A model generated the notes under the pieces. That model had not been told where the DNA came from. It worked only from the letters and a program-made list of their open reading frames with translations, and searched no databases. A program made the translations under genes and the position numbers. DNA of 63,668 bases, filler included, from an uncultured Acidimicrobiia bacterium (GTDB lineage Bacteria; Actinomycetota; Acidimicrobiia; Spongiisociales; JAOTWH01): assembly GCA_964347285.1 (NCBI GenBank). It is 3 parts of 3 records of this genome, joined end to end, with 100 filler letters (N's around TTAATTAATTAA, not from the genome) between each part and the next. Parts side by side here need not be neighbours in the genome. Positions count along the whole stretch, not along the records: positions 1 to 26,867 come from CAYFYE010000026.1; 2 more parts are not named here. One strand, written 5' to 3'. Shown piece by piece: positions 1-63,668 of this stretch (position 1 is its first letter; each line of letters begins with the position of its first letter).

Positions 1-52
1 TCGTGCCCACGTTGAGATGCGGCTTGGTCCGCTCGAACTTTGCCTTGGCCAT
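1..52 (-). CDS. tuf: Elongation factor Tu, N-terminal fragment (runs off window edge)
   Basis: Reverse strand from ATG at 52 reads MAKAKFERTKPHLNVGT, the canonical EF-Tu N-terminus; AAGGAG RBS upstream; follows a tRNA cluster. Confidence 0.95.
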   Translation of the reverse strand, partial: MAKAKFERTKPHLNVGT

Positions 53-78
53 GTCCAGTTGCTCCTTGTGCGATTTCG

Positions 79-150
79 TAGCGGCGGGTGGACTCGAACC
101 ACCGACAACCCGATTATGAGCCGGGTGCTCTACCCCTGAGCTACGCCGCC
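79..150 (-). tRNA. tRNA-Met (CAT), non-initiator type (elongator Met, Ile2 not excluded)
   Basis: GGCGGCGTAGCTCAGGGGTAGAGCACCCGGCTCATAATCGGGTTGTCGGTGGTTCGAGTCCACCCGCCGCTA; cloverleaf, CTCATAA anticodon loop, TTCGA T-loop; CCA not encoded. Confidence 0.92.
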
Positions 151-206
151 TCCTGTCGTGCGGAAAGATACCGCACCGGCCCGGCGCCCGGTTGGTCGCC
201 GAGCCG

Positions 207-279
207 AGCCCCCTTCCGGACTCGAACCGGAGACCTCATCCTTACCATGGATGTGCTCTACCAACTGAGCTAAGGGGGC
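207..279 (-). tRNA. tRNA-Thr (GGT)
   Basis: GCCCCCTTAGCTCAGTTGGTAGAGCACATCCATGGTAAGGATGAGGTCTCCGGTTCGAGTCCGGAAGGGGGCT; cloverleaf, GGT anticodon. Confidence 0.95.
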
Positions 280-305
280 GGGGGGCGATAGGTTACCCCG
301 TCCCG

Positions 306-388
306 TGCCGGGAGAAGGATTCGAACCTCCGAAGGCAAACGCCGGCAGATTTACAGTCTGCTCCCTTTGACCGCTCGGGCATCCCGGC
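306..388 (-). tRNA. tRNA-Tyr (GTA)
   Basis: GCCGGGATGCCCGAGCGGTCAAAGGGAGCAGACTGTAAATCTGCC...GGTTCGAATCCTTCTCCCGGCA; long variable arm, GTA anticodon. Confidence 0.95.
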
Positions 389-558
389 CTGGAGGTCAAG
401 GCGAAGGTTAGTAACCCGGCCGGCCCCGTCGATCGGGCCGGTCGCTGCCCTCAGTTCCTCCTAACGCCGCCTCGGTGCCGATCGACGACTGCCCACGTCA
501 ATCCCCGGCGCCGGGCGCCGGGCCGCCTACCGTTCCCGAAGCGAATGCGGAGGTCGGC

Positions 559-1689
559 ATGGACGAGCGACGCGACAAGCTCGAGGAGTGGCGCCACAGA
601 AGCCTGATAACCATCGACCAGGAGGAGGCCATCGAGGCCGCCGAGGGCATCTTCGAAGTAGGCCGGGCCGAGCGCAGGATTCCCGAAGCCCTGGCGTACC
701 TGGGTGGCCTGCTCTTTCTCATAGGAGGGCTGATCCTGGCCTTCGACAGCGTCGAGGTGGATGCCCTCCGGGAGCCGAGCAGCACCCGGGCCTTCACCAT
801 CGCCCTCCTGGTGTCGATCGCCTTGGGCGCGGCCGCCTGGTACCTGCGGGGGCGTGACGACCAACCGGTTGCATTGCGGGCCACGGCGGTGGTGGCGGGA
901 CTGGCCGTCGTGGCCTTTGCCGTCGCCGCCGCCATCTTCTTCTTCGACCTGTTCGACTTCGGGGACTCGTCGCTGCTCATCATGGGTCTGGCCCTCACCG
1001 CCGTGTCGTTTCCGGCCTGGCGCTGGCGGCCGGCCGCCCCCACCCAGATCGTGTTGGCCCTCTCCCTGGGGCTGGTGGTGGTGGGCATCCTCGCCATCAT
1101 CGTCGACGATCTCTTCTTCTTCGGACCCGACGAGGGGGACCTCACCGTCGGGGGGCTGCTGTTCGCCGGGCTGGGATTGGCGTGGCTGGTGCTCACCTAT
1201 CGGGGCACGTTTCGGCCCACCAACACCGGGTACGTCCTGGGGACCGTGCTCGCCTACGTCGGGTTCGAGCTGCTCGCCGCCATCGCCGACGGATGGATCA
1301 TCCTCCAGATCGCCTTCGGCATATCCCTCGTGCTGGCCGGGGTGTGGATGGCCCGCACGCTGATGATCGCCCTGGGGATGTGGGGAGCTGTGGTGGGACT
1401 GGCCCGCCTGCTGGGAATCCTCTTCGACACCGCCGTTCCGACCGGCACCGTCTCCATCGTGCTTGGGGCCGCCGCTCTGGGGGGCGCCATCGCCTTCCGG
1501 CGCCGGCCCCGACCCCTCGGTCCCCGGCCGGGCTACCCGGAAGAGGTCCCGTCCCCTGCAGAAGCCGAAGCGCCCGAACCGCCCCGGCCCGAGCCGGCCG
1601 AGCGGCTACCGGAGGCCCCTGAGGAAGCAACCGACGAGGGTTCGGTCGAAGGGGAGGCTCTCCCGCCGGAACCGGGCGATCCGGATTAG
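559..1689 (+). CDS. Polytopic membrane protein, DUF2157-like, with Pro/Glu-rich C-terminal tail
   Basis: ATG at 559 after GGAGG; N-terminal 'LEEWRHRSLITIDQEEAI...EALAYLGG' resembles DUF2157; about 10 hydrophobic helices. Confidence 0.7.
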   Translation: MDERRDKLEEWRHRSLITIDQEEAIEAAEGIFEVGRAERRIPEALAYLGGLLFLIGGLILAFDSVEVDALREPSSTRAFTIALLVSIALGAAAWYLRGRDDQPVALRATAVVAGLAVVAFAVAAAIFFFDLFDFGDSSLLIMGLALTAVSFPAWRWRPAAPTQIVLALSLGLVVVGILAIIVDDLFFFGPDEGDLTVGGLLFAGLGLAWLVLTYRGTFRPTNTGYVLGTVLAYVGFELLAAIADGWIILQIAFGISLVLAGVWMARTLMIALGMWGAVVGLARLLGILFDTAVPTGTVSIVLGAAALGGAIAFRRRPRPLGPRPGYPEEVPSPAEAEAPEPPRPEPAERLPEAPEEATDEGSVEGEALPPEPGDPD

Positions 1690-2555
1690 CGGATCCCCAT
1701 CGCCATCTGTTCGAGGCGCTCGACGCGCTCGGGGATGGGCGGGTGGGTGGAGAACATACGGGCGATGCCGCCCGCCCCCCGGCCGCCCCGCAGGGCGTGC
1801 ATCGGATCGGCGATGAAGAGCTGGCTCACCGCCGGATTGACCTCCATCGGGATGCGGGACGTTCCCGCCTCGAGCTTCTGGAGGGCCTGGGCCAGGGCCA
1901 GCGGAGACCCGGTGGTCTCGGCACCGGACCGGTCTGCCTGGAACTCCCGGGAGCGGCTGATGGCCAGACGGATGAGCATGGCGGCCAAGGGGGCCACGAT
2001 GATCCCGACGATGCCGATGATCGCCGAGATGGGATCGTTGCCCCGCCGGTCCCGCCCCATCCCGGTCCAGAAGGCGATGCGCATCAGGAAGGTCAGCGCC
2101 GCCGCCAGGGTGGCGGCGATGGAGGAGATGAGGATGTCGCGGTTCTTCACGTGGGAGATCTCGTGGGCCAGCACCCCCTCCAGCTCGGCATGGCTCATCA
2201 TCTGGACGATGCCGGTGGTCACCGCCACCGCGGCGTGGTCGGGGTTGCGCCCGGTGGCGAAGGCGTTGGGCTGGGGCGAATCGATCAGATAGATGTTCGG
2301 CATCGGCATGTTGTCGCGCTGGGTCAGCGAGCGCACGATCGAATACACGTCGGGAAGCTGGTGCTCCTCCACCGGGACGGCCCGGGTCGAGGCCAGGGCC
2401 ATCTTGTCCGAGAAGAAGTAGACGGCGAAGTTGATGACGGCGGCGATGATCAGGGCGATCAGCGCACCGGTGACCCCCCAGTAGGAGCCCACCGCCACGA
2501 ACACCGCCCCGAGCACGGCCAGGAAGGCGACGGTCTTGAAGTTGTTGGTGGTCAT
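1686..2555 (-). CDS. htpX: Zinc metalloprotease HtpX (peptidase M48)
   Basis: PNAFATGRNP, HEISH (HExxH), SRSREFQADR and FSTHPP motifs; start MTTNNFKT. Confidence 0.95.
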   Translation of the reverse strand: MTTNNFKTVAFLAVLGAVFVAVGSYWGVTGALIALIIAAVINFAVYFFSDKMALASTRAVPVEEHQLPDVYSIVRSLTQRDNMPMPNIYLIDSPQPNAFATGRNPDHAAVAVTTGIVQMMSHAELEGVLAHEISHVKNRDILISSIAATLAAALTFLMRIAFWTGMGRDRRGNDPISAIIGIVGIIVAPLAAMLIRLAISRSREFQADRSGAETTGSPLALAQALQKLEAGTSRIPMEVNPAVSQLFIADPMHALRGGRGAGGIARMFSTHPPIPERVERLEQMAMGIR

Positions 2556-2602
2556 TCTGACAAGAGTGTATCGATGGACGCCGGATATCAGATGGCGACG
2601 CG

Positions 2603-2630
2603 ATGGAGGCGGCCCGAAGGCCGCCTCCAT
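2603..2630. terminator. GC-rich hairpin, probable terminator of the LVIVD/PA gene
   Basis: ATGGAGGCGGCC-CGAA-GGCCGCCTCCAT, perfect 12-bp stem just past the stop at 2653. Confidence 0.6.
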
Positions 2631-2652
2631 GTGTGTTGCCGGGACCGGGTCC

Positions 2653-4599
2653 CTACCTCCTCCGGCCTGCCGCCCCGTCGGAGGCCTGGCCGACTTTGGC
2701 CGAACCGGAGCCGAACTCCTTGAAGATGTCCAGGCCGCCGTTGCGGTCCGAGCCGTAGATCCAGGGCTCACCGGGGATCTTGTACACGCCCCAGTAGTCC
2801 GTGCCCGGCGACGTGAAGCGGGCCGTCTCGACCGGGTTGTACGGGTCGCTGATGTCGAGGATCAGCATCCCGTCGTTGTACCACGAGATGTACGCCTTCA
2901 CCTTGTTGCCAAGGCTCTCGACGATCACGTTGTGTACCGAGTAGGTACCCGCCGGGTCGCAGCTCGGGTCGACCACGGTGGCGCTGCACGTGGTGTCGAA
3001 ACTGGACGCCAGCACAGGATTTGCCGGATCTGAGTAGTCCCAGATCCGTACCTGACCCCAGCCGTTGGGCACTGCCGCGGCGGTCACCGTCTCCCCTGCT
3101 GCGCCTATCACCAGATCCGCCGCACTTGCCGCGTTGGCGATGGCGAGGCCGGTGGAGTGGCCGACGAATACGCCGGGAATGTCCCGTGGGTCGCCGCCCA
3201 TCGTCAGCAGCGCATCGCCGCGAGCTTCGTCGTTGAAGACGACCATGCCGACGTACCCGGCATTGATGGCGTTGGTTGCCTTGTCGTCGAAGCGGCACAC
3301 TCCCCGCTGGATCAGCGCGATCTCCCCATCCCCGGCCGCCGGGGGAACCGGGTCGCCGCCGGTACAGGCCAGGCCGACGTAGGTGGTCGGGCCGCTCATT
3401 TGCCCGCCGGGGAGCGACACCACCGGAGTGGTGAACGAACCTTCTGCCGACGGGTACTCGCCGGCGTTGGGCCCGGTGTCGATGGTGAAGATGGACTCGA
3501 ACGGAGCGAAGTCCTCGTTGGTCTCGACGACGATGCTTCCGTCCTCGCTCATCCAGGCCGCGTGGCTGTTGACCTCCATGTCGCCGTCGGCGCTCAAGTC
3601 GAGGGCAGTGGAGACGTACTGCGGGTTGGTCGGATCGCTCACGTCGAGCAGGATCAGCCCGGCGTCCCAGTTGCTCAAGTACGCGTCGTTGCCGTCGGCG
3701 CTGATGGTGATGTCGTGGAGGAATCGGTTCTGTGAAGCACCGTATCCCGAAATCAGCCAAAGTGCGGCCTCGAACACGCGGTCGACGTCGCTGGTCTCGT
3801 CGCCGACACCGGGATCGAAGACTTCTTCGGCACCCCATGCGCTCGCCATCGTGGGATTCGAGGGATCGGTGATGTCGTAGATCCGGAAGTTGTCGAAGGC
3901 CGATTCGGCCATAGCAGCCACGTAGTCACGGTCGCCGTCGGTGAACAGCCACAGGTTGTGCACCCCGACGTCGGTGATCCCGCCGAAGATGTCATTCGAG
4001 ATGGGGTTCAGCTCATTGATCGGGCCGACGCTGGCCAGGTGAACCGGGTTCTCGGGGTCGTCGACGTTGTAGACCTCGAAGCCACCGGGGCCAACGGCGC
4101 ACGACTCGTTGGAGTGCACCAGGATGTCTCCCGAGTTCATCGCAGCTACTTTGACATCATTGGAGCGGCTACCGGTAGGCGACTGAATGATGCCGACGAA
4201 CTCGACTTTGTTCTTGTTGTGCACATCCCATATCCACACGCCGGCCTCGGGATCACCGCCGCACGGGTTGTTGAAGGTCCCCGTGTAGGCGTACCCGTTG
4301 TGGGCCCAGACGTCTGTGGTGGCACCGGCGACATCTCGCTCGCCGCTACCCGAGACCGCCAGGTTCTTGGTCACCTTGGCGGACGGGCCGCTGCTCACGA
4401 TGCCGTCCGTCTCCAAATCATGTTCCGATAGCGCTGCGCTCAGATCACCTGCCGGGTGCAGGTGCGGTTCCGCTTCCTGCTCGGTCGGGTCGTCGGTGAT
4501 CCCGTCCGGATCGGGATGGGCGGCCACCGGCACCGCCATCGTTGTCAGCAGGGCGAGCGTCGCTAGCGACGCCCACACCGCGCGTATTCGCACTCCCAT
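2653..4599 (-). CDS. Secreted LVIVD-repeat beta-propeller protein with inserted protease-associated (PA) domain
   Basis: Signal peptide; repeated 'LILLDVSDPTNP'/'MLILDISDPYNP' units; PA signature 'IALIQRGVCRFDDKATNAINAGYVGMVVFN'; GGAGAG RBS. Confidence 0.8.
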   Translation of the reverse strand: MGVRIRAVWASLATLALLTTMAVPVAAHPDPDGITDDPTEQEAEPHLHPAGDLSAALSEHDLETDGIVSSGPSAKVTKNLAVSGSGERDVAGATTDVWAHNGYAYTGTFNNPCGGDPEAGVWIWDVHNKNKVEFVGIIQSPTGSRSNDVKVAAMNSGDILVHSNESCAVGPGGFEVYNVDDPENPVHLASVGPINELNPISNDIFGGITDVGVHNLWLFTDGDRDYVAAMAESAFDNFRIYDITDPSNPTMASAWGAEEVFDPGVGDETSDVDRVFEAALWLISGYGASQNRFLHDITISADGNDAYLSNWDAGLILLDVSDPTNPQYVSTALDLSADGDMEVNSHAAWMSEDGSIVVETNEDFAPFESIFTIDTGPNAGEYPSAEGSFTTPVVSLPGGQMSGPTTYVGLACTGGDPVPPAAGDGEIALIQRGVCRFDDKATNAINAGYVGMVVFNDEARGDALLTMGGDPRDIPGVFVGHSTGLAIANAASAADLVIGAAGETVTAAAVPNGWGQVRIWDYSDPANPVLASSFDTTCSATVVDPSCDPAGTYSVHNVIVESLGNKVKAYISWYNDGMLILDISDPYNPVETARFTSPGTDYWGVYKIPGEPWIYGSDRNGGLDIFKEFGSGSAKVGQASDGAAGRRR

Positions 4600-4901
4600 C
4601 CGTAGTCTCTCCTCTCCAGCCGCCCGGGAAGCCCCTCTGCGCGGCCACGAATGGTGCTCGCCCGGCGCTCGGGCGAGTACGGAGAGCGTTCTAGCAGCTC
4701 CTCTGCCTGCATTGCCTGAAAAACCACGAAAAGCTTTCGCGCTTTGAGCGCGAAAAACGGCCACTTCCCGGGAAGCGCCCGGTCAACCGGTCTGGGGATC
4801 TTCGCACGACCCGAACGAGGGGTGCTTGAGAGACAACGACGGTTACCCCATCCAGCAAGTAATGAAATGGCCCGCACCGATGGGCGGGCCGTTTCGCGCC
4901 A

Positions 4902-5963
4902 CTAGCTCCGCGCCGCCACCATCACGCGGAAATCACCCAGGCCGCGCGGATGGAGCAGCGTCTCGATGTCGGTGACCTGGGAGCGGACCTGGAGGCGGGC
5001 GATGGCATCGTCGCCCTTGGCCAGCTCCAGCTCTATGTCCCTCAGCTCGCTCAAGCGATCGCGCAATCCCCACCGGGCCAGGAAGTCGTCCTGGCGGTGG
5101 AGCTCGACGCTCGCCCTCAGTTCTTCGGCGGCCGCCGCCAGCGCCGTGAAGTTGACGTCGGCGGTGATGTCGGTGGCCCCCGGCTCGGCCAAGGGGTCCG
5201 GCCCCAGGTGGTGAGCCCGATAGGTGCGCAGGGTGCCCTGGGTGCGGCGCGGCTCCAGCTCCTCGGCGGTGCCCCCGTAGTCGACGACGACCAGCGAACC
5301 GGCCGCCAACGCGCTCAGCGCGCTGCCCATCCAGTGGTAGGCCGCCAGCTGGACCTCCACCATGCCGCCCTCGGAAACGTTTCCGGCAAACCGACGGCAC
5401 CAGTCGGTGACCGCCGGGCGGGCCGGCCGGGCCACCAGCTCCAGCTCGCCGCCCGTCACCCCCACCCAACGCTCCTGCCAGCCGTCACCGGTCTTGACCG
5501 CCAGGGCCATCGGCAGGTTGTCGACCAGCTCGTTGGCGATGATCACCCCGGGCAGCGGGCCGGAGAGCTCCCCGAGCGAGCCCACCACCCGGTGCTCCCC
5601 GACGACGTCGACCAACGCCCTGCGGGCCGCCGGGGAGGCCTCCACCGCCCAGGCCTCGGGCCGGGGCTCGATCGCCGCCAGCAGCGGTCCGAGCAGCGAG
5701 CCCGAGCCGGCCCCGGCCTCGACCACCGCGAAGCCGGGGGGATGATCGAGCCGATCTCGTTCGGCGGCCACGAAACGGGCCAGGGTCTCCCCAAAAGCCG
5801 GGCTCACCTCGGAGCTGGTGAGGAAGTCGCCCTCGGGGGCCGACCGGAGCGGACCGGCGGCAAAGAAGCCGCCTTCGGGGTCGTAGAGGGCCGCCTCCAT
5901 GAACGCTTCGAAGGGAAGGGGACCTGCGGCGTCGATCTGCTCGATGAGGCTCTGCTTGAGCAT
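4902..5963 (-). CDS. SAM-dependent methyltransferase, MidA/NDUFAF7 family
   Basis: 'GPLPFEAFMEAALYDPEGGFF', 'GDFLTSSE', 'VEAGAGSG', 'IANELVDNLP', 'DYG', 'DITADVNF' motifs. Confidence 0.9.
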   Translation of the reverse strand: MLKQSLIEQIDAAGPLPFEAFMEAALYDPEGGFFAAGPLRSAPEGDFLTSSEVSPAFGETLARFVAAERDRLDHPPGFAVVEAGAGSGSLLGPLLAAIEPRPEAWAVEASPAARRALVDVVGEHRVVGSLGELSGPLPGVIIANELVDNLPMALAVKTGDGWQERWVGVTGGELELVARPARPAVTDWCRRFAGNVSEGGMVEVQLAAYHWMGSALSALAAGSLVVVDYGGTAEELEPRRTQGTLRTYRAHHLGPDPLAEPGATDITADVNFTALAAAAEELRASVELHRQDDFLARWGLRDRLSELRDIELELAKGDDAIARLQVRSQVTDIETLLHPRGLGDFRVMVAARS

Positions 5964-6033
5964 GCCCGACAAGGTATCAGTCCGCGGGCGGCGCCTGGTG
6001 AGAAAGGCGTGCCGTCTCGGCCCCGCCGGCCAC

Positions 6034-8244
6034 CTACTTGCCGAATGCCCCGGCCACCGGAGTCCATCCGGATTCCCCGAACAAGAAGTCGATGTCGGCC
6101 GCCCCGCCCTCGTTCTCCAGCGTCAGGTAGAAGCGTGCCTCGGGGGAGCGAAACAGTCCGGCGGTGCTGGTGCCGTCGCCCTCCCAGTCGCCGACGACCA
6201 GCAGGTCGCCCGGATTGCCGAAGGGGTAGGCGACGTCGGCGGCCCCCGAAGTGAGCGAGTTCCGCAGCAGAATCTGCCCGATGGAGCGGCGCCGGACTCC
6301 GACCGTATCGATTCCGTCGCCGTCGAAGTCGCCGGCAAAGGCCTCGTCGCCGACGTCGCCGAAGAAGAAGTCGAGGTCGGCGAATCCGAGCCCGGCGGCG
6401 CCGCTGCCCAGCCGGTTGATGACAAAGACCCGGGCCTCGTCGGGCCGGTACAGCGACACCGTGTCACACCCGTCGCCGTCGAAGTCGCCGGCTAGGGGCA
6501 CGTCGCCCGGGTTTCCGAAAAAGAAGCGGACGTCGGCGTTGCCCTGGGAGTTGGAGTTGCGCAGGTAGACGAATCCGTCGGACTGCCGATAGAGCCCGGG
6601 GGTGTCGACCCCGTCGCAATCCCAGTCGCCCATGAAGGGCACGTCGGCGGGGTTGCCGTAGTAGAAGGAGTTGACCCCGACCCGCTCCCGCAGGTACCAG
6701 ACGCCGGTCGTGCGATCGACCAGGCCGGCCCCGTCGACCCGGGGACCGAGCCGGAAGGGGATCGTGTCGGCGTACTTGAAGAGCAGGGCTTCACCGGGCT
6801 GCAGCACCACCTCGGCGGTGGAGATCTCCAGGGGCGGCTCGGGAGGCAGCTGGCCTTCAGGAGGCGGCTCGGGTGGCGGTTCGGGGAGGGTGAGCTGAAG
6901 GACGCGCACCTTGCCGTCGTTGGGGTCGAGGTATTCCAGCCGGCTCCGGTCGACCCAGAACGGCGCATCGGTGAAGTCGAAGGCCATGCGGACCCGGCCG
7001 GGAAGATCGGCGCTGGGAAGGGGCGGGGCGCCCCCGCCCATGGAGTGGGTGTGCCGGGCGTTCTGCACCATCACGTAGGGCTCTCCGTCGGGAGCCGCGA
7101 AGTGACCGACGAGGATGTCCATCGGACCCTCCCCCTCCCCGGGCCCGACCTCGACGAGATAGGGGTCGCCGCCGGCGCCGGGGCTCCACGGCCTGGTCCC
7201 TCCCGGCTGGCTCACCAGGGGATGGACGGCGGGGATCAATCGCACATCGGTCGAGGTGAGCTGGGTCACCACCTTGCCCAGGTTGGCCAACTGGCGGTTG
7301 ATCTGGGCCACGGTTCCCCAGAGTCCAGTCCGAGGAGCGGACCACGATCCGATGCCGTCGTGGAGCACCGAGCCGCCCCAGTCGGTAGCGGTGGGATGGC
7401 CTTCGGCGGCCGCCTGATAGAAGAACCAGATGTGCCCGGTGAATCCGTAGGTGAGGCCGGCCATCGCCTGCCAGCGCAGATCGGAAGGGGTGTGCCGGGG
7501 TGCGAAGTTGCTCTCGGCTCCGACGTAGGCGTTGAGGTACTCCCAATAGGGAACCCCCTTGCGCAGGGCCGCGTCGCGGAACTTCTCCAGCACCGTGTAG
7601 TGCAGCGATCCCAGGAAGTAGTCGCTGGAGACCTGGACGTCGGCGTCGACGTTGTTCACCCAGTGCTCCAGCAATGCGTCCCGGTTGGGGACGAAGTAGC
7701 TGAAGTTGGTGAACGCCAATGCCTCGGGGTCGGCAGCCCGCACCGCGGCGATGCCGGCCTCGATGCCCTCGAGGACCTCCACCGAGAGCGGCTCGTCCCC
7801 CACCTGGAAGCCGATGCGGCCCGGGAGGTCGGGCGCCAAGCCCCCCAGCGTCAGCCCGGTCGAGCGGAACTCCTCGCCGTTCCACACCACCGACGTGCCG
7901 TCGTCGTCGAGCCAGGTGACGAACGGGGCGTCCTTTCCCGGCTGCCATCCGGCCACCTCGGCGGGGCCGTCCTTCCACAGTGTCACCGCCGACGCCCCGA
8001 AGGCATCGAAGTAGTCGTTGCGCTGGCCGGGGGGAGGCGCTCCCATCGACACCACCAGTGCCGAGATCAGCATCGGGTGGGTGCGTACCCACTCCCAACC
8101 CCGCGGCAAGCCGGGTTCGGCCTCCCGGGCGGTCACCGGCCACTCGCCGACCGACGGCTCGGCGGCGGCCGGAGCTGCCCCGGCTACTAGAAGAACCGAA
8201 AGGGCCACGGCAGCGAATGGCGCGCCGAGACGGTGGTGGACCAT
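6034..8244 (-). CDS. Secreted protein: glycoside-hydrolase-like N-terminal domain, Pro-rich linker, C-terminal FG-GAP-like repeats
   Basis: Signal peptide; 'QVGDEP' motif; PEPPPEPPP linker; four GD(W/F)xxDGxxT repeats. Confidence 0.65.
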   Translation of the reverse strand: MVHHRLGAPFAAVALSVLLVAGAAPAAAEPSVGEWPVTAREAEPGLPRGWEWVRTHPMLISALVVSMGAPPPGQRNDYFDAFGASAVTLWKDGPAEVAGWQPGKDAPFVTWLDDDGTSVVWNGEEFRSTGLTLGGLAPDLPGRIGFQVGDEPLSVEVLEGIEAGIAAVRAADPEALAFTNFSYFVPNRDALLEHWVNNVDADVQVSSDYFLGSLHYTVLEKFRDAALRKGVPYWEYLNAYVGAESNFAPRHTPSDLRWQAMAGLTYGFTGHIWFFYQAAAEGHPTATDWGGSVLHDGIGSWSAPRTGLWGTVAQINRQLANLGKVVTQLTSTDVRLIPAVHPLVSQPGGTRPWSPGAGGDPYLVEVGPGEGEGPMDILVGHFAAPDGEPYVMVQNARHTHSMGGGAPPLPSADLPGRVRMAFDFTDAPFWVDRSRLEYLDPNDGKVRVLQLTLPEPPPEPPPEGQLPPEPPLEISTAEVVLQPGEALLFKYADTIPFRLGPRVDGAGLVDRTTGVWYLRERVGVNSFYYGNPADVPFMGDWDCDGVDTPGLYRQSDGFVYLRNSNSQGNADVRFFFGNPGDVPLAGDFDGDGCDTVSLYRPDEARVFVINRLGSGAAGLGFADLDFFFGDVGDEAFAGDFDGDGIDTVGVRRRSIGQILLRNSLTSGAADVAYPFGNPGDLLVVGDWEGDGTSTAGLFRSPEARFYLTLENEGGAADIDFLFGESGWTPVAGAFGK

Positions 8245-8317
8245 GGCCGTCAGCCTATTGCTTGTTCGGCGAGACCCGCGCCGTCCCCTCGAGAGGCCGG
8301 AGGGGCGGCGGGAGGCT

Positions 8318-9043
8318 CTAGTCCCCGACCTTGTTCTTGGGGTTCTTGGGCCCGCGCTTGGCGGCGGCCATCAGCTGGCCGAAGTTGCGAGGCTTCTCGC
8401 CGAAGGCGGCCAGCTCCGCGTTGCCGAGCTCTTTGCGCAGCTTCCCGAACGAGAATCCCCCGTCCCCGTCGGCCCCGAGTGCCCGAAGCTCCTCAAGGCT
8501 GGTGCCGGTGGCCGATGAAAGCTTGAGGAGGTGGAACACCGCCCCCCAGCCGATGTCCTGCTCACGGAGGCCGGTGACCACCGAGACCTCGACTCCGAAG
8601 GCCTCCGCCAGGAGGTCTTCCTTGGCGACCGGGGCGTCGTCGGCCTCGGCCTCGGCATCGTCCGATTCGACCATTCCCTTGGCGGCCGGATTGGCCTTGA
8701 TGAGCCTGTGGATGAGGCGGGCCTGGTGCTTGAACGCCTTCCGCTCGTCCTTGTCGAAGTCCGCCTGGAGCGCTCCGAACTCGAACTCGTACTCGCCGTC
8801 CACCAAGGGGGCGGCGGTCAAGAAGCTGTCGACGGAGACGGTGACGCCCTTCATCCCGGCCAGGGCCATGAGCTTGGAGATGGCCCCGTACCCGACTCCG
8901 GCCTCCCGCAGGGCGGCCACCTCTTCGGTGTCGACGACGAAGGCTTCTTCTTCCGGACCGTCGGTGGTTCCCTCCTCGGCCAGAGCCGGCGCGGTGCCGA
9001 GCGCGAGGGCGAGGGCCAACGCCAATGCCGTCAGGTGCCTCAT
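8318..9043 (-). CDS. Secreted hypothetical protein with two-fold internal repeat
   Basis: ATG 9043 after GGAGG; signal peptide ending PALA-E; LREAGVGYGAISKL / LREQDIGWGAVFHL repeats. Confidence 0.7.
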   Translation of the reverse strand: MRHLTALALALALALGTAPALAEEGTTDGPEEEAFVVDTEEVAALREAGVGYGAISKLMALAGMKGVTVSVDSFLTAAPLVDGEYEFEFGALQADFDKDERKAFKHQARLIHRLIKANPAAKGMVESDDAEAEADDAPVAKEDLLAEAFGVEVSVVTGLREQDIGWGAVFHLLKLSSATGTSLEELRALGADGDGGFSFGKLRKELGNAELAAFGEKPRNFGQLMAAAKRGPKNPKNKVGD

Positions 9044-9172
9044 CGGACGACCTCCAATACACGTCGAACTACTCATAGTAGTCATCGGCCAACCCGGCCC
9101 GCACCTTGAGCTCCGAGGGCCGACCCTCCGCCCCCCGGTCCGTACACTCGGCAATCCCCCACGAGGGCGCCC

Positions 9173-10180
9173 ATGGGAGGCCGACGCACCAATCTGGCCG
9201 TGGCGGCCGTGCTCGTCGGAGCCGTCGTCACCGGCGCAGCCGCTTTCGCAGTCGGGACCGGGTGGGCCCGCTGGCCGGTGGTAGCTCACGGCATGGCCGG
9301 GCTGGCGGTCGTGATCCTCACCCCCTGGAAGTCGCTGATCGTTCGAAGGGGTCTGGCCAGGAAGCGGCCGGGGAGGGCCGCTTCCATCGTTCTCGGCGTC
9401 TTGGTCCTGACCGCACTGGCGAGCGGCATCCTCTTCGCCACCGTCGGCCGAGGCCTTCGCTATGGGCCCCTCAACGCCATGCAGGTGCACGTCGGCTCGG
9501 CACTGCTGGCCCTACCCGTCGCCCTGTACCACGTATGGTCGCGGCGAGGCAGCGCCCCGCCCACCGACTTCTCTCGTCGCGACTTCCTGCGGACCGGAGG
9601 CCTGGCGGCGGGAGCCGGCCTCCTCTACGTCGCCACCGAGGGCCTGAACCGAGCCTTGTCGCTGCCGGGAGCAGATCGGCGTTTCACGGGTTCCTACGAG
9701 AAGGGTTCCTTCGTGCCGCAGGCAATGCCGGTGACCCAATGGCTCAACGATGCAGTCCCCCGGATCGAGGCGGCCACCTGGCGGCTCGTCGTCGTGACCT
9801 CGAGCGGCCGGCAGACCTGGACCCTCGACTCGCTGTCGAGCTTCACCGACGAGATCACGGCCATCCTCGACTGCACCGGCGGCTGGCACTCCACGCAGCG
9901 GTGGGAAGGGGTGCGGCTCGACCGGCTCATCGGCCCCGACGGTGGAGCCAGCTTCGTGGTGCGCTCGGCCACCGGCTACCGGCGCCGCTACCCGTTGGGG
10001 GACGCCTCCGCCATGCTGGTGGCCGTCCGGGTGGGTGGAGAGCCCCTCAGCGCCGGCCACGGCTTCCCGGCCCGAATCGTTGCCCCGGGGAGACGGGGCT
10101 TTTGGTGGGTGAAGTGGGTGACCGAGATCGAGGTCGATGATCGGCCGTGGTGGTGGCAGTCGCCGTTCCCGTTGACCTGA
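9173..10180 (+). CDS. Molybdopterin-dependent oxidoreductase (sulfite oxidase/MsrP-like) with N-terminal membrane domain
   Basis: 'LDCTGGW...WEGVRL', 'EPLSAGHGFPARIVAPGRRGFWWVKWVTEIEV'; four N-terminal TM helices, then SRRDFL. Confidence 0.85.
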   Translation: MGGRRTNLAVAAVLVGAVVTGAAAFAVGTGWARWPVVAHGMAGLAVVILTPWKSLIVRRGLARKRPGRAASIVLGVLVLTALASGILFATVGRGLRYGPLNAMQVHVGSALLALPVALYHVWSRRGSAPPTDFSRRDFLRTGGLAAGAGLLYVATEGLNRALSLPGADRRFTGSYEKGSFVPQAMPVTQWLNDAVPRIEAATWRLVVVTSSGRQTWTLDSLSSFTDEITAILDCTGGWHSTQRWEGVRLDRLIGPDGGASFVVRSATGYRRRYPLGDASAMLVAVRVGGEPLSAGHGFPARIVAPGRRGFWWVKWVTEIEVDDRPWWWQSPFPLT

Positions 10181-10201
10181 GCGGCGGGTCGCCGACGGTT
10201 C

Positions 10202-11713
10202 CTACGGCCCCAAGGCCAAGGTGGCGGTGGCATCGCCGAAGAACGCCAGCAGCTGGGGGAAGAACCCGACCACCACCACCGCCACGGCGGTGATGCCGAG
10301 GGCGAGGGTGAGCGACGGCGCCAGCTCGGTGGCCTCAGCCTCCTGGGGGGCAATGGTCTCGGGGACCGAGTCCATCCAAGCGCTCTTGACCACCTTGGCG
10401 TAGTAGTAGAAGGCCACCACTGCGTTGACGGCGGCGATGGCGGCCAGGAGCCCGGCCCACACGTTGCCCGACGCTCCCAGCACGGCCTGGAACATCACGA
10501 ACTTGGCGAACCATCCGGCCAGGGGCGGGATCCCGGCCAGCGAGAAGAAGAACACGGCCAGCAGGGTCGCCAGGGCGGGGGCGTAGGAAAACAGCCCGGC
10601 CCAATCATCGACCTCGGCCGAGTCGGTCTTGCGAGCCACGCCGATCACCACGGCGAAGGCTCCGAGGTTCATGAACGCATAGATGAGCAGGTAGGTGACC
10701 GTGGCCGAGAAGGCGTTCTCCAGGCCGGCCGCATCGAGGGAGGCGGCCATGGCGAACGGCACCAGGATGAAGCCGCCCTGGGCAATCGAGCTGTAGCCGA
10801 GCAGCCTAATCACGTCGGTCTGACGCAGGGCGATCAGGTTGCCGACCGTCATCGACAGCGCCGCCAGGATCCAGATGGCCGGACCCCACAGCTCCCGCAG
10901 CTCGCCGAAGGCCAGGAAGCACATCGACAGCAGGCCCACGAACCCGGCCGTCTTGGATCCCACCGACAGGTAGGCGGCCACCGGGATGGGTGCCCCCTGA
11001 TAGGTGTCGGGAGCCCAGAAGTGGAAGGGAACCGCCGACACCTTGAAGCCGAAGCCGCCGATGACGAACAGGACGCCGAGGAACAGGAGGGGCTCATCGG
11101 TGAGGTTCTCGGTCAGCGGGCTGGGCCCCCGCATGGCCTCGCGAATGCCCTCGAAGGTGGTTTGGCCGGTCACCCCATACACGAGCGACATGCCGAACAG
11201 CAGGATCGCCGCCGACAGCACCCCGATGATGAAGAACTTCAGGGCCGCCTCGTTGGAGCGGGCGTCCGCCTTGCGCCAGCCGGCCAGGAGGAAGCCGGGT
11301 GCCGACACCAGCTCGACCCCGATGAAGATCGTGATGAGGTCACGGGCCGAGGCCATCACCACCGCGCCCAACACCGACGACAGCAGCAGGAAGTAGAACT
11401 CCCCCTGGTAGTAGCGGTCGCCCTCGACGTAGCCCACCGACATCAGCAGCGACAGGAACCCGGCGATGATGAAGAGGCCCTTGAGGACGAGGGCGAAGTC
11501 GTCGACCACGTACGAGTCACCAAACAGCGAGCGATCCTCTTCCGCCAGGAGCGCCAGGCTCAGCACCGGGAACGCGGCCGCTACCAGGCCGGTCAACCCG
11601 GCCACGGCGGTGTAGTACTTGGGCACCTCCAAGAAATCGACGACCAGGACCACCACCAGCGTTATCCCGAGGATGATCTCGGGGGCGAGGGCGTGGTAGT
11701 CGATCTCGATCAT
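10202..11713 (-). CDS. nuoN: NADH-quinone oxidoreductase subunit N
   Basis: 'EAALKFFIIG', 'FKVSAVPFHFWAPDTYQGAP', 'SLAGIPPLAGWFAK'; last gene of nuo operon. Confidence 0.95.
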   Translation of the reverse strand: MIEIDYHALAPEIILGITLVVVLVVDFLEVPKYYTAVAGLTGLVAAAFPVLSLALLAEEDRSLFGDSYVVDDFALVLKGLFIIAGFLSLLMSVGYVEGDRYYQGEFYFLLLSSVLGAVVMASARDLITIFIGVELVSAPGFLLAGWRKADARSNEAALKFFIIGVLSAAILLFGMSLVYGVTGQTTFEGIREAMRGPSPLTENLTDEPLLFLGVLFVIGGFGFKVSAVPFHFWAPDTYQGAPIPVAAYLSVGSKTAGFVGLLSMCFLAFGELRELWGPAIWILAALSMTVGNLIALRQTDVIRLLGYSSIAQGGFILVPFAMAASLDAAGLENAFSATVTYLLIYAFMNLGAFAVVIGVARKTDSAEVDDWAGLFSYAPALATLLAVFFFSLAGIPPLAGWFAKFVMFQAVLGASGNVWAGLLAAIAAVNAVVAFYYYAKVVKSAWMDSVPETIAPQEAEATELAPSLTLALGITAVAVVVVGFFPQLLAFFGDATATLALGP

Positions 11714-11716
11714 CGG

Positions 11717-13288
11717 CTACCCACCGAACGCCGCCCGGACCAGGTTCTCGACGGCGCCGTCGGTGGCCCCGAAGACGATCTTGGGGAAGACCCCGATCAC
11801 GAGAATGCCGGCCAGCAGCGGCACCCAGGCGGTCAGCTCGAAGCCGTCGGCGTCGTGCCACTCCCGCCCCGTCCACTCCTCGCCCGGCTCCCCCAGGTTG
11901 ACCTTCTGCAGCATCCACAGCATGTAGGCGGCGGTCAGGATGGTGCCGACCGCCCCAAGGACCATGGCGGTGCGGAACACGCCGAGACTGAGCCCGTCGA
12001 GCGGGTTGTAGGAGCCGAACAGGGCCATGAACTCGCCCCAGAACCCGGCCAGCCCGGGAAGACCGAGCGACGCCATCGCCACGAACCCGAAGATGCCCCC
12101 CAGCATCGGCATGAGCTTGAGGTTGCCGCCGAGGCGGGCCATCTGGCGGGTGTGGTAGCGATGCTGCATCGAGCCGGCCAGGAAGAACAGCATGCCGGTG
12201 ATGATCCCGTGAGCCACCATCCCGATCACCGCGGCGTTGATGCCGACCTCGGTCAGGGTGGCGATCCCGAGCATGACGAAGCCCATGTGCCCCACCGAGG
12301 AAAAGGCGATGAGCCGCTTCATGTCGGTTTGGGCCAGGCAGGCCAGGGCGCCGTAAATGATGGCGATGACGGCGAGGATGGCGATGGCCGGGGCCCACTC
12401 CTGGGCCTCCTCGGGCAGGATCGGCAGGCTGATGCGGATGAAGCCGTAACTCCCGAGCTTGAGGAGGATGGCCGCCAGCAACACCGAGCCCACGGTGGGA
12501 GCGGCGGTGTGGGCGTCGGGTAGCCAGGTGTGCAGGGGCCACATCGGCACCTTGACGGCAAAGCCCAGGAACAGGGCGGCAAACACCCAGAAGCCGAACG
12601 TGCCGGCGAACATCCCGGCCCGGCCCATCTCCGACAGCGCCACGATGTCGAACGTGTGCGGCTCGGCCCGGAAGAAGAGGGCGATGAAACCCAGCAGCAT
12701 GAAGGCCGAGCCGAACAGCGTGAACAGGAAGAACTTGATGGCTGCGTACAGGCGGGTCTCCACCTCACGCCGAAAGCCGGGCAGCTTCACCAAGGTGCGG
12801 TCTCCCCAGATCCCGATCATGAAGTACATGGGAAGCAGCACCAGTTCGAAGAAGATGAAGAACAGCACCAGATCGAGGGCCACGAAGGTGCCGGCCATGC
12901 CGGTGGCCAGCACCAACATCAGCACGAGGAACGCCTTGGGGTTGTGCGGCTCGGGCCAGTGATTCCACGAGTAGACGATCGAGAGAAACGTGATGAGCGT
13001 CGACAGCACGACCAGAGGCAAGCTGATGCCGTCGACCCCGATGTGGTAGTTGGCGTTGATGGCGCTGATCCAGGTCAGGTCGGTCCCCAGCTGGAATCGC
13101 TCGGAATCGCCCAGGTCGAAGCGGAAGATGGCGATCACCGACAGGACGAAAGAGACGGCGGTGAACACGAGGGCGGTCGCCTTGATGACCTCTTCCTGGG
13201 AACGAGGCGTGGCCAGCACGATCAAGGCCCCCACCAGGGGCAGCATCACCACCAGGCTCAACCCCCAGCCGCTGTCGAACCACTCCAT
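11717..13288 (-). CDS. nuoM: NADH-quinone oxidoreductase subunit M
   Basis: 'FAVKVPMWPLHTWLPDAHTAAP', 'DMKRLIAFSSVGHMG'. Confidence 0.96.
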   Translation of the reverse strand: MEWFDSGWGLSLVVMLPLVGALIVLATPRSQEEVIKATALVFTAVSFVLSVIAIFRFDLGDSERFQLGTDLTWISAINANYHIGVDGISLPLVVLSTLITFLSIVYSWNHWPEPHNPKAFLVLMLVLATGMAGTFVALDLVLFFIFFELVLLPMYFMIGIWGDRTLVKLPGFRREVETRLYAAIKFFLFTLFGSAFMLLGFIALFFRAEPHTFDIVALSEMGRAGMFAGTFGFWVFAALFLGFAVKVPMWPLHTWLPDAHTAAPTVGSVLLAAILLKLGSYGFIRISLPILPEEAQEWAPAIAILAVIAIIYGALACLAQTDMKRLIAFSSVGHMGFVMLGIATLTEVGINAAVIGMVAHGIITGMLFFLAGSMQHRYHTRQMARLGGNLKLMPMLGGIFGFVAMASLGLPGLAGFWGEFMALFGSYNPLDGLSLGVFRTAMVLGAVGTILTAAYMLWMLQKVNLGEPGEEWTGREWHDADGFELTAWVPLLAGILVIGVFPKIVFGATDGAVENLVRAAFGG

Positions 13289-13300
13289 GCCTCTCGCCTC

Positions 13301-15307
13301 CTATGCGAAGATGATGAACCCTGCTACCAACAGCACGACGCCCACGAAGAGCGCCGCGGCGTACTGCTGGACCTTGCCCGACTGCGTGTAGCGCAGTGCT
13401 CCGCCGGCCTCGCCGGTGACGAAGCCGGCGGCGTTGATGCCGAAGTCGACGCCCCGCTGGTCGATGCCCACGTAGACGAACGCGGCCAGCACCCGAGTCA
13501 GGTACCCGGCCAGATTGACCAAGCCGTCGATGATGGCCTGGTTGGTCCAGTTGATGAACCGGGCCAAGGGACCGCGGGTCGGCTCGATCAGCGTCACCTG
13601 ATAGAGATCGTCGACGTAGTACTTGTGGCGCAGCAGCGGATAGAGCAGCGGCACCTCGACCCGATCGCGCTGCCGCTGGGTGACGGCGTCGGGGGCGAAC
13701 GCCAGGTAGCCGGCGTAGATCCCGGCCAACCCCACCGCCAGGCCGATGGCGGCCAGCCCGAAGTTGAAGCTCTCGGCATGGAACTCCACGATCGGCACCG
13801 CCCGGGCCGTCACCCAGTCGGTGAAGCCGGTGAACAGGCCGGGCACGTTGGTGAAGCCGGCCACGGTGGCCAGCACCGCCAGGCCGACCAACGGCCTGGT
13901 CATGATCGGCGGAGACTCGTGGGGCTCGCCGTCGCCCTTGAAGTCGCCCCAGAACGCCAGGTAGGTGGCCCGGGCCATGTAGAAGGCGGTGACGAAGGCT
14001 CCCCCGATCGCCACCACCAGCGCCGCCGTCTGCCCCTCATGGCTCATCGAGGCCAGGATCTCGTCTTTGGAGAAGAACCCCGACAGCGGGAAGATGGCGG
14101 CCAGGGCCAGGGCCCCCACTACCCAGGTCCAGAAGGTGGTGGGCATGTACTTGCGCAGCCCCCCCATGTCGCCCAGGTTGTTGGAGTGGACGGCATGGAT
14201 CATCGAGCCGGCGCACAGGAACAACAGGCCTTTGAAGAAGGCGTGGGTGAAGAGGTGGAAGATACCGGCGGTGTAGGCCCCGGCCCCCAGGGCGGCGGTC
14301 ATGTAGCCCAGCTGGCTCACCGTGGAGTAGGCCAGCACCTTCTTTACGTCGTCCTGGACCAGGGCCAAGAGCCCCATGGCGAACAGCGTGACCACCCCGA
14401 CGACGATGACCATCGTTCGCACGTCGGAGGCCATGTCCTCGTAGAAGGGGAACAGGCGACCGACCAGGTAGACCCCGGCGGTGACCATCGTGGCGGCGTG
14501 CACCAGCGAGGACACCGGAGTAGGCCCGGCCATGGCGTCCGGCAGCCACACGTGGAAGGGGACCTGGGCGCTCTTGCCCATCGCCCCGATGAACAGCAGC
14601 ACCCCGCCGACGATGGCCACGTCGGCCAGGGCGCTGTCTCCGGCGGCGGCCGCCTCGAGGAGGTCGGTGAAGCGGAACGAGCCCACCGCCGTGCCGACCA
14701 CGATCACCCCCAGCACCAAGCCGACGTCGGCGATCTTGTTGGTGAGGAAGGCCTTGATGCCGGCGTCGGAGTTGGCCTTCTCCTCCCACCAGTGTCCGAT
14801 CAGCAGATAGGAGGCCAGCCCGACTCCTTCCCAGCCGACGATCAGTTGAATCATGTTCGGCGAGGACACCAGCACCAGCATCGACCCGGCAAAGAAGGTG
14901 AAGGCGGCGAAGAAGAAGGTGTAGCGGACGTCGCCTTCCATGTAGCCCCGGGCGTAGACGAACACGGCGAAACCGACCACCCCGACCAGGGCGTACAACG
15001 TGATCGACAGCCCGTCGACCACCCAGCCCCACTCGATGGCGAAATCCCCGATCCGGACGATCTCGAAGGAATCTTGAAAGGCGATTCCGTCGCCCATGTT
15101 GGCGAAGAACAGGACCACTCCATAGAGGGCGACGAAGCCCAGCGACCCCACCGCCAGCTCCCAGCCTCGGTAAGGCAACCGCTTGCCGAAGAAGGTGATG
15201 GCGAAGGTTGCCGCCAGGGGCACGACCACGATCAGCCAGGCCCCCTCGGCGAGGAGCCCTCCGTCGGACAAGCCGGCGGCCGGTTCCTCGGCGGCGAGGA
15301 GAGCCAT
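13301..15307 (-). CDS. nuoL: NADH-quinone oxidoreductase subunit L
   Basis: 'GKSAQVPFHVWLPDAMAGPTPVSSLVHAATMV', 'HLFTHAFFKGLLF'. Confidence 0.96.
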   Translation of the reverse strand: MALLAAEEPAAGLSDGGLLAEGAWLIVVVPLAATFAITFFGKRLPYRGWELAVGSLGFVALYGVVLFFANMGDGIAFQDSFEIVRIGDFAIEWGWVVDGLSITLYALVGVVGFAVFVYARGYMEGDVRYTFFFAAFTFFAGSMLVLVSSPNMIQLIVGWEGVGLASYLLIGHWWEEKANSDAGIKAFLTNKIADVGLVLGVIVVGTAVGSFRFTDLLEAAAAGDSALADVAIVGGVLLFIGAMGKSAQVPFHVWLPDAMAGPTPVSSLVHAATMVTAGVYLVGRLFPFYEDMASDVRTMVIVVGVVTLFAMGLLALVQDDVKKVLAYSTVSQLGYMTAALGAGAYTAGIFHLFTHAFFKGLLFLCAGSMIHAVHSNNLGDMGGLRKYMPTTFWTWVVGALALAAIFPLSGFFSKDEILASMSHEGQTAALVVAIGGAFVTAFYMARATYLAFWGDFKGDGEPHESPPIMTRPLVGLAVLATVAGFTNVPGLFTGFTDWVTARAVPIVEFHAESFNFGLAAIGLAVGLAGIYAGYLAFAPDAVTQRQRDRVEVPLLYPLLRHKYYVDDLYQVTLIEPTRGPLARFINWTNQAIIDGLVNLAGYLTRVLAAFVYVGIDQRGVDFGINAAGFVTGEAGGALRYTQSGKVQQYAAALFVGVVLLVAGFIIFA

Positions 15308-15612
15308 CACCATTTCATCACGTCCAATTCGTCCACGTTGGCGCTACGGCGGTTCCTGAAGATGAGCAGCACGATCGCCAGGCCCATGCCCACCTCGGCG
15401 GCGGCCACCGCGATCACAAACAGCGCGAACACCTGGCCGGAGGCCAGTTGGTCCTGCCAGAAGGCGCCGAAGGCCACCAGGTTGATACTCACCGAGGCCA
15501 GCATCAGCTCGACAGAGAGCAACACCATCACCGCGTTGCGCCGGACCAGCACTCCGTACACCCCCAATGAGAACAGGGCCGCCGACACCACGATGAACTG
15601 GCTCACCGTCAC
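15307..15612 (-). CDS. nuoK: NADH-quinone oxidoreductase subunit K
   Basis: 'GVYGVLVRRN...SVELML', 'AVAAAEVGMGLAI'. Confidence 0.96.
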   Translation of the reverse strand: MTVSQFIVVSAALFSLGVYGVLVRRNAVMVLLSVELMLASVSINLVAFGAFWQDQLASGQVFALFVIAVAAAEVGMGLAIVLLIFRNRRSANVDELDVMKW

Positions 15613-16139
15613 TGCGCCTCGTCCTCCTCCGGATCGCGGCGGGCCAGCACGATGCCGCCGATCAGCGCCGCCAACAGCAAGAACGACACCACTTCGAACG
15701 GCACCACGAAACGCTCGAAGATCGAGGTGCCGAGATCACCGGTGCGCACCACCGCCTCGTTGACGGCCTGATCCTCGAACAGCGTGATTCCCGACCCCAC
15801 CATCAGGCCGAACACCGCCACCGCCACCAGCGCCGCCGGCCAGCGGCGGTCGTGGTCCAGGGCAACGTCGTAGCCCATCGGCGCCCGGGTGATCATGATC
15901 CCGAAGAGGAAGAGCACGATGACTGCCCCGATCGAGATGAGCACGACCGTCCAGGCGACGAACTCGGCTCCCAGCAGCAAGAACAGACCGGCCGATCCGG
16001 CCAGAGCCGCCACCAGGAAGAGGACGGCATGGACCACGTTGCGGGAGGTCACCACCCGAAACGCCGCCCCCACCATCGCCAGAGCGATGATCAGGAACAC
16101 CCAATTGCCGCTCTCCGAGACCCAGTCGCCGAACGTCAT
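15609..16139 (-). CDS. nuoJ: NADH-quinone oxidoreductase subunit J
   Basis: '[11 protein letters not shown]', 'LGAEFVAW', '[21 protein letters not shown]'; ATG overlaps nuoI stop. Confidence 0.93.
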
Positions 16140-16606
16140 GACTTCTCCAGCGCCGGGGCGTTGGGAACCGTATCGAGCCAATCGGTGAGCCGGTCCTTGT
16201 CGTGGAGCATGTCCGAGATGTGCGCCTCGGAGTACTCGTAATCGGGGCTCCAGAACAGAGCGTCGAAGGGGCACACCTCGACGCAGATGCCGCAGTACAT
16301 GCAGAGGGCGTAGTCGATGTCGAAGCGGTCGAGAGTGGCCCGGGTGCGGGGACGGCCACCCGGCTTGGACGGGGGCTGCTCCTCCTTGTGGCCCTCGATG
16401 TAGATGCACCAATCAGGGCATTCCCGGGCGCACAGCATGCACACGGTGCACGCCTCGGGATCGAGGGCGATCACCCCCCGGGCCCGGGGCACCGGAATCT
16501 CCTTCTCGACCGGGTACTGGACGGTCACCGGGCGGGTGAGCAGGGTGCGCAGGGTCACCCACATGCCTTTGGCCAGGCCGATGAGCGGGATCTTGGGACG
16601 GGCCAT
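16136..16606 (-). CDS. nuoI: NADH-quinone oxidoreductase subunit I (2x4Fe-4S)
   Basis: Two CxxCxxCxxxCP motifs; 'VTVQYP'. Confidence 0.95.
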
Positions 16607-17649
16607 CAGAAGATCACCTTGAACATCCCGGTGAGGCCGATGTTCAACAGTGCCAGCGGGATCAGCCACCTCCAGGCCAGCGACTGGAGCTGGTCCTCTC
16701 GCAATCGAGGGAACGTCCAGCGCATCCAGATGAACACGAACACCAGGATCGTGATCTTGGCAACCACCACCAGCGGACCGAGGATGTCCAGGGCGTCGCC
16801 CTCCACCCCCGGCACGTAGTAGCCGCCCAGGAAGAGGGTGGCGGCAATGGCGGCCAAGCTGATCATGCCGGCGTACTCGCCGAGGAAGAAGGCGGCAAAC
16901 CGAAAGCCGGAATATTCGGTGAGGTAGCCCATGACCAGCTCCGACTCGGCGATCGGCATGTCGAAGGGAATGCGGGCCAGCTCGGCCAGGCTGGCGGTCA
17001 CGAAGATGGCGAAGCCGATGATCTGGCCGGTGAGAACGTAGGGGAGGGCGATGCCGGTGCTGCCGATGTGGAACACCGGCTCAGCTTGGGCCTGGACGAT
17101 GCCCTGCAGCGACAGGGTCCCGGCCTGAACGGCGACCCCGACGGCCGCCAGCACGAGCGGGAGCTCATAGGCGATGAGCTGGCCGGCCGCCCGCAGGCCC
17201 CCGATCAGCGAGTACTTGTTGGCCGACGACCACCCCGCCATCAGCACGCCGATGGTGGTGATGGAGGAGATGGCCAGCAGGTAGAAGAGGCCCAGGTCGA
17301 GGTCGCGCACGATGAGGCGCGGGCTGAAGGGGATGATGACGAAGGTGGCCACCGTTCCACCCAGCACCAGGTAAGGAGCTGCCTTGTAGACGAACCGGTC
17401 GGCCTCCTCGGGGACGAGGTCCTCCTTCTGCAGGAACTTGAGGCCGTCGGCCAACGGCTGGGCCCAGCCCCAACGTCCGCCGGCGAAGTAGGGACCAATG
17501 CGGCTCTGCATGTGGGCCGAGATCTTCAGCTCGCCGTAGATGGCTCCGATGGCAGCCGCCGGGATGAAGGCGGCAATCAGGCCGAGCTTGATCACCAGCA
17601 ACACCCAGAAGTTGTCGAAGAACGAAGCACCAAACAAGAAACCGTCCAT
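16606..17649 (-). CDS. nuoH: NADH-quinone oxidoreductase subunit H
   Basis: 'QSRIGP', '[14 protein letters not shown]', '[14 protein letters not shown]', '[12 protein letters not shown]'. Confidence 0.95.
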
Positions 17650-17821
17650 CAACCCACTGCCTCTCGGCGAGGGCTGCATCCGCCCGAGCGTGGTTGGCTC
17701 AAGGCGAGGCCTGCGGCCGAGCCACGCGTGGCCTCCGGCGAACGCGGAAGCAGGCCGCTCCTCGGCCACCACAGGCCAGGCCGTGAGGTGTGAAGAGAAG
17801 CGGCAAAGGGAAGCAGTCCGC

Positions 17822-18325
17822 TCATCGGTCCACGTCTCCCAAGACGAAATCGAGCGAGCCGAGGATGGCGATGATGTCCGGGACCCCGTCCCCTCGTCGC
17901 CGCCCGGCGATGCCGTAGGCCGAGTGGTGTCGGGACGCCGGGCGCCGACGTGCTGCCGCCCCCTCGGACCAGCGGCGTGGCGAGCGCGAGGCGCTCGCCT
18001 GTCTCCAACCACGTTGCCGCGTCGCCAATGGAGCGAAGCTGGTCATCGGTCCACGTCCCAAGACGAAATCGAGCGAGCCGAGGATGGCAATGATGTCCGG
18101 GACCCCGTCTCCTCGTCGCCGCCCGGCGATGCCGTAGGCCGAGTGGTGTCGGGACGCCGGGCGCCGACGTGCTGCCGCCCCCTCGGACCAGCGGCGTGGC
18201 GAGCGCGAGGCGCTCGCCTGTCTCCAACCACGTTGCCGCGTCGCCAATGGAGCGAAGCTGGTCATCGGTCCACGTCTCCCAAGACGAAATCGAGTGAGCC
18301 GAGAATGGCGATGATGTCCGGGACC
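17822..18325 (-). repeat. Tandem array: three copies of the last 62-64 bp of nuoD separated by two copies of a 157-bp structured element
   Basis: nuoD-end copies at 18262-18325 (gene), 18043-18104 (2-bp deletion) and 17822-17885; element copies at 18105-18261 and 17886-18042 differ by one base. Confidence 0.95.
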
Positions 18326-19455
18326 AATGCGCCTTCGAGGATCCAGGGGAGGATCGAGATGTTGGAGAACGAGGCCGAGCGGATCTTCAGCCGATACGGG
18401 CCCCGTCCGCCTTCGGAGACGACGTAGTAGCCCATCTCTCCCTTGGGGTTCTCGGCGCGCACGTAGACCTCACCCTTGGGGACCTTGATGATCTTGGGCA
18501 CCTTGGCCTGGAGGTCCCCCGATGGGATCGTGTCCACCGCCTGGGTGATGATGCGGGCGGCCTGGCGGATCTCCTCCAGGCGCACCTGGTAGCGATCCCA
18601 GCAGTCGCCGTTGTGGCCGGTAGGTATGTCGAACTCGAAGCGGTCGTAGGGGAGGTAGTCGTCCACCTTGCGCAGGTCGAAGGCCACTCCGGAGGCCCGC
18701 AAGTTGGGCCCGGACACCCCGTAGGCCTTGGCGATGTCGACCGGAATCACCCCCACCCCCTTGGTGCGGGCCTGGAAGATCTCGTTCCCCGACACCAAAT
18801 CCTCCAGGTCGTCGCAGACTGCCGCCACCCGCTCCATGGCCCTGCGGGTCTCCTCGAGGAAACCCGCGGGCAGATCCTGAATCACCTTCTTCGTCGCCGC
18901 CCCCGCTCCGGCAGCCGGCTTCACACCTCCGATCCTGTTGAAGTTCGGGTGAAATCGGCCACCGGTGACTCCCTCGATGAGGTCGAGCACTCGTTCCCTC
19001 TCCCGCAGCGCGTGCATCAACGGAGTCGGAGCCCCGATCTCCAGCGGATAGGAGGACATGAAGATGAAGTGGGAGGAGATCCGGGCCATCTCGGTGAGGA
19101 TGAGCCGGATGTACTGAGCCCGCTCGGGAACCTCCAGATCCATGAGCCGCTCCGTGGCCACCATGAACGGGACCTCATTTGCGAAACCGGCCACCCAGTC
19201 GATGCGGTTGATCAGCGCGGTCACCTGGGGATAGGTGCGCACCTCGGCCAGCTTCTCGTAGCCCCGATGCATGTAGCCGATCACCGGTTCGACGTCGCGA
19301 ACCCGCTCGCCGTCGACGCGGGCGACCAGCCGAAGTACGCCGTGGGTCGAGGGATGCTGCGGGCCTATGTTGAGGGTCATCTCGGCCGTCTGTAGCTCGA
19401 CCGAAATGGCCGCCTCGGAGAGGTGCATCATCGCCCGAGGCTCGACCTTGGTCAC
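18262..19455 (-). CDS. nuoD: NADH-quinone oxidoreductase subunit D
   Basis: 'NIGPQHPSTHGVLRL', 'GYMHRGYEK', C-terminal 'GSLDFVLGDVDR'; no NiFe-hydrogenase CxxC motifs. Confidence 0.96.
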   Translation of the reverse strand: MTKVEPRAMMHLSEAAISVELQTAEMTLNIGPQHPSTHGVLRLVARVDGERVRDVEPVIGYMHRGYEKLAEVRTYPQVTALINRIDWVAGFANEVPFMVATERLMDLEVPERAQYIRLILTEMARISSHFIFMSSYPLEIGAPTPLMHALRERERVLDLIEGVTGGRFHPNFNRIGGVKPAAGAGAATKKVIQDLPAGFLEETRRAMERVAAVCDDLEDLVSGNEIFQARTKGVGVIPVDIAKAYGVSGPNLRASGVAFDLRKVDDYLPYDRFEFDIPTGHNGDCWDRYQVRLEEIRQAARIITQAVDTIPSGDLQAKVPKIIKVPKGEVYVRAENPKGEMGYYVVSEGGRGPYRLKIRSASFSNISILPWILEGALVPDIIAILGSLDFVLGDVDR

Positions 19456-20108
19456 TCCTCTCCCTCCTCCTCCGGCGCAGCCGGCTCACCGGCTTCGACG
19501 TTCTCGGTGGCGGGCATGTCCTCCACGTCCACCTTGCCGGGCCACGGCTTCACTTCCCGACTGAGCAATCGGTAGGCCTTGCGCAATGGGTAGCCCTCGA
19601 AGGCGTCGGGCAGATAAAGCTTGATCAGGTTGGGATGGCCCCGGAAGTAGATGCCGAACATCTCGTGTGCCTCCCGCTCGTGCCAGGCGGCCCCGGGAAA
19701 CACCCCCACCAGGCTGTCGATGGTGGGATCGTCCTTGGGAAGGTCGGCCGAGAAGATGACCCGCCGAGCGTCGGACACGGTCGAGAGGCCGCACAGCACC
19801 TCGTACCGCTCTTCGAGCGCATCGGGATCTTCGACCGGTTCGCCGATCACCACCTCCCTCGACCAGTCCGTAGCCGACAGCCAGGAGAAGAAGTCGAGGC
19901 CCATCTCATCCCGGGCCGCGATGATCGCCTCCAGCCAACCTTGGCGGTCCACTTTGATCTTGGCGGTGGCGTGGTCGACTCCGAAGGACGCCGCCCCCAC
20001 GATCCCGGCCACTTCGGCGGCCAGTGCTTCGAAGTCGAGGACGTCGGTCCCGCCGCCGGAGGACCCTCCCTCGTCAACTGGCGGTTGCTCAGACCGGCTG
20101 TCGGTCAC
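19452..20108 (-). CDS. nuoC: NADH-quinone oxidoreductase subunit C
   Basis: '[22 protein letters not shown]...FEGYPLRK'; GTG start inferred. Confidence 0.92.
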
Positions 20109-20586
20109 GCTCGCTCCACTTTTCCTGCACGTCCTCGCCGGCAATCTGCCGCTGGAGGAGCACGATCCCCTCCATGAGTGCCTCGGGACGGGGCGGGCAG
20201 CCCGGCACGTAGACGTCGACGGGAATGATCTGATCGACGCCTTTGGTGACCGAATACGAGTCCCAGTACGGACCGCCGCAATTCGAGCACGACCCCATCG
20301 ATATGACGTACTTGGGGTCGGGCATCTGGTCGTAGAGCCGTCGGATCGCCGGGGCCATCTTGTCGGTGACCGTGCCGGCCACGATCATCAGGTCGGCCTG
20401 GCGAGGGGATGCAGGAAGGGGGATGATCCCGAAGCGCATGAAGTCGTAGCGGGGCCCGGAAGCGGCCATCATCTCGATGGCACAGCAGGCCAGCCCGAAC
20501 TGGAACATCCACAGCGAGTATTTGCGTGACCAGTTCAGGAGCCACGACAACGGCTTGGGAGCCCCGAAGCGCTCGATCACTCCCAC
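20089..20586 (-). CDS. nuoB: NADH-quinone oxidoreductase subunit B
   Basis: 'GLACCAIEM', '[12 protein letters not shown]', 'VISMGSC', 'PGCPPRPE'. Confidence 0.96.
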
Positions 20587-20957
20587 CGCAGCACCCCCTT
20601 GCGGATGGCGTAGACCAGACCCAGAACCAGCACCACGATGAAGATCACCATCTCCACCAGCACGAACCCGCCCATGCCGAGATTGGCGAAGTCCTCCAGG
20701 CGGACGGCCCACGGAAAGATGAATACCGCCTCGACGTCGAAGATCAGGAACAACAGCGCGAAGATGTAGTAGCGGATGTGGCTCTGGCTCCAGCCCCCAC
20801 CGACCGGATCGATGCCGCACTCATAGGTGCGCTTCTTGCCGGAACTGGGCTTGTCGGGCCGCAGCAATGTCGCGATCCCGAGGGCCACCGCCACCAGCAC
20901 GAGGCCCAGGCCGATGAACGCCGCCACGGTGATGTAGTCCTCGAAGTAGCCGCCCAC
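20577..20957 (-). CDS. nuoA: NADH-quinone oxidoreductase subunit A
   Basis: 'YECGIDP', '[24 protein letters not shown]'; GAGGAG RBS. Confidence 0.96.
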
Positions 20958-21126
20958 CAGGTCTCCTCAGCGCGGTGTAGCCACCAAAGCGGGGCGGAGT
21001 TTAGGCGGCGGCCGGTAGCGGAGGAAGCCGGGTACGCCGGGAGCGCCCAAGCCGAAAACCCCGGGAATCGAAGCGGCGCCGACGGGGTTGTGGCAGCGGC
21101 CACCGAGTGAAGGGAACGACCGACCG

Positions 21127-21501
21127 ATGGCGACCGTGGAGCTCACCAAGGACAACTTCGAGGAGACGATCCTCAACAACGAAACCGTATTCGTGGATTT
21201 CTGGGCAGAGTGGTGCGGGCCGTGCCGCATGTTCGCTCCTACCTTCGAAGCGGCCTCGGAGGACCACGACAACATCGTGTTCGGCAAGGTGAACACCGAG
21301 ACGGAACAGGTGCTGGCCGGCTACTTCGGCATCCGCTCCATCCCCACCCTCATGGTGTTCAAAGAGCAAATCGCCATCTTCTCCCAACCCGGTGCACTGC
21401 CTCCGACCATCCTCGACGACCTCATCGGCAAGGTGAAGGAGGTCGACATGGACGACGTGCGCCGCCAGATCGCAGAACAGGACGAGGCCAAGACCGGCTA
21501 G
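21127..21501 (+). CDS. trxA: Thioredoxin
   Basis: 'VDFWAEWCGPC', 'IRSIPTL'; divergent from nuoA. Confidence 0.93.
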   Translation: MATVELTKDNFEETILNNETVFVDFWAEWCGPCRMFAPTFEAASEDHDNIVFGKVNTETEQVLAGYFGIRSIPTLMVFKEQIAIFSQPGALPPTILDDLIGKVKEVDMDDVRRQIAEQDEAKTG

Positions 21502-21628
21502 CGGCCCGCTCCCACCTCGGGGCGGCCGGCCCAACCGACACCATCGGCATCGGCCCACCTCACCCCGGCCCACCCCTGTCGCGACTGCGTCCGGCCGGGG
21601 CGAGTTACGGGCCGAGTAGCCTCCGGCC

Positions 21629-22729
21629 ATGGCCGGCCCTCGGATCGTCCCTCCCGACTATGAGGGAGGATCGCTGGTCAACCTGGTCACCGAGCTGGAA
21701 GGGCGGCTGACCGGTTCGCCGGCCTTCCCAACGCTCCATCCCCGAATTGCGGCCGAGATACCCGAAGCGGCTACCTTCCTACTGGTCCTCTTCGACGGCT
21801 TGGGGTCGACCCAGCTCGATCATCCCGACGCCCAACCGCTGCGGACCGCCTTCCGGACCAGCATCGACGCTCCCTTTCCCACGACGACCACGGTGAGCCT
21901 GGCCTCCCTGGCCACGGGGCTCCCCCCGTCCCAGCACGGGCTCATCGCCTACGAGCTGTACCTCCCCGACATCGAGCGGGTGGTCAACTCGATTCAATGG
22001 ACCACCCTGTGGGGAGACCCGATCCCCTACGACTACGACGGCTTCTTGCCTTCCCCCAACCTCTGGGAGCGGCTCAAAGCGGGGGGCGTCGAGCCGATCA
22101 CCATCCAGCCCGGTCACTTCGAGGGAACGCCGCTGTCGAAGGTGCTCTATCGGGGATGCCGCTACGAGCCGGTGTACAGCGTCGTCGAGCTGATCGACGC
22201 CGCCGTCGACCTGGCTGCCCGGCCGGGGCGGCTGGTGGAGGTCTACGTCCCCAACATCGACGTGGCCGCCCACACCCACGGCCAATCCTCGCAGCAGTAC
22301 GCCCAAGCCATGGCGTTTGCGTCCGGACTCTGGGAGGCGATCAGGGGGGGACTCCCCGACGGCGCCGTCCTGGTGGGCACCTCCGACCACGGACACGTCG
22401 ACATTCCGATCGAAGGCCAAGCCGTCGTGCCTAAGCGAGCCGAGAAGGAGCTGACCCTGTACGGGGATACCCGAGTGATGTTCGTCAAAGGAGACGGTGC
22501 GCCCCTCGCCGATGCGCTCCCGGCCCGGTGGCTGGCTCTCGGCGAGTTCTCTGATTGGCTCGGCCCCGGCCCCCACCATCCCGCCCTGGCGCAACGGGCC
22601 CCGGACGGAGCCCTCCTGGCGGACGACGGACACCGCCTCATGCACCGATTCACCAACCAACGCCTCATCGGATCACATGGCGGCCTGACCGACCACGAAC
22701 GCCTGGTGCCCCTGCTGGTCGCCGGTTAA
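21629..22729 (+). CDS. Alkaline phosphatase superfamily protein (nucleotide pyrophosphatase/phosphodiesterase type)
   Basis: 'LFDGLG', 'FPTTT', 'DVAAHTHG', 'SDHGH', 'GSHGG'. Confidence 0.88.
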   Translation: MAGPRIVPPDYEGGSLVNLVTELEGRLTGSPAFPTLHPRIAAEIPEAATFLLVLFDGLGSTQLDHPDAQPLRTAFRTSIDAPFPTTTTVSLASLATGLPPSQHGLIAYELYLPDIERVVNSIQWTTLWGDPIPYDYDGFLPSPNLWERLKAGGVEPITIQPGHFEGTPLSKVLYRGCRYEPVYSVVELIDAAVDLAARPGRLVEVYVPNIDVAAHTHGQSSQQYAQAMAFASGLWEAIRGGLPDGAVLVGTSDHGHVDIPIEGQAVVPKRAEKELTLYGDTRVMFVKGDGAPLADALPARWLALGEFSDWLGPGPHHPALAQRAPDGALLADDGHRLMHRFTNQRLIGSHGGLTDHERLVPLLVAG

Positions 22730-22897
22730 GGGGAGGCGAGGCCGATCGACCGGGCGCTCGAGTGGGGCCATGGACCCGATTCATCCGAAAGAGGTGCTCA
22801 CCACCATCATCGTGCGCTTGGGGGCATCGTCTCACTCTCGCCCCGGATCGCGGCGGGGACCTCCAGGACGCCCGGCCCCGGCCCGTAGCATTGTGCG

Positions 22898-23887
22898 GTG
22901 ATCAGAATCGCAACGGTCCTCGCCGTGGTGGCCTCCGTGCTCGGCGCCTGTGCCGGCGGCAGCGGCGCCGACTTGACCGTGTACAGCGGCCGTAGCGAGG
23001 AACTGGTCGGCCCCCTCATCACCCGCTTCGAGGAGTCGTCCGGTCTCGACGTCGAGGTCCGCTACGCCGGCAGCACCGAACTGGCCGCCACGCTGCTCGA
23101 GGAGGGCGACAACACCCCGGCCGACGTGTTCTTCGCCCAGGATCCGGCCTCGCTGGGCGTAGTAGCGCTCGAACAGCTCTTCCGTCCACTCCCGGCCGCA
23201 TTGCTGGGGCAGGTGCCGGCCCGGTTCTCCGACCGAAACGGCCGCTGGGTCGGTGTGTCCGGACGGGCCCGGGTGCTGGTGCACGGTGCCGACGCCTTCG
23301 ACGACCCCCCGGCCACGGTCGATGACCTCACCGCTCCGGAATGGGAAGGGCGCCTCGCCATCGCACCTCAGAACGGCTCCTTCCTGGCGTTCGTGGCCGC
23401 CAAGATCCTCCTCGACGGCGAGCCGGCCACCCGAGACTGGCTGGAAGGCATCGCCGCCAACGACCCGGTGCGCTTCGACGGCAACAGCGCCATCGTCGCC
23501 GCCGTCGACGGAGGCGAGGTCGATGCCGGGCTGGTCAACCACTACTACTTGCTGCGCCTGATCGACGAGCAGGGCTCCAGCCGGGCCTCCAATCTGTTCT
23601 TCGACGAGGGAGGAGCCGGGGCCCTGGTGATGCCGGCCGGAGCCGGCATCCTGGCCGCCGCCGACGACGTCGAGGCGGCGATCGACTTCGTCAGCTTTCT
23701 GCTGTCGGAGGAGGCCCAGTCCTACTTCGCCGCCGAGACGTTCGAGTATCCGCTCCTGGCCCCCGTCGCCGCCGACCCGGCTCTTCCGCCCCTCGAGACG
23801 ATCGGTGCCCCCGACCTGGACCTCTCCCGACTGGCGGAAGCGCTGGATGCCGCCACCGATCTGGTCGCCGAGACGGGACTGTTGTGA
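22898..23887 (+). CDS. Fe(III) ABC transporter substrate-binding lipoprotein (FbpA/AfuA family)
   Basis: Lipobox LGAC; 'LTVYSGR', 'TPADVF', 'LVNHYY' (iron-binding Tyr pair), 'TFEYP'. Confidence 0.9.
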   Translation: MIRIATVLAVVASVLGACAGGSGADLTVYSGRSEELVGPLITRFEESSGLDVEVRYAGSTELAATLLEEGDNTPADVFFAQDPASLGVVALEQLFRPLPAALLGQVPARFSDRNGRWVGVSGRARVLVHGADAFDDPPATVDDLTAPEWEGRLAIAPQNGSFLAFVAAKILLDGEPATRDWLEGIAANDPVRFDGNSAIVAAVDGGEVDAGLVNHYYLLRLIDEQGSSRASNLFFDEGGAGALVMPAGAGILAAADDVEAAIDFVSFLLSEEAQSYFAAETFEYPLLAPVAADPALPPLETIGAPDLDLSRLAEALDAATDLVAETGLL

Positions 23888-25515
23888 TCGAGGAGCCCAT
23901 TCAGGTCCTCGAGGCCCCGGTGGAGCCGCCGGCCGCCCCACCCGTCCCCACCCGCCGGCCCCGGGCTCCCCTGTTCCTGTGGGTGGCCGCCGTGGCCGTG
24001 CTGGTCCCCGTGGTGGCACCGCTGATCGTCCTCGTCGGCCGGGTTATCGGGGCAGGCAGCAGCGCCTGGGAGGTGCTCTTCTCCGCACGGACCCTCGAGC
24101 TCGTCCTGCAGACGCTGGCGCTCACGGCCGCCGTGACGGCCACGTCGCTGGCCGTGGGCCTGACCACCGCCTGGCTCACCGTCCGCACCGACCTCCCCGC
24201 CCGACGGCTGTGGTCGGTGCTGGTGTCGCTGCCCCTCGTCATCCCCTCCTACGTGCTGGCGCTGGCGGTGCTGTCGGCGTTCGGCGCCAACGGAGTCATC
24301 ACCGACGCGCTGGGGCCCCTCGGCGTCGACCGCCTGCCCTCGGTCGGGGGAGCGTTCGGAGCCTGGCTGGTGCTCACGCTGGCCACCTATCCGTTCGTCC
24401 ACCTCATCAGCTCGGCAGCGTTGCGACGCATCGATCCCGGTCTCGAGGAGGCGGCCCGGGGCCTGGGAGCCTCGCCGGGGCGCACCTTCCGCACGGTCGT
24501 CGTCCCCCAGGTTCGCTCCTCGCTGGCCGCCAGCGGTCTGCTGGTGGCGCTGTACACGATCTCGGACTTCGGGGCGGTCTCGCTGATGCGCTTCGATGCG
24601 CTCACCCGGGTGATCTACGCCCAGTACCAGGGCCGGCTCGACCGGACCCCGGCGGCCGTGCTGGCCACCGTCCTCATCGTGATCGTCGCGGTGATCCTGG
24701 TGGCCGAGCAACGCATGCGAGGCCGGGGAAGGGCCTACACGGCCCGGGGCTCGCGCCCTCCGCGCCGGTTCCCCTTGAGCGGGTGGGCCCGGCGAGCCGG
24801 CCTGGCGTTTCTGGGCCTTCTGGTGGCCGTGGCCCTCGCCCTGCCGCTGGCAGTTCTCGGCGGCTGGCTGGCCCGAGGGATCGATCGTGGCGCCCCTCTC
24901 GACGTGGCCTGGCGAGCTGCGGCCGGCTCGCTCTGGGTGTCGGCGGCCGCAGCGCTGGTGGCGGTGGCGGCCGCCGTGCCCGTGGCCGTGCTGGTGGTGC
25001 GCTATCGCTCCAAGGCCACCATCGCCGTGGACCGGGCCGTCTTCTCAGTCTTTGCCCTGCCCCACATCGCGGTGGCCCTGGCCATGGTGTTCCTGGCCGT
25101 CAACTACCTCGGACCCCTCTACCAGGGCTTCCTGGTCCTGATCGTCACCTACGTCGCCCTCTTCCTCCCTCAGGCCAGCGGCGCGGCCCGGGGCGCCCTC
25201 GAGCAGGTCAACCCCAACTTGGAAGAGGCGGCCCGCGGGCTCGGCAAAGGCCCGCTCTCGGCCCTTGTTCGGGTCACCATCCCCCTGATCTCGAGGGCCC
25301 TGCTGGCCGGCGGAGCGCTGGTGTTCCTCACCACCATGAAGGAGCTCCCGGCTACCCTCCTGCTACGGCCCACCGGCTTCGATACCCTGGCAGTGGAGAT
25401 CTGGTCGGCGACGTCCGAGGGATTCTTCGCCAGGGCCGCGGCCCCGGCCCTTCTCTTGCTCGCGGTATCGGCCCTTCCGATGTACCTTCTCGTTGCACGA
25501 AGCTATGAGTCCTGA
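23884..25515 (+). CDS. Fe(III) ABC transporter permease (FbpB family)
   Basis: Two 'LEEAARGLG' EAA loops; 'MKELPATLLLRP'; GTG overlaps previous stop. Confidence 0.9.
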   Translation: MIEEPIQVLEAPVEPPAAPPVPTRRPRAPLFLWVAAVAVLVPVVAPLIVLVGRVIGAGSSAWEVLFSARTLELVLQTLALTAAVTATSLAVGLTTAWLTVRTDLPARRLWSVLVSLPLVIPSYVLALAVLSAFGANGVITDALGPLGVDRLPSVGGAFGAWLVLTLATYPFVHLISSAALRRIDPGLEEAARGLGASPGRTFRTVVVPQVRSSLAASGLLVALYTISDFGAVSLMRFDALTRVIYAQYQGRLDRTPAAVLATVLIVIVAVILVAEQRMRGRGRAYTARGSRPPRRFPLSGWARRAGLAFLGLLVAVALALPLAVLGGWLARGIDRGAPLDVAWRAAAGSLWVSAAAALVAVAAAVPVAVLVVRYRSKATIAVDRAVFSVFALPHIAVALAMVFLAVNYLGPLYQGFLVLIVTYVALFLPQASGAARGALEQVNPNLEEAARGLGKGPLSALVRVTIPLISRALLAGGALVFLTTMKELPATLLLRPTGFDTLAVEIWSATSEGFFARAAAPALLLLAVSALPMYLLVARSYES

Positions 25516-26539
25516 TCCAGTCATTGCCTGCCGCAGCCTCGCCAAGCGCTTCGGCGACGCCGTCGCGCTCGACGGCTTCGACCTCGACGTTTCCGCCGGG
25601 AGCATTCTCGGCCTGCTCGGCCCCTCCGGCTGTGGCAAGACGACCGCACTACGGGTGATTGCCGGTTTCGAGGTCCCCGACACCGGCACGGTGGCGATCG
25701 GCGGCCGTACGGTCGTCGGCGACGGGAGCTGGACGCCTCCCGAGCGGCGCCGGGTGGGAATGGTTTTCCAGGATTACGCCCTGTTCCCCAACATGAGCGT
25801 GGCCGCCAACGTGGCCTTCGGCCTGCCCAAGGGCGCCGATCGGCAGAGGCGGGTCACCGAGATCCTCGGCTTGGTGGGCCTCCGCCGGCTCGCCGGGCGC
25901 ATGCCCCACGAACTGTCCGGGGGCGAGCAACAGCGGGTCGCTTTGGCCCGGGCGCTGGCACCCGAGCCCGAGGTCGTCCTGCTGGACGAGCCCTTCTCCA
26001 ACCTCGATGCCCCCCAGCGGGATCGGGTGCGGCGAGAGGTGCGCACGATCCTGGTCGAAGCCAGAGCCACCGCGGTCTTCGTCACCCACGACCAGGAAGA
26101 AGCGTTGGCGATGAGCGACGTCGTCGCGGTGATGCGGGAAGGGCGAATCATCCAGGTGGCCAGCCCCGCCGACGTGTATCACCGTCCCGTCGACTGCTGG
26201 GTGGCCCGCTTCCTGGGCGAGGGCGAGCTGGTGCCCGGCCGGGCCGCCGGGGCCACCGTCGACACCGTGCTGGGCAGCTTCAAACTGGCCGAGCCCGCCG
26301 ACGGGAAGGTAGAGGTCCTCATCCGCCCCGAGGCGGTCCGTCTGCTCCCCGACGAGCACGGGCTGACCCGGGTGGTCGACCGGGAGTTCTACGGCCACGA
26401 CCAACTGGTGACGCTGGAACTGCCCGACGGCCGCCGCCTACTGTCCCGCACACCGGCCGGTCCGGTGTTCTCCCCCGGCGACCGGGTCCGCATAGAAGTC
26501 GACGAAGTGATGGCATTCCCGGCGCACGAACACGCCTAG
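25505..26539 (+). CDS. Fe(III) ABC transporter ATP-binding protein (FbpC family)
   Basis: Walker A GPSGCGKT, LSGGEQQ, LLDEP, C-terminal TOBE-like region. Confidence 0.92.
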   Translation: MSPDPVIACRSLAKRFGDAVALDGFDLDVSAGSILGLLGPSGCGKTTALRVIAGFEVPDTGTVAIGGRTVVGDGSWTPPERRRVGMVFQDYALFPNMSVAANVAFGLPKGADRQRRVTEILGLVGLRRLAGRMPHELSGGEQQRVALARALAPEPEVVLLDEPFSNLDAPQRDRVRREVRTILVEARATAVFVTHDQEEALAMSDVVAVMREGRIIQVASPADVYHRPVDCWVARFLGEGELVPGRAAGATVDTVLGSFKLAEPADGKVEVLIRPEAVRLLPDEHGLTRVVDREFYGHDQLVTLELPDGRRLLSRTPAGPVFSPGDRVRIEVDEVMAFPAHEHA

Positions 26540-26730
26540 ACCCGATCGAGTGCTTCGGCGCCTCGTTGGTTGGTGCTGGGCGGGCCCCCTGGGCCCGCCT
26601 CGACTCCGGTCCGCCGGGAGCGGCAGCACGTCGCTTGCTCGGCGGACCGACAGCGAGGCCCGGCGGTGATCGCCGAGCAACGACAAGCAACCGGGCGTCT
26701 CCCGCCCACAGCACGCCTAGACCGATCGAG
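26518..26730 (+). mobile_element. Diverged copy (core 26551-26700) of the structured element found after nuoD, flanked by an imperfect duplication of the ATPase gene end
   Basis: CACGCCTAGACCCGATCGAG (26531-26550) vs CACGCCTAGACCGATCGAG (26712-26730); shares GCGGCAGCACGTCG and two covarying hairpins with 17886-18042; mobility is inferred. Confidence 0.7.
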
Positions 26731-26774
26731 GGCGCCATCGTGGCATCGAGCACAACCTCAGGTGCCCGGACCGA

Positions 26775-26867
26775 TCAGCCGGACTGGCTGATCTCGAACA
26801 GGTGCCCGTCCGGGTCTCGGAAGAAGCAGCGGATCTCGGCGCCCCAGTCGTAGGGCGGGGTGAGGAA
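26775..26867 (-). CDS. VOC/glyoxalase family protein, C-terminal fragment (truncated by contig end)
   Basis: Reads 'LTPPYDWGAEIRCFFRDPDGHLFEISQSG*'. Confidence 0.8.
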   Translation of the reverse strand, partial: FLTPPYDWGAEIRCFFRDPDGHLFEISQSG

Positions 26868-26967
26868 NNNNNNNNNNNNNNNNNNNNNNNNNNNNNNNNN
26901 NNNNNNNNNNNTTAATTAATTAANNNNNNNNNNNNNNNNNNNNNNNNNNNNNNNNNNNNNNNNNNNN
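26868..26967. other. Artificial contig-joining linker
   Basis: N-run with TTAATTAATTAA at 26912-26923 (stops in all six frames). Confidence 0.95.
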
Positions 26968-27256
26968 CACTATCGCGCGACCGCAGGTCACGTCACCCAC
27001 CGGTGTGCCAGGGTTCACGACTGTTCCAAGAGGAGCTCGAGTAGTGAGCGCAGAGGTGCCTGATAGGGCTGTAGGGGTGGTGCGGGATGTAGTTCCGTAA
27101 CGTTGCAGGAGGCCTGGTGGGTGTGGCTCTCGAGGTCCCTGCCGCCGTTGGGTTGGCTTTCGAACGAGGTGCTGTACCTGCCGGGATCTCTTGCTGGCGA
27201 GCAAGCTGCTATTCCCGATCTACAGGCTGCCGGATTGTCAGCCAGTGCAGGCTTCG

Positions 27257-27348
27257 CGGAGGCGGACGGGAATCGAACCCGCCAGGGACCTTTCGACCCC
27301 TCACCGGTTTTGAAGACCGGGGAGCCCACCAGGCGCTCGGACGCCTCC
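27257..27348 (-). tRNA. selC: tRNA-Sec (TCA)
   Basis: GGAGGCGTCCGAGCGCCTGGTGGGCTCCCCGGTCTTCAAAACCGGTGAGGGGTCGAAAGGTCCCTGGCGGGTTCGATTCCCGTCCGCCTCCG; CTTCAAA anticodon loop, TGGT D-loop, long variable arm. Confidence 0.92.
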
Positions 27349-27439
27349 GTCGCCGAGAGTAGCTGCGAGGTCGCCCGTCGTGGCGTTGGCGGGGTCGGCG
27401 AATTGCCCGACGGTAACCTGGAGGCCGGCGCGAGGTGCC

Positions 27440-28102
27440 ATGTCGGAGTCTGATCCCCCTGATACCGCCGAGACCATTCGGCGCCGCCGCAGCGAGCTCG
27501 GTCTGTCCCAGACCGAGCTGGCCGAACGCGTCGGCCGTACCCCTACCACCATTCGCCGATGGGAAAAGGGTGAGGCCGTGCCTGCCCCGGATGTCATCGA
27601 CCGGCTGGCCCACGTGCTCGAGGTCGATTCCGGGAGCCTGGGCGGGGCTGATGATCCTTCCCGGGAAGGCCCCGAGGCGAGTCCCTCGCCCCCTGGGGTG
27701 GTCCAGCAGGAAACTGTGACGAAGTCGGTTGCTCCGCCACCCTCTCCGGGCGGCGCCGTTCCCTTGACCGAGATGCCGACCGAGGCGGCGCCCGCCCCGG
27801 TCCCTGCCGGTCCGCGGCGGGCCGCTTCGAGGCGTGAAGAGGACACCGCCCCGCCCGCTCGTCGGCTCTCCCTGACTCGTCGTCGCTCGGTGACCGATTC
27901 GGGGGCGGCCCTCTCGTACATAGAAGATCGGCGGCAGCGGCTGCGCTATTGGCTGCGTTACCTGCTCACCGCCGTCGCCGTCCTCATCATGCTGGTGGTT
28001 CTGGTGTGGGCCTTTGGTGAGTTGCGCGATGCACTCGGGGAGGTGTGGCAGCTCTTTCAAGAGGAGACACCGGACACGTCGGTCCCCGGAACGGACTTCT
28101 AG
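27440..28102 (+). CDS. XRE-family HTH protein with Pro-rich linker and C-terminal TM helix
   Basis: 'IRRRRSELGLSQTELAERVGRTPTTIRRWEKGEAVP'; hydrophobic 'LLTAVAVLIMLVVLVWAF'. Confidence 0.8.
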   Translation: MSESDPPDTAETIRRRRSELGLSQTELAERVGRTPTTIRRWEKGEAVPAPDVIDRLAHVLEVDSGSLGGADDPSREGPEASPSPPGVVQQETVTKSVAPPPSPGGAVPLTEMPTEAAPAPVPAGPRRAASRREEDTAPPARRLSLTRRRSVTDSGAALSYIEDRRQRLRYWLRYLLTAVAVLIMLVVLVWAFGELRDALGEVWQLFQEETPDTSVPGTDF

Positions 28103-28192
28103 GGAGCATCGCCCCGCGGGGTCCCGGCGTCGCCCCCTATTCACTCTGTTGGCCGGTCATCATTGATTCCTTTCCCGGTTAGCTTGACCGGG

Positions 28193-29056
28193 GTGAGCCG
28201 TCCACTCGTCGTCCTCGGTGCTCTGGCGTGGCTGGTCGCCGCATGCGGTGGTGGTGGGACCGGGTCGGCACAGCCCGGATCCGGCGACCGGCTGCCCGAC
28301 GACGCGTTCGTGATTCGTGCCTCGTCCGATCTGTCCGTCGGCCGGGAACGGTTGCTGCTGGCCCTGGCCGCGCCCGACGGTTCCCGCCTGGGATCCCCGG
28401 ATCTCGAAGTGACCATCGCCGTGTACCCCGAAGCCGACTCGGACGCCCGCATGACGGTCCCGGGGATCTGGATGTGGGTCATCCCCGACCGGAGCGGCCT
28501 GTACCGGGCCGCGGTCGACTTCGACCGCTCCGGAACGTGGTTCGCCGAAGTCGCCGTGGTGGACCGGGTGCTCGAACCGGTGCCGCTCTTCGTCCAGACC
28601 GTGCCGGCGACCCCCGCGGTCGGGGACCCCGCTCCGCGGTCGGTGACGCCCACCGGCGCCGGGGCAGCCGAGCTGGGAGAGATCTCCTCCGACCTCGATC
28701 CCGACCCGGCCCTCTACGAGCACTCGGTGGACGAGGCGGTCGCCTCCGGTCGACCCAGCGTCATCGTGTTCGCCACCCCGCGGTTCTGCCAGACGGCGGT
28801 GTGCGCCCCCACGCTCGATGCCGTCAAGGAGATGCGGTCCGACTTCCCGGGAGTCAACTTCGTGCATGTGGAGGTGTACGACCTGGCCGCCTCGGGCGAC
28901 GCCACGTCGGTGCAGGATCTGGTTGTACATCCGGCGGTCGAGGAGTGGGGGCTGCCCACCGAGCCGTGGGTCTTCGTCGTCGACCGCAACGGCCTCATCG
29001 CCGGGCGGTTCGAGGGCATGGTCGCCCCCGAGGAGCTGCGGGCCCTGCTGGGCTGA
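28193..29056 (+). CDS. Lipoprotein with C-terminal thioredoxin-like domain (CxxxxC)
   Basis: Lipobox VAAC; 'FATPRFCQTAVCAP'; 'WGLPTEPWVFVVDRNG'. Confidence 0.75.
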   Translation: MSRPLVVLGALAWLVAACGGGGTGSAQPGSGDRLPDDAFVIRASSDLSVGRERLLLALAAPDGSRLGSPDLEVTIAVYPEADSDARMTVPGIWMWVIPDRSGLYRAAVDFDRSGTWFAEVAVVDRVLEPVPLFVQTVPATPAVGDPAPRSVTPTGAGAAELGEISSDLDPDPALYEHSVDEAVASGRPSVIVFATPRFCQTAVCAPTLDAVKEMRSDFPGVNFVHVEVYDLAASGDATSVQDLVVHPAVEEWGLPTEPWVFVVDRNGLIAGRFEGMVAPEELRALLG

Positions 29057-29132
29057 GCTTCGATTGGCTGGCAACCGGCCCCTGGGTACGATGCGGCCCG
29101 CCACAGACCCCCTCGGAGGAAAGACGCCGCTC

Positions 29133-30206
29133 GTGAACGACACCTCCCCCCCACGGAGGCGCCCGGGCCGCCTCGCGGTCGCGGCGACCGCGCTCTCGCT
29201 GGGGCTGACCGCGTGCAGCACCAACCTTCCCCAGAGCTCCTTGGAACCGGCCGGCCCGGAAGCCGAGCAGATCAACGACCTGTTCTGGCTGGTCCTGTGG
29301 ATCGCCGCGGTGATCTTCTTCCTGGTGCAGGGGGCGCTCATCGTCGCCATCGTGCGGTTCCGGCGTCGCCGCGGGGACGAGGCCAAAACTGTGAAGCAGG
29401 TGCACGGCAACACCCGGCTGGAGGTGATCTGGACCATCATCCCGGCCCTGATCCTGGCCGGGGTGGCCGTTCCGACGGTGGGCACGCTCTTCGATCTCAG
29501 AGCCGAGCCAAAGGGGGAGCGGCTGGACATCCTCGTCACCGGGCACCAGTGGTGGTGGGAGTACGAATACCCGGAATACGGGTTCATCACCGCCAACGAG
29601 CTCCATATCCCGGCCGGGGAGACCGTCTATCTGACGATGACGTCGGCCGACGTCATCCACAGCTTCTGGGTGCCTCCGATCACCGGCAAGAGGGACACCG
29701 TACCGGGGCGGACCACCCATCTGACCCTCGTGGCCGATGAGCCCACGCCGGAGGGCGAGCCCATCCTCGGCCAATGCGCCGAGTTCTGCGGGCTGTCGCA
29801 CGCCAACATGCGGATCCGGGTGTTCGTGCACACCCCGGAGGACTTCGAAGCGTGGGCCCGGGCGCAAGCACAACCCTCCGTCATACCGGAGGAGGGCTCG
29901 GCCGCGGCGGGGTGGGAGACCTTCCAGCTGGTCTGTTCGGCCTGTCATGCGATCGAAGGCACCGACGCCCAGGCCCGGCTGGCCCCCGACCTCACCCACT
30001 ACGCCTCACGCACGACGTTTGCCGGGGCGATCTTCGACAACACCCGTGAGAACGTCCACGACTGGCTGCGGGACCCGCCCGCCATGAAGCCGATGTCACC
30101 GGAGTACAACGACATCGAAGCCGGCCGGATTCTGGGGATGCCCAACTTCAACCTGACCACCGAACAGATCGAGGACCTCATCGCGCTATTGGAGGCGCTC
30201 GAGTGA
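29133..30206 (+). CDS. coxB: Cytochrome c oxidase subunit II with fused cytochrome c (caa3 type)
   Basis: Lipobox LTAC; 'GHQWWWEYEY'; CuA ligands 'DVIHSFW...CAEFCGLSHANM'; CSACH heme c motif. Confidence 0.95.
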   Translation: MNDTSPPRRRPGRLAVAATALSLGLTACSTNLPQSSLEPAGPEAEQINDLFWLVLWIAAVIFFLVQGALIVAIVRFRRRRGDEAKTVKQVHGNTRLEVIWTIIPALILAGVAVPTVGTLFDLRAEPKGERLDILVTGHQWWWEYEYPEYGFITANELHIPAGETVYLTMTSADVIHSFWVPPITGKRDTVPGRTTHLTLVADEPTPEGEPILGQCAEFCGLSHANMRIRVFVHTPEDFEAWARAQAQPSVIPEEGSAAAGWETFQLVCSACHAIEGTDAQARLAPDLTHYASRTTFAGAIFDNTRENVHDWLRDPPAMKPMSPEYNDIEAGRILGMPNFNLTTEQIEDLIALLEALE

Positions 30207-30243
30207 AGCTAAGGTCCGGCCCGATCCAGAGCCGAGGAGCGCC

Positions 30244-32112
30244 GTGGCGACCGTAGCCGAGACCCCGATCGTCGTCGGTGCGCGCCCCACCGGCATCTGG
30301 AGCTGGATCACCACCGTCGATCACAAGCGCATCGGCCTCCTCTACGGCTGGTCGGCCGTGCTCTTCTTCGTCATCGGTGGGGTGGAGGCTCTGCTGATCC
30401 GCCTCCAGCTGGCCGGCCCCAACCTCGACGTCCTGTCGGCCGACGCCTACAACCAGGTCTTCACCATGCACGGCACGACGATGGTGTTCCTCGCCATCAT
30501 GCCGATGGCCGCCGCGTTTGCCAATTACTTCCTGCCGCTGATGATCGGAGCCCGTGACGTCGCCTTCCCCCGCCTGAATGCCTTCAGCTTCTGGGTGTTC
30601 TTCTTCGGAGGCATCTTCCTCTACAGCTCGTTCATCCTCGGAGGGGCTCCCGATGGGGGATGGTTCGGGTATGCGCCGCTGTCGGTCCAGGTTTCGGAAG
30701 CGGTGCGCATGGATTTCTGGGCGCTCGGGCTCCTCACCCTGGGGGTGGCCTCGATCGCCTCCTCGGCCAACTTCATCGCCACCATCCTCACGATGCGGGC
30801 CCCCGGCATGACCCTGATGCGGATGCCTGTGTTCGTGTGGATGATGCTGGTGGTCTCGTTCCTTCTGATCTTCTCGCTTCCCACGATCACGGTCGGCCTG
30901 TTCCAGGTCGTGTTCGATCGCAACTTCGGAACGGTCTTCTACGCCGCCGACGCCGGCGGCGATGCTCTTCTGTGGCAGCACCTGTTCTGGCTGTTCGGCC
31001 ACCCCGAGGTCTACGTGTTGATCCTGCCGGCAATGGGCATGGTGTCCGAGATCCTTCCCACCTTCTCCCGCAAGCCGCTGTTCGGATACGCGTTCGTGGT
31101 GTTCGCCGGGGTTGCCATCGGCTTCATCGGCTTCGGGGTGTGGTCTCACCACATGTTCACCTCGGGCATGGGCCCGGTGGCCGAGGCCGGCTTCGCGCTG
31201 TCGACGATGATCATCGCCGTACCCACCGGCATCAAGATCTTCAACTGGATCGGCACCACCTGGGGAGGCGAGCTGCGCCTCACCACCCCGATGCTGTTCT
31301 CGCTGGGTTTCATCGCCATGTTCGTGATCGGGGGCCTGTCCGGGGTCATGCACTCGGTGGCCCCGGCCGACAGCCAGCAGCACGACAGCTACTTCGTCGT
31401 GGCCCACTTCCATTACGTGCTCGTCGGCGGGGCCATCTTCGGTTTGATGGCCGGCCTCCACTACTGGTACCCGAAGATGTCGGGGCGCATGCTCGACGAT
31501 CGGCTGGGAAAGTGGACGTTCTGGACGGCGCTGGCGGGCTTCAACTTGACCTTCGCGCCCATGCACTGGCTCGGGCTCAACGGCCAGCCCCGGCGCACCT
31601 ACACCTATGCGGACGGCCTCGGGTTCGACTTCTGGAACCTGGTCGCCACCATCGGCGCTTTCCTGCTGGCCCTGGCCGTCCTGCTGCTGATCATCAACAT
31701 GTTCAAGAGCCGCACGAGAGGAGAGGTGGCCGGGCCGGACCCGTGGGGCGGTCGCACGCTGGAATGGGAAACCTCGTCACCCCCGCCGGTGCACAACTTC
31801 GACGAGATCCCCCTGGTGGAGGGCCGCGACGACTTCTGGATCAAGAAGTACGGCTCCGACGGGGACGGTCGGGAGGCGGCTCGCGAAGTGCAGGTGCTCG
31901 GCCACCCCGACTCGTCGGCCGCAGAGAAGGGCATTCACATGCCCTCCCCGTCCTACTACCCGGCGCTCACCGCGCTCGGCATCGTGATCATGATGTACGG
32001 ATTGGTGTACTTCCCGGTGGGCCTGGTGGCCAGTGGCATCGGCGCCGTCGTGATGATGATGGGAGTGTTCGGTTGGTCCATGGAGCCGGTCGCCAAGGAG
32101 CACCACGAGTGA
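30244..32112 (+). CDS. coxA: Cytochrome c oxidase subunit I (A1 type)
   Basis: 'DHKRIG', 'FGHPEVY', 'VWSHHMF', 'VAHFHYV'. Confidence 0.97.
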   Translation: MATVAETPIVVGARPTGIWSWITTVDHKRIGLLYGWSAVLFFVIGGVEALLIRLQLAGPNLDVLSADAYNQVFTMHGTTMVFLAIMPMAAAFANYFLPLMIGARDVAFPRLNAFSFWVFFFGGIFLYSSFILGGAPDGGWFGYAPLSVQVSEAVRMDFWALGLLTLGVASIASSANFIATILTMRAPGMTLMRMPVFVWMMLVVSFLLIFSLPTITVGLFQVVFDRNFGTVFYAADAGGDALLWQHLFWLFGHPEVYVLILPAMGMVSEILPTFSRKPLFGYAFVVFAGVAIGFIGFGVWSHHMFTSGMGPVAEAGFALSTMIIAVPTGIKIFNWIGTTWGGELRLTTPMLFSLGFIAMFVIGGLSGVMHSVAPADSQQHDSYFVVAHFHYVLVGGAIFGLMAGLHYWYPKMSGRMLDDRLGKWTFWTALAGFNLTFAPMHWLGLNGQPRRTYTYADGLGFDFWNLVATIGAFLLALAVLLLIINMFKSRTRGEVAGPDPWGGRTLEWETSSPPPVHNFDEIPLVEGRDDFWIKKYGSDGDGREAAREVQVLGHPDSSAAEKGIHMPSPSYYPALTALGIVIMMYGLVYFPVGLVASGIGAVVMMMGVFGWSMEPVAKEHHE

Positions 32113-32705
32113 CCGACACCACCGCCCCGATCGCTCCCGCCGAGCATCCGCCGATGCCCATCGTCCGCAAGACGGCCATGTGGGTCTTCCTCGGCTCCGA
32201 GTGCGTGTTCTTCGGCGCGATGATCTCGACGTTTCTCCTGTACGTGAGCCGCACCGAGGGCGGGCCGACCCCCGAGGAGCTGTTCGACATCCCGTTCACG
32301 TCGACGAGCTCGTTCATCCTGCTGATGAGCTCGCTGACGATGGTGCTGGCCCATCACGCCACCGAACGCCGCGACCCCAGGGCGATGAGGATCTGGCTGA
32401 GCGCCACCGCCCTGCTCGGCGCTACGTTTCTCGCCGGCCAAGTGTTCGAGTTCACCGAGTTCGTGCATGAGGGCCTGACGCTGAGCGTCAGCCCGTTCGG
32501 GAGCAGCTTCTTCATGCTCACCGGCTTCCATGGTGCCCACGTGGCCGTGGGGGTCATCATGCTGGTGGCCATGGTCCTGATGTCCCTGGGCGGTCGCCTG
32601 CGCCCCAACGAGGGGATGAACGTGGAATTGGTGGGTCTCTACTGGCATTTCGTCGACGTGGTCTGGATCGCCATCTTCATGGCGGTGTACCTGTTGCAGG
32701 TGTGA
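32109..32705 (+). CDS. coxC: Cytochrome c oxidase subunit III
   Basis: 'MWVFLGSE', 'TGFHGAHV', 'LYWHFVDVVW'. Confidence 0.95.
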   Translation: MTDTTAPIAPAEHPPMPIVRKTAMWVFLGSECVFFGAMISTFLLYVSRTEGGPTPEELFDIPFTSTSSFILLMSSLTMVLAHHATERRDPRAMRIWLSATALLGATFLAGQVFEFTEFVHEGLTLSVSPFGSSFFMLTGFHGAHVAVGVIMLVAMVLMSLGGRLRPNEGMNVELVGLYWHFVDVVWIAIFMAVYLLQV

Positions 32706-32707
32706 CG

Positions 32708-33001
32708 ATGGATCGAGCTGTCGCCCACCCACACCCCCGCCAGTACTGGCTGGTCTTCCTCCTGCTGGCGGTGATCACGGCCGTCGAGGTCGCCGTCGTT
32801 TACATCGATGCGCTCAGAAGCGTTCTGGCGGCCCTGCTGGTCGTTCTGGCCGGCGCCAAGTTCGCCCTGGTGGCCCGCTGGTACATGCATCTCAAATTCG
32901 ACAAGCCGCTTTACAGCCGGTTCTTCCTGGTGGGCATCGTGGGCAGCCTGGGGATGTTCGCGGTCGTGCTGGCCACATTCGGGGTGGTCCTCGCCTCGTG
33001 A
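32708..33001 (+). CDS. coxD: Cytochrome c oxidase subunit IV
   Basis: 'LLAVITAVEV', 'KFALVARWYMHLKFD'; operon position. Confidence 0.88.
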   Translation: MDRAVAHPHPRQYWLVFLLLAVITAVEVAVVYIDALRSVLAALLVVLAGAKFALVARWYMHLKFDKPLYSRFFLVGIVGSLGMFAVVLATFGVVLAS

Positions 33002-33831
33002 CCGACCCGCCGGTCCCGGGCGACACCTCCGAGATCCTGGCTTTCCACGCCCATCTCGATGTGTGGGGGCTGGCGGTAGCGCTCGGCCTTCTCTACGAAT
33101 ACGGGATCCGCCGTCTGGCCGGTCGGTACGCTCCCCTAGGCGAGCCGACGGTCACCACCCGGCAGCGATGGTTCTTCTACGGCGGCCTGGTGGCCATGGT
33201 GGCGGTGACGAGCTGGCCCCTCCACGACATCGGCGAGGGCAGCCTCTTCATGTTCCACATGACCGAGCACATGATCCTGGCGCTGGCCGTCCCGCCCCTG
33301 ATCCTGCTCGGGACTCCCTGGTGGCTGATGAGGCTGGTGGTCGCGCCGATCATGCCGGCGATGCGGTTCCTCACCAAGCCGCTGATCGCACTCCTGGCCT
33401 TCAACGGCGTGCTGGCCGCCCTCCACATCCCCCGGGTGGTCGAGCTGATGGTGACCAGCGAGCTCTTCCACCTCGCCGCTCACGGCTTGCTGATGCTGAC
33501 GGCGTTTCTCATGTGGTGGCCGGTGATCGGGCCGATCCCCGATCTGCCCCGCCTGCCTCCATTCCTCCGAATCGGCTACCTCTTCCTGCAGTCGCTGGTT
33601 CCCACCGTTCCTGCCTCTTTTCTCACGCTCGCCCAGGGGACCGTGTACAAGGCGTACGAGCAATTTCCCCGGCTGTGGGACATTTCCATCCAAACCGATC
33701 AAACCGTTGCTGGACTGATCATGAAGTTCGGTGGCGGCGCGGTCATCTGGACGGCCATCGCCATCACGTTCTTCAGCTGGTTCGCCGAAGAGGAGCGCTC
33801 CGCGCTCGGTGTCGGTCCGACCCCTCGCTGA
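32998..33831 (+). CDS. ctaG: caa3 oxidase assembly factor CtaG
   Basis: 'FMFHMTEHMIL...PPLILLGTP', 'DQTVAGLIMK'; follows cox genes. Confidence 0.85.
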   Translation: MTDPPVPGDTSEILAFHAHLDVWGLAVALGLLYEYGIRRLAGRYAPLGEPTVTTRQRWFFYGGLVAMVAVTSWPLHDIGEGSLFMFHMTEHMILALAVPPLILLGTPWWLMRLVVAPIMPAMRFLTKPLIALLAFNGVLAALHIPRVVELMVTSELFHLAAHGLLMLTAFLMWWPVIGPIPDLPRLPPFLRIGYLFLQSLVPTVPASFLTLAQGTVYKAYEQFPRLWDISIQTDQTVAGLIMKFGGGAVIWTAIAITFFSWFAEEERSALGVGPTPR

Positions 33832-34123
33832 GCGGACGGTCCTGGCGGCGGCGCTACTCGTCCTGGCAGGGGGGTGTGGAGGCGACGCCACCGATCGCGT
33901 GGAGGGGGTGGTGATCGACGTATCCGGCGACCTGGAGACCGTGGAGAGCTTCACGATCAGGACATCCGACGGACTGGATCTGGTCTTCGAGCCGGCACCG
34001 ACGGCGACGTTCCACGAGGGGCCGCTGGTGCACCTCACCGATCATCTTCGATCCGGGGAGCCGGTTGCGGTGACCTACGAGGAGGATGGCTCCCGGCTGG
34101 TTGCGTTGGAAGTCTCGGACTGA
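33809..34123 (+). CDS. Small putative lipoprotein, beta-rich
   Basis: Lipobox-like AGGC after hydrophobic stretch; overlaps ctaG end; 'FHEGPLVHLTDHL'. Confidence 0.6.
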   Translation: MSVRPLAERTVLAAALLVLAGGCGGDATDRVEGVVIDVSGDLETVESFTIRTSDGLDLVFEPAPTATFHEGPLVHLTDHLRSGEPVAVTYEEDGSRLVALEVSD

Positions 34124-34857
34124 GCCTCCCCCCCGTCGCCGGACGGGGGCGGATGTGCGGCGATGAGCGCTCCCAGGGCGAGCACGATGATGGCCACGCC
34201 GCCGGCCAGGATCACGGCGGTGGCATTCGTGCCGGCCAGGAGGGCCCGGGAGAGTCCGAATACGACGGCACCGATCAGCACCACCGCCAGCACCGGCACC
34301 ACCATGGCGGGCATCGATTCCCGGGCAAATGCAGACCGGCTCTCCGGCCAGGCTTCGCCCTCGAGGCCGAGGACGACCGGTCGAGAGAGGCGCTCGGCGG
34401 CGACTGCGGCGGTGGCTCCCGCTCCGGCTCCGGTGAGGAGGAAGACGATGATGGCCCGGAACACCGACAGCGTGACCACGCCCGCGGTGATAATTCCTCC
34501 GACACCGATACCGGCCCGCAGGACGCCGTAGGCCACCACGGCCGCGAGAACGGCTCCGGCGATCGTCACCGGTCCCGGTCGGAAACGGGGCTCGGCCGGA
34601 TCGACGATGCCCGAGACGACGGCGGTGAGGAACGCCACGAGGGCACCACCGAAGGTTGCCGAGGCCAGGACATACAGGTAGAGCGACCCGTCGGCCACGA
34701 CGAAGATGCCCCGGCCTCCGGAGGTGGCGGCGTCGACGGTGACGAAATCGAGGGCTCCGTCCATGACCAGACCGGCGCTGAGCGCGGTGGCCACCAGAGC
34801 GATCATCGTGCCGGCAACAGCGCCGAGAGAGGCAATGAGGGCGACCCGTCGCCACAT
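34075..34857 (-). CDS. Hypothetical membrane protein
   Basis: About six hydrophobic helices; no recognised motif. Confidence 0.65.
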   Translation of the reverse strand: MWRRVALIASLGAVAGTMIALVATALSAGLVMDGALDFVTVDAATSGGRGIFVVADGSLYLYVLASATFGGALVAFLTAVVSGIVDPAEPRFRPGPVTIAGAVLAAVVAYGVLRAGIGVGGIITAGVVTLSVFRAIIVFLLTGAGAGATAAVAAERLSRPVVLGLEGEAWPESRSAFARESMPAMVVPVLAVVLIGAVVFGLSRALLAGTNATAVILAGGVAIIVLALGALIAAHPPPSGDGGEAQSETSNATSREPSSS

Positions 34858-34888
34858 GGCCGGCAATCTTACCGACCGTCGGTCCGGC

Positions 34889-35947
34889 TCAGCCTGCCGG
34901 GGCGGCGCAGGCGTTCGGCGAGTAGATGCCCCCTACCTTGCCGTCCGGATCGGCCGAGGTCACCGGGCCCCACAGGAGAAGAGTGTTGTCCTGGTTACGC
35001 AACTCGAACACCAGGCCGCTGTCGTCATCCACTACGTAGTTGATCACGAAGTCGTCGGCATAGATGGATTCAAGGGTCTCAACGGTGTCGCCGGCCCGGA
35101 GCCCGCTGACCGTGCGCAGTTCGGCTGAAAGCGAATCGAGATCGCCGAAGGCAAGATCGAGCCGGTAACCGGCAAAGCTCGGCAAGCCCTCGGGGTCGGT
35201 GATCACGACGGCCAGCGGACCCCAGCGGACCACTCGCACGGTATCTCCCGGACAAGCACCGTAAACCCCGGATGAGATGAAGGTGCCACTGTCCTCGTTC
35301 GGTTGACCGAAGGTCGCCGTCAAACGACCCAGGATCTCGTTTCCGTCCGCCCCCATCAGCAGAGGGCCGATGCCGCTGCTGGCCATGCGGAGGTCGTCGA
35401 GCGGGATGGGATCTCCTGTTGCCTCGATGGGAGCCGGGGTCGTGGCAGTCACTGCCGGGGTGGTGCTCGTGGTGGGCAAAGCCAGCGTCGTGGCCGTCGC
35501 CGGCGCCTCGGTCGTCGTGGTGGTGGTTTCTGCCGCCGGAGGGACCGCTTGTTCGGTGCCCCCGTCGGGCTCTCGACGGAACAAGAGGAAGCCGACGATG
35601 CTCACGACTGCCAACGTGACTCCGACCAGCAATCCGACGAGGAACGGCGGGAGACTCGATCCGCGCCGGGTCGGCGGAGGCGGTTCGCCCTCATCGAGCG
35701 GCCACTCGCCGGGATCTGCGGGAAGGTCGTCGAGCTGCTCGTAGGCCGACGGCTTGGCGGCCTCGCCTCGCGAAGGCGGTGGCCCGGGGCGGCGGACCAC
35801 TACCTCGGGCGGCTCCTCGGGCGGCTCNNNNNNNNNNNNNNNNNNNNNNNNNNNNNNNNNNNNNNNNNNNNNNNNNNNNNNNNNNNNNNNNNNNNNNNNN
35901 NNNNNNNNNNNNNNNNNNNNNNNNNNNGTGTCGTCGTCGTTGCTCAA
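34889..35947 (-). CDS. Membrane-anchored protein, Thr/Pro linker plus ~170-aa extracellular domain (spans a gap; start uncertain)
   Basis: Single TM helix, TTTTT linker; C-terminal domain paralogous to that of 37204-38268. Confidence 0.75.
   Translation of the reverse strand: MSNDDDXXXXXXXXXXXXXXXXXXXXXXXXXXXXXXXXXXEPPEEPPEVVVRRPGPPPSRGEAAKPSAYEQLDDLPADPGEWPLDEGEPPPPTRRGSSLPPFLVGLLVGVTLAVVSIVGFLLFRREPDGGTEQAVPPAAETTTTTTEAPATATTLALPTTSTTPAVTATTPAPIEATGDPIPLDDLRMASSGIGPLLMGADGNEILGRLTATFGQPNEDSGTFISSGVYGACPGDTVRVVRWGPLAVVITDPEGLPSFAGYRLDLAFGDLDSLSAELRTVSGLRAGDTVETLESIYADDFVINYVVDDDSGLVFELRNQDNTLLLWGPVTSADPDGKVGGIYSPNACAAPAG
35828..35927. other. 100-N scaffold gap inside a CDS, next to an EPPEEPPE repeat
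   Basis: N-run without linker. Confidence 0.9.
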
Positions 35948-35972
35948 GTCTTCTGCATCCTAAGGTGCCGGG

Positions 35973-37043
35973 CTAGCCGGCCTCTGAGGAGGGGTCCGAG
36001 GAGTACACGTCGGAGAGCAGATCACTGAACGCCAACTCCGGCCTCAATACCTGAGCACCGCTCGGGGTCGTGTAGTCGGAGACCGGGATCTGGAGCCGGG
36101 CGAAGTCGTCGGCTCCCAGATTGCGCATCCTCCAAACCAGGCGCAGGGCGCTCGGCAAGGACAGGTTCTCGTCCACGGTGAAGGCGTCGCTGAGGCTGTC
36201 CACTTTGTCGGTCAGCTCGCCGAGCGAATCGAACTCCTTGAGGCGGTCGAACAGCTGGAAGATCACGTCCTGTTGATGGAGCTGTCGGGTGAAGTCGCTC
36301 TGGCCGGGGATGAGCCGCCATCTTCCGTTCACGAGCTCCTGGGCTTTGCGGCTCCGAACCCATCCCAGAGCCTGGTCTCCGGTGGCTCTGGTACACCCGG
36401 CGGGCAACTGGAGCTGCGCGTCGAAGTCGCGCACCGGGTTTTCGACGCAGATCGTTACCCCTCCCACCTCGTCGATGATGCGCCGAAAGCCGTCGAATTC
36501 GAACAGGGCGAAATGGTCCACCTCGATGCCGGTGTATGCCTCGATGGCGAGTCCCAGGAGCTCCGGTCCGGTGGCCTCTTCACCGCAGCCGTTGAAGTTG
36601 GCATTGATGCGCATGTACGCGCCTCCGCAGGGACTGGGGAGGTAGAGGTCGCGAGGAATCGAGACGAGGGCCGGGATCTCCCCCTCCGGGAACAGAAAGA
36701 GCATGATGACGTCGGCCCGGGCTCCCCCAAACCCGGCCCGAGCGTCGCTCCCCACGACCAGGAACGAGCTGAATGATTCGTCGTCGACCGGCCGGCCCCG
36801 TACGACCATGGCCGGCGACGGTTCCTCGCCTGCCGGCGCTTCGGGCAGCTCCTGGAGCCGGGCCCGGGTCGCTTCGAGATCCCAGGGGACCCGCTCCAGC
36901 CCTTGCCAGGAGCGCCACAGCTTCAAGCCGGTCCATCCAAAGAAGCCGACGGCCAGCAGGGCGAGCGCGATCAGACCGCGCTTGATGAAGACGATCGTTC
37001 TATCGGCCGGGCGCTCGCCGGCGTACGGGTCAATGGTCGACAC
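35973..37043 (-). CDS. LCP (LytR-CpsA-Psr) family phosphotransferase
   Basis: 'LVVGSDAR', 'RADVIML', 'VSIPRDL', 'IIDEVGGV', 'ALGWVRSR', 'SDFTR'. Confidence 0.92.
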   Translation of the reverse strand: MSTIDPYAGERPADRTIVFIKRGLIALALLAVGFFGWTGLKLWRSWQGLERVPWDLEATRARLQELPEAPAGEEPSPAMVVRGRPVDDESFSSFLVVGSDARAGFGGARADVIMLFLFPEGEIPALVSIPRDLYLPSPCGGAYMRINANFNGCGEEATGPELLGLAIEAYTGIEVDHFALFEFDGFRRIIDEVGGVTICVENPVRDFDAQLQLPAGCTRATGDQALGWVRSRKAQELVNGRWRLIPGQSDFTRQLHQQDVIFQLFDRLKEFDSLGELTDKVDSLSDAFTVDENLSLPSALRLVWRMRNLGADDFARLQIPVSDYTTPSGAQVLRPELAFSDLLSDVYSSDPSSEAG

Positions 37044-37203
37044 GGTGCTCTATTCGACGGCGGCACGGCCGCAAGGTGAGCACGAATGAGCACGCCGAAT
37101 CAGAGACCATCCGGCGATGCTCCTCCGTCCTCCTCGCGCCCCAACCGCGAAGGCTCTGGGGGCGCGGCAGTCTACCGGCGCACGGCGGTGCGCCAACCGC
37201 GGC

Positions 37204-38268
37204 TCAGCCCTCCGAGCACCGGTGAGGGGACTGGATACCGGTGACGATCCCGTCGTCGTGCTCGGACGTCAGCGACCCCCACAGCAGCAAGCTGCCGTCG
37301 TCTCCGCTGCGCAGTTCGAAGGATGGGTAGCCGAGGCCGAGGTCGCCCAGGCGGAGATCGAATCCGGCGTAGATCGAACGCAGCTGCGCTACAGACTCGC
37401 CGAGCCGCAGGCCGCTCCGGGTGGCCAGTCCGGCGGCCGGATCACTCTCGGAGGTGAACGCGGTATCGAGTCGGTAGGAGTCGAACGTCTGGGCGCCGTC
37501 GATCTCCACCACGTTGAAGATCGCCAGCGTGCCCCAGCGCACCTCTCGCACCGGGGTCCCCGGACATTGTCCCCCCCGGCCGTCCCCCGGAATGGTGCCG
37601 GTGTCGGCATCCGGCTGGCCGAGGGAAGCGACCAGGCGCCCCACCACGACCGTCCCATCATCACCGATCGTCAGCGGACCGATGCCGGTGTCGAAAAGGC
37701 GCAAGTCATCGAGGGCAACCGGCTCGCCAACGGCTTCCAGTTGTGGGCCGGCGGTATCGGGAGGTGCCACCTCTGCGGTGGTTGGCGGGACCGATGTGGC
37801 GGCCGGTGGGGCCGGGGTGGTCGCCGGGTTCGTGGCGGTGGTCTGCGGGGTCAGGGGCGCGACGGTCGGTGAGGGTGATTGCGTGGTGGGCTCGCCGCTC
37901 CTGCCGATTGGAATGATCTCCGCCAGAAAGGCGCCGGTGGCGATGAGCGCCACGGCAATTGCCCCGATGGAGGCTCGGCGTTGCCAGGGCTTCGGTTTGG
38001 AGGTGTTCGGCACCGAGGCCGGGCGAGAGGGCGAGCGCTGTGGCGCTCGCAAGGACATCCCGTCGGTGGGAGACGGCGCTCCGGCTTGTGACGAGGGCGT
38101 CGGCCCGGAAGCTGCCGGGGGCCTGTCGTCGGTCGGAGTTTCCCCTTCCACGGGTCGGTCGGGTCCGGCGGTGGGCGCCGGCGTCCGCACGAAGCCGCAC
38201 CACGGGCAGGCCTCGACGTCGGAAGCGTGCCGGATCTCACATTGGGGGCAGGTGACGTGTGTGCTCAT
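37204..38268 (-). CDS. Zn-ribbon, TM helix, Thr/Pro linker and extracellular domain paralogous to 34889-35947
   Basis: N-terminal CPQC...CPWC; one TM helix; shared C-terminal domain. Confidence 0.78.
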   Translation of the reverse strand: MSTHVTCPQCEIRHASDVEACPWCGFVRTPAPTAGPDRPVEGETPTDDRPPAASGPTPSSQAGAPSPTDGMSLRAPQRSPSRPASVPNTSKPKPWQRRASIGAIAVALIATGAFLAEIIPIGRSGEPTTQSPSPTVAPLTPQTTATNPATTPAPPAATSVPPTTAEVAPPDTAGPQLEAVGEPVALDDLRLFDTGIGPLTIGDDGTVVVGRLVASLGQPDADTGTIPGDGRGGQCPGTPVREVRWGTLAIFNVVEIDGAQTFDSYRLDTAFTSESDPAAGLATRSGLRLGESVAQLRSIYAGFDLRLGDLGLGYPSFELRSGDDGSLLLWGSLTSEHDDGIVTGIQSPHRCSEG

Positions 38269-38294
38269 CGTTGCGCCGGGGGCGGCCGGTCATG

Positions 38295-40355
38295 TTAAGG
38301 ACCGGGGTGCGTTTCCACCGCATCGAGGCGGCGGCGCAGATCGCGAGGGTCTCCGGTGGGCACCTCGCAGGCGAATTGGCGGCACACGTAGGCCAGCGCC
38401 GGCCCACGATGCGGGGTGCGACCCTCGAGTATGGGGAGCCGAGAGGCGGCTCCGCCGTCGCCGTCGTCCAGGGCCAGGAACACGTCGGGGCGGAAGCGTT
38501 CCCAGATGACGCGACGCAGGGCCTCGGTGTCTTCGGATCCCGGTGTTCCGACCACCACCACCTCCTTGGGGTCGGCGGTCATCGTATGGAGCACCGCCAG
38601 TATGTGCCCGGCGGCACTCGGGTGCGACTCCATCAGCCGGCCGGTGCCGGCCAGAGTCCCCTCGAGCATCTCCCGGGCCCACGGCGCGGTGTCGTAATGG
38701 GCCAAGTGCAGCAGGACCTCGGCGGCCATTGCGTTGGCCGACGGCGTCGGATTGTCGGCGACGTCTTTGGGCCGGGCGACGAGTGCCGGGACGTCGACCC
38801 CGGTCGAGAAGAACCCGCCGGCGGGATCGGCGAACAGGGCCACCATGTCGTCGACCAGTGTCCGGGCATGGTCGAACCAGGCGAGCTCGCCGGTCGCCTG
38901 GTACAGGGCCAGCAGCCCGAGGGCGTAGGAGGCATAGTCCTCGCAGAAGCCGGCCACCCCGCCGGCACCGTCACGCCAGGAACGCAGCAGCCGGCCGTCC
39001 TTTCGCCGGAGCGCTTCGAGAATGAAGCGGGCGTTGGCCCGGGCGGCCTCGAGGTAGCGGTGGTTACCGAGCACGGCTCCCGCCTCTGCGAATGCCCGCA
39101 GGGCAAGACCGTTCCATGCCGTGACGACCTTGTCGTCGAGCCCGGGCCGGACCCGGCGATTGCGGTGGTGGAGGAGGGCCGCCTTGGCCCGGTCCACCGC
39201 GGCCCTGGCCGCGGCAGGAGCGAGGCCGAGCTCGCCCGCCACCTCGTCGATGGGCCGTGCCGTCCGCAGCACGTTGGCGCCCTCGAAGTTCCCTTCGTCG
39301 GTCACCCCGAAGCGCAGGGCGGCCGCCGGTCCGTCGGCGGGGCCGGCGGCGGCCCAGAACTCATCGCGGCTCCATACGTAGAACCGACCCTCCTCCCCCT
39401 CGCTGTCGGCATCCTCTGCCGAGGCCAGGCCGCCGTCGGGAAGGGCGAGATCGCGCAGCATGTACTCGATGGTTTCCACTGCGACCCGGCGCAGGTCCTC
39501 GGCCCCGGTCAGTTGCCAGGCGCGTAGGTAGAGGCGGGCCAGGAGGGCGTTGTCGTAGAGCATCTTCTCGAAGTGGGGAACCAGCCACTGGGCGTCGACG
39601 GCGTAACGGGCGAACCCACCGCCCAGCTGGTCGTAGATGCCTCCTGCGGCCATCGCCTCGAGGGTCGCCGTCAGCATCGAGGTCGCTTCGGGAGCGAATT
39701 CGGCTCCGGCAATTCGCAGCAGGAACTCCAGGGTGGGCGCCTGGGGGAACTTGGGCGCTCCGCCGAACCCGCCGTGGTGCGGATCGAAGGCCGCGGCCAC
39801 CGCCCGGTAGGCGGTAGGGAGGATGTCGGTGCCGGGAGTCTCGTCGGCGGGAGGCAGAGAGCGACTGATGGCCTCGGTCAGCTGCCGGGCCTGCTGCTCG
39901 ACCTGATCCCGGCGCTGTTCCCAGGCGTCGGACACCGCCGCCATAACCCGCCGGAAGGAGGGCAGGCCGCCCCGGTCCTCTTCCGGGAAGTAGGTGCCGG
40001 CATAGAAGGGCCGGCCCGCCGGCGTCAGGAAGACCGTCATCGGCCAGCCGCCCCGCCCGGTCATCGCCTGGACGGCGTCCATGTAGATCCGGTCGACGTC
40101 GGGCCGCTCTTCGCGATCTACTTTGACGTTCACGAAGGAACGATTCATGACCTGGGCCGTGGCGTGGTCTTCGAACGACTCGTGCGCCATGACGTGGCAC
40201 CAATGGCAAGAGGAGTAGCCGACCGACAGCAGGATGGGCCGGTCTCGCGCCCGGGCGACGGCAAAGGCCTCCTCGCCCCACTCGTGCCAATCGACGGGGT
40301 TGTCGGCGTGCTGGAGCAGGTAGGGGCTGGTGGCGTTGGCGAGACGGTTGGACAT
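38295..40355 (-). CDS. Thioredoxin-domain protein, YyaL/SPATA20 (DUF255) family
   Basis: '[21 protein letters not shown]', '[12 protein letters not shown]', '[12 protein letters not shown]'. Confidence 0.93.
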
Positions 40356-40617
40356 GGCCGAGGGGCGGGCATGGTACTGGGGAGAAGTGGCCCGTCATTA
40401 CCCACAGCGCCCTGGGGAGTATTGGGTTGCCGCCTCGCGAAACCGAAACTCTACGGGCCCGTCGGTCGATGTTATCCACTATCGTTTGTGCACAAAGCTG
40501 TTGGCAAGAGGGGGGTTCACAAGGCCCGGGTTTTGTGTAATAGTGAACCGGACCCGAGCTTGTGAAACGGCGCGCAAGCTGGTTCCGGCAACCCATCCAG
40601 GCAAGAGGCTCATCCGC

Positions 40618-41586
40618 ATGACAGTGATTGGCAAGTCGCAACGCGAGCGCGACCGCAACAAGCTGACCGATGAACGGGGGCGGTTGACCACCGACCTCGT
40701 CAGCCAGTACCTCACGGCCATCGGAGAATACGACCTGCTCACCGCCGAGCAGGAAGTCGAGTTCGCCCAGAAGATCGAAGGCGGCGAGGACGCTCAAATA
40801 CGGCTCGACCGCAAAGACTACGAGAGCCGCACCGAGATGACCCAGCTGCAGCGCAAGGTGCGGCAGGGCCAGATGGCCAAGGACGCCTTCCTCACCGCCA
40901 ACCTTCGCCTTGTCGTGGCGAATGCACGACGCTACGCCAACACGTCGGGAATCGATTTCCTCGATCTCATCCAGGAGGGGAACCTCGGATTGATCCGTGC
41001 CGTCGAGAAATTCGACTGGCGCAAGGGCTTCAAGTTTTCGACTTACGCCACCTGGTGGATTCGCCAAGCGATCACGCGCGCCATCGCCGACAAGTCGCGG
41101 ACCGTGCGGATCCCCGTGCACCTCCATGACACGCTGGCCGCGGTGCGGGCCGCCCAGGCAAGCCTCAAGGCGGAGCTGGGCCGCGACCCCAAACCCGAGG
41201 AGATCGCCGAGGAGGCGGGCGTCACCGTCGACAAGGTGGAGCTGGCCCTCGGTGTCGCCGACACGGTCTCGCTCGAACAGCCGGTCGGCGAAGACGGAGC
41301 GCAGCTCGGCGACTTCATCGAGGACGAAGAGGCGATCGATCCGGTTCGGGTCACCGAGGAGCTGGACATCGCCGACAGCTTGCGTCGCTCGATCGATCGC
41401 CTCCCGACCCGGGAAGGGCGCATCCTCGGTCTTCGCTACGGCTTCCACGACGGAGTGCCGCGCACCCTCGAAGAGATAGGCGAGGAGTTCAACCTGACCC
41501 GAGAGCGGATCCGCCAGCTCGAGAAGCTGGCGCTGTGCCGGTTGCGCCACCCGTCGTTCGGTATTCGGGAGCAGGACCTGGCCTGA
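40618..41586 (+). CDS. Sigma-70 family factor, RpoD-like without region 1.1 (group 2-like)
   Basis: 'ANLRLVV', '[18 protein letters not shown]', '[14 protein letters not shown]', 'TRERIRQLE'. Confidence 0.92.
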
Positions 41587-41606
41587 CGAGATCCCCTTGC
41601 ATACCG

Positions 41607-41640
41607 CGTCACCGCCCTCCTTCGCGGGGGGCGGTGACGC
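41607..41640 (+). terminator. Hairpin after the sigma factor gene
   Basis: GCGTCACCGCCCTCC...GGGGGGCGGTGACGC. Confidence 0.55.
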
Positions 41641-41689
41641 GTCGGGAGGTAGCGCCTTCCGCTACCCTTTCGCGCAACTGGGGAGGGTC

Positions 41690-42064
41690 ATGCATCTGGG
41701 AGCTCTCGTCGGCGGCGGCAGTGAGGTCATCGGCCGTGAAGCCAGCCTCGAGCAGGCCGCCCACACCCTGATCGAGCACGGAATCGGAAGCCTGGCGGTC
41801 ATCGATGGGCGAGCCCTCGTGGGCATCATCACCGAACGCGACATTGTGCGGGCCGTGGCCAAAGACGCCGATCCGGCGGAAGAGGTAGTCGGGGATTGGA
41901 TGACCGAAGCTCCAGATACCGTCCCTCCCGACGTCGATGTGGAGGAAGCTGCCGCCTGGTTGCTCGAGATGGGCTACCGGCATCTACCGGTCATGGAAGA
42001 GGACGAGCTCCTCGGCATCGTCAGCATGCGCGACCTGCTGTGGGCCATCACCTCGGAGGCCTAG
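41690..42064 (+). CDS. CBS-domain pair protein
   Basis: 'LVGIITERDIV', 'RHLPV...LLGIVSMRDL'; GGAGG RBS. Confidence 0.9.
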   Translation: MHLGALVGGGSEVIGREASLEQAAHTLIEHGIGSLAVIDGRALVGIITERDIVRAVAKDADPAEEVVGDWMTEAPDTVPPDVDVEEAAAWLLEMGYRHLPVMEEDELLGIVSMRDLLWAITSEA

Positions 42065-42098
42065 GACGGACCGCCCGCCTCCGACCACGTAGTACCCC

Positions 42099-44474
42099 TC
42101 ACTCGACCGGAATCCACACCACCGCCAGTTCGTCGATGTGGACGTCGGTCTTTTCCAGCCCCACGTCGAACGGCTCGATCTCTGCTGCCTTTTTCTCCCA
42201 GGCGTCATTGATCTCGGCGATTTCGTCGACGACTTCCTCCTCGAGACTTTCGACATCGGCGATCTTGTCGGCGAGCTTGGCTTCGGCGGTCTTCATGCGC
42301 TGTTCGGTGCGCCTCGTCTGGGAGCGTCGGCGGCCCGCCCTGCTGATGGAACGAGTACCGTGCCTGCCACCGAGCAGGCCACCGAGCAGGCTGCCCAATC
42401 CATCGAGGACCTCCTCTTGCCTCCTGGTGGTGACGTCGGTCTGGAGCTCCTGCAGGCGCAGCTCGGCGGCGGCCGCCTGATCGCGCAGCCGCTCCAGCTT
42501 CGCCTCGAACCGGTCCCGCATCTTGGCCGTTTCCTCGTCGGCCTTCTCCTGGGCCGCTCGATCGCAGCGTTCCCTGAACTCCTCCTCGGTCTCGCCGACG
42601 CGCGAGTAGAGGTCGAGGTGGGTATTGCGGAGCACTCCCACGCTCCGGTTGCGGTAGAGGTGCTCTTTCAGTTCCCGCTTGGCCTCGGTGAAGTAGGTCG
42701 ACTCGTCGAGCGGCACTTCGGTCAGGCGATAGAGGGCGCCTTGCGGGGCCTGGTCCCGAAAATCACGCTCGTCGTAGTCAACCGGGATGGCGGCGTCGGG
42801 GTCGAAGTGCACTTCGAGCGGGAAGAACACGGCCTCCCACTCCTCTTTGTGGCTCAGATCGGCGGCGGTGTCGTCGAAGAGAAGCTGGACCCGGGCGGCC
42901 AGGCCCGGAGCCAAGCGGGTCCCACCGGATCGGCCGCCCACCTCCTCCGTCCACGGAGCGGCCGGATCCACGAAGTACACCGGCACACGGCCGTGGACGG
43001 CCGGGGCCATGGGGCTTTCGTCGGCCGAGGGCGCCGGGGGGGCCTCTGCCGCTGCCGGGGCCGGGTAGGCGGCCCGGCGCATGGCAGGCGAGTCTTCGGT
43101 CAGGTCGGCTATCTGCTCCTTCGTCAACGGTCCCCGCAGGTACGACATCGCCCAGCGGGTGGCGAAGATGGTCGGCTCCTTGGCCCCCGCCTGGTGGAGG
43201 AGGAACTGGCGCTTGTCGAGGCCGGAGATGGTGGCGTCGAGATCGCCGATGTCCACGTCGCCGCTGGCCGATGTCAGCCCCTCGAGGATGCGGGCCTTGT
43301 CCCGCTCCGTCTGGAGCCGGCCGACGCACCAGGTGCCGGCGTTGGACATGGCCTTGTAGTCGAGGTCCACCGGGTTCTGGGTGGACAGCAACATTCCCAC
43401 TCCGAAGGCCCTGGCCTGCTTGAGAAGGGTGAGGATCGGCTTCTTGGCGGGCGGCTGGGCCGTGGGCGGGGCGAAGCCGAACACCTCGTCCATGTACACC
43501 AGTGCTCGGAGTTCGCCGGAGCCGCTCTGGGTTCTCATCCAGGTCACCACCTTCGACAGCACCAGGGTGACGATGAACTGGCGCTCTTCGTCCGATAGGT
43601 GGGCGAGGTAGAGGATGGCGGCCCGGGGCCGGCCCTCCTCGTCCCACAGCAGCGACGCCACATCGAGCGGTGGACCGGCCATCCAGGCTGCGAACGAGGG
43701 GGATGCGATCAGACCGTTGAGCTTCATCGACAGCTCGACTCGATCCTTGGAGGGAAAGAAACCCTCGACGTCGAACACGCCGAGCTTCCGGATGGGGGGC
43801 TCCTGGACTTCGCCGAGCAGCGTGGCTAGATCGAGGTCGTTGCCTTTCTGCCAGGCGTGGGCGATCAGGTTGGCCAGCAGGATGTGTTCGCGACTCGTGA
43901 GGGGATCGGCATCGATGCCGGCCAGGCCGAGCAGGCCGGAGACGAAACCTTCGATTTCATCACCGAGTGTCTCGGCATTCTCGTCCCAGGCCAGCTCCGG
44001 GGCGGCCAGCGAACCGACGATGTTGAGTGGTACCCCGGACTCGGAGCCGGGGGTGTAGATGGTGAACTCGGCGCCGTCCCGCAGGGCGCGCATCTGTTCG
44101 CCGCCGAGGTTCCATGAAGCCAGGCCGTTGCTCCACCGTTCCGCGGTCTCCGACGCCAGCTCGTCGGGTGTCTTGTCCTCCTTGCGGGCCTCGCTCTCGT
44201 CGATCCAGGGCCGGAAGTCCTCGGGGCGGAGCTCCGGGAAGTTGAGGAGGAGGTTGGTCATGTCCCCCTTGGGATCGAGGATGAGAGTGGGAACTCCGGC
44301 CCGCAGCGCCTCTTCGAGGTAGATGATTCCCAGACCCGTCTTGCCCGAGCCGGTCATACCGACGATCACGCCGTGTGTGGTCAGATCGCTCGGGTCGTAA
44401 AAGACGAGCTCGTCGCCCCGCTCCCCACTCTGTGGGTCGACGACCCCGCCCAGGTACAAGCCGTTGGCGGCCAT
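42099..44474 (-). CDS. HerA/FtsK-superfamily P-loop ATPase (DUF87/DUF853-like) with C-terminal coiled coil
   Basis: 'THGVIVGMTGSGKT', 'ILDPKGD', 'VYMDE', 'ARAFGVG...STQNP'. Confidence 0.85.
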   Translation of the reverse strand: MAANGLYLGGVVDPQSGERGDELVFYDPSDLTTHGVIVGMTGSGKTGLGIIYLEEALRAGVPTLILDPKGDMTNLLLNFPELRPEDFRPWIDESEARKEDKTPDELASETAERWSNGLASWNLGGEQMRALRDGAEFTIYTPGSESGVPLNIVGSLAAPELAWDENAETLGDEIEGFVSGLLGLAGIDADPLTSREHILLANLIAHAWQKGNDLDLATLLGEVQEPPIRKLGVFDVEGFFPSKDRVELSMKLNGLIASPSFAAWMAGPPLDVASLLWDEEGRPRAAILYLAHLSDEERQFIVTLVLSKVVTWMRTQSGSGELRALVYMDEVFGFAPPTAQPPAKKPILTLLKQARAFGVGMLLSTQNPVDLDYKAMSNAGTWCVGRLQTERDKARILEGLTSASGDVDIGDLDATISGLDKRQFLLHQAGAKEPTIFATRWAMSYLRGPLTKEQIADLTEDSPAMRRAAYPAPAAAEAPPAPSADESPMAPAVHGRVPVYFVDPAAPWTEEVGGRSGGTRLAPGLAARVQLLFDDTAADLSHKEEWEAVFFPLEVHFDPDAAIPVDYDERDFRDQAPQGALYRLTEVPLDESTYFTEAKRELKEHLYRNRSVGVLRNTHLDLYSRVGETEEEFRERCDRAAQEKADEETAKMRDRFEAKLERLRDQAAAAELRLQELQTDVTTRRQEEVLDGLGSLLGGLLGGRHGTRSISRAGRRRSQTRRTEQRMKTAEAKLADKIADVESLEEEVVDEIAEINDAWEKKAAEIEPFDVGLEKTDVHIDELAVVWIPVE

Positions 44475-44530
44475 GTCAGTGTCTCCGGGGGTCGAATCCG
44501 GAGCAAGTGTAGGGAACCGAGCGCTGCGGC

Positions 44531-45070
44531 TCAGCCCGGCAAGCGGCGGGCGATCTGTGCCACCGCTTCGTCCACGCCGTCCACGCAGGTGACCAGTGAA
44601 GCATCGGCTCCGACGAGCTCGGAGAGGTCGGACACCACCCGGCGCCATACCTCGCCCACGGCGACCACCGGCTTGGCAGGACGACCGCTGAAAGGGGCGA
44701 CGAAGGCCAGGTTCCATGCCACCATCAGCTCGGTCAGCGTTCCGATGCTTCCCGGCAGGGCGATCGACGCGTCGGACCCCTCCACCAGCTCGTGGTAGCG
44801 GTCGATGAGGCCGGCGGCCGGGCGTTCTTCGGTGAGGAACGGGTTGGGACCGGACCGGTTCGGGAAGACCGAGGGGGCGGTGACGCCGATGACGGTGCCG
44901 GCTGCGTCACGCGCGCCGGCAGAGACCGCCTCCATGAGTCCGCCGTAGCCACCCGTGGCCACCGCGAAGCCGGCCTCGGCCAGCAGTCGCCCGACGCGGC
45001 GACCGTCCTCGTAGTCGGGATCTCCCGGAACGACGGCTGAGGAGCCCAGGACGGCCACCACGCGACTCAT
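44531..45070 (-). CDS. LOG family nucleotide-binding protein
   Basis: 'TGGYGGLMEAVS', 'LPGSIGTLTEL'. Confidence 0.88.
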   Translation of the reverse strand: MSRVVAVLGSSAVVPGDPDYEDGRRVGRLLAEAGFAVATGGYGGLMEAVSAGARDAAGTVIGVTAPSVFPNRSGPNPFLTEERPAAGLIDRYHELVEGSDASIALPGSIGTLTELMVAWNLAFVAPFSGRPAKPVVAVGEVWRRVVSDLSELVGADASLVTCVDGVDEAVAQIARRLPG

Positions 45071-45116
45071 CGCCGGCAGGGTAATTCGCACCACTCCGGT
45101 CGGGCTCCGTCGGCGC

Positions 45117-47396
<2,280 letters not shown>

Positions 47397-47539
47397 CGGC
47401 TGCTCCTTTTCTCTCAGGGCCAGCCTATGGCGCCCGCTCCGACTGCCGAAATCCCGCCGCCGGATCGACTCGGCGACGACTGCTTCAGTCGCCGGACACC
47501 GCTCGGAAGGCCATGCGGCTCTGGGGGTAGGCTGGCCCG

Positions 47540-48454
47540 GTGCCGATCGTGGACGCCTCCTGGCCCAGGGCCGACGAGTGGCTCGGCTCCGGCTCGTCCA
47601 ATCCGCGGCTCGCGGTGATCGGCGTACCCACGTCCGTAGGGTCGCTCACGCCGTCGGAGGGGTGGCGCACTCCCGGGCGATTTCGGGAGGTCCTGGCCCG
47701 TTTCAGCACCTACGACGGGGAGCACGACGCCGATCTGGAGGATCTGCCGGTCGTAGACGGAGGCGACTGGGAGTTGGCCGGCCTCGACCTGGACGAATCG
47801 CTGGCAACGGTCGCTCGGCTCGCCTCAGAACTCGATCGCAGTCGCACCCACGCGTTCATCGGCGGAGACAACGCCATCACCCGCCCCCTGGTCGGTGCCC
47901 TCGCCGGCGACGGGCTGGCCGGGACCGGGGTGCTCACGTTCGACGCCCATCACGACGTGCGCCTCCTGGATGCCGGTCCTACCAACGGAACGCCGATTCG
48001 CGGCCTCGTGGAGGACGGGCTCCCGGGGAGGCAGGTCGTCCAGGTGGGCATCCAGTCCTTCGCCAATTCGGCGGCCTACCGGGCCTACTGCCGGCGCACC
48101 GGCATCGGCGTGGTCACGATGGGGGAGGTGGCGGCGCGAGGGATCGAAGCGGTGGTGGCCGAATGCCTCGACTACCTGGCCCAGCGCAGCCAGTGGATCT
48201 ATGTCGACTTCGACATCGACGTGTTGGATCGTGCGTTCGCTCCCGGGTGCCCGGGATCCCGGCCGGGGGGAATGACTCCCCGCCAGCTGGGCGCCGGGGC
48301 CCGGCTGTGTGGGGCCCATCCGGCGGTCCGGGCCGCCGACTTCGTCGAGGTCGATCCGGCTCGCGACCACGACGATCTCACGGTGATGAGCCTGGCGGCT
48401 ACGTTCCTGGCCTTTGCCGCCGGCCTGGCCACGCGCGAGAGCATTGATGGCTGA
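47540..48454 (+). CDS. hutG: Arginase-family formimidoylglutamase
   Basis: 'GGDNA', 'FDAHHD', 'DFDIDV..AFAPG', 'VEVDP'; directly upstream of hutH. Confidence 0.8.
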   Translation: MPIVDASWPRADEWLGSGSSNPRLAVIGVPTSVGSLTPSEGWRTPGRFREVLARFSTYDGEHDADLEDLPVVDGGDWELAGLDLDESLATVARLASELDRSRTHAFIGGDNAITRPLVGALAGDGLAGTGVLTFDAHHDVRLLDAGPTNGTPIRGLVEDGLPGRQVVQVGIQSFANSAAYRAYCRRTGIGVVTMGEVAARGIEAVVAECLDYLAQRSQWIYVDFDIDVLDRAFAPGCPGSRPGGMTPRQLGAGARLCGAHPAVRAADFVEVDPARDHDDLTVMSLAATFLAFAAGLATRESIDG

Positions 48455-49991
48455 GCGGACCGTCGTCGTGGACGGGGGCCCGCTGGGCCCGGGAGACGTG
48501 ATCGACGTCGCTCATCGGCGGGCCCGCGTCGCGCTGGCGCCGTCGGTGGCGGAGGGCATGGAGTCGGCCCGTGCCGTCGTGGAGCGGGCCGTCGAGGAGG
48601 GACGCACCGTGTACGGGGTCACCACCGGCTTCGGAGGCCTGTCTTCGACCCGCATCGACCGGCGCGATTCTGAGCAGCTCCAGGTCTCCTTGCTTCGTTC
48701 CCACGCCACCGGCGTAGGAGCCCGGCTCCCCGACGAGCTGGTGCGAGCCATGATGCTGCTGCGGGCCCGGACCCTGGCTCAGGGCCATTCCGGGGTGCGT
48801 CCCCTCGTCGTCGAGCGGCTCATCGAGCTCCTCAACCGCGACCTGCTCCCGGACGTGCCCGCCCAGGGTTCGGTGGGCGCCTCGGGAGATCTGGCGCCGT
48901 TCGCCCATTTGGCGCTGCCGCTGATCGGCGAGGGGTCGCTCCTCGAGCGGGGCATCTCGGCCCCGGCCGCCGAGGTCCTGGATCGCCACGGGCTGGCGCC
49001 GATCAGGCTGGCCCCCAAGGAGGGGCTGAGCCTCCTCAACGGCACGGAGGGGATGCTGTCGTACGGAGTCCTAGGCCTGGAGAGGGCGCGCCGCATCGCG
49101 GTGGCAGCGGACGCGGCATGCGCCCTGTCGGTGGAGGCCCTGTTGGCCAGCGCCCGGCCATTCGAAGCCCGGGTGCACGCGTTGCGGCCCCATCCCGGCC
49201 AGCAGACCTCGGCGGCCAACCTGACTCGATTGCTGGAGGGCTCCGAGATCGTGGCCAGCCACCGCGACGACTTCGTCCATGCCGTGCAGGATGCCTACAG
49301 CCTGCGCTGTGCGCCCCAGGTCCATGGGGCGGCCCGAGACACCATCGAGTTTGCTGCAGCCACGTTCGATCGGGAGCTCGGTTCGGTGGTGGACAACCCG
49401 CTGGTGTTTCCCGAAGCGGGGGAGTTCGTGTCGGGAGGCAATTTCCACGGCCAGCCATTGGCCTTCGCCAACGACTTCATGACGATCGCCGTGGCCGAGC
49501 TGTCGAGCATCTCCGAACGCCGAATCGACCGTATTCTCGATCCAGAGCGCTCGGCCGGGCTGCCGCCCTTCCTGGCGGTCCGGCCCGGCCTGGAGTCGGG
49601 GATGATGCTGGCCCAGTACACCGCCGCCGCGCTCGTGGGCGAGAACCGAATTCTCAGTCATCCGGCATCGGTGGAGAGCATCCCTACTTCGGGGAGCCAG
49701 GAAGATCACGTGTCGATGGGCTGGGGAGCGGGCCGCAAGCTGTGGGAGGTGCTGGCCAACGCCTCCCGGGTGGTGGCGATCGAGCTGATCGCCGCCGCCG
49801 AGGGCATCGGGCATCGGGCCCCACTTCGTCCGGCGCCGGGCACCGGGGCGGTGGTGACGGCGCTGCGCCGCGAGGTGGCGCCGCTCACCGAGGACCGGCC
49901 CCTCGGGCCCGACATCGAAGCGGTGGCCCGGCTCGTCGACGACCGGACTCTGGTGACCGCCGCAGAGGAGTCGGTGGGCGCGCTCGCTTGA
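48447..49991 (+). CDS. hutH: Histidine ammonia-lyase
   Basis: 'VYGVTTGFG', MIO motif 'GSVGASGDL', 'QDAYSLRC', 'QEDHVSMG'. Confidence 0.95.
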   Translation: MAERTVVVDGGPLGPGDVIDVAHRRARVALAPSVAEGMESARAVVERAVEEGRTVYGVTTGFGGLSSTRIDRRDSEQLQVSLLRSHATGVGARLPDELVRAMMLLRARTLAQGHSGVRPLVVERLIELLNRDLLPDVPAQGSVGASGDLAPFAHLALPLIGEGSLLERGISAPAAEVLDRHGLAPIRLAPKEGLSLLNGTEGMLSYGVLGLERARRIAVAADAACALSVEALLASARPFEARVHALRPHPGQQTSAANLTRLLEGSEIVASHRDDFVHAVQDAYSLRCAPQVHGAARDTIEFAAATFDRELGSVVDNPLVFPEAGEFVSGGNFHGQPLAFANDFMTIAVAELSSISERRIDRILDPERSAGLPPFLAVRPGLESGMMLAQYTAAALVGENRILSHPASVESIPTSGSQEDHVSMGWGAGRKLWEVLANASRVVAIELIAAAEGIGHRAPLRPAPGTGAVVTALRREVAPLTEDRPLGPDIEAVARLVDDRTLVTAAEESVGALA

Positions 49992-50033
49992 GCCCCTCTA
50001 CCATTCGCCTGTAACCGACAAAGGAGCGCGCCA

Positions 50034-50243
50034 ATGGGATTCATGGACACACTCAAGAAGTGGTTCGGCTCGGCCAAGGAAACGGCCGGCGATCTCACCG
50101 AGAAAGCCGGGGATGTGGCCGGCGAAGCCTGGGACAAGACCAAGGACGTGGCCGGCGATGTCGTGGACAAGACCAAGGACGTGGCCGGCGATGTCATGGA
50201 CAAGGTCAAGGGCGAGGACGAGGAGGAGGGCGGCCAGCAGTAG
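50034..50243 (+). CDS. Small hydrophilic 11-mer repeat protein (LEA/CsbD-like)
   Basis: AAGGAG RBS; DKTKDVAGDV repeats; 33-bp DNA period. Confidence 0.75.
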   Translation: MGFMDTLKKWFGSAKETAGDLTEKAGDVAGEAWDKTKDVAGDVVDKTKDVAGDVMDKVKGEDEEEGGQQ

Positions 50244-50267
50244 CCGTCCCTCCGAGTGATGCACAGT

Positions 50268-50292
50268 GCGGCCCGCCTCAGCGGCGGGCCGC
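50268..50292 (+). terminator. Hairpin after the small repeat gene
   Basis: GCGGCCCGCC-TCAGC-GGCGGGCCGC followed by TTCCTCTGTT. Confidence 0.6.
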
Positions 50293-50343
50293 TTCCTCTG
50301 TTGCCCGCCCGGGCCGTCCGGGGACGGCGTCTAGCCTGAGCGC

Positions 50344-52008
50344 ATGAGCGCACCCCGGCCGGTGAAGGCGCCGCGAGGGATCGAGCTCTCCAGCAAGGGC
50401 TGGCTGCAGGAAGCGGCCCTGCGGTGCCTGATGAACAACCTCGATCCGGCGGTGGCCGAGAATCCCGACGAGCTCGTGGTATACGGCGGGCGGGGCAAGG
50501 CGGCCCGCAGCTGGGAGGCCTTCGACGCCATCGTCTCGTCCTTGCGGAGCCTGGAAAACGACGAGACGCTCCTCGTCCAGTCGGGGAAGCCGGTCGGCGT
50601 GTTCCGAACCCACGAGATGGCCCCCCGCGTGCTCATCGCCAACAGCCTCCTGGTGCCGGAGTGGGCTACGTGGGAGCAGTTCTGGGAGCTGGAGGCGGCC
50701 GGTTTGATGATGTACGGGCAAATGACGGCGGGCTCGTGGATCTACATCGGGACGCAGGGAATCCTCCAGGGGACGTACCAGACGTTCGCGGCCATCGGCG
50801 ACCAGCGGTTCGGTGGCTCGCTGCGAGGCACGCTCACGCTGACGGCCGGGCTGGGGGGGATGGGCGGAGCCCAGCCGCTGGCGGTGACGATGAACGAGGG
50901 GGTGGCGCTGGTGGTCGAGGTGGACCCGGAGCGGATCGAACGGCGAGCGGCGACCGGCTACCTCGACAGGGCGACGGATTCCCTCGATGCCGCCGTCGAC
51001 GATGCCCTGGCCGCTCGGTCCGAGGGCCGGGCCCTGTCCATCGGCGTGCTCGGCAATGCCGCCGACGTCTTCCCGGAGCTGCTGGAGCGCGGCGTCGACA
51101 TCGACGTGGTCACCGACCAGACGTCCGCCCACGATCCACTCAACGGCTACGTGCCCCGCGGTCACGATCTCGACGGGGCGGTCGAGCTTCGCCGCAAGGA
51201 TCCGCAGCGCTACGTGGAGGAGGCCCGCGCCTCGATGGCCGTGCACTGTGAGGCGATGGTGGGCTTCCAGCGGGCCGGCGCCGAGGTGTTCGACTACGGC
51301 AACAACTTGCGCGGCGAGGCCCGTCTGGGTGGATTCAGCGACGCGTTCGCCTACCAGGGCTTCGTGCCCGCCTACCTCCGTCCCTTGTTCTGCGAAGGGA
51401 AGGGCCCGTTCCGATGGGTGGCGCTTTCGGGCGATCCCGCCGACATCGCTGCCACCGATCGGGCGGTGGCCGACCTGTTTCCCGAAGACCGGGCGCTGCA
51501 TCGCTGGCTGGAGCTGGCCGGAGAGCGGGTGCAATTCCAGGGCCTGCCGGCCCGCATCTGCTGGCTGGGCTACGGGGAGCGGGACAAAGCCGGACTGGCC
51601 TTCAACGATCTGGTCCGCCGCGGCGAGGTGAGGGCGCCCATCGTCATCGGTCGCGATCACCTCGACGCCGGCTCGGTGGCCTCCCCGTTTCGCGAGACCG
51701 AAGACATGGCCGACGGCTCGGACGCGATCGCCGATTGGCCCATTCTCAACGCTCTGCTCAATGTGGCCTCTGGGGCGGCGTGGGTGGCCGTTCACCACGG
51801 CGGAGGGGTCGGGATCGGCAAATCCATCCATGCCGGTGCCCAGGTGGTAGCCGACGGTACGGACGCCGGGGGGCTCCGGCTCCAGCGGGTCCTGACCAAC
51901 GATCCCGGTACCGGCGTGGTCCGCCACGTCGATGCCGGTTACGAGGCGGCCCGGACGGTGGCCGCCGAGCGGGGGGTGCACATCCCGATGGAAGGGCCAA
52001 GCGGCTAG
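50344..52008 (+). CDS. hutU: Urocanate hydratase
   Basis: 'LMNNLDP', '[16 protein letters not shown]', 'TDQTSAHDP', 'GRDHLD'. Confidence 0.97.
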
Positions 52009-52025
52009 GCGGATAACCTGCCGCC

Positions 52026-53240
52026 ATGGCCGACGTCCTCCTCACCACCATCGGGCAGCTGGTCACCAACGCGCCGGGATCGGCCGACCTGGTGGGCGCC
52101 GTTGAGGGCGCGGCCGTGGCCGTTGTCGACGGCCGGGTGGTCTGGACCGGAGCGGAAGCCGAGATCCCCACCGAGCACCGCAGGCTTCCTCTCCTCGATT
52201 GCGAAGGGCGGGCGGTGCTCCCCGGCTTCGTCGACGCCCACACCCACCTGGTCTTTGCCGGGGATCGCGCCGACGAGTTTGCCCGCCGGCTGCGCGGAGA
52301 ACGCTATGAGGACACCCTGGCATCGGGGGGCGGCATTCACGAGACGGTGGGGGCCACCAGGCAGGCCTCGGTCGGTGAGCTGGTGGAGAGCGCCGAGATA
52401 CGGGCCCGGCGCATGCTGGCGAGCGGGACGACGACGATCGAGGTCAAGTCCGGGTACGGCCTGGACACCGCGGCCGAGCGGCGCATGCTCGAAGCGGCGG
52501 TCGAGTTGGGCCGTCGCCTGCCCATCGACGTCGTGCCGACCTTTCTGGGAGCGCACCTGGTGCCGGAGGAGTATGCCGACGATCGGGAGGGGTACCTCGG
52601 CTTGATCGAGAACGAGATGCTGGAGGCGTGCGCTCCACTGGCCCGCTACTGCGACGTCTTCTGCGACACGGGGGCGTTCACTCCCGACGAGGCGCGAAGG
52701 GTCCTGGAAGCGGGGAAGCGGCACGGCCTGGCCCCCCGCCTCCACGCCAACGAGCTCGGCAGTACCGGCGGGGTAGGGGTGGCCGTCGAGGTCGGAGCGG
52801 TGTCGGCCGACCACCTGTCCCACCTCGATGATGGAGAGATCGCCGCACTCGCCGGAGCGGGCACCGCAGCCGTGCTCCTGCCGGCGACGACGTTCGCCCT
52901 CCGCACCCGCCGCTACGCGCCCGGACCCCGGTTGTTCGAGGCCGGGGTGGTGGTTGCCCTCGGCACCGACTGCAATCCGGGAACGTCGTACACCGAGGGC
53001 ATGGGCCTGGTGATTGCGCTGGCGTGCCTCGAGATGGGACTCGATCCCGAGCAGGCGGTGTGGGCCGCCACCAGGGGAGGAGCGCTGGCCGTAGAGGCCC
53101 CTGTCAAGGGCCACATCGTTCCCGGAGCCGCCGCCGACCTGGTCGTCCTCGACGCCCCCTCGTACGTTCACCTCGCTTACCGCCCGGCGACCCCGCTGAT
53201 CTGGAAGGTGCTCAAAGACGGTGAGGTGGTGGTCCCGTGA
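52026..53240 (+). CDS. hutI: Imidazolonepropionase
   Basis: 'PGFVDAHTHLVFAG', 'EVKSGYGL', 'SADHL', 'TDCNPG'. Confidence 0.95.
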   Translation: MADVLLTTIGQLVTNAPGSADLVGAVEGAAVAVVDGRVVWTGAEAEIPTEHRRLPLLDCEGRAVLPGFVDAHTHLVFAGDRADEFARRLRGERYEDTLASGGGIHETVGATRQASVGELVESAEIRARRMLASGTTTIEVKSGYGLDTAAERRMLEAAVELGRRLPIDVVPTFLGAHLVPEEYADDREGYLGLIENEMLEACAPLARYCDVFCDTGAFTPDEARRVLEAGKRHGLAPRLHANELGSTGGVGVAVEVGAVSADHLSHLDDGEIAALAGAGTAAVLLPATTFALRTRRYAPGPRLFEAGVVVALGTDCNPGTSYTEGMGLVIALACLEMGLDPEQAVWAATRGGALAVEAPVKGHIVPGAAADLVVLDAPSYVHLAYRPATPLIWKVLKDGEVVVP

Positions 53241-53550
53241 GGCCCTATCTCGCCCATGAGCACCCCCTCCGTCTGGCCCATCGGGGCAGCACGATCCTGT
53301 GGCCGGAAAACACCCTCACCGCCTTTCAGGGAGCCGTCGATCTGGGCCTTCGCTACATCGAGACCGACGTCCATCGCACCCGGGACGGGACCATCGTGCT
53401 GTTCCACGATCACCGCCTGGAGCGGCTCACCAACGGCACGGGCCGGATTTCGGACTGGTATTGGGAGGACCTGCGCCTCCTCGACGCCGGATACAGGTTC
53501 CGGCCCGACGAGGACTACCCGCGCCGGGGAACCGGAGAGCGCATTCCCGG
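53237..53550 (+). CDS. Glycerophosphodiester phosphodiesterase family, N-terminal fragment
   Basis: 'AHRG...PENT', 'IETDVHRTRDG...HD'; truncated by contig end. Confidence 0.88.
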
Positions 53551-53650
53551 NNNNNNNNNNNNNNNNNNNNNNNNNNNNNNNNNNNNNNNNNNNNTTAATT
53601 AATTAANNNNNNNNNNNNNNNNNNNNNNNNNNNNNNNNNNNNNNNNNNNN
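53551..53650. other. Artificial contig-joining linker
   Basis: N-run with TTAATTAATTAA. Confidence 0.95.
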
Positions 53651-53687
53651 GTCTCGGGCCGGAACGCCCGAACAAAGACCGGCGCGA

Positions 53688-54392
53688 CTACTGCGGCTCC
53701 AGCTCCCACACCCGGGCCTCCCACAGGAAGCGGGAGCCGCGTGGGGTGAGCCGAACGATGCCGTCGCCGACCAGTCGCTGCACGACCGAGCTCTCCGCCA
53801 GCTTGGCGGGGAGGGGGATCATCCGCTCGGTGAGCTTGCGCAGCCGCCCGTAGAGGGCACGGGCGGCCCGCAGGACCGCCGCCTCGTCCTGGAGGGATCC
53901 GGTGGGGAGGAGAAGCCTCCCGGCCGGGCGCAGCCAGCGGCGGGCCTCTTCGAGCATGCGGATGGGGAGCTCGCTGCCCCGGGGACCGCCGCCCTGCTTG
54001 GTCGGGAACCAGCCGCTCTCGGCGGCCAGGGGATCGGGGATGCCCGACACGTCGCCGATGATCACATCGGCCTGCACGTCGTCGGGTATGGGCCCGAAGA
54101 GGTCGCCCCGCAGGAACGTGATCCGGTCCTCGACCCCGTGGTCCCGGGCGTTCTGGCCGCCCACTTCTTCGACGTCGGGTGCGGTGTCGGTGGCCAGCAC
54201 CCGGGAGGCTCCCAGCTTGGCGGCGATGATGGCAAGAATGCCGCTTCCGCTGCCGACGTCGATGACCACGTCGCCCTCGCCGACCTCGAGGGACTCGGCC
54301 AGCAGCGTCGTGATCGTGGTGGGACGGAATGTCGTTTCGCTGACCTTGAGCTCGAACGGCCCCAGGCGGCCCTTCCAGGGGATCAGCTCCAT
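53688..54392 (-). CDS. Class I SAM-dependent methyltransferase (PrmA/HemK-like)
   Basis: 'VIDVGSGSGILAI', 'GDLF'. Confidence 0.82.
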   Translation of the reverse strand: MELIPWKGRLGPFELKVSETTFRPTTITTLLAESLEVGEGDVVIDVGSGSGILAIIAAKLGASRVLATDTAPDVEEVGGQNARDHGVEDRITFLRGDLFGPIPDDVQADVIIGDVSGIPDPLAAESGWFPTKQGGGPRGSELPIRMLEEARRWLRPAGRLLLPTGSLQDEAAVLRAARALYGRLRKLTERMIPLPAKLAESSVVQRLVGDGIVRLTPRGSRFLWEARVWELEPQ

Positions 54393-54447
54393 CGGCCCTG
54401 CTCCCGCTCGTTTGGGCAACGCTACTCGCTGGGCGAGTCCAAAGTCG

Positions 54448-54858
54448 TCACAGCGACACCGCCGCGGCGACGACCCCCAGGCTCACCACCAGGATGGCCC
54501 CCTGAATGGCGCCGCGCCGGGCGGGAGTCGTCCCGGCGGCGGTCATCTGGTGGAGCAGGGCCAGCGCAACGGCCGTGCCCACCAGCAGCAGCTTGATGAA
54601 CAGGCGGAAGGCGAACGCGGTGTCGTCGGAGAGCGCCACGTCGAGGCGGGAGACCTGGATGATGCCGGTGACGACCGAGAACCCCATGGCCGTCCACAGC
54701 ACCGCTCCGAACTGCCGCGCCATCGCTTGGAGCGCCTCCCGCTCCACTCCGGCTCGCCGCAGCGCCGGCACCAGCGCCGCGACGGTGATCAACCCTCCCA
54801 CCCACGTGGCGGCGGCGATGAGGTGGATCCATCGGACGGCGTCGTCGAAGAGGCTCAT
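54448..54858 (-). CDS. Small membrane protein, CopD/DUF4149-like
   Basis: 'RWIHLIAAATWVGG'; four TM helices; coupled to upstream stop. Confidence 0.7.
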   Translation of the reverse strand: MSLFDDAVRWIHLIAAATWVGGLITVAALVPALRRAGVEREALQAMARQFGAVLWTAMGFSVVTGIIQVSRLDVALSDDTAFAFRLFIKLLLVGTAVALALLHQMTAAGTTPARRGAIQGAILVVSLGVVAAAVSL

Positions 54859-56444
54859 CAGTCTTCCCAGACCACAGCATCGTCGGGCACGGCGACCGGC
54901 GCTCCGTCGACCCAGGTGGCGACCACGGTGGTTTGGCGCAGCTCGTCGGCGCCGGCCTCGACGGGGTCGCCATCGAGGACGGTGAGGTCGGCCGGTGCTC
55001 CGGGGCGCAGCGGCTCGGGCTGGGCCAGGGCCCGGGCCGCTCCGTCGGTGAACAGGGACAGGGCCTGGGCGCCACCGAGGCCCTCCTCGGGCACCAGGCC
55101 GGACCGGTCCCGGGCCGCCGCCATGCCCCACAGCGGGTGGGGCGGCTCGACCGGGCAGTCCGAGCCTCCGGCCAGCGGTACCCCCCGCTCGAGCAGGGTG
55201 CGGAAGGGATAGGTGGTCCGCAGCCGGTCCGGCCCGAGCCGCTTCTCCAGCCACCCGGTCTCCGAGGCGAGGAAGGCGGGCTGCACCGAGGCGGTGACGC
55301 CCAGGTCGGCGAACCGTTCGATCTCGGTCCGGCCCAGGACCGAGGCGTGCTCGACCCGGAGCCCGGCGGGATCGGTCCCGGCGGAGATGAGCCGCTCGAA
55401 GAGGTCGAGGACGGCCGAGTTGGCGAGGTCGCCGATGGCGTGAACGGCCACCCTCTCGCCGATCTCCAGGGCGCGCTTCGCCAGGCTGGCGGCCCACTCC
55501 GGGTCGAGGCGAAGGGTGCCCGACTCTCCTTGGCGGTCGGAGAACGGATCCCGCAGGGCGGCGGTGTGGCCGCCGAGGCTCCCGTCACCGAACGCTTTGA
55601 GGCCCAGAAACCGGAGACGGGGGCTTCCCGCCGAGGAAATCCGCTCGGCGGCCTCCTCGAGGTGACTCGGCGTTCGGGCCACCACCAGGGCGTCGACGCG
55701 GATGGGGAGGTCGGCGGCCGCCCGGGACATCAGGGCGATCTCGTCGCCGGCGCCGGCCCAGCCGCCCTCGGCGCAGTCCAAGATGGCGCCGATACCGGTC
55801 AGGCCGAGCCCGGCCAGGCCGGCCAAGGCGGTCACGATCTGTTCGGTGGTCGGCTGCGGACCGGCGCTGCCGGCGAGAGGGGCGGCCACCAGTTCCACGG
55901 CGGTCTCCCGCAGCACCCCGGTGGGAGCACCGCTGTCATCCCGGTCGAGGGAACCGCCGGGAGGGTCCGGAGCGTCGGGGGAGAGGCCGGCCAGGTCGAG
56001 GGCGGCGGTGCTGGCCACCGCCACATGACCGCAGTAGCGGTGGAGGAGGATGGGACGCCGACCGAGCAGCCGGTCGAGGTCGCCACGGGTGGGGAGGCGG
56101 CCCTCGGCGAGCGATTCATCGTCGAGGCGAAACGCGATCAGTGGGGCGCCGGCGGGGAGACGGTCGGCGGCGTCTCGCAGACGCTCGCCGATCTCGTCGA
56201 AGTCGGCTGCGCTCTTCAACGAGGGCCGGGCCAGAGCGGCGGCGTAGGTGACCGGGTGGAAATGGGCGTCGCGCAGGCCGGGGACGATGACCGCACCCGG
56301 ATAGCCGAACTCTGCGGTGCCGTCGGCACGGAGATCGGCGGCCCGTCCCACCGCAGCAACGGAGCGGTCCTCGATCAGGACTGCGTCACCAACGAGGCCG
56401 ACCGGGGTACGCACCGCGTCGGCCCAGATCAACCGGCGGGACAT
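54858..56444 (-). CDS. Amidohydrolase (YtcJ/Amidohydro_3 family)
   Basis: 'PGLRDAHFH', 'DGSLGGHTA', 'HAIGD', 'RVEHA', 'GSDCPV'. Confidence 0.88.
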   Translation of the reverse strand: MSRRLIWADAVRTPVGLVGDAVLIEDRSVAAVGRAADLRADGTAEFGYPGAVIVPGLRDAHFHPVTYAAALARPSLKSAADFDEIGERLRDAADRLPAGAPLIAFRLDDESLAEGRLPTRGDLDRLLGRRPILLHRYCGHVAVASTAALDLAGLSPDAPDPPGGSLDRDDSGAPTGVLRETAVELVAAPLAGSAGPQPTTEQIVTALAGLAGLGLTGIGAILDCAEGGWAGAGDEIALMSRAAADLPIRVDALVVARTPSHLEEAAERISSAGSPRLRFLGLKAFGDGSLGGHTAALRDPFSDRQGESGTLRLDPEWAASLAKRALEIGERVAVHAIGDLANSAVLDLFERLISAGTDPAGLRVEHASVLGRTEIERFADLGVTASVQPAFLASETGWLEKRLGPDRLRTTYPFRTLLERGVPLAGGSDCPVEPPHPLWGMAAARDRSGLVPEEGLGGAQALSLFTDGAARALAQPEPLRPGAPADLTVLDGDPVEAGADELRQTTVVATWVDGAPVAVPDDAVVWED

Positions 56445-56550
56445 GGAAGCTCCGATGGCGCTGTCGGCCACCCTACCGAGATCCTCCCGGAGGCCCGGCG
56501 CCACGTGGTTTGGCCGCCGGGTACGGTACGGGCAGCGCCCAGGAGGGAAC

Positions 56551-56940
56551 ATCGACACCCGCTCGGTAGACGATCTGGTGGCAGCCGCTGCGGCGCGTAT
56601 CGACCGGCTCACGCCGGAGCAGGCCCGCGCCGAGATCAAGGCCGGCGCCATCGTCGTCGACACCCGTTGTGCGGAAGACCGGAGGCGGGAAGGCGTCATC
56701 CCCGAATCGGTCCACCATCCCCGCACCGTGCTGGAGTGGAGGGCCGACCCGAACTCCGAACACCGCGACCCGGCCATTGCCGACTACCGGGCCCGGCTCA
56801 TCATCGTGTGCAACGACGGATACTCGTCGATTCTGGCCGCCGGGAACCTGGCGTACATGGGCTTCTCCCGGGCCGCCCACCTCGAGGGAGGCTTTCGGGC
56901 CTGGAAGGCGGCCGGGCTTCCCGTCCGATCTGCCGACTGA
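56551..56940 (+). CDS. Rhodanese-like sulfurtransferase (start uncertain)
   Basis: 'VVDTR', active-site loop 'CNDGYSS', 'LEGGFRAWKAAGLP'. Confidence 0.82.
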   Translation: MDTRSVDDLVAAAAARIDRLTPEQARAEIKAGAIVVDTRCAEDRRREGVIPESVHHPRTVLEWRADPNSEHRDPAIADYRARLIIVCNDGYSSILAAGNLAYMGFSRAAHLEGGFRAWKAAGLPVRSAD

Positions 56941-57035
56941 GCGATCGGTTCCCGGCCTCGGCCTATCGCTGGACCCTGGACCGGATTCACCTGGGCCCCG
57001 GGACACCTCCCCGGCCGGGGCGGCCCGGCGAGCGG

Positions 57036-57406
57036 TCAGGTTCCCAGGGCGGCCCGGCCCGCGGCGAGGTCGTCGACGCCGATGATGATCCGGGTGTTGG
57101 TGCCCAGGTACATGAAGTAAGCCGACAGCCCGGCCTCGGCCAGCTTCTCAGTGATCTCGGCGGCTGCTCCGGGCCGGTCCTCGACGGTCATGGCGATCAC
57201 CTCCTGGGCATCGGCGACCAGGAGGCCGGCTCCCCGCAGCGGCGCTACCGCCGGGGCCGGATCCTCGACGGCCACGTGGACGACCCGGTGGCCCTCACGG
57301 AAGAACGACGTTCCTCCCTCCACGTTGATGCCGGTGTCGGCGAGCGTCCTCCACACCTCCGGGGCGGTTCCTTGTCACTGCCCACGAACACGGTGATGTC
57401 GTACAT
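57036..57406 (-). pseudogene. Tandem ACT-domain protein with a frameshift near codon 13 (or sequencing error)
   Basis: GAGGAGG-ATG at 57406 is out of frame with the ACT body ('LADTGINVEG', 'VEDRPGAAA'); one extra base near 57370 restores it. Confidence 0.65.
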
Positions 57407-57416
57407 GTTCCTCCTC

Positions 57417-58289
57417 TCAGCTCGAAGCCGCCGTCGGGCCGGCGGCGCTGGTCATCGGCAACCGGGGATCCGGCGCGATCTCTTCCCAACTCTCACGAAT
57501 CCAGGCGTAGGCGGGATCGTCGGTGAACCGCCACCCCCGCTCGGGGCCGGCCATCACATTGAGGTAGTACATGTCGAACTCGGGCGGAGCCAGGCACGGA
57601 CCGTGATAGCCCCTGGGGATCAAGAAGACGTCCCCGTCGCCCACGGTGACCGTCTCGTCGAACTCCCCGTCGGCCGCGTAGGTCCGGTGGATCCCGAATC
57701 CGGCGGGGCCGGCGATCCGGTAGTAGTAGATCTCCTCGAGAGGCAGCTCGAGGGCGGACTTCTCGTCGTGCTTGTGGGGCGGGTAGGAGGAGATGTTGCT
57801 GCCCGGAGTCAGCACCTCGACGGCAATCAGGCTGTCGGCTGCGAAGGCGTCCACGCTCATGAAGTTGTTGACCTGGCGGGTGGCCCGCCCCGCCCCGCGC
57901 ACCTCGACGAGCACCTCCTCGGCGGGCACATGGTGGGCCTCGAGCCGGCGCCGGGCCCGGGCGGTGGGCAGGGCGAACTCGCCGCCGGATCGGCTGCGGA
58001 TGGTGACCTCCGACCCGAGGGGCACGTAGGCGAAGTCGGTGACCCGGTCGAAGACGCCCGAGCGTCCTTCGAGCTCGAAGGTCGTGCCGTTCACCTGCAC
58101 CGTGCACCCGCCGATGAGCGGCAACACCGCCAACTCGTCCTCGCCGGTGGCGAGGGTGCGCGCTCCACCCGGTTCCAGGTGGATCACCCGCAGCCCGCAA
58201 TAGGACCACCCGGCCGATTCGGGGGTGATCAGCAGGGGATCCTCCCCGGACCGGGCCGACCCGGCCGGGCGGTGCAGGGCTGAGATCAT
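57417..58289 (-). CDS. iolB: 5-deoxy-glucuronate isomerase
   Basis: 'EVLTPGSNISSYPPHKHD', 'LEEIYYY', 'GYHGP', 'YYLNVMAGP'. Confidence 0.92.
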   Translation of the reverse strand: MISALHRPAGSARSGEDPLLITPESAGWSYCGLRVIHLEPGGARTLATGEDELAVLPLIGGCTVQVNGTTFELEGRSGVFDRVTDFAYVPLGSEVTIRSRSGGEFALPTARARRRLEAHHVPAEEVLVEVRGAGRATRQVNNFMSVDAFAADSLIAVEVLTPGSNISSYPPHKHDEKSALELPLEEIYYYRIAGPAGFGIHRTYAADGEFDETVTVGDGDVFLIPRGYHGPCLAPPEFDMYYLNVMAGPERGWRFTDDPAYAWIRESWEEIAPDPRLPMTSAAGPTAASS

Positions 58290-58339
58290 CGGCCTTCCCT
58301 CACCATGGGCGCCGGCTCACAGTACGCTCGGCGCTCGAC

Positions 58340-58888
58340 ATGGCAAGTCAGCGGCCGGCTCTGTTCATCGCCGCCGCCCTCGTGGCGGCGGCGTGCGGCG
58401 GCTCGGGCACCCCCGAGCTTCGCTTCGAGGACTCCGTGCCCCAGGACCTGCGGGAACTGGCCGGCGACACGTGGGATCAGTTCACCGAGGTGTTCGCCGG
58501 CCGGACCGACTGCTTCGACTCGTTGACCCTGCTGGCCACATTCGGCGAGCTGGGAGGGCGCGCCGAATACCAGCCCGAGGAGCGGGCGGTGCTGGTGCGG
58601 GTGCCGGGCACCGCTCCCCAGCTGCAGAACTCGCTGGTGCACGAGTTCGCCCACCACGTCGAGTTCAGCTGCCCCCGCCACGCCGAGCTCCGATCCGACT
58701 TCCTAGCCGCTCAGGGCCTGGCGCCCGACACCGAGTGGTTCGTCGCTCCCACGTGGGAGCAGACGCCGTCCGAACAGTTCGCCGAAGCGGCGGTGGAGGT
58801 CGTGCTCGGCCGGCGCACCGCCAACCTGCAGCTGCGCCTGTCCGACGAGGCCGAGGCGGTGGTCCGGCGCTGGGCTCGAGGGGAGTAG
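58340..58888 (+). CDS. Lipoprotein with HExxH zinc-metallopeptidase-like motif
   Basis: Lipobox AAAC; 'LVHEFAHHVE', downstream 'EQFAE'. Confidence 0.7.
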   Translation: MASQRPALFIAAALVAAACGGSGTPELRFEDSVPQDLRELAGDTWDQFTEVFAGRTDCFDSLTLLATFGELGGRAEYQPEERAVLVRVPGTAPQLQNSLVHEFAHHVEFSCPRHAELRSDFLAAQGLAPDTEWFVAPTWEQTPSEQFAEAAVEVVLGRRTANLQLRLSDEAEAVVRRWARGE

Positions 58889-58977
58889 GCCGGTGCGGCG
58901 GCCGACCGTTCGCCGAAGCGCGATGACGGCCAGTCGCAGGCGGGCACGTTGGCGCGAGGTGGCGCCGGAGGGCCGGC

Positions 58978-59865
<888 letters not shown>

Positions 59866-59866
59866 G

Positions 59867-60940
59867 TCAGGCCTCCGCTGCTTTCTGTCGGACGTAGTTG
59901 TTGGCGATGACCGCCGCCACGATCACCAGTCCGACGACCACCCGGAACCAGTCGCCGTCGAACTTGCTGATGACGATGCCCTGCTGGACCATGGCGAAGA
60001 TGAGGGCGCCGAAGAAGGCGCCGATGGCCGAGCCGTAGCCTCCGGTGAGGAGGGTGCCACCGATGACCACCGCAATGATCGCGTTGAACTCCTGCAGCGT
60101 TCCCCGCAGGGTGTCTGATCCGGTGAACCGCATCGCCTGGAGGGCGGCCACCAGCCAGGCGGCCGAGGCGGTGGTCATGAACAGGGCGATCTTCACCCGG
60201 GTCACCGGGACGCCGACGTTGCGGGCCGCGTTGGCGTCACCGCCCGAGCCGAAGATCCAGTTTCCGGCGGTGGTGCGCAGCAGCACCCAGGTGGCCAGGA
60301 TCGTGAGCCCGACCCACCACAGGATGTCGACCCGCAGGCCACCTAAGGCGTCGTGGATGTTCTCCAGCCAGGTGAGGTCGCTGGACAAGAAGAAGTCGAA
60401 GAAGTCGTAGCCGTCGACCTGATCGAGGTCGCCGAGCTGGGTCCGGCCGGTTCGCAACCGGGTGATGGCGATGGTGAGCCCCCGGAAGATGAACAGCGAG
60501 CCCAGGGTGACGATGAACGACGGCAAGCCGGTGGTGACCACCAAGGTGCCGTTGAAGAACCCGATCGCCAGCGCCAGCACCAGGGCAACCACCAGGGCCA
60601 GCCACAGCGGCCATCCGAATCCGCCCTGCGCAGAGTCGAGGACGCCGAGCATGATCGCCATGCCGGAGAAGCCGATGGTGGAGCCGACCGAGAGGTCGAA
60701 CTCGCCGCCGATCATGAGCAGGGCGACCGCCACCGCCAGGATGCCGAGGGGGGCGGCCCGGTTGAGGATGGTGACCGTCGTCTCCATGCCGACGAAGGTC
60801 GTGTCCCGGAAGATCCCGAGGATCGCGAAGAAGACCCAGACGATCACGGTGGCCACCACTGCGCCGAACTCGGGCCGCCCCAGCATCCTTCGCCAGATGC
60901 TGACCGTGCGGACTCGCTCGTCGGTGGTTGTGGCGGTCAC
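59867..60940 (-). CDS. Sugar (inositol-type) ABC transporter permease
   Basis: 'GEFDLSVGS', 'LPSFIVTLG', '[13 protein letters not shown]'. Confidence 0.92.
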
Positions 60941-60984
60941 CTTCTGCTCTCCTTCGCCCGGTGGCGCTACAGCCTAGAGAATGA

Positions 60985-61013
60985 GCTTGGGGCCCGCAGG
61001 AGCGGGCCCCAAG
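60985..61013. terminator. Intercistronic hairpin after the substrate-binding gene (mRNA stabiliser or terminator)
   Basis: GCTTGGGGCCCGC-AGGA-GCGGGCCCCAAGC. Confidence 0.6.
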
Positions 61014-61024
61014 CGTTTTGTCTG

Positions 61025-62050
61025 CTACCGAACGCCCTCTTCGGAGAGCGAGATGACGGACGCGGCCGTGGAGGCGTCCACGAAGCCGGGACCGGTGAGG
61101 ATCACCCCGCCGCCTCCGGGCAGTGCCAGCGTCTCCGTGAACTTGGTCAGGAAGACGATGGGCAGGTAGCCCTGCAGGTACTGCTGCTGGTCGATGGCGA
61201 ACAGCATGTCGCCGTCGTCGATCGCTCGCAGGACCTCGGGCGACAGGTCGAACGTCCCGAAGGCGATGGTGCCGAGCATCCCGAGCTCCTCGAGCGCCGA
61301 CAGCGTCGGGGTGGCGCCGGTCGGACCCAGGGTGAGGATGCCGTTGACGTCCGGGCTGGCCTCGAGCGCACCCCGGGCGGTTTCCTGCGCGCCGGTCGGG
61401 TCGGCCAGGTCGACCGGGATGACCTCGACGTTCCCGCCGAGCCCGTCTTCGAAGCCCTGGCAGCGCAGGTCGAGGGCGACGTTGCCGACCTCCTGGTTGA
61501 TGCAGATGGCGTCGGTGACGCCTTCCGCAGCCATGCGCTCGCCGGCGCCCAGGCCGGCCTCGTACTCGGTCTGGCCGACGTGGATGAGGACGCCCAGGTC
61601 CTTGAACACGTCGCTGCCCGAGTTCATCGAGATCACCGGGATGCCGGAGTCGACCGCGTTGCGAATGGAGTCGCCGAGCGCGTCGGCGTCCGGAATCGTC
61701 ACGACCAGTCCGTCGGGCGCAGAGGCGACGGCGGCATCGATCAGTGACGACATCTCCACCATGTCGAAGGTGCCCGGGGCCTGGTACTCGACGGTCACTC
61801 CCATGTCGGTGGCCGCATCCTGGACCCCGCGCTCGGCGACCGACCAGAACGGGTCGGAGGCCTGGCCGTGCGAGACGATCACGAAGCGCAAATCACGCTG
61901 AGTGACCGCTCCGCTCGGTGCGGTGGTTTCGGCGGCGGCCTCGGTCTCTTCGGGGGCCGCCTCGGTGGTGTCGCCGGCGGTGTCGCCGCAGGCGGCAGCC
62001 ACCAGCACGAGGGCCATCAACAGAGCGAAGAACGCCCCTCTTCTTCTCAT
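61025..62050 (-). CDS. Sugar (inositol-type) ABC transporter substrate-binding lipoprotein
   Basis: Lipobox AAAC; '[12 protein letters not shown]', '[12 protein letters not shown]'. Confidence 0.9.
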
Positions 62051-62136
62051 CCGATTTCCTCCTCTCGTTGCCCAGTCCCCCGTGGGGACGGCTCACCACC
62101 CTAGACCGGGTGGCGATGGTGTGCATGGCGACCGCC

Positions 62137-63024
62137 TCATGCGGCCGCCAGTCCTTTCAAGAACTCCACGCTGCGGGCCGCCGCGGCGATGGGCCCGGCC
62201 CCGGGGGCCGGTTCGGCGCCGAGGACGGCGTCCTGCTCGAGCACGTACCAGCCGTCGTACCCGGCATCCTCGAGCAGCGTGACCACTTCAGCGATGCCGG
62301 CCCGGCCGTTACCGAGAGGCCGGTACATTCCTTCGGCGACGGCGTCCCGGTATCCGATCGCTCCGGCCCGCACCCGGGCCGCCATCTCGGCGTCGACGTC
62401 TTTGAGATGGACGTGGCGCACTCGATCGGCGGCCATGCGGGTGATGTCGACGGGGTCGCCGCCGCCGACCATCACGTGCCCGGTATCGATGCACACCCCG
62501 ACCGGTGACGCCTCCAGCAAGCGGGCGATGTGGTGGGGCTGCTCGATGACCGTTCCGTAGTGGGGATGGAGGGCCACGGTCAGGCCGTGGGAACCGGCGA
62601 TGTCCTCGACCGCGGCGATGCCGGCGACGAGCGTGCTCCATTTAGAGTCATCGAGATCGGCGGCCGCTTCGTAGCCTTCGGCCGCAGAGTCGGCGGCCAG
62701 CACCAGTACGGTCGCGCCGCATCCCCCGAGGGTGGCCGCCGCCCGCCGGACGTAGTCGAGGGAAGCGCCGAGGCGTTCCTCGTCGTGGAGGACGGCCGGG
62801 ACGAAGCCGGCCACCAGCTCCAGGCGGTGCGCCGCCAGCAGCGTGGCCAGCTCACCGGGATCGGCGGGCAGGAAGCCGTCGGGCCCCAGTTCGGTGGCCC
62901 GCATCCCCACCGAGGAGATCTCGGCGAGGACCCGCTCCGGTCCCATCTGGTGGCCCCAGCCGGGGACCTCGCACACTCCCCAAGTGATGGGGGCGCCGGC
63001 GATGCGCTCCAGAAGCGTGCTCAT
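62137..63024 (-). CDS. iolE: Inosose dehydratase-like TIM-barrel protein
   Basis: 'APITWGVCE', 'HPHYGT', 'DTGH', 'HVHLKD', 'VLEQD'; inositol cluster. Confidence 0.75.
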   Translation of the reverse strand: MSTLLERIAGAPITWGVCEVPGWGHQMGPERVLAEISSVGMRATELGPDGFLPADPGELATLLAAHRLELVAGFVPAVLHDEERLGASLDYVRRAAATLGGCGATVLVLAADSAAEGYEAAADLDDSKWSTLVAGIAAVEDIAGSHGLTVALHPHYGTVIEQPHHIARLLEASPVGVCIDTGHVMVGGGDPVDITRMAADRVRHVHLKDVDAEMAARVRAGAIGYRDAVAEGMYRPLGNGRAGIAEVVTLLEDAGYDGWYVLEQDAVLGAEPAPGAGPIAAAARSVEFLKGLAAA

Positions 63025-63668
63025 CCGACCTCGCGCACTGCGACCGGACGGTGCTCGGCACGGGAGAGGTCACAGGCCACCGCCACCGCCATTGCGGCGC
63101 GGGCTCCTTCGGGTGGACAGGGGTTGGCGGCCCGGCCGGCCGCTACCTCCATGAACACGCCGAGTTCCCGGCGATAGGCATCGGCGAAGCGGCCCAGGAA
63201 ATCCGGATAGGCGGGACCACGAGGCTCGGGCACGCCGGCCTCGAGGGAACGCAAGGGGGTGCGGTCGTCCCAGCCGACCACCACGCTGTCCTTGGCGCCG
63301 AACAGCTCCATCCTGATGTCGTAACCCCTCGGATCGTGGCGGGATGCAGAGGCGATGCCCAGCGTTCCCTCACTGAGCCTGAAGGAGGCGACGGCCGTGT
63401 CGACGTCGCCGGTGCCCTCGAATACGTCGGAAGCCAGGATCGACCCGTCGGCGTAGACCTCTTCCACGTCCTGGCCGGTCACGAAGTGCATGGCATCGAT
63501 GTCGTGAATCATGAAGTCGCGAAAGATGCCGCCGGAGGCCCGGATGAAGGAGGGCGGCGGCGGCTCGGGATCATGACTGGCAGTGCGGATCAGGTAGGGA
63601 GCACCCAGCTCGCCGTCGGCCACCAGCGCCCGGGCCCGGAGGTCCCCGGGTTCGAAACGGCGGTGAAA
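63021..63668 (-). CDS. iolG: Gfo/Idh/MocA oxidoreductase (inositol 2-dehydrogenase-like), C-terminal part
   Basis: 'SGGIFRDFMIHDID', 'GYDIRMELFG', 'RFADAYRREL'; runs off window edge. Confidence 0.78.
   Translation of the reverse strand, partial: FHRRFEPGDLRARALVADGELGAPYLIRTASHDPEPPPPSFIRASGGIFRDFMIHDIDAMHFVTGQDVEEVYADGSILASDVFEGTGDVDTAVASFRLSEGTLGIASASRHDPRGYDIRMELFGAKDSVVVGWDDRTPLRSLEAGVPEPRGPAYPDFLGRFADAYRRELGVFMEVAAGRAANPCPPEGARAAMAVAVACDLSRAEHRPVAVREVG

What the first reader, a model, noticed from the sequence alone, without database searches (positions are those of the whole stretch)
17886..26730. A dispersed ~150-157 bp structured element with covarying hairpins that sits at gene 3' ends
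Seen: the spacer after nuoD (reverse strand of 17886-18042 and 18105-18261) and the spacer after the Fe ABC ATPase gene (26551-26700, + strand) align in the sense direction of their upstream genes with conserved spacing. The shared layout is GCTTCG near the 5' end; GGTTGG-N5; hairpin 1; N8-GGTCCG; an identical GCGGCAGCACGTCG; hairpin 2. Hairpin 1 is GGCGAGCGC-ctc-GCGCTCGCC vs GGCGGGCCC-cct-GGGCCCGCC (two compensatory pairs). Hairpin 2 is CGCCCGGCG-N26-CGCCGGGCG vs TGCTCGGCG-N26-CGCCGAGCA (two more), closed by GTCG/CGAC, and both 26-nt loops contain CCGACA, GGCC and CGG and end in AT. Every copy is followed by a duplicate of the host gene end. Inference: selection acts on a folded RNA or ssDNA, so this may be a non-autonomous mobile element (or structured ncRNA) that targets stop-codon regions and is mobilised in trans. 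I do not recognise it as a named family. The nearest known analogues are mycobacterial MIRUs, REP/REPINs and IS110 non-coding ends; no mobilising enzyme is visible in this window.
Basis: partly seen in the sequence, partly recalled or inferred. Interest (0 to 1): 0.88.

Follow-up and report, generated by a model that had tools for sequence, protein, structure and literature searches.

The report
Structured intergenic repeat family in Acidimicrobiia
The look-alike stretches after nuoD and the ABC-transporter gene are real copies of an undescribed, roughly 140-175-base two-hairpin repeat that has spread between housekeeping genes of one family of uncultured Acidimicrobiia. It resembles the REP, MIRU and MITE repeats of other bacteria, but no enzyme that moves it was found.

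Summary
The window has three good copies, two after nuoD and one after the ABC ATPase gene, each followed by a copy of the host gene end. It also has a degenerate inverted copy at 17685-17814.

A covariance model finds 8 copies in this genome and 68, 29, 6 and 5 in four related genomes. It finds none in 150 other genomes sampled across the class. Both hairpins are strongly supported: 92% of cells pair, and 19 of 22 pairs show double changes. Mismatch types indicate that one particular strand folds.

- Copies lie in either orientation to neighbouring genes.
- Only 4 of 80 copies carry host-derived flanking duplications. Three of these are the window's own copies.
- There are no terminal inverted repeats and no fixed short target duplication.

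Evidence for mobility:
- Copies cluster by genome even at shared intergenic sites.
- At 3 of 7 shared sites the two copies point in opposite directions.
- One insertion has an exact empty site in a sister genome.
- The unit number at nuoD differs between assemblies.

No HUH, reverse transcriptase, TnpB, IS110 or IS630 gene tracks with it, and it matches nothing in Rfam.

Verdict: a new lineage-specific repeat family of a familiar kind, and the way it moves is unknown.

The parts
18262..19455 (-). nuoD (NADH dehydrogenase 49-kDa subunit). Its last 63 nt (18324-18262, copy A1) are the sequence duplicated downstream.
   Evidence: ORF. Pfam Complex1_49kDa, E 1e-84 (protein 6).
18104..18261 (-). 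Element copy 1. It has a 5' leader CCAGCTTCGCTCCATTGGCGAC and a core at 18236-18105.
   Evidence: Model R1 147 bits; R2 119.4 bits.
18043..18103 (-). A2: a 61-nt copy of the nuoD end, including ATGA, with a 2-nt deletion.
   Evidence: A contig from a second sample carries this copy without the deletion.
17885..18042 (-). Element copy 2, 99% identical to copy 1.
   Evidence: R2 117 bits.
17822..17884 (-). A3: a 63-nt copy of the nuoD end, ending in ATGA.
17685..17814 (+). Degenerate copy of the element in the opposite orientation, between A3 and nuoH.
   Evidence: R2 46.1 bits, E 1.3e-6. Sequence.
16606..17649 (-). nuoH. Its ATG is at 17649-17647 and overlaps the TGA of a 58-codon ORF.
   Evidence: Pfam NADHdh, E 4e-101 (protein 5).
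17822..18265 (-). 147-codon ORF that starts at the ATGA overlapping the nuoD stop and ends at the third ATGA. Together with ORF 17825-17649 it forms an unbroken start/stop-overlap relay from nuoD to nuoH.
   Evidence: That ribosomes actually use this relay is inference.
25493..26539 (+). ABC transporter ATPase gene (ABC_tran + TOBE_2).
   Evidence: Pfam, protein 7.
26517..26550 (+). Left direct repeat at the ABC site: the last 23 nt of the gene (stop codon included) plus 11 nt after it.
   Evidence: score 17.5.
26551..26699 (+). Element copy at the ABC site; core at 26561-26694.
   Evidence: R1 129.1 bits; R2 100.3 bits.
26700..26730 (+). Right direct repeat at the ABC site: a degenerate, frame-shifted copy of 26517-26550.

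Best explanation
The element is a lineage-specific, non-coding, non-autonomous repeat of about 140 nt, or about 175 nt with its optional 5' extension. Its layout is (TAG)ACGCGGAGAAACCCG..ACGC, GGyACGkGGTTGG, a 9-bp hairpin, GTAGG..GCGGCAGC, a 13-bp hairpin with a 26-30-nt loop, then CAATGTGA.

Proposed working:
- One particular strand folds, as single-stranded DNA or as RNA. The invariant unpaired motifs are the likely handle for a factor acting in trans that has not been identified.
- Copies have been added or replaced within each genome since related genomes diverged. They land in a limited set of short intergenic spacers next to stop codons, tRNA 3' ends and operon junctions, in either orientation.
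- Once in place, the hairpins promote local slippage or unequal exchange. This produces partial duplications and tandem arrays.

At the window's two sites the insertion is flanked by long, variable direct repeats of the target (63 and about 34 nt). A related G001 copy has a 15-25-nt repeat. I read these as target duplications made at insertion. They were kept because they preserve the upstream gene's end and, at nuoD, the ATGA start/stop overlap that couples nuoD to nuoH. Exchange between the repeats then changes the unit number.

Shown: the family, the fold, the strand asymmetry, clustering by genome, one empty site, and unit-number variation.
Inferred: the single-stranded intermediate, the trans factor, how the long duplications arose, and the translational relay.
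For: Copy numbers and range:
- 8, 68, 29, 6 and 5 matches in five genomes of family f1.
- 0 of 150 other genomes sampled across the class.

Structure:
- 92.4% of cells paired, 19 of 22 pairs with double changes, covariation 0.499 against 0.124 in shuffles.
- The same hairpins come from RNAalifold.

Strand asymmetry:
- G:T 38 against A:C 14; G-A/A-G 77 against C-T/T-C 2.

Mobility:
- On a tree of 84 full-length copies, the G001 (45) versus G006 (24) label needs 1 change. Shuffled labels need 20.2 on average and at least 15.
- At 5-6 of 7 shared intergenic sites a copy resembles its own genome's paralogs (median 0.70-0.77) more than its positional partner (0.54-0.64).
- At 3 of those 7 sites (dnaX, ilvB|ilvN, prfB|ftsE) the two copies point in opposite directions.
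- G006:C39 has 5 nt between two convergent stop codons where G001:C20 has about 165 nt holding the element.

Local instability:
- Arrays with spacings of 125, 137, 173-182 and 219-221 nt, and repeated 3' pieces.
- One unit in assembly L178 against two in the window. A variant middle repeat occurs in a second sample.

Ancestral nuoD|nuoH state:
- An ATGA overlap in G004 and in 20 of 67 measurable metagenome relatives.
- The overlap relay in the window.
Against: - No mobilising enzyme was found. Y1/HUH, RVT_1, TnpB and Y2 each gave 0 of 8 genomes, and the Y2 control rang nowhere, so that search is uninformative.
- IS110 and IS630-type genes do not track copy number, and none has the element beside it. 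These genomes are 70-90% complete, so absence is weak evidence.
- There are no terminal inverted repeats and no fixed short target duplication, and no pair-specific flank repeats in 60 lone copies. The insertion chemistry is therefore open.
- Clustering by genome could come from gene conversion rather than new insertions.
- Long duplications occur at only 4 of 80 copies. They could come from later rearrangement rather than from insertion.
- No RNA data exist.
- Gene contexts rest on a crude GC3-based ORF caller.
Confidence: 0.55

Rival explanations
1. It is a cis-acting RNA module in messenger RNAs, such as a 3'-end stabiliser, an RNase processing site, a U-tract-less terminator or an operon decoupler. 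Selection on RNA function keeps it, and it spreads only by recombination.
For: - Strand-asymmetric G-U and G-A tolerance and conserved unpaired motifs.
- Ends lie close to stop codons: 21 of 41 within -8..+8 nt at the 3' side.
- Open-frame relay across the nuoD-nuoH insert.
Against: - Orientation relative to flanking transcription is random: 21 sense against 19 antisense between co-directional genes, and 10 copies between divergent genes.
- No hairpin-plus-T-run terminator in 17400-18500.
- Copies cluster by genome, not by locus.
- Opposite orientations at the same site in sister genomes.
Confidence: 0.17
2. It is a family of multicopy small-RNA genes, each transcribed on its own.
For: - Defined length, a conserved fold on one strand, and invariant single-stranded motifs that could be seed regions.
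- Independence from neighbouring gene orientation.
Against: - Conservation stops at the element's borders, with no shared promoter-like flank.
- No sigma-70-like promoter or terminator around the window copies.
- Copies sit inside tight operon junctions and abut stop codons.
- Many partial and tandem fragments.
Confidence: 0.1
3. It is a double-stranded DNA binding-site array for a chromosomal protein (nucleoid protein, gyrase or the like). The hairpins would be incidental palindromes.
For: - Invariant sequence blocks (GGTTGG, GCGGCAGC).
- Extragenic location and use in either orientation.
Against: - Stems vary freely in sequence while keeping complementarity.
- Mismatches are purine-purine on one strand only, 77 against 2. 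A duplex site would not show that bias.
Confidence: 0.06
4. The repeated nuoD ends and the tandem units are assembly artefacts of a metagenome-assembled genome.
For: - The window is a draft made of joined contigs (N runs and linkers).
- Another assembly shows one unit, not two.
Against: - The arrangement nuoD end, element, nuoD end occurs in an independent assembly (L178).
- A contig from a second sample bridges element, nuoD-end copy and element with its own sequence variants.
- The three nuoD-end copies differ from one another.
Confidence: 0.03

Closest known systems
REP / BIME / REPIN elements with their RAYT (Y1 HUH) transposases in Proteobacteria
   Same: - Extragenic and high in copy number, in either orientation, often at gene 3' ends.
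- Act as folded single strands with a conserved unpaired motif.
- Sequence classes are specific to the host lineage. [quoted passage not shown]
- The abstract of bioRxiv 10.1101/2024.10.14.618302 describes REPINs as mobile within a genome but inherited vertically. That fits the clustering by genome found here.
   Different: - This element is 140-175 nt with two unlike hairpins, not a 20-40-nt palindrome or an inverted pair of them.
- No Y1/RAYT gene was found in 8 genomes.
- Long flanking target duplications at some copies.
MIRUs (mycobacterial interspersed repetitive units)
   Same: - Actinobacterial, intergenic within operons, forms tandem arrays that vary in unit number.
- At nuoD the unit carries an ORF joined to its neighbours by ATGA (-4) overlaps. 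[quoted passage not shown]
   Different: - The coupling architecture is seen at the nuoD site, not across the family. Half the copies in co-directional settings are antisense, and many lie between convergent genes.
- Longer units with covarying hairpins.
- No sequence comparison with MIRUs was made, because no MIRU sequence was on hand.
Bacterial MITEs and ERIC/IRU, Correia, BOX and RUP repeats (recalled from general knowledge)
   Same: - 100-200-nt non-coding intergenic repeats that fold into hairpins.
- Modular and partial copies (as in BOX); non-autonomous.
   Different: - No terminal inverted repeats and no fixed short target duplication.
- The fold is two local hairpins, not one long end-to-end hairpin.
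- No cognate transposase found.
Other structured intergenic repeat families noted by this scan in Acidimicrobiia (e1-2379457, e1-2170343, e1-1492203, e1-1160104)
   Same: The same kind of object in the same class: lineage-specific, hairpin-forming, intergenic repeats with no described family.
   Different: - A sequence look-up found no look-alike of this element among earlier windows.
- Those notes describe palindromic or heptamer-arm elements, not this two-hairpin layout.
- I did not check their claims.

Membership tests
REP/REPIN-RAYT | Short (about 20-40 nt) imperfect palindrome, often in inverted pairs (REPIN) | tested here: not met
   The unit is 133 model positions with two different hairpins separated by conserved single-stranded blocks.
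REP/REPIN-RAYT | A Y1 HUH (RAYT) gene in the genome, flanked by the repeats | tested here: not met
   PF01797 in 0 of 8 genomes of the family; the control rang in 6 of 14. The genomes are 70-90% complete, so this is weak evidence.
REP/REPIN-RAYT | Extragenic, many copies, host-specific sequence class | tested here: met
MIRU | Unit ORF overlapping the stop and start codons of the flanking operon genes (-4 coupling) | tested here: inconclusive
   Met at the window's nuoD-nuoH site and readable at G006's nuoD site (by eye). It cannot hold for antisense copies or copies between convergent genes.
MIRU | Sequence membership in the mycobacterial MIRU classes | not tested
MITE (DDE-transposon derivative) | Terminal inverted repeats | tested here: not met
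   5' end against reverse-complemented 3' end: mean local score 5.87, against 5.78 for shuffles, in 60 copies.
MITE (DDE-transposon derivative) | Fixed-length short target-site duplication | tested here: not met
   The best case is 6 of 60 copies at k=3, out of 1,120 boundary combinations.
IS200/IS605-derived PATE, or omega-RNA of TnpB | TnpA (Y1) or TnpB gene in the genome; similar subterminal hairpins at both ends | tested here: not met
   PF01797 0 of 8 and PF07282 0 of 8. The two hairpins differ in form.
IS110/IS1111 non-coding end (bridge RNA) | Lies next to a DEDD transposase gene | tested here: not met
   PF01548 is strong only in G004, which has no copies, and absent in G001, which has 68. 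No element lies in 6 IS110-type loci. 0 of 129 neighbouring ORFs are transposases.
Any Rfam 15 family | Match to a curated covariance model | tested here: not met
   0 matches at E<=1 in window 17000-27000. 0 matches at E<=0.1 in six loci holding copies.
Intrinsic terminator | GC-rich hairpin followed by a T run | tested here: not met
   0 terminator-like sites in 17400-18500. The consensus 3' tail is CAATGTGA.

The most novel reading that the evidence does not exclude
The element may be a REPIN-like vertical replicator served by a mobiliser of a kind not yet linked to such repeats; none of the HUH, RT, TnpB, IS110 or IS630-type searches turned up a gene that tracks it. It would insert as a folded single strand beside stop codons and tRNA ends. 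In one subfamily it would join through microhomology or staggered breaks, leaving target duplications of 15 to more than 60 nt. Those duplications would rebuild overlapping gene ends and ATGA coupling signals.
Probability: 0.15. Interest if true: 0.75.

Novelty: new variant of a known kind. Interest (0 to 1): 0.45.

Why it matters
Acidimicrobiia are abundant and uncultured, and their non-coding DNA is essentially unannotated. This family gives a calibrated model for masking or annotating dozens of intergenic sites per genome.

It also shows that REP-like dynamics occur without any recognisable RAYT. Copies cluster by genome and the same sites are used again. That sharpens the question of what moves such repeats in Actinomycetota.

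The nuoD|nuoH junction is a natural series of states: an ATGA overlap, single inserts, and arrays with relay ORFs. It could be used to test how translational coupling in an essential operon survives insertions.

The long, variable flanking duplications, one of them with a matching empty site, are unusual for bacterial repeats and may point to a new insertion route.

Tried and rejected
- Rfam: no match.
- First pattern scan of 101 relatives, GGTTGG..CGGCAGCAC: mostly chance hits, with counts similar to the reversed-pattern control. It served only as a lead.
- Pattern scan of genome contigs, GGTTGG..GCGGCAGCACGTCG: more than 119 hits in unrelated GC-rich genomes. 0 of the 80 fetched loci match model R2.
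- General long target duplication: rejected.
- A flanking GAACCCG or ACGCGG repeat that I thought I saw by eye: not supported. AACCCG occurs on both sides in 3 of 60 copies.
- Short fixed target duplication and terminal inverted repeats: rejected.
- A longer parent element with a gene between the two halves: 10 partial hits examined were internally deleted copies with no such gene.
- A recurrent unknown neighbouring gene: none in an all-against-all comparison of 196 flanking ORFs.
- guaA-cheA site in G006: this is not an empty site but a remnant copy.
- Empty site for the ABC copy: not found, because downstream gene order differs in relatives.
- Sequencing runs: no RNA holder listed. Only contigs could be laid, and they gave no joints and no empty-site form.
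- A pseudoknot between GGTTGG and a CAACC in the loop of hairpin 2: considered by eye only. It does not hold for the window copies and was not tested formally.
- Mobiliser searches: PF01797, PF00078, PF07282, PF04986, PF01548 and PF13358.
- Literature: 0 papers hold both 'Acidimicrobiia' and 'intergenic repeat'. The searches gave comparators only. No supplements were read.
- One search failed on a wrong frame and was corrected through.
Full report
**1. What is in the window**

Places 1-26867 of the window are one contig (C26) of a 2.63-Mb, 187-contig, 67% G+C draft genome. Earlier notes of this scan call it an uncultured Acidimicrobiia.

The nuoD site, on the minus strand:
- nuoD ends at TGA 18264-18262. 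The ORF is; Pfam gives Complex1_49kDa.
- Then come element copy 1 (18261-18104), a 61-nt copy of the nuoD end (18103-18043), element copy 2 (18042-17885) and a 63-nt copy of the nuoD end (17884-17822).
- The two units are 219 and 221 nt long.
- A fourth, degenerate copy lies in the opposite orientation at 17685-17814.
- nuoH starts at 17649.

The ABC site, on the plus strand:
- The ABC ATPase gene ends at TAG 26537-26539.
- The element (26551-26699) lies between imperfect direct repeats 26517-26550 and 26700-26730.

**2. Is it more than chance?**

Yes.
- BLAST and a first covariance model (R1, built from the three copies) found further copies in this genome. One is a 125-nt tandem array on contig C63, whose hairpin-2 stem is a third, fully compensated version. 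Another is on C72.
- R1 also found copies in relatives.
- A second model (R2, 13 sequences) gave 8, 68, 29, 6 and 5 matches at E<=0.01 in G000, G001, G006, G005 and G003. Only 150 candidates per genome were scored.
- R2 gave no match at E<=1e-4 in 150 other genomes drawn across the class, under strict filters. Two genomes of another family (G046, G028) have single copies.
- On 88 aligned copies from 70 loci, 92.4% of pair cells are standard pairs. The figure is 67.6% in shuffles and 27-45% when partners are slid.
- 19 of 22 pairs show double changes. The covariation score is 0.499 against 0.124, and 0 of 500 shuffles reach it. That alignment was fitted to the model.
- RNAalifold predicts the same two hairpins on its own: 17 of 19 pairs have double changes.

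**3. Anatomy of the family**

- The consensus core runs gACGC, GGyACGkGGTTGG, N5, G, hairpin 1 (9 bp, CTCG-type loop), CcCGAC, GTAGG..., GCGGCAGC, hairpin 2 (4 + 9 bp with a purine-rich internal loop and a 26-30-nt loop), CAATGTGA.
- Near-identical pairs at unrelated G001 loci show that many copies also carry a 5' extension, (G)TAGACGCGGARAAMCCCG..., and end at ..GTGAAAC.
- The window copies belong to a rarer subfamily with a GTCG/CGAC closure and a different tail. Their closest relative is G001:C20.
- Mismatches in the stems are strongly one-sided: G:T 38 against A:C 14, and G-A/A-G 77 against C-T/T-C 2. So the strand as given is the one that folds.
- There is no Rfam match. There is no promoter-like or terminator-like site around the nuoD copies.

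**4. Context**

A crude ORF caller based on GC3 was used. Stop positions are exact; start positions are not.

| Setting of the copy | Copies |
|---|---|
| Between co-directional genes, sense | 21 |
| Between co-directional genes, antisense | 19 |
| Between convergent genes | 17 |
| Between divergent genes | 10 |
| One side missing | 21 |

- There is therefore no preferred orientation to transcription.
- The ends do hug gene ends. The 3' end lies within -8..+8 nt of a convergent gene's stop in 21 of 41 cases. In 9 of these the stop is the TCA inside the element's last six bases.
- Three copies abut tRNA 3' ends.
- An upstream sense stop lies within 50 nt in 19 of 41 cases.
- I scanned 129 of the 196 ORFs found within 1.5 kb of copies, taking the nearest ones. 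All that matched Pfam were ordinary housekeeping genes, and none was a transposase, integrase or reverse transcriptase.
- No unknown neighbour recurs.

**5. The 'duplicate of the host gene end'**

- I compared 80 nt upstream with 80 nt downstream of 80 copies. 15 scored above the 95th percentile of mismatched controls.
- Most of these 15 are explained by neighbouring tandem copies.
- Host-derived repeats are seen only at the two nuoD copies, the ABC copy and G001:C20.
- In 60 lone copies, true flank pairs are no more alike than swapped pairs: 8.10 against 8.12 matches in the best 11-mer.
- There is no fixed short duplication and no terminal inverted repeat.
- So the feature is real here but is not a family trait. 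It belongs to the window's subfamily.

**6. Evidence that the element moves or is replaced**

(a) Clustering by genome. On a tree of 84 full-length copies, the labels G001 (45) and G006 (24) need one change. Shuffled labels need 20.2 on average and at least 15 in 200 shuffles.

(b) Shared sites. Seven intergenic sites are occupied in both genomes, which belong to one genus with flanks 79-86% identical.
- The positional partners are 0.54-0.68 identical.
- At 5-6 of the 7 sites they are less alike than the copy is to most paralogs of its own genome, where medians are 0.70-0.77.

(c) Orientation. At three of the seven sites (upstream of dnaX, ilvB|ilvN, prfB|ftsE) the two copies point in opposite directions relative to the same genes. 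They cannot be simple orthologs.

(d) An empty site.
- In G006:C39 an acyl-CoA-synthetase-like gene and a convergent hydrolase gene are separated by TGA-GGCGG-CTA.
- In G001:C20 about 165 nt lie at this point, holding the element.
- The last 15-25 nt of the insert repeat coding sequence that lies 9 nt before the upstream stop.

(e) The nuoD|nuoH junction.
- It is an ATGA overlap in G004 and in 20 of 67 measurable metagenome relatives. 31 of the 67 carry 30 to 400 extra bases.
- Only two of the 80 loci hold this element: L178, which is 99% identical to the window, and L179.
- G006 has a copy at this junction without any duplication.
- G007 and G002 have a shorter insert that shares the leader CCAGCTTGCCTCCATTG and a GCCGCAGCAC block with the window's copies. 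It is flanked by CGATGAT on both sides (by eye).

**7. Local instability**

- Arrays and partial repeats are common. Spacings of 125, 137, 173, 176-182 and 219-221 nt occur, and there are repeated 22-25-nt 3' ends.
- Assembly L178 has nuoD end, element, nuoD end, which is one unit where the window has two.
- A contig from a second sample of the same study bridges element, nuoD-end copy and element, and lacks the 2-nt deletion.
- So the base structure is real and the unit number varies, or is collapsed by assemblers.
- n elements with n+1 host repeats is what exchange between the flanking repeats would give.

**8. The relay of reading frames**

- The ATG overlapping the nuoD stop (ATGA, 18265-18262) opens a 147-codon frame through both units. 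It ends at the third ATGA (17825-17822).
- The ATG there opens a 58-codon frame ending at TGA 17651-17649. That TGA overlaps the nuoH ATG at 17649-17647.
- With one 221-nt unit, or with two undeleted units, the chain also closes.
- This mirrors what a review passage says of MIRUs (PMC12548453). It gives a reason why a duplication carrying ATGA would be kept.
- Open frames are common at 67% G+C, so actual use by ribosomes is inference.

**9. What moves it?**

Unknown. Six transposase or polymerase families were searched in the 8 genomes of the family.

| Family searched | Result |
|---|---|
| Y1/HUH (PF01797) | 0 of 8 |
| RVT_1 | 0 of 8 |
| TnpB zinc ribbon | 0 of 8 |
| Y2 | 0 of 8, but the control rang nowhere |
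| IS110 DEDD | 5 in G004 (no copies), none in G001 (68 copies) |
| IS630-type DDE | One each in G004 and G001 |

- No element lies beside any of those transposase genes.
- The genomes are 70-90% complete and repeats assemble poorly, so absence is weak evidence.
- No claim here rests on the unpublished genome G011.

**10. Reading**

- The best fit is a REP-, MIRU- or MITE-like non-autonomous repeat. It acts through one folded strand, is renewed within each genome, and is locally unstable.
- The long duplications in the window are most simply target duplications made at insertion and preserved by selection on gene ends.
- Later rearrangement is not excluded, and the chemistry is open.
- One unexplained detail: the left edge of the duplicated host segment is TCCCGG at nuoD and at the ABC gene, and its complement CCGGGA at G001:C20. 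I noticed this after the fact.
- The rivals (cis-RNA module, small-RNA gene, duplex binding site, artefact) fit less well, for the reasons given under each.

**11. Novelty**

- No Rfam family matches, and no paper was found pairing Acidimicrobiia with 'intergenic repeat'.
- The scan's own notes list other, different repeat families in this class, and no look-alike of this one.
- It is a new family whose architecture and lack of a known mobiliser set it apart from the named families, but it is of a familiar general kind.

Noticed in passing
L121, L088, L099 flanks; G006:C8 18060-18300 (L166); G007:C120 nuoD-nuoH spacer (L129): A second, different hairpin repeat (CCGAACATCCGC..CCCCCC..GGGGGGAG type) recurs in intergenic spacers of G001, G006 and G007, sometimes beside copies of the element studied here.
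   Followed up: no
L178-L257 (80 metagenome loci); G004:C20, G005:C13, G007:C120: The nuoD|nuoH junction is an ATGA overlap in 20 of 67 measurable relatives. It is expanded by 30-400 nt of assorted inserts in 31 of 67, so it is a hot spot for intergenic insertions.
   Followed up: partly
window 26868-26967, 35828-35927, 53551-53650: The window is several contigs joined by N runs. Two of the joins carry a TTAATTAATTAA linker, so features cannot be read across these points.
   Followed up: no
window 16606-19455: nuoD is followed directly by nuoH, with no nuoE, nuoF or nuoG between them, here and in all relatives examined. This is an 11-subunit-type gene order, or the EFG genes lie elsewhere.
   Followed up: no
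L077 (G001:C72), L165 (G006:C180), L161 (G003:C41): guaA-cheA spacer: A conserved CTYAAGC..N..GTCGATAT motif lies upstream of cheA in several genera. It looks like a flagellar sigma-factor promoter (consensus recalled, not tested).
   Followed up: no
window 18324-18262 versus 17884-17822: The functional nuoD end differs from the downstream copy by two synonymous GC-to-AT third-position changes (ATT and TCA against ATC and TCG), which is unusual for this GC-rich genome.
   Followed up: no
L145 (G001:C7:391-481) and L148 (G006:C272:173-263): These two loci, from genomes otherwise about 80-86% identical, are almost identical over the element and its flanks. This may be cross-binning or a very recent transfer. 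I left the pair out of the shared-site counts.
   Followed up: no
L039 (G000:C72) 1644-3134, minus strand: Two adjacent ORFs both match the aldehyde dehydrogenase family (profile positions 20-397 and 398-461). This suggests a frameshift or sequencing error in the gene next to the C72 copy.
   Followed up: no
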